Below, in pieces: positions 1 through 64,000 of a stretch of 64,000 bases of DNA (its first letter is position 1; every line of letters starts with the position of its first letter). A program made the position numbers and the translations under genes. The stretch covers positions 1,116,001 to 1,180,000 of the forward strand of contig OZ024757.1 of the NCBI GenBank assembly GCA_964016885.1, in the 5' to 3' direction. Origin of the DNA: Eledone cirrhosa (Eukaryota). The notes under the pieces were generated by a model. It was not told the DNA's origin. It made no database searches and saw only the letters and a list, made by a program, of their open reading frames with translations.

Positions 1-3000
1 TCTACTCTCAGTCACACCATAGACTGGTGTTCTGTCTAGGGGGACTCTTGTACTCTCAGTCACACGACACCAGAGACTGGTGTCCTGTCTAGGGGGAGTC
101 TTGTACTCTCAGTCCCGCCACACCGTAAACTAGTGTCATGTTTAGAGGGAGTCTTGTACTCTTAGTCACACCATAGACTAGTGTCCTGTCCAGAGGGCGT
201 CTCATACTCTCAGTCACACCATAGACTGGTGCCCTGTATAGAGGGAGTCTTGAACTCTAGGTCACACCATCGACTGGTGTCCTGTCTAGGGGGACTCGTG
301 TACTCTCAGTCACACCACACCATAGGCTGGTGTCCTGTCTAGGGGGAGTGTTGTACTCTCAGTCACACCATAGACTGGTGTCCTGTCTAGGGGGAGTCTC
401 GTATTCTCAGTCACACAATAGACTGGTGTCCTGTCTAGCGGGAAGTATTGTACTCTCAGTCACACCACACCATAGACTTGTAGTCCTGTCTAGGGGGAGT
501 CTTGTATTCTCAGTCACACCATAGACTGGTGTCCTGTCTAGGGGGCGTCTTGTACTCTCAGTCACACCATAGACTTGTGTCCTGTCTATGTGGGAGTCTT
601 GTACTCTGTTTCACCATAGACTGGTGTCCTGTCCAGGGGGAGTCTTGTACCTTCAGTCACGCCATAGACTAGTGTCCCGTCTAGGGGGAATCTTATGCTC
701 TCAGTCACACCATAGAATGGTGTCATGTTTAAGCGGAGTCTTGTACTCTCAGCCACACCACACCGTATACTGGTGTACTGTTCAGGGGATGTCTTGTACT
801 CTCAATCACACCATAGACTTATGTCCTGTCTAGGGGGAGTCTTGTACTCTCAGTCACACCATTGACTGGTGTCCTGTCCAGGGGAAGTCCTGTACTCTTA
901 GTCACACCACAAAATAGACTGGTGTCCTGTCTAGGGGGAGTCTTGTACTCTCAGTCACACCATAGACTGGTGTCCTGTCTAGGTGCGAGTCTTGTATTCT
1001 GTCACACTATAGACTGGTGTCCTGTCCAAGGGGAGTCTTGTAATCTCAGTCACACCATAGACTGGTGTCCTGTGTAGGGGGAGTCTTGTACTCTCAGTCA
1101 CACGACACCATAGACTGGTGTCCTGTCTAGGGGGACTCGTGTACTCTCAGTCACACCATAGACTGGTGTCCTGTCTAGGAGGAGTTTTGTACTCTCAGTC
1201 ACACCATAGACTGGTGTCCTGTCTAGGAGGAGTCTTGTACTCTCAGTCACACCATAGACTGGTGTCCTGTCTAGGAGGAGTCTTGTACTCTCAGTCACAC
1301 CATAGACTAGTGTCCTGTCTAGGAGGAGTCTTGTACTCTCAGTCACACCATAGACTGGTGTGCTGTCTAGGAGGAGCCTTGTATTCTCAGTCACACCATA
1401 GACTGGTGTCCTGTCTAGGGGGAGTCTTGTACTCTCAGTCACATCATAGACTGGTGTCCTGTCTAGGGGGAGTCTTGTAGACTCAGTCACACCATAGATG
1501 GTGTCCTGTCTAGGGGGAGTCTTGTACTCTCAGTCACACCATAGACTGCTGTCCTGTCTAGGGAGGAGTCTTGTACTCTCAGTCACACCATAGACTGGTG
1601 TCCTGTCTAGGGGGAGTCTTCTGCTCTCAGTCACACCATACACTGGTGTCCTGTCTAGGGGGAGTCTTGTAGTCTCAGTCACACCATAGACTGGTGTCCT
1701 GTCTAGGGGGAGTCTTGTACTCTCAGTCACAACATTGACTAGTGTCCTGTCTAGGGTGAGTGTTGTACTCTCAGTCACACCACACCATAAACTGGTCTCC
1801 TGTGCAGGGGGAGTCCTGTACTCTCAGCCACACCATAGACTGGTGTCCTGTCCAGGGGGAGTCCTGTACTCTCAGTCACAGCATGGAGAGGTGTCCTGTC
1901 TAGGGGGATTCTTGTATTCTCAGTCCACCACACCATAGACTGGTGTCCTATCCAGGGGGAGACTTGTACTCTCAGTCACACCATAGACTAGAGTCCTGTC
2001 CAGGGGAAGTTTTGTACTCTCAGTCACAACATAGACTGGCGTCCTGTCCAGGGGAAGTCTTGTACTCTCAGTCACACTACACCATAGACTGGTGCCCTGT
2101 CTAGGGGCAGTCCTATACTCTCAGTCACACCATTGACTGGTGTCCTGTTGAGGGGAAGTCTTGTACTCTCAGTCACACCACACCATAGACTGGTGTCCTG
2201 TCCAGTGTAAGTCTTGTACTCTCAGTCACACCACACCATAGACTGGTGTCCTGTCTAGGGTACTCTTGTACTCTCAGTCACACCACACCATAGACTGGTG
2301 TCCTGTCTAGGGGGACTCTTGTACTCTGTCACATCACACCGTTGACTAGTGTCCTGTTTAGGGGGAATCTTGTACTCTCAGTCACACCATAGACTGGTGT
2401 CCTGTCTATGGGATTCTTGTACTAACAGTCACACCAAACAATGGACTAGTGTCCTGTCTAGCGTGAGTCTTGTACTCTCAGTTACAACATAGACTGGTGT
2501 ACTGTCTAGGAGGGGTCTTGTACCCTCAGTCACACCATAGACTGGAGTCCAGGGGGCGTCTTGTACTCTAAGTCACAATACACCATAGACTGGTGTCCTG
2601 CCCAGGGGAAGTTTGTACTCTCAGTCACACCATAGACTGGAGTCCAGGGGGCGTCTTGTACTCTAAGTCACAATACACCATAGACTGGTGTTCTGTCCAG
2701 GGGGAGTTTTATACTCTGTCACACCATAGACTGGTGTCTTGTCCAGGGGAAGTTTTGTACTCTCAGTCACACCATAGACTGGTGTCCTGTCCACGTGAAG
2801 TTTGTACACTCAGTCACACATAGACTGGTGTCTTGTCCAGGGGAAGTCTTGTACTCTCAGTCACACCATAGACTGGTGTCCTGTCCACGGGAAGTTTGTA
2901 CTCTCAGTCACACCATAGACTGGTGTCCTGTTTAGGGGGATTCTTGTACTCTCAGTCACAACATAGACTGGTGTCCTGTCTAGGGGGATTCTTGTACTCT

Positions 3001-6000
3001 CAGTCACACCATAGACTGGTGTCCTCTCTAGGAGGAGTCTTGTATTCTCAGTCACATCATAGACTGGTGTCCTGTCTAGGGGGAGTCTTGTACTCTCAGT
3101 CACATCTTAGACTGGTGTCCTGTCTAGGGGGAGTCTTGTACTCTCAGTCACATCTTAGACTGGTGTCCTGTCCAGGGTGAGTCTTGTACTCTCAGGTACA
3201 CCACACCATAGACTGCTGTCCGTTCAATGGGGAGTCTTCTACTCTCAGTCACACCATAGACTGGTGTCCTGTCCAGGGGAAGTATTGTACTCTCAGTCAA
3301 ACCATAGACTGGTGTCCTGTCTAGGGGACTCTTGTACTCTCAGTCACACGACACCAGAGACTGGTGTCCTGTCTAGGGGGAGACTTGTACTCTCGGTCAC
3401 ACAATAGACGGGTGTCCTACTAGGGGAAGTCGTATACTCTCAGTCACACCATGCATTAGTGTCCTGTCTAGGGGGAGTCTTGTACTCTCAGTCCCGCCAC
3501 ACCGTAAACTAGTGTCATGTTTAGAGGGAGTCTTGTACTCTTAGTCACACCATAGACTGGTGTCCTGTCCAGAGGGCGTCTCGTACTATCAGTCACACCA
3601 TAGACTGGTGCCCTGTATAGAGGGAGTCTTGAACTCTAAGTCACACCATCGATTGGTGTCCTGTCTAGGGGGAGTCTTGTACTCTCAGTCACAACATAGA
3701 TTGGTGTCCTGTCTAGGGGGAGTCTTGTACTCTCAGTCACACCATAGACTGGTGTCCTGTACAGGGGAAGACTTGTACTCTCAGTCACACTATAGACTTA
3801 TGTCCTGTCTAGGGGGACTCTTGTACTCTGTCACACCATAGACTGGTGTCCTCTCTAAGGGGAGTCTTGTACTCTCAGTCACACGACACCATAGACTGGT
3901 GTCCTGTCTAGGGGTACTCGTGTACTCTCAGTCACACCATAGACTGGCGTTCTGTCTAGGAGGAGTCTTGTACTCTCAGTCACACCATAGACTAGTGTCC
4001 TGTCTAGGAGGAGTGTTGTACTCACAGTCACACCATAGACTGGTGTCCTGTCTAGGAGGAGTCTTGTACTCTCAGTCACACCATAGACTGGTGTCCTGTC
4101 TAGGAGGAGTCTTGTACTCTAAGTCACACCATAGACTGGTGTCCTGTCTAGGAGGAGTCTTGTACTCGTAGTCACACCATCAACTGGTGTCCTGTGTAGG
4201 GGGAGACTTGTACTCTCAATCACACCATATACTGGTGTTCTGTCTAGGAGGTGTCTTGTACTCTCAGTCACACCATAGACTGGTGTCCTGTCTAGGAGGA
4301 GTCTTGTACTCTCAGTCACACCATAGACTAGTGTCCTGTCTAGGGGGAGTCTTGTACTCTCAGTCACATCATAGACTGGTGTCCTGTCTAGGGGGAGTCT
4401 TGTAGACTCAGTCACACCATAGATTGGTGTCCTCTCTAGGGGGAGTCTTGTACTCTCAGTCACACCATAGACTGGTGTCCTGTCTAGGGATGAGTCTTGT
4501 ACTCTCAGTCACACCATAGACTGGTGTCCTGTCTAGGGTGAGTCTTCTGCTCTCAGTCACACCATAGACTGGTGTCCTGTCAAGGGGGAGTCTTGTACTC
4601 TCAGTCACAACATTGACTAGTGTCCTGTCTAGGGTGAGTGTTGTACTCTCAGTCACACCACACCATAAACTGGTCTCCTGTGCAGGGGGAGTCCTGTACT
4701 CTCAGCCACACCATAGACTGGTGTCCTGTCCAGGGGGAGTCCTGTACTCTCAGTCACAGCATGGAGAGGTGTCCTGTCTAGGGGGATTCTTGTATTCTCA
4801 GTCCACCACACCATAGACTGGTGTCCTGTCCAGGGGGAGACTTGTACTCTCAGTCACACCATAGACTAGAGTCCTGTCCAGGGGAAGTTTTGTACTCTCA
4901 GTCACAACATAGACTGGCGTCCTGTCCAGGGGAAGTCTTGCACTCTCAGTCACACTACACCATAGACTGGTGCCCTATCTAGGGGCAGTCCTGTACTCTC
5001 AGTCACACCATTGACTGGTGTCCTGTTGAGGGGAAGTCTTGTACTCTGAGTCACACCACACCATAGACTGGTGTCCTGTCCAGGGGAAGTCTTGTACTCT
5101 CAGTCACACCACACCATAGACTGGTGTCCTGTCTAGGATACTCTTGTACTCTCAGTCACACCACACCATAGACTGGTGTCCTGTCTAGGGGGACTCTTGT
5201 ACTCTGTCACACCACACCGTTGACTAGTGTCCTGTTTAGGGGGAATCTTGTACTCTCAGTCACACCATAGACTGGTGTCCTGTCTATGGGAGTCTTGTAC
5301 TCTCAGTCACACCAAACAATGGACTAGTGTCCTGTCTAGCGTGAGTCTTGTACTCTCAGTTACAACATAGACTGGTGTCCTGTCTAGGAGGAGTCTTGTA
5401 CCCTCAGTCACACCATAGACTGGAGTCCAGGGGGCGTCTTGTACTCTAAGTCCCAATACACCATAGACTGGTGTTCTGTCCAGGGGGCGTCTTATACTCT
5501 CAGTCACACCATAGACTGGTGTCCTGCCGAGGGGAAGTTTGTACTCTCAGTGACACCATAGACAGGAGTCCAGGGGGCGTCTTGTACTCTAAGTCACAAT
5601 ACACCATAGACTGGTGTCCTGCCCAGGGGAAGTTTGTACTCTCAGTCACACCATAGACTGGAGTCCAGGGGGCGTCTTGTACTCTAAGTCACAATACACC
5701 ATAGACTGGTGTTCTGTCCAGGGGGAGTTTTATACTCTCAGTCACAGCATAGACTGGTGTCTTGTCCAGGGGAAGTTTTGTACTCTCAGTCACACCATAG
5801 ACTGGTGTCCTGTCCACGGGAAGTTTGTACTCTCAGTCACACCATAGACTGGTGTCTTGTCCAGTGGAAGTCTTGTACTCTCAGTCACACCATAGACTGG
5901 TGTCCTGTCCACGGGAAGTTTGTACTCTCAGTCACACCATAGACTGGTGTCCTGTCTAGGGGGATTCTTGTACTCTCAGTCACAACATAGACTGGTGTCC

Positions 6001-9000
6001 TGTCTAGGGGGAGTCTTATACTCTCAGTCACACCACACCATAGACTGGTGTTCTGTCCAGGGTGAGTCTTGTAATCTCAGGTACACCACACTATAGACTG
6101 CTGTCCGTTCAATGGGGAGTCTTCTACTCTCAGTCGCACCATAGACTGGTGTCCTGTCACGGGGGAGTTGTGTACTCTCAGTCACACGATAGACTGGTGT
6201 CCTGTCTAGGGGGACTCTTGTACTCTCAGTCACACGACACCAGAGACTGGTGTCCTGTCTAGTTGGAGCCTTGTACTCTCGGTCACACAATAGACGGGTA
6301 ACCTACTAGGGGAAGTCGTATACTCTCAGTCACACCATGCATTAGTGTCCTGTCTAGGGGTAGTCTTGTACTCTCAGTCCCGCCACACCGTAAAATAGTG
6401 TCATGTTTAGAGGGAGTCTTGTACTCTTAGTCACACCATAGACTGGTGTCCTGTCCAGAGGGCGTCTCGTACTCTCAGTCACACCATAGACTGGTGCCCT
6501 GTATAGAGGGAGTCTTGAACTCTAGGTCACACCATCGACTGGTGTGTCCTGTCTAGGGGGAGTCTTGTACTCTCAGTCACAACATAGACTGGTGTCTTGT
6601 CTAGGTGCAGTCTTGTACTCACAGTCACACGACACCATAGACTGGTGTCCTGTCTAGGGGGACTCGTGTACTCTCAGTCACACCACACCATAGACTGGTG
6701 TCCTGTCTAGGGGGAGTCTTGTACTCTCAGTCACACCATAGACTGGTGTTCTGTCTAGGGGGAGTCTCGTATTCTCAGTCATACCATAGACTGGTGTCCT
6801 GTCTAGGGGGAAGTATTGTACTCTCAGTCACACCACACCATAGACTGGTGTCCTGTCTAGGGGGAGTCTTGTATTCTCAGTCACACCATAGACTGGTGTC
6901 CTGTCTAGGGGGCGTCTTGTACTCTCAGTCACACCATGGACTTGTGTCCTGTCTATGTGGGAGTCATGTACTCTATTTCACCATAGACTGGTGTCCTGTC
7001 CAGGGGGGGGTCTTGTACTCTCAGTCACGCCATAGACTAGTGTCCCGTCTAGGGGGAATCTTGTGCTCTCAGTCACACCATAGAATGGTGTGATGTCTAA
7101 GCGGAGTCTTGTACTCTCAGCCACACCACACCGTATACTGGTGTACTGTTCAGGGTATGTCTTGTACTCTCAGTCACACCATAGACTGGTGTCCTGTCTA
7201 GGGGGAGTCTTGTCCTCTCAGTCACACCATTGACTGGTGTCCTGTCCAGGGGAAGTCTTGTACTCTTAGTCACACCACAAAATAGACTGGTGTCCTGTCT
7301 AGGGGGAGTCTTGTACTCTCAATCACACCATTGACTGGTGTCCTGTCCAGGGGAAGTCTTGTACTCTTAGTCACACAACAAAATATACTGGTGTCCTGTC
7401 TAGGTGGAGTTTTGTACTCTCAATCACACCATAGACTTATGTCCTGTCTAGGGGGAGTCTTGTCCTCTCAGTCACACCATACACTGGTGTCCTCTCTAGG
7501 GGGGGGGGTCTTGTACTCTCAGTCATATCATAGACTGGTGTGCTCTCTATGGGGAGTATTGTACTCTCAGTCACACCATAGACTGGTGTCCTGTCTAGGG
7601 GGAGTATTGTACTCTCAGTCACACCACACCTTAGACTGGTGTGCTGTCTAGGGGGAGTCTTGTACTCTCAGTCACTCCATAGACTGGTGTCCTGTCTAGG
7701 GTGAGACTTGTACTCTCAGTCACACCACACCATTGACTGGTGTCCTGTCTAGGGGGCATCTTGTACTCTCAGTCACACCATAGACTGGTGTCCTATCCAG
7801 GGAGAGTCTTCTACTCTCAGTCACACCACATCATAGACTTGTGTCCTGTCTAGGGGAAGTCTTGTACTCTCAGTCACACCATAGACTAGTGTCCTGTCTA
7901 GGGGGAGTCTTATACTCTCAGTCACGTGACACCGTAAACTAGTGTCCTCTTTAGGGGGAGTCTTGTACACTCAGTCACACCATAGACTAGTGTCCTGTCC
8001 AGGGGAAGACTTGTACTCTCAGTTACACCACACCATAGATTGGTGTCCTGTCTAGGGGGAGTTTTGTACTCTCTGTCACACCATTGACTAAAGTCCTGTC
8101 TAAGGGGAGTCTTGTACGCTCAGTAACACCACACCATGGACTGCTGTCCTGTCAGGGGGATTCTTGTACTCTGTCACACCATAGACTGGTGTCGTGTCCA
8201 GGGGGAGTATTGTACTCTCAGTCACAGCATAGATTAGTGTCCTGTCTAGGGGAGTGTTGTACTCTTAGTCACAGCATAGACTAGTGTCCTGTCTAAGGCA
8301 AGTCTTGTACTCTCAGTCACACCACACCATAGACTAGTGTCCTGTTTAGGGGGAGTCTTGTACTCTCAGTCACAGCACACCATAGACTGGTGTCCTGTCC
8401 AAGGGTAGCCTTGTACTCTCAGTCACATCATAGACTGGTGCCCTGTCTAGGGGTAGTCTTGTACTCTCAGTCACACCATAGACTGGTGTCCTGTCTAGGG
8501 GAGTATTGTACTCTCAGTCACACCATAGACTAGTGTCCTGTCTATGGGGACTCATGTACTCTCACTCACACCACACCATGGACTGGTGTCCTGTTTACAG
8601 GGAGTATTGTACTCTCAGTCACACCATAGAATAGTGTCCTGTCTATGGGGACTCATGTACTCTCAGTCACACCGCACCATGGACTGGTGTCCTGTCTAGG
8701 GGGAGTCTTGTATTCTCCGTCACACCACACCATAGACTGGTTTCCTGTCTAGGGGGAGTCTTGTACTCTCAGTCACACCATAGACTGGTGTCCTGTCTAG
8801 GGGGTGTCTTGTATTCTCCGTCACACCACACCATAGACTGGTTTCCTGTCTAGGGGGAGTCTTGTACTCTCAGTCACACCATAGACTAGTGTCCTGTCTA
8901 TGGGGACTCATGTACACTCAGTCACACCACACCATGGACTGGTGTCCTGTCTAGGGGGAGTCTTGTACTCTCAGTCACACAATAGACTAGTGTCCTGTCT

Positions 9001-9395
9001 AAGAGGAGTCTTGTACTCTCAGTCACACAATAGACTAGTGTCCTGTCTAGGAGGAGTTTTGTACTCTCAGTCACACCATAGACTGGTGTCCTGTCTAAGA
9101 GGAGTCTTGTACTCTCAGTCACACAATAGACTAGTGTCCTGTCTAGGGGGAGTCTTGTACTCTCAGTCACACCATCGACTGGTGTCCTGTCTAGGGGAAG
9201 TCTTGTACTCTCAGTCACCCCATAGACTGGTGTTGTGACCAGGGGGCGTCTTGTACTCTCAGTCACACCATCGACTGGTGTCCTGTCTAGGGGAAGTCTT
9301 GTACTCTCAGTCACCCCATAGACTGGTGTTGTGTCCAGGGGGCGTCTTGTACTCTCTGTCACACGTTTGACTGGAGTCCTGTCTACTGGTGTCCC
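1..9395. repeat. 48-bp satellite array (consensus TCTTGTACTCTCAGTCACACCATAGACTGGTGTCCTGTCTAGGGGGAG; 53-bp variants with extra CACAC), left block, runs off window start
   Basis: Direct tandem repetition; the 16-aa periodicity of spurious ORFs (SCLGGVLYSQSHHRLV) confirms the 48-bp unit. Confidence 0.98.
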
Positions 9396-10535
9396 CTACT
9401 AAATATGTCCTACTGATAAATATGAACTCTCAGAATTGTCTGAGAGTTCATATTCATCAGTAGGACAATCGTAGCCCATGTGTCCAGTTTTTTGAAAATC
9501 GGTTTCGAACTCCAGAAGTTATGACGTTTTGTTGCATTGCACTGCAGTTCTTCAGTCAACCCCAAGGAAGTTGGTTAAAGGGGGTTATCTGCCGAGAGGC
9601 CCTATAATCAATATCTGGAAAAATGAAAGTGCCCATGACCATCCGGAGTACATAAGTAACTTATGTCTTAAGTTTGGTGAAAATACTGTAGAAATGCATA
9701 AGCTTTACACATACGCGCGCGTGCGTGCTTGCGTGTATGTGTGTTTGTCGGTGTGTATGTATTTGAGTGTGCGTATGTATGTGTATGTCCGTCGGGGCAT
9801 ACGTATGTACTGGCCTAAATCTTCACTATTTACTTTTACTATTTTAATAACCTCTGTCATTTTCGCTTTCAATTTTATTTACATCATTATTAAACTCCGG
9901 GGCTGGAAATCATTCTGTTATTTAAAATAGAATATTAGTCTAACGACTCCATTTATACCATGAACTTGGTCTTGTCCTTGCATGAAATTGTTCTTCTCGG
10001 TCCAAATAACGACCTATTATCCTCGCTTTTTTTTTCATTCATTGCCAGGCAACGTCTTTACGAACCAAAATATCGTCTTCCTGTTTTCCTTCGGTTGCAA
10101 CGTTTCTCGAAATATTTACTTCTGCGTTCACAGATTACTCTCAGTTCAATTTGAATGGGAAATTCCAGTTTCATCGATTTTCTCCGTAACCAAGCAAACT
10201 TGTAGCGTGAAATTCGACACAACGCCTCCTCAGGTCATTCCGCATAAGTGTGTAAATTTCCGCTGCATTCCACCAAGCTGTTTCGACGTTTAAATAGCAG
10301 TTGTGTATACCATTTAGGTCAATACTACAGTGTTGAAATGAAAATGACAGAGGTTATTAAAATAGTAAAAGTAAATAGTGAAGATTTAGGCCAGTACATA
10401 CGTATGCCCCGGCGGACATACACATACATACGCACACACAAATACATACACACCCATAAACACACACACACACACGCACGCACGCACTCGTATGTATAAA
10501 TCTTATGCATTTCTACAGTATTTTCACCAAACTTA
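9396..10535. mobile_element. Mosaic insertion of non-autonomous Helitron-like sequence inside the satellite
   Basis: About 9440-9668 matches 12140-12368 and 10291-10335 matches 12008-12052, a copy that ends in a hairpin + CTAG. Arms 9670-9872 and 10333-10535 are inverted copies. Confidence 0.6.
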
Positions 10536-11654
<1,119 letters not shown>

Positions 11655-11787
11655 ACACATATATATATATAAAATTTTGAAAGCCACAACAATATGTAAT
11701 GAAGAAATATATATATTTATATATATATATAGATGTACATATGTATAGAAATATGTATATATGTATAGAAATATATATAGAGAGAGA

Positions 11788-11950
11788 ATAGAAAACGAAA
11801 AATCAGCTCGTGACGCTCAATTGTAACACGATAAATAGAGTTCCGACGCATCACTGATTTTTCGTTTTCTATTCTATCATACACTACTCTGTAAAAGCAA
11901 AGAGTTCTCAACCGGCATACCGCCTATGGAAGCATCTTAGCTACCATCAG
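11788..11950 (+). mobile_element. Tail of small PLE-associated repeat family D, ending in (CA)n
   Basis: Homologous to 36470-36605 and 56650-56745; short internal inversion ATAGAAAACGAAAAATCAG/CTGATTTTTCGTTTTCTAT. Confidence 0.6.
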
Positions 11951-11977
11951 ACACACACACATATGTATATATATATA

Positions 11978-12368
11978 TACTAGAAGAGGCTCCCGGAGTT
12001 GCTCGGGTAAATAGCAGTTGTGTATAACATTTATGTCAATACTTCAGTGCTGCTTCGAAAACTATACTTTTACAAATTCATCGGCTTTTTCTAAAAGGGG
12101 ATTCCTGCCCCCAAGTGTCCCCTACTCAATATGTGCCAATTCTGAGGGTTCACATTCATCTGTAGGACAATCGTAGCCCATGTGTCAAGTATTTTGAAAA
12201 TCGGTTGCGAACTCCAGAAGTTATGACGTTTTGTTGTATTGCACTGCAGTTCTTCAGTCGACTCCAAGGAAGTGATTAACGGGGGTTATCTGCCGAGAGG
12301 CCCTATAATCAATATCTGGAAAAATGAAAGTGCCCATGACCATCCGGAGTACATAAGTAACCTATGTC
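11978..12368 (-). mobile_element. Non-autonomous Helitron-like element, 3' end
   Basis: Minus strand ends ...CCCGAGCAACTCCGGG-AGCCTCTT-CTAG|T: GC hairpin followed by CTAG and a T target, the typical Helitron 3' terminus. Confidence 0.65.
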
Positions 12369-12369
12369 A

Positions 12370-12577
12370 TTGAAATGTTCATAGTATAATAAACTTTAAG
12401 GAATTACACCAGTCCAGCCTCCTGTTATTTTATAATAATTAACTCCGTACTCGCACCACCAACAACACAAACGAAGACGGGTGAGTTGCATTACGTCGAG
12501 TGCTCTCCCTAATATTACATCAAGGTTGACCATACGGAATGACCAGTTCTATCCAGTGGTGAACCAACAAACCTAAA

Positions 12578-12580
<3 letters not shown>
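12370..12580 (+). repeat. Interspersed repeat family E (ends in (TA)n)
   Basis: Near-identical segment at 43430-43555; related pieces at 32915-33050 and, inverted, at 35285-35355. Confidence 0.65.
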
Positions 12581-12632
<52 letters not shown>

Positions 12633-12676
12633 ATTAAGTCAAATATCTGAAATTTGGCTTCGTTTATTAAAGAAAT

Positions 12677-12731
12677 AATGCTATATATATTTCGGTGACA
12701 GCCATCATTGGCTGTGACCTCTTTAGGCAGT
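12677..12731 (-). ncRNA. Type I hammerhead ribozyme, degenerate (G5A)
   Basis: tgc-CTAAAGA-ggtCacagcca(atga)tggctgtCacc-GAAA-tatata-TA-gca. Confidence 0.6.
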
Positions 12732-13006
12732 CCGAATTGGTGTGGTAGAGACAGGTATACACGTTGTTGAAGTGTGTTTTACTCCGTCAATACTCCGATA
12801 TGTCCAGCTCCTGGTTGTGTTGTTATTTCTCTGAGGAACTGGAATCATAAATATATATATATATATACATATATGTAGAAGTTCTATTTAAATTGTTGGG
12901 ATACAACAAGCAAATATTTTTATAACTGATATAGAGCACTCAACAAATTATTGGAGTAAAAATACGATATATTAACAAATGGAAACTATATTTATAAAAC
13001 CATATT

Positions 13007-13071
13007 TATTTCATTATACATATTTCAAGGACACCAAGTTAAATTATGGTGTGCTTTCATCAGATAAAATA
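13007..13071 (-). ncRNA. Type I hammerhead ribozyme, family B (unit about 12875-13150)
   Basis: tattttat-CTGATGA-aagCacacca..tggtgtCctt-GAAA-tatgta-TA-atgaaata; 8-bp stem I, near-palindromic stem III. Confidence 0.85.
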
Positions 13072-14100
13072 TAATATAGATCAGTTTTATAAATAAATAT
13101 TGACATACCCTTAAAGAATGCGACCATTTCTGTTGGAAGCTCCCGGATAGTGGGGTTATTAAATTTATTTATTCTATTATGCAAATTAGTGTCGGATATG
13201 TTTAAATCACAGTAGATTTTAAATAAGCCGTTGGGGTATGGAGAAAGGGAAAGAAAAGAAAGAGAAAAAAGAGCAAACTCTAAGAGGAAAATAAGAAAAC
13301 AAGAAAAAGAGAAAGAGAAGAAAAGAGAAAAATAGAAAGAGAAAGAGAAAGAGAAAGCTCTAAGTGATAGGTTATTGTATTAGCGTAACTTTTAAGATGA
13401 AGTGAAAAAAAAAATTTATTGGATGAGTAAAGAAGAGTAAATAAGCGTGAATAGAAAATAAATAAATAATAATAACTGGAGAATTTTAACCAGTGTTTAA
13501 ATATTATTAAATATTTAGTTTATCAATTAAATTATCAATTAAAATTGGGATCTATATTATTAAAAAATCTATATATTATTAAAACTATATATTATTAAAA
13601 AATCTATATATTATTAAAAGAATATATTCATATATATACATACGCACACATACATATGTATACATATAAATATATATATATACCTCCACATACATACATA
13701 TACATACATACAATAAAGGACTTTTTATGTTTAAGATATAGGAATTTTTCTAAACTTATAGATTTTTCGGAGAAAACGGAGAAAAACCCGGAGAAAATCA
13801 TTTCTATGTAATAGCAAAACAGCGTGAAGGAAATTAAGTTATTTACTTATATTAAATGTTATAAATGTTAAGATAATAAGGTAAATTTAAGATTATACAA
13901 ACCTTATATTATTTAATAGATTTTATAAATTTTATATCTAATAAATCCACCTGTTATGTAGTTGTGACTGTTATTATATAAGTTTGTTTATCATAAACCG
14001 TAAGAAATCGCTTATAACCGAGTGCATTCGAACTGTATGCATATATACATATACACAACCCCCACATAGATACACATATATACACATACCGGTAGACATG

Positions 14101-14216
<116 letters not shown>

Positions 14217-14744
14217 AAAGTACATAGTATAATTAAAGTACATAATATATAAAATAAAATAAAAATGAACTATAGTTTTAAAAGGAATTACGATTTGGAA
14301 ATATATTCTTACAATTATAAGCAATATAATTTAAAAAAATATTTTAAAATATTTTAAGATATAATTTTTAAATAAGAATATGTCTAAAAAAATTCAGTAT
14401 AAAAATTATATATATAATTTCAATTATATATTATTTTAGTCGAAAGATGTGTGAATGTTTGAATATCAAAAAGAGAGGAAAAACGTAATGTGCTTTTCGA
14501 AGAACTATCGTAAAGAGGATAAATTTTCAGAATGTCAATTAAAGATTATCAATCTACGTCTAAAAAAATATATTTAGAGGGGTGTCATTAGAAAAATAAT
14601 GTAATAATTTAAAATATTAAATATATATATTAAAAAAATATTAAAAATATTAAAAATATTAAAAAATTTACATTTAAATTTTTAAAGAAAATAGGATCAT
14701 TTTGAAGGTGTATAGGAATACTATAAATTAAAAATAGTTCTGAA

Positions 14745-15035
14745 CGTGGAAGTTTGGCGATGTTTGCAAGAAGAAAATAATTCTGTTCTAAGAGTTTTGA
14801 CAGTTAATTATATAAAAAATTTCTTCGATACACAAGTTACAGAATCTTGATAAAGCCGTATTTCGGTACGCAGGTGCTTTCGAAATCGTTCTCCAAGATA
14901 TGAATAATCTATGTTGTTGTCTTTTAAGTTCCAAATTAGATGTGAAAGTGAAGTAGAAGATTTTTTATCGGATCTCCTAAATGTGTGTTTATGGTTATTC
15001 CAGCGTTCTTTGAATTTTGTTGAAGTGTATATATG
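14745..15035 (-). pseudogene. Penelope-like element GIY-YIG endonuclease C-terminal fragment (frameshifted)
   Basis: TKFKERWNNHKHTFR..SLSHLIWNLKDNN, then CNLCIEE and SSCKHR in other frames; colinear with the EN at 49700-50362. Confidence 0.75.
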
Positions 15036-15044
15036 TATGTGTTT

Positions 15045-15365
15045 ACTTCGTTTTTGAATTTGCTTTGTAAGATTTCTTAACGTGTGTTGAAACATATTGT
15101 TGTTCTTTGGGAGGGTCATGCTGGCAATAAAAACACACGCACGTGTTGTTTTTTACTTCAATTTATTATAAATTGGTGTAGAACAGAACAAAGGAGAAAC
15201 ACAAAATAGAAGCCCAGTCACTGAGGAGGTCACAGAATGTGTAACGAAAGAGCTTTGACAATACATAAACAACCCTCCGGTTGTCGAACCTTATAATGAA
15301 TTGAAGTGAAAATCAACATGTGTGTGTTTTTATTGGCAGCAGACCCTCCCAAAGTATAACAATAG
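15045..15365 (+). mobile_element. Family A small PLE-derived unit with inverted arms and HHR at 15217-15259
   Basis: gtca-CTGAGGA-g-gtcaca(gaatg)tgtaac-GAAA-gagc-TT-tgac; 15101-15170 is an inverted copy of 15291-15360; homologous to 46975-47540. Confidence 0.8.
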
Positions 15366-15400
15366 CGATATATATATATTTACATAAACACACACATATA

Positions 15401-15541
<141 letters not shown>

Positions 15542-15704
15542 CAAAGAGCGTGTCGTAGAGTTCGGATCTAGCTGTCGAAACGGCCGGAGCTCAGCCGTCG
15601 GGGTCCTGACTCTTTTCCTATTACCTACTCTACTACCCTAAGTATCGAGTACTCTGGTGCATTATGGTCCACCTGGTTCCTTACCACACTTCCTTCGTTA
15701 TATA

Positions 15705-15800
15705 TCTATATATATATAAAGTTGTAGTTCCTGTCTGTCTGTTTGTTCACGGACTCCTATGGTTTTGGAGATAGACCCCCATAACCATATAGAAATGTTA
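15705..15800 (+). mobile_element. Probable Helitron-like 5' end
   Basis: A|TCTATATATATATAAAG..CTGTCTGTCTGTTTGTT start resembles non-autonomous Helitron 5' termini; no 3' end seen. Confidence 0.4.
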
Positions 15801-15882
15801 CGTGGCTGTATGGGGGGGGGGTCCGTGAGTGTGTGAGAGATACAGAGAGAGAGATAGGTGTGTGAGAGATAGAGAGAGAGAG

Positions 15883-15950
<68 letters not shown>

Positions 15951-16029
15951 TGAGATCCTGTTCCTTATTCTCTCTCCAGTAATCCGGAACTTTTGTGGTT
16001 TCAACTGTCTTCTGCTCCACTGATGTGTG

Positions 16030-17160
16030 AAGGTGGAGGTGTGTCTACAGACGTGTGTATGGAGATGTGTGTGTGTAGAGAGAGACGTGTATGTGGAGAC
16101 ATGTGTGTCTACAGACGTGTGTGTGTAGAGAGAGACGTGTGTGTGGAGACATGTGTGTGTAGAGAGAGAGACGTGTGTGTGGAGACATGTGTGTGGAGAC
16201 ATGTGTGTGTAGAGAGAGAGACGTGTGTGTGGAGACATGTGTGTGTGTAGAGAGAGAGACGTGTGTGTGGAGACGTGTGTGTAGAGAGAGAGAGACGTGT
16301 GTGTGGAGACATGTGTGTGTGTAGAGAGAGAGACGTGTGTGTGGAGACGTGTGTGTGGAGACGTGTGTGTGGAGACATGTGTGTGTTGTGTGGTGACGTG
16401 TGTGTGTAGAGAGAGACGTGTGTGTGGAGACATGTGTGTGTGTAGAGAGAGACGTGTGTGTGTAGAGAGAGACGTGTGTGTGGAGACATGTGTGTGTTGT
16501 GTGGTGACGTGTGTGTGTCTACAGACGTGTGTATGTATAGAGAGACGTGTGTGTGTATAGAGAGACGTGTGTGTGGAGACATGTGTGTGTAGAGAGAGAG
16601 ACGTGTGTGTGGAGACATGTGTGTGTGGAGACATGTGTGTGTGGAGACGTGTGTGTGGAGACGTGCGTGTGTGTAGAGAGAGACGTGTGTGTGGAGACAT
16701 GTGTGTGTGGAGACGTGTGTGTGTAGAGAGAGACGTGTGTGTGGAGACATGTGTGTGTAGAGAGAGAGACGTGTGTGTGGAGACGTGTGTGTAGAGAAAG
16801 AGACGTGTGTGTGTGTAGAGAGAGACGTGTGTGTGGAGACATGTGTGTGTGAGGAGACGTGTGTGTAGAGAGAGAGACGTGTGTGTGGAGACATGTGTGT
16901 GTGGAGATGTGTGTGTAGAGAGAGAGACGTGTGTGTGGAGACGTGTGTGTGTAGAGAGAGAGAGACGTGTGTGTGGAGACATGTGTGCGTGTAGAGAGAG
17001 AGACGTGTGTAGACATGTGTGTGTGTGGAGGTATATGTGTATGGTTGTGTCTGTGTGTGTGTGAAGTATGTGTGTGTGTGTGTGTCAGTGTGTGTGTGTC
17101 AGTGTGTGTGTGTGTGTGTGTGTCAGTGTGTGTGTGTGTGAAGTATGTGTGTGTGTGTGT
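16030..17160. repeat. Compound (GT)n/(GA)n cryptic minisatellite built from GTGTGTGGAGAC(A/G)T and GTAGAGAGAGAC modules
   Basis: Direct reading. Confidence 0.9.
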
Positions 17161-17243
17161 TTACATACATTTTCTCATTATTCATTAGTTCACCAAAGTT
17201 CTTTCATCACACATTCTGTGAGACACAAAAGAGATCAGAGGAG

Positions 17244-17286
17244 GTCACTGAGGAGGTCACAGGATGTGTGACAAAAGAAATTTGAC
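17244..17286 (+). ncRNA. Family A hammerhead, degenerate (G12A)
   Basis: gtca-CTGAGGA-g-gtcaca(ggatg)tgtgac-AAAA-gaaa-TT-tgac; partial inverted copy at about 17193-17222. Confidence 0.65.
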
Positions 17287-17469
17287 GAACAAATGAGTAA
17301 GGAACAATGAAGATAAAATGATAACGATATGATGTGTGTGTTTGTTTGTATCGGCCAGAGTTGAAATGGTGAAAGGAAAGCTCCATAACTAATGCGACAG
17401 AGGTTACTGACATGGTCGCAAGAGTATCGAGCTGTTAAACTTATCTCCAGATCTTAGAGAGATCAAATT

Positions 17470-17850
17470 TGGGGGGAGGGGAGAACTGGGGTGGGGGGGA
17501 GAACTGAGGCCGGGGGGGGGGACTGATGCGGGGAAGAACTGAGGGAGTTGGACTGAGGCGGGAGGAAGAACTGGGGGGGGGGACTGAGGCCCGGGGGGGA
17601 CTGATGCGGGGAAGAACTGAGGGAGGGGGACTGAGGCGGGAGGAAGAACTGGGGGGGGAGAACTGAGGCCCGGGGGGGGAGACTGATGCGGGGAAGAACT
17701 GAGGGAGGGAGGAAGGACTGGGGGGGGACTGAGGCCCGGGGGGGGGGAGACTGATGCGGGGAAGAACTGAGGGAGGGGGACTGATGCGGGGAAGAACTGA
17801 GGGAGGGGGACTGAGGCGGGAGGAAGAACTGGGGGGGGAACTGAGGCAAA
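17470..17850 (+). repeat. G-rich minisatellite (GACTGA(G/T)GCGGG(A)GGAAGAACTG-Gn modules)
   Basis: Repeated modules with long G runs. Confidence 0.85.
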
Positions 17851-18183
17851 TGTTTTGGTGGCTGGGAAAAGAAACAAGGTGTGTGTGTGGGGGGTGGGGG
17901 TTATTTAAGTCAGCAGCTTTTGCTGCAAATTATGTGTGTATGTGTGGGTATATATTTATATGTGTGTGTGTGTACATATATATATATGTGTGTGTATATA
18001 TATATATATATATGTGCCTGTGTGTGTGTACATATATATATATATGTGTGTGTGTGTACATATATATATATGTGTGTGTGTCTACATATATATATATATG
18101 TGTGTGTGTGTGTGTACATATATATATGTGTTTGTGTGTGTGTACATATATATGTGTGTGTGTACATATATATATGTGTGTAC

Positions 18184-18227
<44 letters not shown>

Positions 18228-18325
18228 ATATATATATATAGATGTGTGTGTGTGTGTGTGTGTACATATATATATATGTGTGCGTGTTTGTGTGTACATA
18301 TATATATATGTACGTGTGTGTGTAC

Positions 18326-18379
<54 letters not shown>

Positions 18380-18381
<2 letters not shown>

Positions 18382-18790
18382 CTTATATATAAAGTGAAGT
18401 TGGGCGTTGTTTGTTTGTTTGGTGTCCCGAACTTGCAGGCTACACCGTGTATCCGATTTTCATGAAACTTGACACATATATCAAACTCGACCCGTAGATT
18501 CGAATAGGCTACTTGAAATTTTCGAAAGATTGATAATCGGGCCCCTAGAAGCCAAAATTCGATACTTTCAAAAATTTCGATGAAACTCGACGCAAGTGTG
18601 TATTTTGATCTGGGGATGAACGTGGGCTACATTAAATTTCTGAAAAATCGATAATTGGATCACCAGAAGCAAAAATCGATATTTACGAAATATGTCCGAT
18701 TCCAATGAAATTTGACGTAGGTACTTGATAGTCGGATCCCCAGATGCAGAAATCCGGCAACCGAAAAACGACATTTTTCTTGCTTCCACT
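18380..18790 (+). mobile_element. Probable non-autonomous Helitron-like 5' portion
   Basis: A|TCTTATATATAAAG..GTTTGTTTGTTTG start; recurrent CCGATTT(T)CA(A)TGAAA(C/T)TTGAC modules. Confidence 0.5.
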
Positions 18791-19252
18791 TATCGCGACT
18801 CCTGCCATGCAAAAAACGTTCAATCTATCAGGATTATCCACCGTAAATCTCTTTAAATTAACGCTCACCATATTCAGCAAACCTTTTATGCCGATTCTTC
18901 CATTTCTTATATAAGGACTATCAAGACTATACCGCCGCGCATCATCCTGTATTGCGCCCTGTCTTCTCAAGCGATCATCGAGCTACATGCGCTCTCTTCA
19001 TTCCCGTGGTCCCACTACCGTAGCATAATGAGGCATCCGTCAACCCCTGTCCTCTCCCTTCCCTGCACGCTGTCGTCCCACTGCATCGTCATGCCTCACC
19101 ATACCGCATTACTGCCCTGTCAGCCACCATCCCCTCCTCAGCCCTTTCTTTTGCCTGCCCGCCGTGCTCCTTCAAGACTGCCATGCCTAACCAAGCCGCA
19201 TCCCTGCCACCATCAAGTCCTGCCGTCTCCCTTCCCTGGTTATGACATCGCC

Positions 19253-19405
19253 ATATATAGCCTGATTGATGATGCGTGCAATAGTTTAGTGCCTACTTCT
19301 CCTGAAGCCTTCAGCATCTCAGCAACTATCCCCAACAGCCCAACAGCCTTACCATTCTTCATTTCCTTAATTGCCTCTTGTACCCCCTATATTCGTCAAT
19401 CTCAA
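19253..19405 (-). pseudogene. RTE LINE internal fragment
   Basis: Close match to 40218-40370 ([23 protein letters not shown]). Confidence 0.8.
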
Positions 19406-19693
19406 TATATATATGTGTATATGTGTTTGTGTATATATATATATACACATATATATATGTACACACACACATATATAATATATATATATACATACATATA
19501 TATGTGTATATATATATATATATATACACATATATCTACACACACACACACACATATATATATAATCCTCTAAGATTAATTAGGGATGTTGACATTTTCA
19601 CTTAATGTGTTTGTAGGTTATGTAAGAAAAGTCATGAAGTAAACACACTAGACTATATATAAGTGTGTGTATATATATATGTATATATATGTG

Positions 19694-19724
<31 letters not shown>

Positions 19725-19974
19725 ATGTGTGAGTGCATGTGTGTGTGTGTGTATACATATGTGTGTATATTGTGTATATATATATATATATATATGTGTG
19801 TGTATATGTGTGTGTGTATATATATATATGTGTATGTTTATATATATTTAATGCGATGAAATACCAATGATGGTTGGCAAATCACTGATGAGGGACTAAT
19901 TTTATAATATGTAATCCATGTGCAACCACGCAGTATTCTTCTCCCCATGTTTTTCATATATATATATATATATA

Positions 19975-20200
19975 TAAGCAGAAGGGATATTCAATTTGTT
20001 GGTAATTCAACAAATATAAATGTTTATAACTGATTCAGAGCACTCGACAGTTTTCTGGAGTATAATATACAATGGAATTAAATAAATGGAAACTATATTT
20101 ATAAAACCATATTTATTCTATTATATATATTTGAAGGGTACCAAACATTTGGTACGCTTTCATCAAATAAAATACGAAGTGTGTTTTATAAATTTTGACA
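19975..20200 (-). mobile_element. Family B unit with mutated HHR (about 20113-20172)
   Basis: Homologous to 45110-45332; core mutated to TTGATGA and CAAA. Confidence 0.65.
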
Positions 20201-20269
20201 TAACCAAGGATATATATATATATATTAATTCAAAATATTAACAAATATAGACATTCATGTGATCAAGTA

Positions 20270-20336
20270 TATTTTATTATACATATTTCAGAGGTACTGA
20301 GCTATTTTCAACAATACGTCCTCATCAGATAAAATA
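20270..20336 (-). ncRNA. Type I hammerhead, family B subvariant
   Basis: tattttat-CTGATGA-ggaCgtattg..cagtacCtct-GAAA-tatgta-TA-ataaaata. Confidence 0.8.
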
Positions 20337-20882
20337 AGTTGATGCTTGACATATCTTGACTATGTTGATGGTTAAAATTCAGTCATGGCAGTGAATAAGT
20401 TAGGACAAAACTCAATATTTATATACCTTAAGATTGAGACATGAAAAATTTACATATAATACAGAGGGTGTGGTGTGAGAAAGCTTATAAAGATACATAA
20501 TAATAAAAAAATAACTACTAATATAATATAAACCTACATAACTGTTAAAAATTTAAATAATTTAAATAAAGTAATATATGGATAACACATTATTGTAGAA
20601 AAAGGAAGTGAAAGACGGAGAGAGAAACAGATGGGGAAAGAGAAAATGACTAGAAATATAGAATTATCTTATGCACGAAAGCAAAAGAAAATTGATTAAG
20701 GATAGAGAGAAGAGGAGAAAAAATAAGTTTTATAGTATAAAACACAGGGAGGGAGACTTGTATTGTCATGGATAAACAGCGTATGATGAGGTTAAAAATA
20801 TATATATATATAAATATTATTAAGTGTAAGGAATTCTTTTACAATGGAATTAGCTCGAAGGAGGAAAATACCCCTGAGCCGT

Positions 20883-21253
20883 GTATAAACTAATATATAT
20901 GATGAAACACAGATACCAACACATCTGTATATATATTGCAAAAGAAAATTTAGCCAGAATGAAAGATACTAATTATTATACTACAGTTTGTCCATATCGA
21001 TTTAAAATAATAAATCAACAAAGACGAACTGCATTGCCAAAAGGCTATGATGTTTAGACACATTTAAATTTCAAAATCAAACCTGTTCCGTAGATAAGTT
21101 TAAACTTTAAAATCCAAATATGTTTCGAGATAAATAAGTGTAGGAATATCATGTCCTGCTCTCCTCAGTAAACATCCATGGACAAAATTTTCTTTTGCAA
21201 TATATATACAGATGTGTTGGTATCTGTGTTTCATCATATATATTAGTTTATAT
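20883..21253. repeat. ~68-bp inverted repeat with ~235-bp spacer
   Basis: 20883-20951 versus 21184-21253 is essentially a perfect reverse complement. Confidence 0.85.
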
Positions 21254-21456
21254 ATATAAATATTTATTTGGGTATAGCTTGGTGAATGATTATTTCGAAT
21301 CCTTAATTATTCTATATATAATTTAAATTAGTTTATATATAAATTATTATATATATATATATATCAACGACCATCCAAAAGTGTGTAAATATATACATAT
21401 GTAAATATGTACATATGTATGTATATGTGTATATACATGGGTGTATGTATATGTGT

Positions 21457-21785
21457 GGGGTCATAGAAATAGTCGGGCTGGACACTCGATCTCGCGGTTA
21501 AACGACTGGGAGTGAAGGACCTCTAGCCTTTGTCAGGGCATTCTTCTAGGAACTCAGGAAACTGGGATAACTCCGATATAAAACCTGCGGCTCAGTAGTT
21601 ACCGATGATGATGATCTTTTCTTCTTTTCGGGTTATAGCTACTGTCGCTCAGAGAGTGGGATTGGCTCAGTGCACAGTCTTTCCTCACTTTAAAAAATAT
21701 CTTCACGCACAGGCATTGCACGATAGAATTAATTAATAATGGTATATCATGCAATGGCCATACTCGATAACAAGGAGGCAACCAT

Positions 21786-21787
<2 letters not shown>
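21457..21787 (+). mobile_element. Non-autonomous RTE-related element (5'UTR-like sequence plus short tail)
   Basis: Second copy at 42105-42385 (-); shares GCTCAGAGAGTGGGATTGG..CACTT(T)AAAAAA..GGCATTGC with the 5'UTR of the RTE at about 51015-51090. Confidence 0.6.
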
Positions 21788-21843
<56 letters not shown>

Positions 21844-21861
21844 ATATATAATATATATATA

Positions 21862-22125
21862 TATATGTTAACCTTGGTCTTCCTCTTCTAGTGTGTCCAT
21901 GTAGGGGCTCCCAAAGGAGCACTGAGTGCAATGTCAACTCTGGATGTCGGTGAGCATGTCCAGCCAACCTCAGTCTCCTCTGTGTCACTTTTGAGCTGAC
22001 TTTTGGGATGCTCCCATACAGGTTAACATATGTTGATGCCCTAAGGACAGACACTGGTCTGTTGGAGATGCAGGATATGGCAGCGATAATGAGGGACAGA
22101 GACCGCTGGAGAGAACTCGTCCATG
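21862..22125. pseudogene. RTE-type LINE 3' fragment with 5' inversion
   Basis: Minus part RRLRLAGHAHRHPE..VLLWEP.HG..RRGRPRLT; plus part RLTYVDALRTDTGL..MRDRDRWRELV. Confidence 0.8.
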
Positions 22126-22137
22126 TATATATATACA

Positions 22138-24054
22138 GCAAAGTGTAAATGAAGTAAGAGAGAAATTAGGCGTAAGAGGCATCAGATGCAGTTTACTAGA
22201 GAGGAGATTGCGTTGATATGGTCATTTGATGCATATGGAGTATGAAGGCTGTATAAAAAGGTTCAAGGTGATCAAAATTGATGGAAACTACGGAGTAGGT
22301 AGACCCAGGTAGACCTGGGATGAGGTGATAAAGGCTGACCTTGTGCAACTGTACCTCCCAAAGACACAGGATCGAGATCTTTGGTGTACACAACGAACTC
22401 AAACATATACCTAGTAGGCACCTCTTAACCACTATACCATCACCCACACCACCCTTACACTGTGAACAAAATATATCCAGCCCACAACAAGCACCCAGTG
22501 TCACAACAAGTACCCAGCCCACACTGCAAAGTGGTTGTATAGGTGTCACAACAAGCACCCAGCCCACATTGAAAAGTGGTTGTGTAGGTGTCACAACAAG
22601 CACCCAGCCCACACTGCAAAGTGGTTGTGTAGGTGTCACAACAAGCACCCGGCCCACACTGCAAAGTGGTTGTATAGGTGTCACAACAAGCACCCAGCCC
22701 ACATTGAAAAGTGGTTGTGTAGGTGTCACAACAAGCACCCAGCCCACACTGCAAAGTGGTTGTGTAGGTGTCACAACAAGCACCTAGCCCACACTGCAAA
22801 GTGGTTGTGTAGGTGTCACAACAAGGACCCAGCCCACACTGCAAAGTGGTTGTGTAGGTGTCACAACAAGCACCCAGCCCACACTGCAAAGTGGTTGTGT
22901 AGGTGTCACAACAAGGACCCAGCTCACACTGCAAAGTGGTTGTGTAGGTGTCACAACAAGGACCCAGCCCACACTGCAAAGTGGTTGTGTAGGTGTCACA
23001 ACAAGGACCCAGCCCACACTGCAAAGTGGTTGTGTAGGTGTCACAACAAGGACCCAGCCCACACTGCAAAGTGGTTGTATAGGTGTCACAACAAGGACCC
23101 AGCCCACACTGCAAAGTGGTTGTGTAGGTGTCACAACAAGCACCCAGCCCACACTGCAAAGTGGTTGTGTAGGTGTCACAACAAGGACCCAACCCACACT
23201 GCAAAGTGGTTGTGTAGGTGTCACAACAAGCACCCAGCCCACACTGCAAAGTGGTTGTGTAGGTGTCACAACAAGGACCCAGCCCACACTGCAAAGTGGT
23301 TGTGTAGGTGTCACAACAAGGACCCAGCCCACACTGCAAAGTGGTTGTGTAGGTGTCACAACAAGCACCCAGCCCACACTGCAAAGTGGTTGTATAGGTG
23401 TCACAACAAGCACCCAGCCCACACTGCAAAGTGGTTGTGTAGGTGTCACAACAAGCACCCAGCCCACACTGCAAAGTGGTTATGTAGGTGTCACAACAAG
23501 CACCCAGCCCACACTGCAAAGTGGTTGTGTAGGTGTCACAACAAGGACCCAGCCCACACTGCAAAGTGGTTGTGTAGGTGTCACAACAAGGACCCAGCCC
23601 ACACTGCAAAGTGGTTGTGTAGGTGTCACAACAAGGACCCAGCCCACACTGCAAAGTGGTTGTGTAGGTGTCACAACAAGGACCCAGCCCACACTGCAAA
23701 GTGGTTGTGTAGGTGTCACAACAAGGACCCAGCCCACACTGCAAAGTGGTTGTGTAGGTGTCACAACAAGGACCCAGCCCACACTGCAAAGTGGTTGTGT
23801 AGGTGTCACAACAAGCACCCAGCCCACACTGCAAAGTGGTTGTGTAGGTGTCACAACAAGCACCCAGCCCACATTGTAAAGTGGTTGGCATTACGAAGGG
23901 CATCCAGCCATAGCAACCAAGACATCCAGCCATAGCAACCAAGCCAGAAACAGTCCTATATGAGTTAGACACGGTCACCTGACCCGACTTGTCCCAAATG
24001 GGACGACCCATCAAACACAGGCTAGAATGGAAAATGGATGTTAAACGATGATAA

Positions 24055-24058
<4 letters not shown>
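22138..24058 (+). mobile_element. RTE LINE 3' end with expanded 45-bp minisatellite in the 3'UTR
   Basis: EVREKLGVRGIRC..RRLR*YGHLMHM..GRPR*TWDEVIKADL, homologous to 37547-37873; tail GGATGTTAAACGATGATAATG. Confidence 0.85.
22490..23885. repeat. 45-bp minisatellite, ~31 copies (GTCACAACAAG(C/G)ACCCAGCCCACACTGCAAAGTGGTTGTGTAGGT)
   Basis: 15-aa periodicity of the spurious ORFs; highly homogeneous units. Confidence 0.97.
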
Positions 24059-24097
<39 letters not shown>

Positions 24098-24100
<3 letters not shown>

Positions 24101-24727
24101 AGAGAATTAGTATATTTACCAACATATGCGTAAAGATGTGCACTAATGCTAGCAAATACATAAGTTATGTCATAGTACCTAGGTGGTTCAATGCAGGAGG
24201 ATGCAGAACAATTATATGAAAGACGTAAAATAAGAAAATTTTAAAAATTAAAAATTAACTTACTTACTAAAATTTTCACTCCAACTAATTAGTTTCTGTA
24301 ATGGGATAAAGATAGTTACGCAATGTAACCATCGAGAATTCATTACGTCATCAGGGAGTCTATTCTCAGCTAAGTCTCCAGGCAATGCGCGGATACTAGG
24401 GACTCATATAAAAATAATAATTCGGTGGATGGAACAGCTAGCGGGGACTGAATTCCATAGCACTGAAAAAGTTCACTGTCTCTGGTCAAATGGCAGATTC
24501 TAAAGAATCAATCACGTGACACTGAGGCTAGTCAGAAGGAGTGGGGTGGTATAATGACAAAAGCCTACTACCACTACAATGATTTGGCAAGTTTGCTCAA
24601 CAAATAAATAATTTGGAGATAAATATAGAGAATTAGTATATTTACCAACATATGCGTACAGATGTACACTAATGCTAGCAAATACATAAGTTATGTCATA
24701 GTACCTAGGTGGTTCAATGCAGGAGGA

Positions 24728-24728
<1 letters not shown>
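24098..24728 (-). mobile_element. HHR-bearing 526-nt unit present as a 1.2-mer (retrozyme/mini-PLE-like) between (TA)n tracts
   Basis: 105-bp direct repeat 24098-24202 / 24624-24728 (2 mismatches) enclosing a hammerhead. Confidence 0.7.
24278..24359 (-). ncRNA. Type I hammerhead ribozyme, canonical core
   Basis: actcc-CTGATGA-c gtaatg(long loop)cattac a-GAAA-ctaattag-TT-ggagt; stem III ACTAATTAGT is a perfect palindrome. Confidence 0.88.
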
Positions 24729-24799
<71 letters not shown>

Positions 24800-24802
24800 G
24801 TA

Positions 24803-24902
<100 letters not shown>

Positions 24903-24903
24903 A

Positions 24904-24936
<33 letters not shown>

Positions 24937-24938
24937 AG

Positions 24939-24976
<38 letters not shown>

Positions 24977-24977
24977 A

Positions 24978-25010
<33 letters not shown>

Positions 25011-25012
25011 AG

Positions 25013-25048
<36 letters not shown>

Positions 25049-25049
25049 A

Positions 25050-25151
<102 letters not shown>

Positions 25152-25316
25152 TTATATATATATCTATATATATATATATATATAAGTATATATATATATA
25201 TAAGTATATATAGAGAAAATTGAGGTTGGTAATGGCACATGGAATATATAAGAGACAGAATACTTTTTTGTGAAAAAACATAATTTTATAAGGTAAGGAA
25301 ATAATAAAGGGTATAA

Positions 25317-25364
25317 AAAATGACCGGTTTCGATGGGTCTGCAAAAGCCATCTTTTCAAATGTT
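25317..25364 (-). ncRNA. Type I hammerhead with U3-A8 core in the PLE 3' region
   Basis: aacat-TTGAAAA-gatgg..ccatc-GAAA-ccgg-TC-atttt; palindromic ACCGGT stem III. Confidence 0.7.
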
Positions 25365-25720
25365 GATTAATATTAAGAAAAATTAATAATACGAAGAGTT
25401 AAAATTTGAGACTTGAAAATTCAAGTATAAAATTCATTGTGGGATTTCATAGCAGTTTTCATCTAGGTAGCAACAACAGGTTGACTGCTGTGTCCCTTTC
25501 TGGTAGTGAATGAGAAGTTATTTGGGGTGTGGGTTATTTTATAAAGGTCAGATTTAGCAATCACCAACTGGCCAGCTGCTGGTCAGTGAGGGGGTGGAAG
25601 CAATATACATACACATATCTTCCTGTGATGGGTAGGAGAGTGGGGCGTGATAGAAAGGGATTTAGTGCACTTACACCTATATATACACACATACCTTCAT
25701 CCACACATACATACATATAC

Positions 25721-25757
<37 letters not shown>

Positions 25758-25822
25758 CACACATACATACACACACACATACATATACATACACACATAC
25801 ACACACACACATATATACAAAT

Positions 25823-25881
<59 letters not shown>

Positions 25882-25973
25882 TATATATACATACACATAC
25901 ATCCAGATACACACATACATACACACACACACACACACATATATATATACACATATATATATATATCTATATC

Positions 25974-26014
<41 letters not shown>

Positions 26015-26568
26015 ACACATACATACACACACACACACATATATATATACATACACACATACAAACATACACACACACACACATATATATACACACATAT
26101 ATATACACACACACACACATCCAGATACCCACATACATACACACACACACACACACACGCACACACAATACATACATCCACATGCACACACATACACACA
26201 CACACACATATACACATACATACACCCACACACAGAGAAATGGCCTTCAAATATATATATATATATATACATACAGACACATATATTTTTTCCATAATAT
26301 AAGAAGTTGGGGCAGTGAAATTAAAATACAAGTCATTCTGATCACATTGAGCTCTTAATGTAGATTGGGCCCCGCAACCAACAGTGGTGAATTCTGTGTG
26401 CGCATATATATATAGATATATGTGTGTGCACGTGCAGGGTTTAACATGGATGTGTTGGTCACACAAAGGCATGGTCTGTCAATGAATAAACCTGATTCTA
26501 CAGAATTGGTCTCTGGTCTTTAATAGTAGTGATTCCGTGCGTATGTGTGTTTATATTTTATGACAATT

Positions 26569-28851
26569 CTATTGGGGTGATAACCCGTTTAGTTTTGGTT
26601 TAAATTTGTTAAGGAATAGATTTTCTTTGTTTATTCTTTGTTGCTGTGTGAACGAATCTGAGCACTTGTAGAAGGGGAAGATTTTAAAGTTGGGTAGTGT
26701 CATTCCTGCGCAGTTCGCAATATGGCTGCTCAAGGGGATTTTTCTTGTGTTAGCGTCCCGGATTTGTTGGCGGTGGATGGTCATTCTTTTGTGTAATGAG
26801 GTGCCCGTCTGTCCTATGTAGTTGTGTTTGCACCCACCGCAAGTTATTGCGTAAATCAAGTTCTCCGAGTTGCAGGTGAAATTGTTTTTTACTGTAAATG
26901 TTTGGCCGTCTTTGAATGTAAATGTTTGTCCTTCAGTGAGGTAGAGGCACGTTCCACAGTTTGTTCTACCACATTTGGTAACTGTAGGGTTGAGGATTGG
27001 TTTGGGTATATTTGGTCCAGTGAGAATGCGTTTAAGTGATTTGGGTTGTCTTTTACTTTTAAGGATCTTGTGTGTTTCAAGAATAGACTTCATTTTTACA
27101 TCTTTAAGTAGGATGGGGAGGTTTTTGTGTAGGTGATCAAACATTTCGGTATTTCTGGGGTTGAAAGTGGATACATATGGCAGGGTGTTGAGTGTGGTTT
27201 TCTGTTTTGGATTGTTAAGTTGATGGGGATTTAGGTGTTTTGCCCTGTCTATTCCATTGTTGATTATTTCAAGTGGAAAGGCTCTTAAGATAAGGGTGTC
27301 TTTTAGTTCCTTTAGTCTTTGCTCCCGTTTAGGTGGATCTGATACTATGGTACATATACGTTTGGCCAAATTGTAAGGAATGTTAAGTTTTGTATGTTTT
27401 GGGTGACTTGATGTGAAAAAGAGGTATTGCTTGGAATCTGTGGGTTTATAGAATATATCTGTATCTAATTTCCCGTCTATTACAGAGATGAGAATATCCA
27501 AGAAGGCTAATTCCTTAGGATTGGATTCCATTGTGAATTGTATGTTATTATCTATGTTGTTTATCATGTTTTTAAACGTAGTAAGTGAGTTCATGTCTTC
27601 TTGCCATAGGATAAAGCAGTCGTCTAGATATCTTTTCCAATTGGCTTTGAGGTGTGTGTGGAAAGAGTCTCCAAATAAGAGAAGAGACTGACTGTATATT
27701 TGTTGTTCATGGAATCCCATGACTAGGTTGGCATATGTGGGTGCTACTTTCGAGCCCATTGCCGTACCTGATACTTGTCTGTATGTTGAACCATTGAATG
27801 TGAAGTAGTTATTTTGTAGGATAAAGCGGAGTCCGTCAGTGATAAAATCTGTGTTGATGCGTGTCGGTATTTCTGATGGGTGTGTGTTAAGCCAGTATTG
27901 GACTGCTGTTATTCCATAGTTGTGAGGTATGTTTGTGTAGAGGTTTATTACGTCAAAGGAGACAAGAATTGTATTTGCACTTACTGTTTTAGGGAGGTGT
28001 TTCAGCATGTCAAGGTCATCTCGTATGTAGCTCTGTATATGTTGTAGAAAGGGTTTCAGTAGGATGTCCAGAAAGTTGCTAAGTCTGTGGGTTTCACATG
28101 TAGGGCCTGCTATAATTGGCCTGAGTTTTAGGTCTTCTGGTGGTGTTAGTTCAATGTAATTGTTGGTTGAGGTGTCACATGCATCGTTTATGGGTTTACA
28201 TTTGTGAAGTTTCGGTAAGCCGTAAAAAGAGCTTGTATTGCATTTGAAGTGGCTTATATAGTTAAACTCTTTTGTGGTTAAGCTGTTGCGGTATTTATTC
28301 AGTAAGGTTAAAAGGTTCCCCATTGTTTTGGTGTGTTTGTAGTTTTCTGTTTTTTCATAGTATGTGTTGTTTTCTAAAATGTTAAGTGCGAGGGTCCTAT
28401 AGTAGTCCGTATTCATAATGACAACAGTACTGCCTTTATCGGCTTCTTTGATAGTTATCTCAGGGTTGTTTCTAAGTGTGAATAATTCTTCCCATTCGTG
28501 TGTAGATAGGTTTGATTTCGTGTGTTTATTTGTAATTTTTTCATAGGGAAAGTTGGTGATGTGTTCGCAGTACGTGTCCAGTGCTTTATTTCTTCCCTTT
28601 TGTGGGCAGAAATTGCTTTTATTTCTAACCAGTGATTCGTCTTCAGTGTTGGTGTCGTTGTGGAAGAATTCCGTTAGTCGCAGCTTTCGGCAGTATTCCA
28701 TGATGTCATCCTTCATTTCGGGGAAGTTTGGTTTACGTGGTGTAGGTGTAAATTTCAGGCCCTTACTTAAAATGTTGATTTGTGTGTTGGTTAGAGGTGT
28801 CTTTGAGAGGTTGATTATTTTTGGTTTCTCCTGAGGGGGGGGGGGGGCCAT
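26569..28851 (-). CDS. PLE reverse transcriptase / GIY-YIG endonuclease polyprotein (760 aa, uninterrupted)
   Basis: [80 protein letters not shown], CxxxxCxxC linker, [16 protein letters not shown]...H, E..FL......LN. Confidence 0.95.
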
Positions 28852-29422
28852 TGAGTATCCTGGTATTTCAGGCTTTTCCCTAAAAAAGGAATGTAGTTTT
28901 GTGTGTGATTATATTTTGTTGGTCTGTTGCGTGTGGGTCTGTAGCTTGTTGTTTCATGAGGGTGAATGTGATGGTGGGGGTGGTATGTGTTGTGGTTGTT
29001 GATGAGCAAGGGTTCTGTTGTTGGTTCATGTGGTCTGGGTGCGTTATTTCTGTGGTACAGAGTGTTGAGGCTGGGGGGTTGTCTTTTGTTGGATTGAGGG
29101 TGATGTCTGGTGTGGTTGTGGGTAAGTTCTGTTGTGATTTCAAGTGGTCTGGGTGGATTTCTTCTGAGGAATGTGGTGTGTGTGTTGTGAGTTGGATCTA
29201 TGTTATTTCGTCGTTGGTTTATGTAGGGGGCATTTCTACGGAAACCTGTGTTGTGGTGGTTGGGTGTGTTTCTTTTGGTGTAGTTGGCCGTATTTGGTTT
29301 GTGTTGGTGGGTATATATATATATATATAAGTATATATATATATATATATATATAAGTATATATATATATATATAAGTATATATATATATATATATATAT
29401 AAGTATATATATATATATATAA

Positions 29423-29513
<91 letters not shown>

Positions 29514-29564
29514 TATATATATATATAAGTATATATATATATATATATATAAGTATATATATAT

Positions 29565-29649
<85 letters not shown>

Positions 29650-29654
29650 TATAT

Positions 29655-31110
<1,456 letters not shown>

Positions 31111-31257
31111 TGTGGTATGAAGGTCAAAATAGGTCTAAAATCATTGAAAGATCTTTTCAAATTCCTGGTATGTTTACATGTCTACATATATATTATATGT
31201 ATGTATTTATATACATTAGTACAATGACGGTTACACACCCTGTATTTATACAGATAT

Positions 31258-31512
31258 CATCATCATCATCATTTAACGTCCACTTTTCCCTGCTTACAAG
31301 GGTGGGACAGGAACTGATTCTGGCTTGATTTCTACAGCTGGATGCCCTTCCTAACACCAACCTCATTTACAGTGAGTGCTGGGTGCTTTTTTTGCCGTGG
31401 CACCTCCACGACCACTTTAGTGAATGCTGGGTGCTTTTTTTACCGTGGCACCGCCACAACCACTTTGCAGTGGAATGATAGGGACCCCAGTCCCTATCAT
31501 CTCATTTCTACA
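31258..31512 (-). mobile_element. SINE with RTE-derived tail, 5' truncated
   Basis: Matches 55137-55350; ends GGACGTTAAATGATGATGATG. Confidence 0.85.
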
Positions 31513-31539
31513 GCAGAGTAATATATATATACATTATCT

Positions 31540-32900
31540 TATTCTTCACCCAGTTATTCCTGTGAGGGTCGTGGGGTCAGAGATCTCAAACACTCTTTCC
31601 AGCAGGTCCTGTCAGAAGCAATTAACTCCAACTGATCTGGCTGGATCCCCAAGCTAGACCAGCCAAGCTCATGGAGGTTATCAAACCATCTTGCTAGGGG
31701 TCTACCCTTGGGTACCTGCCAGTTGGTTTTGTCCATAAAATCTGTCCAACGATTCCTTCCTGAGACATTCTAACCACATGTCCTCCATAGTATCAGAGCT
31801 GTGATCTCTCAGTTCGGAGAAGTAACAGCCTTACCTGGAGTGACTCTCTCATCTCCGAGTTACACTCTATCGAATGACATTACTCCACGGTCCTATTTGG
31901 GGAATCCTATTTCAGCCTCTTGTATTTGTGATCGTATTCTTTTGGTCATTACCCAAGATTCATGACCACGGGTAAGGGTTGACACAAATACTGAACTGAA
32001 GTCAGCGAGTTTGGCTTTTACACCTACCTCCCTCCTGGCTGTTACACTTACCTCCCTCCTGGCTGTTACACCTACCTCCCTTCTGGCTGTTACACTTACC
32101 TCCCTTCTGGCTGTTACACTTACTTCCCTTCTGGCTTTTACACCTACCTCCCTCCTGGCTGTTACACTTACCTCCCTCCTGGCTGTTACACCTACCTCCC
32201 TTCTGGCTGTTACACTTACCTCCCTTCTGGCTGTTACACTTACTTCCCTTCTGGCTGTTACACCTACCTCCCTCCTGGCTGTTACACTTACCTCCCTCCT
32301 GGCTGTTACACTTACTTCCCTTCTGGCTGTTACACTTACTTCCCTTCTGGCTGTTACACCTACCTCCCTCCTGGCTGTTACACTTACCTCCCTCCTGGCT
32401 GTTACACCTACCTCCCTTCTGGCTGTTACATCTACCTCCCTCCTGGCTGTTACACTTACTTCCCTTCTGGCTGTTACACTTACCTCCCTCCTGGTTGTTA
32501 CATCTACCTACCTCCTGGCTGTTACACCTACCTACCTCCTGGCTGTTACACCTACCTCCCTCCTGGCTGTTACACCTACCTACCTCCTGGCCGTTACACT
32601 TACTTCCCTCCTGGCTGTTACACTTACTTCCCTTCTGGCTGTTACACCTACCTCCCTCCTGGCTGTTACACCTACCTACCTCCTGGCTGTTACACCTACC
32701 TACCTCCTGGCTGTTACACCTACCTCCCTTCTGGCTGTTACACCTACCTCCCTCCTGGCTGTTACACTTACCTCTCTTCTTCTGATAACCGACTGCTGAA
32801 GCTGGTGCACTACTGCACCAGTTCCTGCAATTCTTGCAATTAATTCAGTCTCCTGTCTTCCATCACTCGTGAACACGTCTCCATGATACTTAAACTTCTC
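31540..32900 (-). pseudogene. Rex3/Expander-like RTE 3' fragment containing a 24-bp minisatellite
   Basis: EKFKYHGDVFTSDGRQE..RIAGTGAV..QSVIRRR[EVSVTARR]n..TLTRGHESWVMTKR..KGRPLARWFD..CWKECLRSLTPRP. Confidence 0.85.
32010..32778. repeat. 24-bp minisatellite, ~32 copies (CTGGCTGTTACAC(C/T)TACCTCCCT(C/T))
   Basis: 8-aa periodicity; same unit inverted at 62205-62515. Confidence 0.97.
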
Positions 32901-33258
32901 CCCCTACATAAAATATTTTCAGTCCAGCCTTCTGTTGTTTTTAATAAATATTTAACTCTGTTCCTGCACCAGCCACAGGATTCAACGTCAATGATGAATG
33001 AGTTGCATGACGTAGAGTGCTTTTCTTACTATTACATCATGATTTACTATATATATATATAATGAAAGAGTGAAGAATATTATGGTTGGCTGTACAAAAA
33101 GGGTTTTATTTACAGTAATAACAATTGTTTCATAGATCAGGTGAGTCTAAAGGCCGCTGATCACTCGAAGTTGTGTCACTCGATGTTAAATACAGTGTTT
33201 ACCTCTGATCAAATCACAACCTCTAACTGGATTACCTAAAATGATAACTTGTTATCCC

Positions 33259-33294
<36 letters not shown>

Positions 33295-33295
<1 letters not shown>

Positions 33296-33545
33296 GGTGT
33301 CACGAGAAAAAAACACACAGTCCACGCTGTAATGTGGCCGTGTAGGTAACACGGTAAAAAGTTCCCAGTTCCACACTGTAAATGTGGTTGGTGTTAGGAA
33401 GGGCATCCAGCCGTAGAAAACCTGCCAGATAGTCCTATATGAGCGAGACACGGTCACCCGACCAACCTTGCCTCAAGTGGGACAACTCCCGTCTAACCCA
33501 TGCTAGCGTGGAAAGTGGACATTAAACGAGGATGATGATGATGAT
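33295..33545 (+). mobile_element. RTE 3'UTR fragment
   Basis: GTTAGGAAGGGCATCCAGC..CCGTCTAACCCATGCTAGCGTGGAAAGTGGACATTAAACGAGGATGATG; matches 37245-37520 and 55640-55870. Confidence 0.8.
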
Positions 33546-33980
33546 ATATATATATATATATACCATTGATGTTCTGTGGTCAGTCTGGGTTAGTAAACCA
33601 TGAAATAATAGTAAGAAAAGCACTATGAGGCTTTTAAAATGTTAATTTATTAAACATACCGTATATCTTTAGATGTACAAAATTCACACACACACACACA
33701 CAGTGGGTCTGCTAATATGCAGATCTGACTGATCAGCCAGTCTGCTAATATGCAAATCAGGCCGATCAGTCACTATCTATTTTAGAAAATATATATTTTC
33801 ACCAACTCTGACAGTTGGCAGGTAAACAGTAAAATGCACTGATGAAGTGTAATCACCCAAAAGCATTGATGTCTGCAGTTCTGTTTACATAATTGCAAAT
33901 GAATTGAATATTATTATTAATATTCGAAAAACTCAGATTACATTTATTGTATTCAGCCATGTAGAGTGATAAAGTATTTG

Positions 33981-34019
<39 letters not shown>

Positions 34020-34021
<2 letters not shown>

Positions 34022-34416
34022 AAAGTTCTATTTAAAATTGTTGGGCTACAACAAGTAAATATTTTTATAACTGATATAAAGCACTCAACAAGTATTTGGA
34101 GTAGATATACGATATTAATAAATGGAAACTATATTTATAAAACCATATTTATTTCATTATACATATTTCAGGGATACCAAATTAAATTATGGTATGCCTT
34201 CATCAGACAAAATACAATATATAACAGTTTTACAATCCGGATGGCTTCCAAAAACAATGGTTGCATTTTAAAAGGGTACGTCAAAGCTTATTTGTAAAAC
34301 TGTTACATATTGTATTTTGTCTGATGAAGGCATACCATAATTTAATTTGGTATCCCTGAAATATGTATAATGAAATAAATATGGTTTTATAAATATAGTT
34401 TCCATTTATTAATATC

Positions 34417-34420
<4 letters not shown>
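34020..34420. mobile_element. Family B fold-back insertion with two hammerheads (34150-34214 on -, 34313-34377 on +)
   Basis: Arms about 34105-34233 and 34292-34420 are inverted; tattttgt-CTGATGA-aggCatacca..tggtatCcct-GAAA-tatgta-TA-atgaaata; flanked by (TA)n. Confidence 0.88.
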
Positions 34421-34506
<86 letters not shown>

Positions 34507-35001
34507 ATATATATATATACACATATATATACACACACACATATATATATATACACACACACACATATATATATATGTATACACACACACACACACACAC
34601 ACATATGTATATACAAAATATATATACATTTTTAACACATGTTTTAACATTCTGTATGAAATATGCTTGATTTATTTATTATATAACTTTTACCCTTTTA
34701 CCTCCTGCATTCCTTTATTAATTTTTACATTATATACCCTTAACATTACCTGCTTTTCAATGCTATGGTATCTTTTATCTTCTCTAACACCTTCTTTTGC
34801 ACATGTATTACCTTAAATAATATCTTTATATATAATATGCTCAATATTTCACTTTTCACCATTGCTCCACATACTGTTGTAACATAACATCTTTTTGTAA
34901 CTCCTGCTTTTCAATATGATGTCACTGACACTGACAATAGTTACATATCTTTATCAATGTTCTGAAGACTAGGATTTTAATTACCTGTTTAAACATTGTG
35001 T

Positions 35002-35050
35002 ATGTCCTGATGATTCCAGACATTCGTCTGGAAGAAACAATTATCAGCAA
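35002..35050 (+). ncRNA. Hammerhead motif (canonical core, weak stems I and III)
   Basis: CTGATGA-ttccagac(attc)gtctggaa-GAAA-caatta-TC; perfect 8-bp stem II. Confidence 0.65.
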
Positions 35051-35224
35051 TTAAATGTATTAAACTAAGATTTGATTGTTTTATATTTTGTATCTCGGCT
35101 CTGTAATACATTTGATAATTTACATAGAGTCTTTTCTCATACTGGTAATTGGCTAGGGCTTAGTACTACCCTCCATATTTATAGTTATACATAAACCATA
35201 TATAAGTATAAATATTATTATTAT

Positions 35225-35287
<63 letters not shown>

Positions 35288-35360
35288 ATGAAATGACAGG
35301 AGGCTGGATTTGTGTAAATCCTTGAAAGGTTTATTATACTATGATCATTTCAAGATGTGT

Positions 35361-35923
<563 letters not shown>

Positions 35924-35967
35924 TATATATATACATATATATACATATATATACGTATATATATATA

Positions 35968-36345
35968 TAATATAAAACGAAAAATCAGTGATGCATCTAG
36001 ACTCAGTTTATTGTGTGTTACAATTGTTTCGCCGGCAGACAGCTCGAGACACGATCATTGTGTGGATCTGTCTGATTCCGGATCTGCAGGTTCGTCGGAG
36101 ACTACTAGTAACTTCCCATCAAATTTTCTCACTGAGGTGTTAGCGTAAAAAAACATCCTCTTTGCTCGTCCTGCTATTGGCTGTTGTTTTTCTCCGTCAT
36201 CATAAATTTTGACCAACAGGTACAGTCAAACTGACCATCAGCTGTCCTTTTTCCTGCCACATTTCAATGAATCCCTGCTGGGTAGGTAGTTCACACCTCC
36301 ACGCACGCACTCACACACACATATATATATATATATACACACACT

Positions 36346-36377
<32 letters not shown>

Positions 36378-36603
36378 CATATAAATAACAACATCCGTAC
36401 ACATATACTCCTGCTATACATAAGAGCCCAAAGAGAACCCATAAAACTCGAGCTGTCTGCCGGCGAAACAATTGTAACACACAATAAATTAAGTCCAGAT
36501 GTATCACTGACTTTTCGTTTTATATTATATCACACTCTGCTCTGTAAGAACATAGAGTGCTCAACCGGCATACCGCCTATGGAAGCTTCTTAGCTACCAT
36601 CAG

Positions 36604-36605
<2 letters not shown>
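35968..36605. mobile_element. Family D insertion with inverted arms and long-stem-II HHR (36015-36102, -; U4C)
   Basis: 35968-36048 is inverted relative to 36447-36530; CCGACGA-acctgcaga..tctgccggc-GAAA-caattg-TA-acac; tail ends in (CA)n. Confidence 0.7.
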
Positions 36606-36661
<56 letters not shown>

Positions 36662-36664
36662 CAA

Positions 36665-36895
36665 AATAATATATACTTTATTATATATATTTCAAAGGTA
36701 CTGTGTTGTTTTTTCAGTACGTCCTCATCAGACAAAATATATGATTTGATATATGACATACCGTTACGGTCTTGATTGTTCAATTCCAGTATTGGCGGTA
36801 TGTCATATATCAAATCATATATTTTGTCTGATGAGGACGTACTGAAAAAAACAACACAGTACCTCTGAAATATATATAATAAAGTATGTTTTGAT
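36665..36895. mobile_element. Family B-variant fold-back with two hammerheads (36674-36739 on -, 36820-36886 on +)
   Basis: tattttgt-CTGATGA-ggaCgtactg..cagtacCtct-GAAA-tatata-TA-ataaagta; ~90-bp arms. Confidence 0.88.
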
Positions 36896-37123
36896 TATGA
36901 GAATATTTTTCATTTGTTAATATTTTGAATAATATCAAAAACTCTAGGAAAACTTTTTTAACGGTTGAGTGCTTCTAATCTATTGTAAAATTGTTTTCAT
37001 TGAGTATTCAACGAACCATACTAATCTTTGGTTTACCACGAACCAAAGTATCGTCTTCCTGTCTTCCTCCGGTTGCAACGTTTTTTGAAATATCCAGTTC
37101 TGCGTTTACAGATTGACTTTGTT

Positions 37124-37174
37124 AGTTTCAGAAGATCCCGTTAAGGGTGAAAGCAGCGATTCTTTGCTTAAACT
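37124..37174 (+). ncRNA. Family C hammerhead-like motif with CAGAAGA (U4A) core
   Basis: agttt-CAGAAGA-tcccgttaagggt-GAAA-gcagcgattctttgc-TT-aaact; same family as 48677-48805. Confidence 0.55.
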
Positions 37175-37189
37175 TTAATCTGTTATTTT

Positions 37190-37244
<55 letters not shown>

Positions 37245-37247
<3 letters not shown>

Positions 37248-39942
37248 TCATCATCATCACCGTTTTACGTCCATTCTTCCACACTAGCATAGGTTAGACG
37301 GGTTGTCCTGTTGTGGGCAGTGTCTGGTCGGCTGACCTTGCCTTGCTCATACGGGAACTGATTCTGGCATGATTTCTACAGCTGGATGCCCTTCCTAACA
37401 CCAACCTCATTTACAGTGTGGGCTGGGTGCTTTTCTCCATGGCGCCTACACATCCACTTTACAGTGTGGGCTGGGTGCTTTTTTGCCATGGCACCTCCAC
37501 GACCACTTTGCAGTGGGAGGGTGTGGGGGCATATTGTCTATATGCTTCAGCTTCGGCTTGTGGGGGGTCGGGTCTTCTGTATTACTGCGTGACACCAGAG
37601 GTCATGGTCCTGTGTCATCGCCTTTGAGAGGTGTAATTGGGTAAGGTCGGCTTTTATCACCTCATCCCAGGTCTTCTTGGGTCTCCCCACTCCGCGGTTT
37701 CTATCGACTTCTAGTGCTCTGCACCTTTTTATGCAGCTGTCATCCTTCATGTGCACCACATGTCCATACCAACATAACCTCCCCTCCTGCACACAGCATT
37801 TGATTCCTCTTATGCTCAGTCTCTCTCTCAATTCGTTTATGCTTTGCCGTTCGCGTATATTACTATTACACATCCATCAGAGCATGCAGGCTTCGTTTCT
37901 TTCTAATCTACGCAAGTCTTCCTCAGACGGCGTCTAGGTCTCACTACCATGTAACATTGCTGTTCATATACACGCATCATACAGTCTGCTTTTCATTTTG
38001 AGGGAAAAGCCTTTTGCAACTAGCAGTGGCAGTAGCTCCCTGAATTTCTTCCATCCCGTTCTTATCCTAGTTATTGTACTTTCCGAACACCCACTTCCGC
38101 TGCTAATTCAGTCACCTAGGTAGCAGAAGCTGTCTACTGTTTCTACAGAGCCCTCCCAGAGATTGGTGGTACTTGTTTCCTGTGGCTGTTTGCTGCTTGC
38201 TGTCCCAGCGCAGCTGCTACATGTGAAGCCTACATTCTTAGTTAAGCTTCCTGAGATCCCATTACATCTCTTGTGTACCCATCGTTTGCATTTGAGGCAG
38301 AGAATGGAGTTCCTATCTACACCTTTCCTACATACTGAGCAAGGCCATTTCCCTGAGGGGATCTGAGTTCTGTTTTCACGTCTACTTACAAGGACCTTAG
38401 TCTTTGTCAGGTTAACTTTGAGGCCCTTTCTTTCTAGTCCCTGCTTCCAAGTTTGGAATTTCTTCTCTAATTCTACCATAGATTCAGCTATAAGTGCGAG
38501 GTCATCTGCATACAGGAGTTCCAATGGGCATCCGGTCTTAAACTCCTCCGTTATTGCCTGCAGAACTATGATGAACAGGAGAGGGCTAAGAATAGAGCCC
38601 TGGTGGACACCGACCTGTATGCTAAATTCCTCGCTATAGTCATTGCTAATCCTAACTTTGCTGACTGCTCCCCTATACATGGCTTGTACAGCTTTCACAA
38701 GCCATTCATCTACTTCTAGTTTTCTAAGAGCCCACCAGATTATAGCACGGGGAACTCTGTCAAAGGCTTTCTCGAGATCGACGAATGCCGGGTAGAGCGG
38801 GTTATTTTAGCTAGGTACTTTTCCTGTAACTGCGTCACAAGGTAGAGGGCATCAGTAGTGCCTCTTCTTGGCACAAACCCAAATTGCATCTCATCTAGTT
38901 TCACCTGGTCCCTAATCAACTGTGCTATAACTCTTTCTGTTACTTTTATGACCTGGTCCATCAGCTTCATACCTCTATAGTTTCCTCTATCTAGTGCATC
39001 ATCTTTACCTTTGTAGCAGTTGACAATGATGCTGCTGCACCAATCGTTTGGTATGACACCCTTTAGTATTACCTGGTTAACAATACGTGTGGTTATGGTG
39101 TGACCTACCGACCCAGATGCCTGCAGCATCTCGACAGCTATACCTAAGCAACAGGTTGCCTTCCCCTTCTTCATATCTTTGATTGCCTTACTACACTGCT
39201 GCTGACTTGTACTGCTAGCCCCTCTATAGGGTTCACTTTGGGTAGGGTATCTTTTTCCCACGCATTCTGCTCATTTAGTAATCTTCATACTGGCTCTTCC
39301 ACGCATCTTTCTTCTCAGCTCTTGTGAGTGCAAGCTCACGTTTATCATTCTGGATACACTTCTCTCCAATGACATCACAATTCTCTCTGGAACACCTCCT
39401 GTTTCTGGTCCTCACGTTGCAAAAGATGCTTGAATTTTCTATCCTCTGCTTCCCTCCTAGCTAAGTATACTTGTCGCCTAGCTTCCCTCGTGGTCTCTAT
39501 GTAATGTACCCTGCTTACCCCATTCCTCCATTCTTTCCATGCCTGTCTCTTGGTCTTAACTGCCTCATCTACCTTATTGTTCCACCACCAAGTCACTCTC
39601 CTCCTGCCTGTGGTCTTACTCCAACCACAGATCTCATCCGTCGCCTTTAGTAAGTTATTTTTTAGGAACTCCCAGTGTTCTTCTACATTGAATGTCTCTA
39701 TTTGTTCTTCTTTACTGTCATAGGCATTGAGTAAAATATCTTTAAATCTGTTACTGGCTGAGGGGGTCTTTCAGCTTCCAGATCTTTCTTCAGGTTGGCT
39801 TCTGTTTCCAGGTTCATCTAGTTCTGACTGTGAGGTCGCTGACAACTAAGCTATGTTGGGAGGTACATTCCTCACTAGGGAAGGCTTTTGTGTTTATGAC
39901 CGTCCATCAGTCACGTCCTCTGATCAGGATAAAATCTATCTA
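37245..39942 (-). pseudogene. RTE LINE copy 1 (5' truncated in APE; RT, Cys-rich insert, C-terminus, 3'UTR), frameshifted
   Basis: IDFILIR..TKAFPSEEC..HSLVVSDL; WWWN; YKGK.DALDRGNYRG; QFGFVP; GVHQGSILSPLLF; LLYADDL; CxxC..CxxC..WVHKRC; FCYLGD; (GAT)n tail. Confidence 0.92.
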
Positions 39943-42065
39943 AGTATAGTGGCTTATTCTTCTCTAAGAACCTCTCTTGTAATTGTCTCACCAAGAAGAG
40001 GGCATCTGTTGTACTTTTCCCAGGCACAAAACCAAACTGGATGTCATCTAGTTTGACCCTTTCTCTAATTAGTTGTGCTAATATTCTTTCTGCCACTTTC
40101 ATAACCTGATCCATCAGTTTTAAACTCCTATAATTGCTCCTCTCCAGAGCATCCCCTTTACATTTGTAGCAATTTATGAGAATACTGCTGCACAAATCTT
40201 TGGGTATGACACCACCATATATAGCCTGATTGATGATGCGTGCAACCAGTTTAGTGCTTACGTCTCCTGATGCCTTCAGCATCTCAGCAACTATTCCCGA
40301 CGGTCCAGCAGCCTTACCATTTTTCATTTCCTTAATCGCCTCTTGGACCCTATATTCGTCAATCTCAATAGCTGGTCCCTCTGTCGGATCTATTGAGGGT
40401 AATTTCTCTCTCTCCGATTCGTTCTCCACATTTATCAGTCTCTCATAATAACATTTCCAGGCCTCCTTTTTCTGATCATTCGTGACACTAAGTACACCGG
40501 CATTATTCCGGACACATTTATTTCCAGCAACATCCTGATTTGCACTGACACACTGCCTTGCAATGCGGAACACCACACGTCTCTGATCTTCCCGTCACAG
40601 AACATTGGCAAACCTCCTACTCTCAGCCTCCTTGCGTGCTAAGTACACCTGACGTCTAGCTTCTCTCTTAGCGGCTGTATATCCTTCTCTACTCCCACCC
40701 TTTTTCCAAGCATTCCATGCTAGTCTTTTGTCTCTAATGGCCCTATCTACCGTGCTGTTCCACCACCAGGTCACTCTCTGTCTGGTTGGAGCTCCGCTCC
40801 AGCCACAAGTTTCATCAGTAGCCTGCAGTAAGTTGTCACGTAAGAAATTCCAGTTATTATCTATGTCATACGACTCTTAATCGTCTTCTTTTTCATCATA
40901 CACATCTTGAAGGGCTTTCCTAAATTTGTATTTTAGTGAAAGGTCTTTTAGCTTCCAGACCTTTCTTCTCCACACCTTCCTGTATGTCTCATTCCATCTC
41001 TTGCTTACTGAGATGTCACAAACGACTAACCTATGCCGTGGGGTACATTCTTCCCCAGGGTATGCCTTGGTATTTGACACCATCTGCCTGTCCCACTGCC
41101 TAACTAGCAAGAAGTCAATCTGGCTTATGTGCTCGCCTGATTTGTAGGTTATTAGATGGTTGGCAGGTTTCTGGAAGTTAGTGTTGCAAATGGTTAGCGC
41201 ATTTGCATCACAAGATTCAAGAAGCCTCACTCCTTCTTCATTTCTTGAGCCGTAACAATGCCCACCATGTACTCGAGTGTATCCATTCTGCAGCTGTCCA
41301 ACATGTCCATTGAAGTCCCCTGCTAGCATAACGATGTCTCCGTCCTCTGTCATTGAGGCTGTGAAAAGTTGCTCGTAAAAGCAGTCTTTCTCTTCTTTAC
41401 TTAGGCCTGCTTGGGGAGCATAAGCAGAGATGATTGTCAGCAGTCTCTTGCCTACAACTAATCTAAGCTTAATTATTCTATTATTAACTTGAACTACCTC
41501 TATTGTCTCATTGATCCATCTCTCAGCTAGGAAAATCCCCCTAACCCATCATTCTTACCTACCCAGAAAAGCTTATAGCTAAGACATTTGCCTACGACTC
41601 GTCTTGCAGAGGCACCTCTCCATCTCACCTCTTGCACGCAGCACACATCCACATGCCTTCTCTCCAGCATCTCCGCTATTTCAGCAGATCTACCTCTGAG
41701 AGTGCCAACATTAAGTGTTGCAACTCTGAGATGCGACGTCTTTATATTTTTGTTGTTCCTTTTCCTGTTGTGCGATTGCTTGAAGACGGTCGTGGGGTTC
41801 TCGCACATGGTCGCACCAGCCACCCCATTACCGTGTGCAGCCCTAACATGGTTAGTGTTATTGCTGTTGACGCAGTTGTTGCAATTCTCATTTGTTGTGT
41901 TCATAGTGTTTGGCAGTAGTATATATACTGGTTGGATGCCCTTCCTAACACAGGAGCCACTTTACAGCATGGACTGGGAGCTTTTATTTGTGCCACCAGG
42001 ACTAGAGAGGATGTCTTACTGGACTTATGGGCCCTCTCTACCCCTCCATTTTACAGCATGGTCAT
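39943..42065 (-). pseudogene. RTE LINE copy 2 (5'UTR, APE endonuclease, N-terminal RT; 3' truncated)
   Basis: RVATLNVGTL..DVCCVQEVRW; GDFNGHVG; IDFLL; HRLVVCD; KNGKAAGPSGI; NYRSLKL; QFGFVPGKSTTDA. Confidence 0.92.
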
Positions 42066-42104
42066 AACAATAATAACAATAATAATACACTATTAATAAT
42101 TATT

Positions 42105-42385
42105 AATTAATGCAATCGTGCAATGCCTGTGCATGAAGAATATTTTTAAAGTGAGGAAAGACTGTGCACTGAGCCAATCCCACTCCCTGAGAGACAGTAG
42201 CTATAACCCGAAAAGAAGAAAAGATCAACATCATCGGTAACTACTGAGCCGCAGGTTTTATATCGGAGTTATCCCAGTTTCCTGAGTTGCCTTCTCCTAG
42301 AAGAATACAAGGGCTAGGGGTTCTTCACTCCCAGTGGTTTAACTGCGTGATCGGGTGTCCAGCCCGATTATTTCTATGTCCCCAT
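42105..42385 (-). mobile_element. Second copy of the non-autonomous RTE-related element
   Basis: Reverse complement of 21457-21740. Confidence 0.7.
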
Positions 42386-42446
42386 AAAGAAAAAAATAGT
42401 AATAATAATCACTTATTGACACTCATACGTACGACACACACACACA

Positions 42447-42550
<104 letters not shown>

Positions 42551-42739
42551 CACACACTCACACACCAACACTCATGCATACAAACACACACACGCCACTC
42601 ACTTACAGACACACAGACACACAGACACACATTACCGTCAACAATACTTATACAAGATCATGTCAACTGTTGACTTTCGAAAGAGTTCGTATAGTTGAAG
42701 CCATTCGTGTTTCTGTTCAGTATTATTATAATTGCTTTA

Positions 42740-42885
42740 CAGCATAGAGCTATGGCCCTCCACGCTCCGGGTTCAAATCCCACCGAGGTCAACCCTGTCC
42801 GTCATCCTCACTGAGTCGACAAAATAAGGCACCAGCAATGCACTGGGACAATCGCTGGCCCCATACCAACAGCAGAAAAATTATT
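42740..42885 (+). mobile_element. Diverged tRNA-derived SINE (type 2)
   Basis: B-box GGGTTCAAATCCC followed by CCGAGGTCAAC..CATCCT..GTCGACAAAATAA; homologous to 45535-45700. Confidence 0.65.
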
Positions 42886-43429
42886 ATTATTATAGTTGTT
42901 GTTTTCTTAAGGCCCGATTGGTGGTGATGGTGATGGTGGTGGTGGTGGTGGTGGTGGTTGTGATGGTGGATGATGGTGGTGATGGTGGTGGTGGTTGTGA
43001 TAGTGGTGGCAGTTGATGTTGTTTGCTGTTCCTCTTGATGTTGGTGTTCATTTCATTCATAAACAGGTCAGTGACCTTGTAAATGTGGTGGGAGAGAGAG
43101 TGTAGACGTTATTGTGGTGAAGGGGAGCAGTGTGATGTATCTAGTTCATAGTTCATTTGTCCGTTTACCGCTCTTTCAAAATTTGAATTTTTAGCCATTT
43201 TGCATTGAGAGGCAAGTAAACGTAAAATGTAAATAAAGATTGCTCTGGGAAAATATATGAAAATATTTGTGTAACTTCCACAACTCCTGTCAGGATATTT
43301 CCCCGAGTCTAGTGAGCTAAAATTTGTGTTGTATTTTGATGTTTCAGATGGACATCAATACGAGAAGCGATAGTTAAACTTGAGCGGGTGGTTGGTCCAC
43401 TCTTTCTCAAGCCTTGAACTAAAATATTC

Positions 43430-43555
43430 ACCAACAACACAAACGAAGCCGGGTGAGTTGCATTACGTCGAGTGCTCTCCCTAATATTACATCGAGGTTG
43501 ACCATATGGAATGACCAGTTCTATTTATTGGTGAACCAACAAACCTAAATGAATG
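43430..43555 (+). repeat. Family E repeat copy
   Basis: Near-identical to 12457-12580. Confidence 0.75.
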
Positions 43556-43571
43556 TATATATCTGTATATA

Positions 43572-45025
43572 TGGGAAGGTGGATTAGGTGGACCAAAGCC
43601 ATATGGACCCCCAAAACAATGATCAGGTAAGAAAAATGGTCACACATGCAATAGGGGCTAGTATTAAAACTACCCTAAAGGGCCACATATTCAAATTCAA
43701 CGAGATCTACACCCAAAATGAGGGACCAGCCATTGGCGTCAGCATAGCTGGTGACGTTGCTAACCTTTTTATGGTATGGTGGGAAAGGAGACTCAAAGAT
43801 CTTGATGAAAGCTCCATAGACCTCATCATGTACTCTCGTTACGTAGACGACATCAATATAGTAATAAGGACATCCCACAAGAGAGTACTAACAAGTATGA
43901 TTTAGAATGTAGCACAATGGAAAGCATCCAGCAGATAGCTAATTCCATACACCAGAGTAACTATCGACTACTCTTCCAAACACCCTAACAATAGACTACC
44001 TGTATTAGACATGGAACTCTGGATTAACACTATAGACAAGAGAGCCCAAATTCTCCACTCACACTACACTAAACCCATGGCCTCCAAATACCTGATACTC
44101 AAAAACTCAGCAATGTCCAGTAGTGCTAAGTTTAATATTCTGATCGCAGACTTGGTACAAGTGATGAAGAACGTATCCCGCATGTGCGACCCAACAGAAA
44201 TGGAAAGACATCCAACACTTCATCAACCGCATGCAGCTCTCTGGCTACAACCAAAGAGACAGAATCAGAGTATACAAAGGAGCCACGACATGAAAGGATA
44301 GACCAACACTGGAGGGAACTAAAAGGACGAAAAAACAGTTCAGTACTATACGAACATGCCAGACAACAACACGGCGGTAACATAGACAACATAGAAATTA
44401 GAATAATATCTAAACATAGAAATGACCCAGCAGATAGGCAAATCAGAGAGGCAAGTGAAATAGAACTTAGAAGGCCAAAGCTAAACAGAAAAAAATGAAT
44501 GGAATAACAACAACACCCAAACAAACAATACTGACCTAAGAGAAATCTAAATAAATACATACACAAGCTCAATAACAACAAACACATATAAACACACACT
44601 AGTAAACTAAGATAGAATACAATAACCAATACACAGTCACCCAAATGCGAACACACATCAAACACTATACACACACGCAAAAACGCATGCGCAGAGAAGA
44701 AGACAAAAATAAATAAATAAATAAATAAACAGATTAAATAAAGATGGCGTAGGCATACAATACAACAGGAGGAAACATAATAGCACCACTGACGATGTTG
44801 CAGATGTGCAACGAAAGAACTTTGTTGGACTATATATATGTGTTTGTGTCTATATTATATCTGTATTTTTGACCGTTAGTCAGTGAATGGTAAACATTGA
44901 GGACCGAATAAATTAACTGATATAAAAGATAGAGAAGCGAAAACCAACCAAACAGTGAGTGTGTTCTGTTATTAATTCTGGCAATATTATTACAACAATA
45001 TGACCCTCGCCAAGTATAACAATGT
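43572..45025 (+). pseudogene. Decayed, internally deleted PLE (Naiad-like RT/EN) with 3' HHR
   Basis: FKFN.IYTQ.EG.AIGV..AG.VANLFM.WW; YSRYVDD; LDMELW; HYTKPMAS....NSAM...K; ERIDQH..LYEH...H..RQIREA..I....LN. The clade call comes from remembered motifs. Confidence 0.8.
44784..44827 (+). ncRNA. Type I hammerhead in the PLE 3' region
   Basis: cacca-CTGACGA-t-gttgca(gatg)tgcaac-GAAA-gaac-TT-tgttg. Confidence 0.8.
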
Positions 45026-45034
45026 ATATATATA

Positions 45035-45328
45035 TACAATGATATTAAATAAATGGAAACTATATTTATAAAACCATATTTATTCAATTATATATATTTC
45101 AAGGGTACGTCAAAATTTATAAAATGCACTTCGTATTTTATCTGATGAAAGCGTACCTAAGTTTTGGTACCCTTGAAATATATATAATAGAATAAATATG
45201 GTTTTATAAATATAGTTTCCATTTATTTAATATCATTGAATATTATACTCCAGAAAATCTGTCGAGTGATCTCAATCAGTTATAAACATTTATATTTGTC
45301 GAATTACTAACAAATTGAATATCCCTTC

Positions 45329-45332
<4 letters not shown>
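45035..45332 (+). mobile_element. Family B unit with inverted 5' arm and HHR at 45134-45194
   Basis: tattttat-CTGATGA-aagCgtacc..ggtacCctt-GAAA-tatata-TA-atagaata; 45035-45109 is inverted relative to 45166-45240. Confidence 0.88.
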
Positions 45333-45397
<65 letters not shown>

Positions 45398-45534
45398 GAG
45401 GTTATAGTGTAATAGTCCACTATTTTCCTTAGTAAGGTGAGTTAAGCTCCATGTACATTTTTACCCTTCATTCTTCAGAAGCCAACAGTTACAGTAACAG
45501 AACATTTATAATTCAACATTCAATAAGACCAAGG

Positions 45535-45700
45535 ATTAGTATTCTTTGACGCATAGAGTTACGGCCCTTGCTATTCTGAGTGCAAATCGCGCCGAGGTTA
45601 ACTTTGCCTTTCATCCTTACGGGGTTGATAAAATAAAGTACCAGTAATACACTGGAGTAATTGCTGGCCTTGTGCCAAAAGTAGAAACAATTATCAGTAT
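45535..45700 (+). mobile_element. tRNA-derived SINE (type 2), 5' truncated
   Basis: GCCGAGGTTAACTTTGCCTTTCATCCTTACGGGGTTGATAAAATAAAGTACCAG..GGCCTTGTGCCAAAAGTAGAAAC; matches 58170-58356. Confidence 0.8.
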
Positions 45701-46589
45701 TATTATTTATTTATTTACAGATGTTTCAACGCGGCCAGAATATCTCATCCAATTGTGGAGATAAAACCAGATATTATCAGTAAAGTTACTCCATTAATGT
45801 TGCTCAACTCAAAACTGTATCTTTTGAAGAAATATATTAAAAAATAACAATAAATTATTATCATGAGAGAAATTATCAAGAATAATAAACAGGATTCAAA
45901 GAGGATGGAATTATTAAAGTGCAGGAAACAATCTTTTTAGACTGAATATTTTTAGACTTTCAAAATAACGAATTATCAGTGTTTTTCGACAAGTATCTTA
46001 AAATATGTTAAATCTTAATTTGTCACCGCGGGGGTTGTTAAAAAGAATGTTTTTTGAGATACATGTCAGTGCTTATTATTTCTAAAGTTGTTATCATAGA
46101 AAGATTTGAAAATAGTCACAAATTCCTTTATTTCAAAAAACTCATGCAAGTGTAAAATAATGTTGAATTAACGCAGTAAAAACATCTTTTCACTGATATA
46201 TGTTCTACTTTCGTTTATTATTATTCTACTGAAGTTTTAAAGAAAACATTGTATTACCGGTTTGATGCAATTGAAATATTTTCACAGGTTGTCATTTCAA
46301 AGAGAATTATTAACCGTATACTCACACATATATACATATATATGTGTATATATGTATGTATATATATATACATATATATATATATATGTATACATGACAA
46401 CCTGTGAAAATATTTCAATTTGCATGAGTTGTATACACACACATACATATGTGTGTATACATATATGTATATGTATGCATATATATGTATATATATATAT
46501 ATGTATACATATATGTATACACACTCATATACATATATATATATACCAAAACCACACAACATATATATATATATACCAAAACCACACAA

Positions 46590-46865
46590 AAACCAACACC
46601 ACAACCACCACCATCACTGCCGCCACCACTGCCACCACCACCACCAACATCACTGCCACCAACATCACTACCACCACCACCACCACCACCAATATCACTG
46701 CCACCACCACCACTGCCACCACCACCACTACCATCACTGCCACCACCACAACCACCACTGCCACCACCATCATTGCCACCACCACAACCACCACCACCAA
46801 CATCACTGCCACCACCACCACTACCATCACTGCCACCAACAACAACAACAACAACAATAACACCA
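46590..46865. repeat. (CCA)n-based cryptic simple repeat ending in (ACA)n
   Basis: Direct reading. Confidence 0.9.
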
Positions 46866-46974
46866 AAGCTAAAAGTTAACCAACTGGAAATTTGTGAAAA
46901 CCCAATTGTTACTTTATTTGAATACATTGAGCTTAAATGTGGGTCTTCTTGAATGTATATATATATATATATAT

Positions 46975-47533
46975 ATTTCGTTTCTGAATTTGTATAGCAA
47001 GATTCTTTATCTGAAATCGTGTGTTGAAACCGATATTGTTATACTTTGGGAGGGTCATGTTGCCAATAAGAAACACACGCACCAGTTGCTTTCACTTCAA
47101 TTTATTATAATAAATTTATAATAAATTTATAAATTTCTGGTTGGTTGGTTGGTTCCACAACCAGATAGTTGTTTATATATTGTCATAGTTCTTTCGTCAC
47201 ACACTCTGTGACCTCTTCAGTGACTGAGGATTCCTTTCTTTGTTTTTGTGCCTCTCCTTTGTTCTGTCCTACGCCATTTTGTTTCTGTGTGTAGGACAGA
47301 ACAAAGGAGAGGCACAAAAACAAAGAAAGGAATCCCCAGTCACTGAAGAGGTCACAGAGTGTGTGACGAAAGAACTATGACAATATATAAACAACTATCT
47401 GGTTGTGGAACCAACCAACCAACCAGAAATTTATAAATTTATTATAAATTTATTATAAATTTATTATAATAAATTGAAGTGAAAGCAACTGGTGCGTGTG
47501 TTTCTTATTGGCAACATGACCCTCCCAAAGTAT

Positions 47534-47540
<7 letters not shown>
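46975..47540. mobile_element. Family A palindrome (~240-bp arms) with two hammerheads (47182-47224 on -, 47339-47381 on +)
   Basis: gtca-CTGAAGA-g-gtcaca(gagtg)tgtgac-GAAA-gaac-TA-tgac; arms nearly identical, ~18-nt spacer near 47273-47290; (TA)n on both sides. Confidence 0.92.
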
Positions 47541-47581
<41 letters not shown>

Positions 47582-47604
47582 ATATATATATACACATATA
47601 AAAT

Positions 47605-48280
47605 ATACACATAGGCGAGACAGCTCGTAGCATAGGTGAAAGGATAGACCAACACTGGGGGGAACTAAAAGGAAGAAAATAGGGTCAGTACTATACGAAC
47701 ATGCTAGACAACAACATGACGGTAACATAGACAACATAGAAATTAGAATAATATCTAAACATAGAAATGACCCAGCAAATAGGCAAATCAGAGAGGCCAG
47801 CGAAATAGAACTTAGAAGGCCAAAGCTAAACAGAAAAAAATGAATGGAATAACAACAACACCCAAACAAACAATACTGATCTAAGAGAAATATAAATAAA
47901 TAAATAATACAATAACCAAAACACAGTCACCCAAACGCGAACACACATCAAACACTATACACACACGCAAACGCATGCGCAGAGAAGGACACAAAAATAG
48001 ATAAATAAATAAACAGATTAAATAAAGATGGCGTAGATATACAATACAACAGGAGGAAACAATAGCACCACTGATGATGTTGCAGATGTGCAACGAAAGA
48101 ACTTTGTTAGACTATATATATGTGTTTGGGTCTATATTATATCTGTACTTTTGACCGTTGGGACGGAATAAATTAACTGATATAAAAGATAGAGAAGCGA
48201 AAACCAACCAAACAGGGAGTGTGTTCTGTTATTAATTCTGGCAATATTATTAGAACGATATGACCCTCCCCATGTATAAA
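47605..48280 (+). pseudogene. Naiad-like PLE 3' fragment (GIY-YIG second half + 3' region + HHR at 48066-48109)
   Basis: HIGETARSIGERIDQHW..RQIREASEIELRRPKLN; near-identical to 44290-45020. Confidence 0.85.
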
Positions 48281-48295
48281 TATATATATATATAT

Positions 48296-48555
48296 TCCTT
48301 GAGCAAGACACTTTATTTCACATTGCTCCAGTTTACTCAGCTGTAGAAATGAGACGATAAGGACTGGGGTCCCTATCATTCCACTGCAAAGTGGTCGTGG
48401 AGGTGCCACGGCAAAAAAGCACCCAGCACTCACTGTAAATGAGGTTGGTGTTAGGAAGGGCATCCAACTGTAAAATCAAGCCAGAATCAGCTCCCGTCCC
48501 ACCCTTGCAAGCAGGGAAAAAGCGGACGTAAAATGAAATGATGATGATGAGGATG

Positions 48556-48557
<2 letters not shown>
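48296..48557 (+). mobile_element. SINE with RTE-derived tail, 5' truncated
   Basis: CCTTGAGCAAGACACTT..GGAAGGGCATCC..GGACGTAAAATG(A)ATGATG. Confidence 0.85.
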
Positions 48558-48634
<77 letters not shown>

Positions 48635-48638
<4 letters not shown>

Positions 48639-48846
48639 GAACCGTAGAGCAAATATTTATTAAAATAACAGATTAAAGTTTAAGCAACGAATCGCTGCTT
48701 TCACCCTTAACAGGATCTTCTGAAACTAAAAAAATCAATCAGATTGATTTTATTAGTTTCAGAAGATCCCGTTAAGTGTGAAAGCAGCGATTCGTTGCTT
48801 AAACTTTAATCTGTTATTTTAATAAATATTTGCTCTACGTTTCTTA
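48635..48846. mobile_element. Family C palindrome (~105-bp arms, 1-nt spacer) with two U4A hammerhead-like motifs (48677-48727 on -, 48755-48805 on +)
   Basis: Centre ..AATCAATC-A-GATTGATT..; agttt-CAGAAGA-stem-GAAA-gcagcg(att)cgttgc-TT-aaact. Confidence 0.75.
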
Positions 48847-48914
48847 TATCTTTTATATATATTTATCCTTATCGAGCCCTCTTTGGATTTTAGTCTTCAA
48901 ATTTATTATTATTG

Positions 48915-49004
<90 letters not shown>

Positions 49005-49136
49005 ATGTATATATATATATGTATATCTAAACCCATGCTAGCGTGGAAGATAGACGTTAAACGATGTTGATGATGATTTATGTATTTATGTCTATATATG
49101 TATTTATGTATATATATATGTATATATATATATATG

Positions 49137-49181
<45 letters not shown>

Positions 49182-49406
49182 GTCTATATATATTTGTGCA
49201 TATATATTTTTTTTTTCCGCCTTATTTTTGACTAAAGAAATTTTAGCTTGACAGTGGGGTTTAGAACCCCCTAAGAAATGGAAAATGATTACTGACGTAC
49301 ATGTACGTCAATAATCATCTTTAGTCAAAAATATGGCAAAAGCTTCTAATTTCTATGTCTATATATATGTATATATAGTTATGTAATAAACAACATAATA
49401 TAATTA

Positions 49407-49470
49407 ATTCATTTATCAGTGGTTTCTTGAAGACGGATATTTATATCTGTCTTCAGTCGTCAGAAAGAAT
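49407..49470 (-). ncRNA. Type I hammerhead ribozyme
   Basis: attcttt-CTGACGA-c tgaagacagatat(aa)atatccgtcttca a-GAAA-ccactga-TA-aatgaat. Confidence 0.8.
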
Positions 49471-49699
49471 AAAATGGAATGTTTATTAAATATGGATTTG
49501 AAACAAAATTTAGGAAATATGAAAGTGAGGCTGAAATCAAATAACGGGCAAAAAATTGAGGGGGAAAAAAAAAAAAAAAAATCCAGAACATAAACATACA
49601 CACACTCAAACCCACGCTTATACGTGATAGTAGGTAGACGTATACATTCTCATATAAGTGCATGTGCGTCTACATGGAAATACGAACACACACATATAT

Positions 49700-50362
49700 A
49701 ATGCCGAGGTTGCAACACCAATTGGGAAAATCTTCTTTAGGCTCCTCGAAAAACACTTCCAACCACAACACCGCTACCACAACATAATCAACAAAAACAT
49801 TATCAAACTGTCCTACAGCACCACACCCAACTTCGCACAAAATATCGCCTCCTCTAACAACAAGAAACTCAACTCCTACGGAAGAAACAACCTAGACATT
49901 AGTGGAGAGCCGACCAGGAGGTGTAACTGCCCTGATAGATCTACGTGCCCCCTCAACAACAGATGCCGAGAACGTAACGTGATTTACCAATACAACGTGA
50001 GGACAGAAAACTCTAACAAAGCCTATATAGGATTAACCGCCTGTGACTTTAAGACTCGGCTCTACCAACACCCACATACATTCAGAAACCCGGTCCGACG
50101 ACATGCCACTACACTTTCGGGCCACATCTGGGACCTCCAAGAAAACAACATCACAGACCATCTTACTTGGAGCTTACTTTCCAGGGCTAACTCCTACTCG
50201 GGAGGACGCCGTCCGTGCAACTTATGCTCGGAGGAAACAATACAAATGCTGTTTACGAAAGACCAACTCCTAAACAAAAAAGCCAAACTTGTAACCGCAT
50301 GTAAACACCGATTGCGTAGGACTTACCTCACCCTCAAACCCCCTAATGACCCGGGTGGGTAG
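49700..50362 (+). pseudogene. 5'-truncated PLE: linker + GIY-YIG endonuclease (open frame)
   Basis: IGKIFFRLLEKHF..IKLSYS; CNC....CPL...C..NVIYQ..AYIGLT..FKTR...H...F; LS.HIW.L; CNLC.EE; LLN..CKHR. Confidence 0.85.
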
Positions 50363-50685
50363 ACAATGGCTGTTACATCCTTCTTTTCCCCACTTGCTGA
50401 ACAAGATAGGGGAAACCCCAGCATACATAGGTAGATGTAATTCTTTTCTTTTTTACCTTTATCCCTTCCTGTCACTTCTTTCCACTCCCTCTCCTATTCC
50501 TTTCCCTTTTTCCTCTTTCGCTTACCCTGAGGCAGCCCATCGGGATTTTGTAGCTTCAATACCCCCACCCCTGTGAATTCTATAGTTCATTGGCTGAAAA
50601 CGCAATACCAGCTAAATAGCAACTGTTTTAGACTCTAGTTTTTTTAATTATATAGATATGTATATATGTATATATATATGTATGT

Positions 50686-53600
50686 GTCGGGTTGCTCTTG
50701 AGTGCTACTGGTAACATGTAACCCAGTACTACCTATCTCATGATTGGGTCGTCGGCGACTAAACCGGCACCCCTACCAAAGGTGATATTTGGACACCCTG
50801 CGGGATGAAATACAAGACCCGGCAAAGGGTGGAGGAACTCAGCAGAGTCAAAGGCCATCCAAATAGTACTTTTTTTTTTTTTTTTTACCTGGGAATGAAA
50901 GGCCCCCAGTTGTTGTCACAACACCTTTCTAGGAGAGGGAAACTCTGAAAAAACCCTGCGGCTTTGGAAGCATCCGATGATGTTGACCAGTTCTCCTTTT
51001 TGGGTAGTGTTTTCGATGCTCAGAGAGTGGGATTGGTCGAGTGCAAGGCTTTTCCCCACTTAAAAAAACCTTCAAAGCACGGGCATTGCTTGTTCAGGAT
51101 CTGTTACAGGTTTGTGTGGCTGGCCATAGCCTAAAAGTGCACCAAACTCTATGATGACAGATGATAACCTTGAAGTCAATGGCAGTAAGGGCTCTGGAAC
51201 TTATTGTGAAGGGGTCTGGCCCGGCAGGTGTCCCATGGCACTGCAGCATGGGCCCAGTCGTCATCCTACAACTGCAAGGAGGTTCAAACCTCTGAATATT
51301 GGATGTTGGAATGTAAGAACTGTACTGGATTCCAGTCCAGTAAAACTCGCCCTGAAAGAAGATCTGCTTTGGTGTCGGGGGAACTCGATCGCTATAGCAT
51401 GGACATCGTTGCTCTTTCAGAAACGAGATTGGCAGGTGAGGGTCAATTCACAGAACAGAAGGGAGAATATACCTTCTATTGGAGTGGTGGAGCAGAGGGT
51501 TGTAGGAGAGAGGCAGGGGTCACATTTGCAGTCAGGAATGGAATCGTCTCAAAGCTGGAAAATCTTCCTTGTGGATTCAATGGTCGGATAATGTCCATGA
51601 GAGTCCCTCTGATTCAAAACCGCTTTGTGACTCTGGTCAGTGTGTACGCTCCTACTATGTGTGCCAGTGATGATGAAAAACTAAGTTTCTACATGTCTTT
51701 GAGAGAGGTCATCCATGGTATACCTTATGCAGACAAGATTGTCATCCTTGGTGATTTTAATGCATGTGTTGGTAATGACTGGGAAGCTTGGCGTGTGATG
51801 GGCAAGCATGGAGTAGGTAAGTGCAATAACAATGGGCTACTTCTATTGCAGATGTGCACTGAGATGGATCTTGTTGTTGGGAACACGCTCTTTCAGCAGA
51901 AAGACAAATATAAGACAACTTGGATGCATCCAGGTTCCAAGAAGTGGCACCTTATTGACCTCGTTTTAATGAGGAAACGTGATATCAGGGATATCACATT
52001 GGTTCGTGTATTGCGAGGCGCGGAATGTTGGACTGACCATCGTCTGGTGCGCGCCAAGTTTCAATTTGTTGTGAAGCCCAAAGTAAGGGGGAAGAAGGTT
52101 GCACTTCCAAAAACAACTAAACGTGGCTCGTCTGAAAACAGAGAAAGTCAGAGCTGAGCTGTCGAGGTCCCTTGAGTCCATTGAATGTGAAAACACTTGG
52201 GAATCATTGAAGAAAACTATCTATGATGTTAGTGCTGGAGTTTTGGACCATACCAATAGAACGCATAAAGACTGGTTCGATGAAAATGATCCAGTGATCC
52301 AGACCTTGCTTGAAGAGAAACAAAAAGTGCTGACATCAGTATTGTGTGAGACACGTTCTGACGGGAGTGACCGGACATTCAGGCAGATCAAGGCACGTCT
52401 GCAACATCGATTGAGAGCCATACAGGATACCTGGTGGAGCCAAAAGGCTGATGAAATCCAGAAGGCATCAGATAGACATGATGCAAAGCTCCTATACAGT
52501 CTGATCAGGGAGGTGTATGGTCCGACTGATTCACAAATATCACCACTTCGCTCCGGAGACTGCAAGGAATTGCTCAGAGATCCGAAGGAAATCCTGATCA
52601 GGTAACATGACCACTTTGATGAGCTTCTCAACAAGACCATCAGAAATTGATGATGAGTTCATCCGGTTGATTCCATCCAGACCTACAAAGCTGGCAATGG
52701 CTTATTCTCCTTCATTTGATGAGGTGGCGAAGGTCATTGCCAAATTAAACAGCGACAAGTCACCTGGAATGGATGGACTGAGTGACGAGATTTTCAAGTG
52801 TGCTGGTGATAACTTCTTAAACCGCCTCACTGATCTCTTTGTGAATGTTTGGAATGAAGAAGATGTGCCACAGGATTGGAAAGATGCATTGATGGTTGTA
52901 CTTTACAAAGGAAAGGGAGCCAAAGATGATTGTGGCAACTACAGAGGTATTTCACTGGTATCTGTGGCTGGGAAGATTTTGTGCAGGATATTGTTGGACA
53001 GATTGATACAGCACATTGCTGTTGAGGTACTTCCTGAGTCCCAATGTGGCTTTAGGAATGGCAGAGGCACTGTTGACATGATCTTCTCGGCCAAACAACT
53101 TCAAGAGAAATGCATTGAGCAGCACATGGACTTATACCAAGTTTTTGTTGATCTGACCAAGGCATTTGACACTGTTAATCAGAAGGCTTTGTGGGTTATT
53201 TTGGAGAGATTAGGCTGTCCTGAAAAGTTTGTGAACATTCTGAAACTCTTCCACGATGACATGCAGGCATGGGTGAAAGTTGGAGGTAAACTGCTTGAGC
53301 CAATCTCGGTTGAAAATGGTTTCAAGCAGGGTGATATACCTGCACCGACTTTGTTTGCCTTGTATTTTGCAATCGTGTTCTTATGGCCTTTGTCAACACG
53401 GTATCTATCTCAGATATTGCACTTCCGGCAAGCTGTTTAACCTTAGGCGTCTCACTGCCAACACTAAGGTACTGAGTACCTTGATCAGAGAATTTTTATA
53501 TGCAGATGATTGTGATCTCTTTGCACACTCCCAGAGTGACATGCAACACCTTATGGATTCTTTTTCCAATGCGTGCAGTGATTTGGGACTGACAATCAGT

Positions 53601-54655
53601 CTGAAGAAGACTGTCGTCATATACCAACCTGCTCCGGATAAAGTTTTCAATGAACCCTCCATACACGTATACGGTCAAAAGCTGAAGGCTGCTGACACAT
53701 TTGTGTATTTGGGGAGTACTCTGAGTGTGACCTGCTCTCTGGATGCAGAAGTTGGTCTACGTGTTAGTAAGGCAAGTGAGTCATTTGGAAGGCTCAATGA
53801 CCCTCTTTGGTGCAAGCGAGGAATCACAATGAGGACCAAGGTGAGAGTGTATGCTGCATGTGCACTGTCAGCTTTTCTGTATGCATATGAGGCATGAGTT
53901 GCCTACAAACGGCATATCCACAGACTGGAACGGTTTCAGCAGCAATGTCTCAGAAAGATGCTCGGTATCAAGTGGCAGATGCATGTGAGTGATGTTGAGG
54001 TCCTTGAGAGAAGTGAGTGTCGGAGCATTGAGAGTATCATCCACCAACAGCGTTTGCGATGGACCGGACACCTCTGCAGAATGGGGATGATCGAATCCCA
54101 AAACAACTCTTGTATGGCGAGCTTTGTGAGGGTAAGAGACCACCTCACAAGCCAAAGCTCCGATTCAAGGATTGTGTAAAGGACTCATTGAAAAAAACTG
54201 GTTTGATGATGGCTGACTGGGAGATAGAAGCTCTTGAAAGAGTAACTTGGCGTGGAATGGTGAATGATGGGGTCCATAAGTTTGAGGACAGACGCATAGA
54301 GCACGAGAAGATCAAACGTGATGAGCGTAAGCAATGCCCTGGTGTATCTCTCGAAAAGATCAGTGTCTCCATTGAATTGAAGTGCTCTGAGTGTGGAAAA
54401 ATTTGCTTGAACAAATCTGGTCTCAGGAGCCACAGTCGCAGACATGTTCAGAGAGAACCAGTGAACTATGATCTCCACGGTGTTGTGAGGGTTCACAGGC
54501 AACCTGATGCAGGACCTCAAACCAGGGAGATCCATAGTTGTCGTCAGTGTGTGAAGGAGTGCAAGTCTCTAGCAGGCTTAAAAAGCCATATCCGAGCGTC
54601 CCACATCTGAATCTGACAAGCGATTGCAATACTCTTGGCAGAGTTTGCAGCCATC
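50686..54655 (+). pseudogene. Near full-length RTE (BovB-like) LINE, frameshifted, with two C-terminal C2H2 zinc fingers
   Basis: IGCWNVRT; DIVALSETRL; SVYAPT; GDFNA; TWMHPGSK.WHLID; TDHRLV; KSPG.DG; NYRGISL; QCGFR; FVDLTKAFD; YADD; YLGS; RLRW.GH; CSECGK..H...H and CRQC...H....H. Confidence 0.93.
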
Positions 54656-54662
54656 ATATATG

Positions 54663-54697
<35 letters not shown>

Positions 54698-54702
<5 letters not shown>

Positions 54703-55095
54703 ATATTAACAAATGGAAACTATATTTATAAAACCATATTTATTTCATTATACATATTTCAAGGGCCACCAAGGCAAACTATGGTGTGCTTTCATCAGAT
54801 AAAATATAATATAGGTTAGTTTTCTGGTTGGAATCTCCTATCCAGGAGATTCCAACCAGAATGGTTGCATTTTTTCAGGGTATGTCAATATTTATTTATA
54901 AAACTAACCTATATTATATTTTATCTGATGAAAGCGCACCATAGTTTGCCTTGGTGGCTCTTGAAATATGTATAATGAAATAAATATGGTTTTATAAATA
55001 TAGTTTCCATTTGTTAATATATTGTATATTTACTCCAATAATTTGTTGAGTGCTTTATATCAGTTATAAAAATATTTTGCTTGTTGTATCCCAAC
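54698..55095. mobile_element. Family B fold-back with two hammerheads (54741-54806 on -, 54917-54982 on +)
   Basis: Arms 54698-54822 and 54901-55025 are inverted; extra central hairpin TTCTGGTTGGAATCTCC-TATCCA-GGAGATTCCAACCAGAA. Confidence 0.88.
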
Positions 55096-55136
55096 AAATT
55101 AAATATAACCTCTACATATATATATATGTATGTATA

Positions 55137-55470
55137 TCATCATCATCATCATCATTTTACGTCCACTTTTCCCTGCTTGCAAGGGTGGGACGGGAACTGA
55201 TTCTGGCTTGATTTCTACAGCTGGATGCCTTTCCTAACACCAACCTCATTTACAGTGAGTGCTGGGTGCTTTTTTGCCGTGGCACCTCCACGACCACTTT
55301 GCAGTGGAATGATAGGGACCCTAGTCCCTATCATCTTATTTCTACAGCTGAGTAAACTGGAGCAATGTGAAATAAAGTGTCTTGCTCAAGGAAACAACAC
55401 ATCACCCGGTCTGAGAATTGAACTCACAACCTTTCGATTGCAAGCCCAATGCTCTAACCTCTAAGCCATG
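55137..55470 (-). mobile_element. Near full-length tRNA-derived SINE (type 1) with RTE-derived 3' tail
   Basis: A box TGGCTTAGAGG, B box GAGTTCAATTC, CCTTGAGCAAGACAC core; tail shared with the RTE 3'UTR at 37245-37520. Confidence 0.88.
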
Positions 55471-55554
55471 ATATATGTGTATATATGTATATATATATGT
55501 ATGTATATATGCAGTTGTACAGAAGACCCGACTACCATTGCATACAAACCTAGT

Positions 55555-55870
55555 CAGTAGGCACCTCTTAACTTAATGTACTCCCCCCCTCCCCCCTCCC
55601 CCCTCCTCCCTCCCATTCCGTCCACTGTGTTGATGACACAACAGCCCACACTGTAAGGTGGCTGTGTAGGAGACACGGTGAAAAGGCTCCCAGTCCACAC
55701 TGTAAATGTGGTTGATGTTAGGAAGGGCATCCAGCTGTAAAAAACCTGCCAGAGACGCTTCCGTGTGGGCGAGACACAGTCTCCTGACCATTCCCGCATC
55801 AAATGGAACAAAACCGTCTAACCCATGCTAGCGTGGAAGATGGACGTTAAACGACGATGATGATGATGAT
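55555..55870 (+). mobile_element. RTE 3'UTR fragment
   Basis: Similar to 22410-22520 and 33295-33545; (GAT)n tail. Confidence 0.75.
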
Positions 55871-55898
55871 GATATATATATATATGTGTGTATATATC

Positions 55899-55964
<66 letters not shown>

Positions 55965-55971
<7 letters not shown>

Positions 55972-56060
55972 ATACTTTGTATAACAAAGTATAACAATAT
56001 CGGTTTCAACACACGATTTCAGATAAAGAATCTTGCTAAACAAATTCAGAAACGAAATAT
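55965..56060 (+). mobile_element. Family A tail-only insertion with short fold-back
   Basis: Reverse complement of 46975-47048; hairpin TATTGTTATACTTTGT-ATA-ACAAAGTATAACAATA. Confidence 0.75.
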
Positions 56061-56080
56061 ATATATATATATATATATAT

Positions 56081-56360
56081 GGAGGCACATGGCTTAGTGG
56101 TTAGAGCCTTGCAATCGAAAGGTTGTGAATTTAATTCTCAGACCGAGTGAGACACTTTATTTCACATTGCTCCAGTTTGCTCAGCTGTACAGTGGACAGT
56201 AAAGTGGTCGTGTAGGCGTCACGGCAAAAAAGCACCCAGCACTCACTGTAAATGAGGTTGGTGTTAGGAAGGGCATCCAGCTGTAGAAATCAAGCCAGAA
56301 TCAGTTCCCGTCCCACCCTTGCAAGCAGGGAAAAGCAGACGTAAAATGACGATGATGATG
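56081..56360 (+). mobile_element. tRNA-derived SINE (type 1), internally deleted
   Basis: GGAGGCACATGGCTTAGTGGTTAGAGC head; RTE-type tail. Confidence 0.85.
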
Positions 56361-56564
56361 ATATATATATATGGCTCTCTCTCTCTATATATATATGTCT
56401 ATACATACTTCTGTATATATATATATATATATATTTATGTGTTAGTGTAAAATCACGAGCGTTTGGCACTGCAATCGGGATTAACACATCTCTATTCTAT
56501 ATCTGCTCTACATTTCCCCATGTATCGAGTACTCCCATGATTAGTGGTCTCCTCGGTCTCAGCA

Positions 56565-56603
<39 letters not shown>

Positions 56604-56606
<3 letters not shown>

Positions 56607-56902
56607 AGCATAGAGTGCTCAACCTATGGGTTGATAGGGACCCTATAGGTTGAGCACTCTATGCTCCTTTGGAGCAGAGTATGATAGAATGGAAAACGAA
56701 AAATCAGTGATGCATCGGAACTCATTTTATTGCATATTACAATTGTTTCCCCGGCGAACAGCTCGGAGAGCAATCTGTGTGTGGATCGACCTGACTCTGG
56801 ATTCACAGGTGCCTCAGACACGTCTATTGATTTCAGAGCAGATCTGCTCCGAAATCAATAGACGTGTCTGAGGAACCTGTGAATCCAGAGTCAGGTTCGA
56901 TC
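56604..56902. mobile_element. Family D unit with hairpins at both ends and HHR at 56733-56822 (-)
   Basis: Palindrome 56785-56902 centred on GCAGATCTGC; cgtgt-CTGAGG(C/A)-acctgtgaa..ttcgccggg-GAAA-caattg-TA-atatg. Confidence 0.75.
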
Positions 56903-56939
56903 AATAATAGGTCTTTCCTCGAGCTGATCGATAGTGAAA

Positions 56940-57438
56940 CATATGTAATATGTTATTAATGTTATGATGTAACACTGAATCCTTGTTCTTATATTCTTAT
57001 CATTCATCATTCATTTTACGTCTTATAGATATAAATATATAGTTTATCAAAGTTCGTTCATCACACACCTGTGACATCATCAGTGGTACTATCAGGTTTC
57101 CTCTTGTTATATTGTAATGTCTATTCCATTTTTATTTTTATTTATTTAATTATTCTTGTCTCTGTTTGCGCATGCGTATGTGTGTTTTCCGTTTGGTGTG
57201 TGTGTTCGTATCTGAGTCTATGTGTCTGTATTCTAACGTTATTCACTAGAGTGTGTTTATGTGTGGTTGTTGTTATTGTACCTGTGTATATTTATTTATA
57301 TTTATCTTAGGTCAGTATTGTGTGTTTGTGTATGGTTGCTGTTATTATTCCATTCATTTTTTCTGTTCAACTTTGGTTTTCTTAGTTCTATTTCAGTTGC
57401 TTCTCTGATTTGTCTACATGTTGAGTCATTTCTATGTT
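56940..57438 (-). pseudogene. Third Naiad-like PLE 3' end with degenerate HHR (about 57045-57088)
   Basis: HRNDSTCRQIREATEIELRKPKLNRKNEWNN; CTGATGA-t-gtcaca(ggtg)tgtgat-GAAC-gaac-TT. Confidence 0.8.
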
Positions 57439-57784
57439 CACCACAGTGTCTTGTGATAACAACAATCACTATTGCATGACTTAACTGGTGTGATTAAATG
57501 AGAAGGGAGACCCTATGTGATCTCTTGACACATTCAGAATAGCAGCCTATATCCCTCAAATCACATCTTGCTGTCTTTAGAAAAGTCAAGCATGTAAAGT
57601 TTGTGCCAGGAGGTGGGGTGGCTGATGTAATGGCTGTCGCTGGTTGTTCTCCACAGCAATACTTTCACCATCTTGTCCATGTGGCACACCTCAGATCTAC
57701 AGTGCAGCCAAGGTTGTAGTTCAGGGCTCTCAAACATGCAGCACATAAACTACTTGTCTATGGCGTTCTTGGTAATTTGACCCT

Positions 57785-58125
57785 TCTTCTTCACCCACTT
57801 ATTCCTGAGAGGGTCGTGGGGTCAGAGTCCTCAAACACTCCTTCTAGCAGGTCCTATCAGAAACACCTATCTCCAACTGATCCAGATGGATCCTCAACTG
57901 AGACCAACCAAGCTCATGGATGTTATACAACCATCTTACTCAGGGTCTACGCCTGGGCCTCCTGTCGGTTGGTTTTTGCCTGTAAAATCTGTCCAGAGAG
58001 TCTTTCCTGAGACATTTTAACCACATGTCTGAAGTATCAGAGCTGTTATCTCTCAATTCAGAGATTTTTTACTGAGACATTATAACCACATGTCTGAAGT
58101 ATCAGAGCTGTGATCTTTCAATTCT
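57785..58125 (-). pseudogene. Rex3/Expander-like RTE 3' end with ~55-bp internal duplication
   Basis: Homologous to 31540-31815 and 62520-62780. Confidence 0.8.
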
Positions 58126-58169
58126 ATTTTAATAATAATTTTTGTAAAATTTCTTGTAATTTACACATG

Positions 58170-58356
58170 AAATAATTGTTTCTACTTTTGGCACAAGGCC
58201 AGCAATTACCCAGTACATTACTGGTACTTTATTTTATCGACCCTGTAAGGATGAAAGGCAAAGTTAACCTCGGCGAGATTTGAACTCAGACCGTAAAGGG
58301 ACGTAACTATGCTGGAAAGCATGGCGTCCGACTCTCTACTGATACTGCCAATCCAC
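58170..58356 (-). mobile_element. Full-length tRNA-derived SINE (type 2)
   Basis: A-box-like TGGCAGTATCAG, B box GAGTTCAAATCT, conserved core and AT-rich tail. Confidence 0.82.
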
Positions 58357-58487
58357 CAACCCCCATTTACACATGAAATAATAAAGGAAAAAGGGAATTT
58401 ATCAAAAGTAAAAAGAGAATTCAGGAAAATTTGAAAAGGAAGATTTGTTCCTCACTTAAAATCATATTAGACACTAACGCCATGGTA

Positions 58488-60057
58488 CTAACAACACCAC
58501 CACAACACCACCACCAACAAACACACCACTAACAGCGCCACCACAACAACACCACAACACCACCACCATCATCACCACCATCACCACCACCATCACCACC
58601 ACCATCACCACCCCCACCACACCCCCACCACACCACCACAACACCACACCACCACAACACCACCGCACTACCACCACAACACCACCACAACACCACTACA
58701 ACACCACCACACCACCACCATACCACCACAACACCACCACAACACCACTACAACACCACCACACCACCACCACACCCTCACCACAACACCACACTACCAC
58801 CACAACATGACCACAACACCACTACAACACCACCACACCACCACCATACCACCACAACACCACCACAACACCACTACAACACCACCACAACACCACCACA
58901 ACACCACTACAACACCACCATACCACCACCACACCACCACAACACCACCACACTACCACCACAACACCACCACAACACCACTACAACACCACCACACCAC
59001 CACCACACCACCACCACAACACCACCACTACAACACCACCACACCACCACCACAACCTCACCACACCACCACACCACCTCACCACCACACCACCACAACA
59101 CCACCACTAACGACACCACCACTAACAACACAACACCACTAACAGCACAACACCACCACAACACCACCACACCACCACAACACCACCACACCACCACCAC
59201 AACACCACCACAACACCACCACAACACCACCACACCACCACCACAACACCACCACAACACCACCACACCACCACCACACCCTCACCACAACACCACCACC
59301 ACACCACCACAACACCACCACCACACCACCACAATACCACCACAACACCACCACAACACCACCACAACACCACTACAACACCACCACACCACCACCACGA
59401 CACCACCACTACAACACCACAACACCACCACACCACCACCACAACACCACCACAACACCACCACAACACCACCACACCACCACCACAACACCACCACAAC
59501 ACCACCACACCACCACCACACCCTCACCACAACACCACCACCACACCACCACAACACCACCACCACACCACCACAACACCACCACAACACCACCACAACA
59601 CCACCACAACACCACTACAACACCACCACAACACCACCACACCACCACCACAACACCACCACTACAACACCACCACACCACCACCACAACCTCACCACAC
59701 CACCACACCACCTCACCACCACAACACCACCACTAACGACACCACCACTAACAACACAACACCACTAACAGGACAACACCACCACAACACCACCACACCA
59801 CCACCAACAACAACACCACCACCACCACTACCACCACCACTACCACAACCACCATCACTACCAAACCACCACCACCACAACAACAGCATCACAACCATCA
59901 CATCACCATCCCACCACCACCACCACCAGCCCACGACCACCACCCCTACCTCCACCAACACCACCCCCACGCCACCAACCCAGCCCCACCACACCATCAC
60001 AATACCACCCCTACAATCCTCACCCCCACCCCCACCCCCACCACGCCACCCACCCCC
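58488..60057. repeat. CACCAC/CACAA low-complexity tract
   Basis: Almost exclusively C/A on the + strand; internal ~0.6-kb duplication (CTAACGACACC at about 59107 and 59733). Confidence 0.92.
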
Positions 60058-60314
60058 ATTGGTGATGCTGATGATGATGATGGCATTAAAATACCAGTTT
60101 CACAACAGAAGTATTCAGGCAATTTACATAAAAGCAGTTGATCTGCGTCATCAAAGAAAGGGAGAAGATATTTCAGTTTACTTTACATTCAATAAACCAG
60201 TTTCTCAGCATATTTACAGTTACTTCTCAATAAATGTTTTGAATACTTAGCTGACCCTTTCGTCTTTTACGAAGCGATGAGGTGATAAAATTAATATAAT
60301 TCTTTCTATTTTCA

Positions 60315-60400
60315 GGCACAAGGCCAGCAAATACCCAGTACATTACTGGTACTTTATTTTATCGACCCCGTAAGGATGAAAGGCAAAGTTAACCTCGGCA
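60315..60400 (-). mobile_element. SINE type 2 core fragment
   Basis: Matches 58190-58275. Confidence 0.75.
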
Positions 60401-60494
60401 GGATAAAATTAATATAATGAAAGGTCTGCTCATGCGCAAAGATGTTATAAAGTAGGGTGAAGACTCTTGAAGATTCTGCTAGTTCCTGTAAAGA

Positions 60495-61895
60495 ATCTCA
60501 AACATTTACATTGCTCTATATATACTATTGTATTTTCACAGGAAAGGCTTTACCTCACATGATATCTCACATAACATTTTCATTACTCTATATATACTAT
60601 TGTATTTTCACAGTAAAGGCTTTACCTCACATAATATCTCACATAACATTTATATTACTCTATATATACTATTTATTTTCATGGTAAAGGCTTTACCGCA
60701 CATGATATCTCACATAACATTTACATTATTCTATATATACTATTGTATTTTCACAGGAAAGGCTTTACCTCACATGCTATCTCACATAACATTTTCATTA
60801 CTCTATATATACTATTGTATTTTCACAGTAAAGGCTTTACCTCACATAATATCTCACATAACATTTTCATTACTCTATATATACTATTGTATTTTCACAG
60901 TACAGGCTTTACCTCACATAATATCTCACATAACATTTACATTACTCTATATATACTATTGTATTTTCACAGTACAGGCTTTACCTCACATGATATCTCA
61001 CATAACATTTACATTACTCTATATATACTATTGTATTTTCACAGTAAAGGCTTTACCTCAGATAATATCTCACATAACATTTACATTACTCTATATATAC
61101 TATTGTATTTTCACAGTAAAGGCTTTACCTCACATAATATCTCACATATCTTTTACATTACTCTATATATACTATTGTATTTTCACAGTAAAGGCTTTAC
61201 CTCACATAATATCTCACATAACATTTACATTACTCTATATATACTATTGTATTTTCACAGTAAAGGCTTTACCTCACATAATATCTCACATAACATTTAC
61301 ATTACTCTATATATACTATTGTATTTTCACAGTAAAGGCTTTACCTCACATAATATCTCACATAATATTTACATTACTCTATATATACTATTGTATTTTC
61401 ACAGTAAAGGCTTTACCTCACATAATATCTCACATAACATTTACATTACTCTATATATACTGTTGTATTTTCACAGTACAGGCTTTACCTCACATAATAT
61501 CTCACATAACATTTACATTACTCTATATATACTACTGTATTTTCACAGTAAAGGCTTTACCTCACATAATATCTCACATAACATTTACATTACTCTATAT
61601 ATACTATTGTATTTTCACAGTAAAGGTTTTACCTCACATAATATCTCACATATCTTTTACATTACTCTATATATACTATTGTATTTTCACAGTAAAGGTT
61701 TACCTCACATAATATCTCACATAACATTTACATTACTCTATATATACTATTGTATTTTCACAGTAAAGGCTTTACCTCACATAATATCTCACATATCTTT
61801 TACATTACTCTATATATACTGTTGTATTTTCACAGTTACCTATATACTATTGTATTTTTGTAGTATAGACTTTACCTCACATAATATCCCACATA
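60495..61895. repeat. 72-bp AT-rich minisatellite, ~19 copies
   Basis: 24-aa periodicity (ITFTLLYIYYCIFTVKALPHIISH) of the spurious ORFs. Confidence 0.96.
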
Positions 61896-62039
61896 TTATT
61901 TATTTTGAGAACAATATGATAACATCAGTATGAACGACCAGTTACAGCTGGTTTGAACAGGAATAGGTGAAATATTTCTGGCCAGATACAGGTGGTTTTC
62001 ACCCTATTTCATAAGCAATGTTATAACATCTCTGCACAT

Positions 62040-62782
62040 GAATATACCAATGTAGATGTGAAGGGAGTTCCACTGAAGCAGGTGGAGAAGTACAAGTATC
62101 TTGGGGTCGTGTTCACAAGTGATGGAAAGCAGGAGGTGCAATTAAGTGCAGGAATTGCAGGAGCTGGTGCAGTAATGCCCCAACTTCAAGATTCAGTAAT
62201 CTGAAGAAGGGAGGTAGATGTAACAGCCAGAAGGGAGGTAGATGTAACAGCCAGAAGGGAGGTAGGTGTAACAGCCAGGAGGGAGGTAGATGTAACAGCC
62301 AGGAGGGAGGTAGATGTAACAGCCAGGAGGGAGGTAGATGTAACAGCCAGAAGGGAGGTAGGTGTAACAGCCAGGAGGGAGGTAGATGTAACAGCCAGGA
62401 GGGAGGTAGATGTAACAGCCAGAAGGGAGGTAGATGTAACAGCCAGAAGGGAGGTAGGTGTAACAGCCAGGAGGGAGGTAGATGTAACAGCCAGGAGGGA
62501 GGTAGATGTAACAGCGAGATACTATGGAGGACATGTGGTTAGAATGTCTCAGGAAAGAATTGCTGGACATATTTTACAGACAAAAACTAACCGGCAGGAG
62601 ACCCAGGGGTTAACCCTGAGCAAGATGGTTGGATAACATCCATGACCTTGGCTGGTCTCACTTGACGATCCAGCCGGATCAGTTGGAGATGGTGACTTCT
62701 GACAGGACCTGCTGGAAGGATTATTTAAGGACTCTGCCCTCCACTCCCCTCTCATGAATAAGTGGGCAAAGATGAAGAAGAC
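62040..62782 (+). pseudogene. Rex3/Expander-like RTE 3' fragment with 24-bp minisatellite (62205-62515, ~13 copies)
   Basis: LKQVEKYKYLGVVFTSDGKQE..IAGAGAV..SVI*RR[EVDVTARR]n then YYGGHVVRMSQER. Confidence 0.85.
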
Positions 62783-63050
62783 CCTTAAAGACAGAAAAAG
62801 AAGTTGTCATCAAGTGGCCAATGGCAACTTCTTTGTCCGTCTTTAAGGACCTTCACCCTATTGTATAAGCTATTTATAGCATCTCCACACATGAGCACAC
62901 CATTATATTAACAGCTATTTCTATTTCAGTCAAGGCCAAGCTGCAGCCTAATTCTAAAATTGCCTTGACTTTTTGTAGTAGTTCGGCCCACTTTATGGTG
63001 AGCCACACCTTATGTGGCCCACTGCTAGAGGACAAAGTTTTGTCAAAATA

Positions 63051-63207
63051 TTTGGTAGGCAGTGACTACATCTTGGGCACCAATGTGTTGTGTGTGGAAT
63101 TTGGTAGGCAGGGACTACATCTTGGGCACCAATGTGTTGTGTGTGGAATTTGGTAGGCAGGGACTACATCTTGGGCACCAATGTGTTGTGTGTGGAATTT
63201 GGTAGGC
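63051..63207. repeat. 49-bp tandem repeat, ~3.2 copies
   Basis: TTTGGTAGGCAGGGACTACATCTTGGGCACCAATGTGTTGTGTGTGGAA repeated. Confidence 0.9.
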
Positions 63208-63498
63208 GGAACAGTGTGAAAGTCTGACATGTGTGTGTATGGTATGTATTTAGAACCTGCCTGTTCTATATACATGCCTACGTCTCCGAAACCTCATGAA
63301 AGATGCCAAAAATAACTCTCTTTAATCTATTATCTTCAAACATACAAATCTTCAATTATATTTTTTCTCACAGCTTTCAACATATTTCCTTTGTGGATTT
63401 CTAAATAATTGAGAAGTCTTTTGAAATGTTGACCTCTTTCAAGGTTTTATACTATCTCCTGGCGTAAATAGATATATAAATGATTACATAAGTTGGCT

Positions 63499-64000
63499 GA
63501 TAGATAGATAGATATCTTTCTTTATTAGCCACAAGGGCGCACAAGAAAAGGGGACAAAACAAAGACATGCTGGGGATTTTACATACAATCGTATAAAAAT
63601 ATAAAACAAACAATTATAACAATCGAAATCCCCAATAGGGGGGAGGCACCACAAATGGGTTGTTTAATACCCCATTGATAGAACAACCCTCAACTTCAGG
63701 AGTGTATTGTGCAAGTGCTCTTTCTTCCTTTTGCTCTCTTCTTCAACCTACAGGCTTATATACAGAGAAGGCCCAATCACTCAGGTCATTTTTGCTACAT
63801 TCACCCACCTTTCAGTAAATTTACTGGGGTGCAGTGCCTCTCTCTCCATTCTGATTCTCCTTCTAAAGTGGTACCTAAAGAAGGGAATGAGTTGTTGTCC
63901 AGAGAGAAAGGCATCTGTCCTCAGTCCTCTCAATCTCGTCCTCCATATAACACCTTTCACCATAGCCACTGTACAGAGGAAAACCGCCTCTATTTCGTTT
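63499..64000 (-). mobile_element. L1/Tx1-like LINE 3' end (runs off window)
   Basis: VK.VIW.TR..F.ERW C-terminal pattern, T-rich 3'UTR, AATAAA then (TATC)n tail. Confidence 0.65.

Follow-up and report, generated by a model that had tools for sequence, protein, structure and literature searches.

The question raised by this locus of Eledone cirrhosa is whether a short repeat carrying a hammerhead ribozyme motif records the passage of a reverse transcriptase (RT) around a circular RNA, as proposed in the first-pass annotation of the 64-kb stretch of DNA analyzed here (the window). The window is dense in microsatellites and retroelement debris, and the 631-base stretch in question, a non-coding unit of 526 bases present in 1.2 copies, is embedded in a TA microsatellite, with (TA)n blocks at 24057-24101 and 24729-25212. 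Read along the minus strand, (TA)n is followed by a 105-nt repeat, 421 nt with the ribozyme motif, a second 105-nt repeat and again (TA)n (Table 1). The 105-bp direct repeat, its 526-bp spacing and the (TA)n on both sides were all confirmed as first described: the two copies have sharp ends, an offset of exactly 526 and 103 of 105 positions identical, with mismatches at 24133 and 24140 only. Target-site duplications are unreadable within a (TA)n microsatellite. No second copy of the unit was found within the 64-kb window.

Table 1. Coordinates of the insertion, its parts and the neighboring features (positions in the window)
Feature	Position	Strand	Remarks
(TA)n flank, 3' end	24057-24097		Putative target
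Whole insertion	24098-24728	-	105-nt truncated copy, then one 526-nt unit (partial tandem)
526-nt unit	24098-24623	-	Non-coding
3' terminal-repeat copy	24098-24202	-	Long hairpin ends 13 nt short of the 3' end; putative start region of reverse transcription
Type I hammerhead motif	24278-24359	-	5-bp helix I, C.A-closed 51-nt helix II arm, palindromic helix III, GUU
5' terminal-repeat copy	24624-24728	-	Putative 5'-truncated second unit, pseudo-LTR; terminal hairpin fully paired
(TA)n flank, 5' end	24729-25212		Recurring AAGT interruptions
Separate hammerhead motif (context)	25320-25365	-	U3-A8 core variant, core 25359, 109 nt before (TA)n
Penelope RT + GIY-YIG frame (context)	26569-28908	-	Uninterrupted, 778 aa; C-x4-C-x2-C linker (Neptune/Nematis type)

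The earlier claim that the insertion contains no ORF also held. Its longest stop-to-stop frames are 83 aa (plus strand) and 71 aa (minus strand), and no coding remnant was detected by tblastn with three Penelope peptides from the window (best E value of 0.16), by a profile built from 33 relatives (best E value of 0.15, against 0.004 for a control endonuclease fragment) or by blastx against 84 ORFs (best E value of 1.3). A protein search with the 71-aa frame returned no candidate among proteins of 39 to 125 aa. The unit lacks the RT plus GIY-YIG ORF of an autonomous Penelope-like element.

On the minus strand, the hammerhead core CUGAUGA begins at 24354 and GAAA at 24296, the GUU site places the predicted cut after 24283, and helix III is a perfect 10-nt palindrome. 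The 51-nt helix II arm is made up of 6 bp, a 7x7 internal loop and a 9-bp hairpin, and its closing position is taken by a C.A mismatch, with no direct closure by a G10.1-C11.1 pair. The GUU site, the palindromic helix III and the long helix II agree with the initial description of an intact hammerhead, but with C.A closing helix II the word "intact" goes further than the motif shows. Rfam models detected no hammerhead in the whole window at the gathering score (the single match was a tRNA) and none among the 18 matches obtained for 23900-24800 at an E value of ≤10. The 51-nt helix II is the unusual feature of the locus, a long-armed variant missed by current Rfam models.

With a helix III of only 3 bp, the active fold of the ribozyme monomer costs 2.5 kcal/mol more than the minimum, while the palindrome duplex reaches -9.0 kcal/mol, values that fit cleavage as a dimer. 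From this folding we would predict that two copies of the ribozyme pair through the helix III palindrome and cleave as a dimer, a mode argued for Penelope ribozymes in the available text of PMC4209133 and PMC6765202. Folding is specific to the ribozyme (minus) strand for both the ribozyme (z of -3.7 versus -1.0 on the plus strand) and the repeat hairpin (-2.8 versus +2.1 in the 3' copy and -3.5 versus +1.1 in the 5' copy). The two differences between the repeat copies fall in the tip of the hairpin at a distance of 7 nt, and each form keeps a stem. The whole unit gave z values of -5.7 with the folding tool, -3.2 with our own script and -3.9 as a circle. Thus, the monomer fold that the first-pass annotation had suggested as a check is stable as a circle (56% of bases paired) but unexceptional for a Penelope 3' end: values as low as -3.2 were also obtained with our script for 2 of 22 ordinary ones, so the structure does not mark the unit as a circle. 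By eye, a possible GT-AG intron can be drawn on the minus strand somewhere within 24283-24179, downstream of the ribozyme and ahead of the terminal hairpin, with donor-like motifs, a pyrimidine-rich run and an acceptor-like site. Introns are retained in Penelope elements.

Hammerhead motifs of the Penelope type are numerous in the window. A structural scan located 13 of them, compared to 0.1 per shuffled window (20 shuffles), which shows that the motif is not a product of chance. All 13 precede a (TA)n run, the 12 others by 24 to 315 nt, and the one in the unit is 184 to 186 nt from the (TA)n end. Helix II arms measure 18 to 32 nt in these 12, and a terminal direct repeat was found at none of them, their layout being simple or inverted. 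Four pairs are inverted (34206/34321, 36731/36828, 47220/47343 and 54798/54925), the usual inverted form of Penelope insertions. The motifs at 13063, 20328, 34206/34321, 36731/36828, 45142 and 54798/54925 belong to a family of Penelope-type hammerhead ends, 70 to 94% alike, with an AUA cut site and an 8-bp helix I, mostly in short inverted insertions in (TA)n; those at 15221 and 47220/47343 represent another family, also of inverted insertions. Judged by eye, a hammerhead-like core at 49420-49485 (minus strand) has a helix II closed by C.A, as in the unit, and its helices I and III look decayed.

The neighboring RT-endonuclease ORF lies 1.8 kb from the insertion on the same strand. Cysteine linkers of its kind are assigned to Neptune and Nematis in the available text of PMC8557442, and the ORF illustrates the type of enzyme that could act on the unit in trans. 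We considered and rejected the unit as the terminal repeat of this ORF. The two share no sequence, and the motif with its core at 25359 is probably the 3' end of the neighboring autonomous element, at about 1.2 kb from stop codon to probable ribozyme; the insertion is therefore separate from its neighbor, within the same TA-rich nest. The best relatives of the 778-aa ORF are 59% identical, and an N-terminal extension lies in another frame (26569-29311, minus strand).

Several other features of the window were recorded. A decayed U3-A8 hammerhead-like motif was seen by eye upstream of the large ORF (about 29810-29860, minus strand), and a fragment from the C terminus of another Neptune-type endonuclease lies at 30900-30959 (minus strand). 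Of the (TA)n arrays of the window, only the three blocks at 24729-25212, 29312-29657 and 30960-31108 carry AAGT-type interruptions, 20 in all and 19 of them in one orientation, and each of these blocks is directly 5' of a Neptune-type piece. Most simply, nested insertions have divided a single interrupted array into the three blocks, a less likely source being a reiterative, telomerase-like product of the 5' junction; the block at 35554 has its own, different interruption, amplified 15 times. GIY-YIG endonuclease fragments are found at 49658-50362 (plus strand) and 14733-15152 (minus strand), the first with the CxCx5C linker described for the Hydra clade. After this fragment, near 50525, a hammerhead-like motif can be made out by eye; it is imperfect and has a long insert in helix II. 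The window also contains broken elements of the LINE type, with domains for AP endonuclease and RT (38108-41548, minus strand; 51210-54610, plus strand), and large minisatellites (3-9385, 22498-23887 and 60501-61836, with periods of 48, 45 and 72 bp, respectively).

To place the ribozyme, we compared it with Penelope loci from other organisms. An alignment of 33 relatives of the neighboring ORF was used to fetch 87 loci, 26 of which have the motif in the 900 nt that follow the protein match. In the 11 closest of these (33 to 52% identity to the neighboring ORF), helix II is closed by a 1x1 U.U mismatch in six and by a direct pair in five, whereas the 15 more distant loci all have the single 5' bulge that the available text of PMC4209133 describes and none the 1x1 mismatch, although this division was drawn after seeing the rows and some of the loci are of the same family. 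With a preset cut at 36% identity, the near group comprised 4 mismatch and 5 paired loci and the far group 15 bulged and 2 mismatch ones. The unit shares the 1x1 form with its close relatives, so its closing mismatch is probably native and its ribozyme probably of the Neptune type, though the closure is C.A rather than the U.U of the relatives. The 26 loci have helix II arms of 8 to 23 nt and helix III palindromes of 4 to 6 nt (6 nt in the 11 closest), compared to 51 and 10 nt in the unit. In the unit, the 269 nt upstream of the core show no coding trace, although for 9 of the 11 close relatives this distance is enough to reach the end of the protein match, which would favor a short derivative.

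No autonomous partner sharing sequence with the unit was found in the window or among the 87 loci from other organisms. Ribozyme pattern scans of metagenome and viral contigs gave 0 matches, further searches for related loci gave no match, and nothing was learned from a plain alignment of seven ribozymes. Hammerhead-bearing Penelope elements were also seen in contigs filed under bacterial genome bins (L081-L087), which are probably host DNA. Part of the stretch is contained in 13 of the 16 sequencing runs listed, with word shares, not used here as evidence, of 0.59 to 0.65 in three runs of one sample, 0.29 in one run of the same organism, 0.32 in one of a second organism and 0.05 to 0.14 in eight; no RNA run is listed among those that contain it.

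The reading that we favor, with a probability of roughly 0.55, is that 24098-24728 is one insertion of a 526-nt non-autonomous derivative of a Neptune-type Penelope element. Read as a complete unit with a truncated copy in front of it, the locus implies a full-length element of 526 nt, hence a non-autonomous one. This arrangement is the normal, defining form of Penelope insertions, direct partial tandems accompanying full-length copies, in the available text of PMC8557442 and PMC8969392, which bears out the partial-tandem habit noted in the first-pass annotation; the kinship that it had claimed with retrozymes and Penelope-like elements is likewise supported. A Penelope RT-endonuclease acting in trans would nick the (TA)n array and prime reverse transcription at the target. 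The RT would start copying at the hairpin, placed 184 nt 3' of where the ribozyme would cut, a role suggested for the 3' repeat copy by analogy with PMC11167929. The RT would then cross the cut site, complete the unit, enter the next one and halt after 105 nt, on a template effectively longer than one unit. The DNA would be identical whether the template was a ligated circle or an uncut tandem transcript or the RT jumped between templates, so the 1.2-mer is no footprint of a circle. Of the proposal that the RT went more than once around a 526-nt circle or tandem transcript, the reverse transcription of more than one unit is supported and the circular footprint is not. With a single ribozyme at the locus, no monomer could be released from this copy, which is probably a dead end.

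Among these routes, the uncut tandem transcript and the template jump are somewhat more likely than the circle and, taken jointly, plausible at rather less than even odds. The circle, a sub-case of the derivative reading in which self-cleavage of tandem donors located elsewhere yields a 526-nt monomer, which is closed by ligation and copied 1.2 times round, seems unlikely to us. It is the model proposed for Penelope elements and retrozymes in the available text of PMC4209133 and PMC7229834, and both the stable fold of the circular monomer and a cDNA that passes the cut site without a scar agree with it. However, an uncut tandem accounts for the same DNA, no multimer was seen in the 64-kb window, and the two repeats would have been identical at birth, so both of their differences would have to be later mutations. 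Biochemistry points the same way: the one Penelope protein that has been purified, from anole, starts internally and uses uncut RNA, ribozyme mutants have no effect on its insertion in vitro, where cleavage is thus unneeded, and no reads end at the cut (PMC11167929), while only one of nine Xenopus dimers cleaved in vitro (bioRxiv 2026.07.22.740005). Also doubtful is a wider version, in which an undescribed family of circular-RNA retrozymes with a 526-nt circle and a new hammerhead variant is copied by a Neptune RT; the internal loop of its mismatch-closed 51-nt helix II could dock on the internal loop of helix I.

The strongest competitor of the derivative reading, though clearly the less likely of the two, is a one-off composite. 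In it, the 526 nt would come from the 3' end of an autonomous element of the Neptune type that has a long 3' UTR and was truncated on its 5' side; the RT would then have added 105 nt by jumping to the 3' end of a second template, or a second short copy would have landed at the junction. A truncated autonomous end could also be devoid of coding traces, given the approximately 1.2 kb between stop and ribozyme, that is, the long 3' UTR, of the neighboring element; still, the lack of any coding trace in the unit counts against the composite. Short truncated Penelope ends are common in the window (13 motifs, several in inverted pairs), but none of the 12 other sites has the terminal direct repeat, and the literature cited above ties direct partial tandems to full-length copies. 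The clustering of the repeat differences mildly suits two templates, with a chance of about 0.13 by rough arithmetic. The TATA at the internal junction is a possible target. In favor of the derivative reading, the junction as a whole (TATA, T-run, CC) resembles by eye, weakly and with n = 3, the intact read-through junctions of loci L002, L004 and L009. Much less probable is a longer tandem array that deletions have reduced to its present size, or a small LTR element whose LTRs are 105 bp long. Either would account for the terminal direct repeats, yet the ends are not TG...CA, no primer-binding site or purine tract lies beside the repeats on either strand, both ends meet (TA)n sharply, and the ribozyme is outside the repeats, unlike in plant LTR retrozymes.

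As a non-autonomous Penelope derivative, the unit is likely to represent a known kind of element and is a candidate retrozyme only. Li et al. 2026 (bioRxiv 10.64898/2026.07.22.740005) derive animal non-LTR retrozymes from Penelope pseudo-LTRs (pLTRs) and treat them as non-autonomous Penelope derivatives of 51 to 972 bp; the sizes in the available text of Cervera and de la Pena 2020 (PMC7229834) are 150 to 450 bp. The unit resembles them in being short and non-coding, in its type I hammerhead, in lacking LTR, PBS and PPT and in its more-than-unit layout; its 526 nt fall inside the first range and exceed the second. Li et al. call an element active only where two consecutive units bear a ribozyme, whereas this locus has one, and its type is that of Penelope terminal repeats rather than the canonical type described for coral retrozymes. 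With Neptune/Nematis-type elements and pseudo-LTRs, as they appear in the available text of PMC8557442 and PMC4209133, the unit shares the pseudo-LTR-forming partial tandem, the (TA)n insertion site with its microsatellite flanks, a hammerhead near the 3' end, a palindromic helix III, a short helix I and the 1x1 helix II closure found in 6 of 11 close relatives; it differs in the missing RT/endonuclease ORF and in both its helix II arm and its helix III palindrome, longer than those of the loci compared above. The non-autonomous Chlamys elements such as MRC1 are similarly Penelope derivatives with pLTRs and head-to-tail insertions, but they belong to green algae, mostly lack hammerheads and have a 3' end that matches an autonomous partner (PMC8557442, in the text available).

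The significance of the locus is modest: the window has many Penelope ends with a hammerhead, and short derivatives of the non-autonomous kind have already been described. In the literature covered, with most subscription papers outside its scope, we found no description of a Penelope ribozyme with a long helix II or of a retrozyme in cephalopods. Lunse et al. reportedly describe dimer-cleaving Penelope hammerhead variants, which may already include mismatch-closed or long helix II forms, and the putative family of the unit may already be catalogued in repeat databases. The long-armed ribozyme is a variant beyond current Rfam models. A unit this short would leave many more-than-unit copies, and such a family could be used to test from genome data the route to Penelope partial tandems, whether by circle, read-through or template jump. 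If a circular-RNA family does exist, its genomic copies would reveal whether Penelope RTs use circles.
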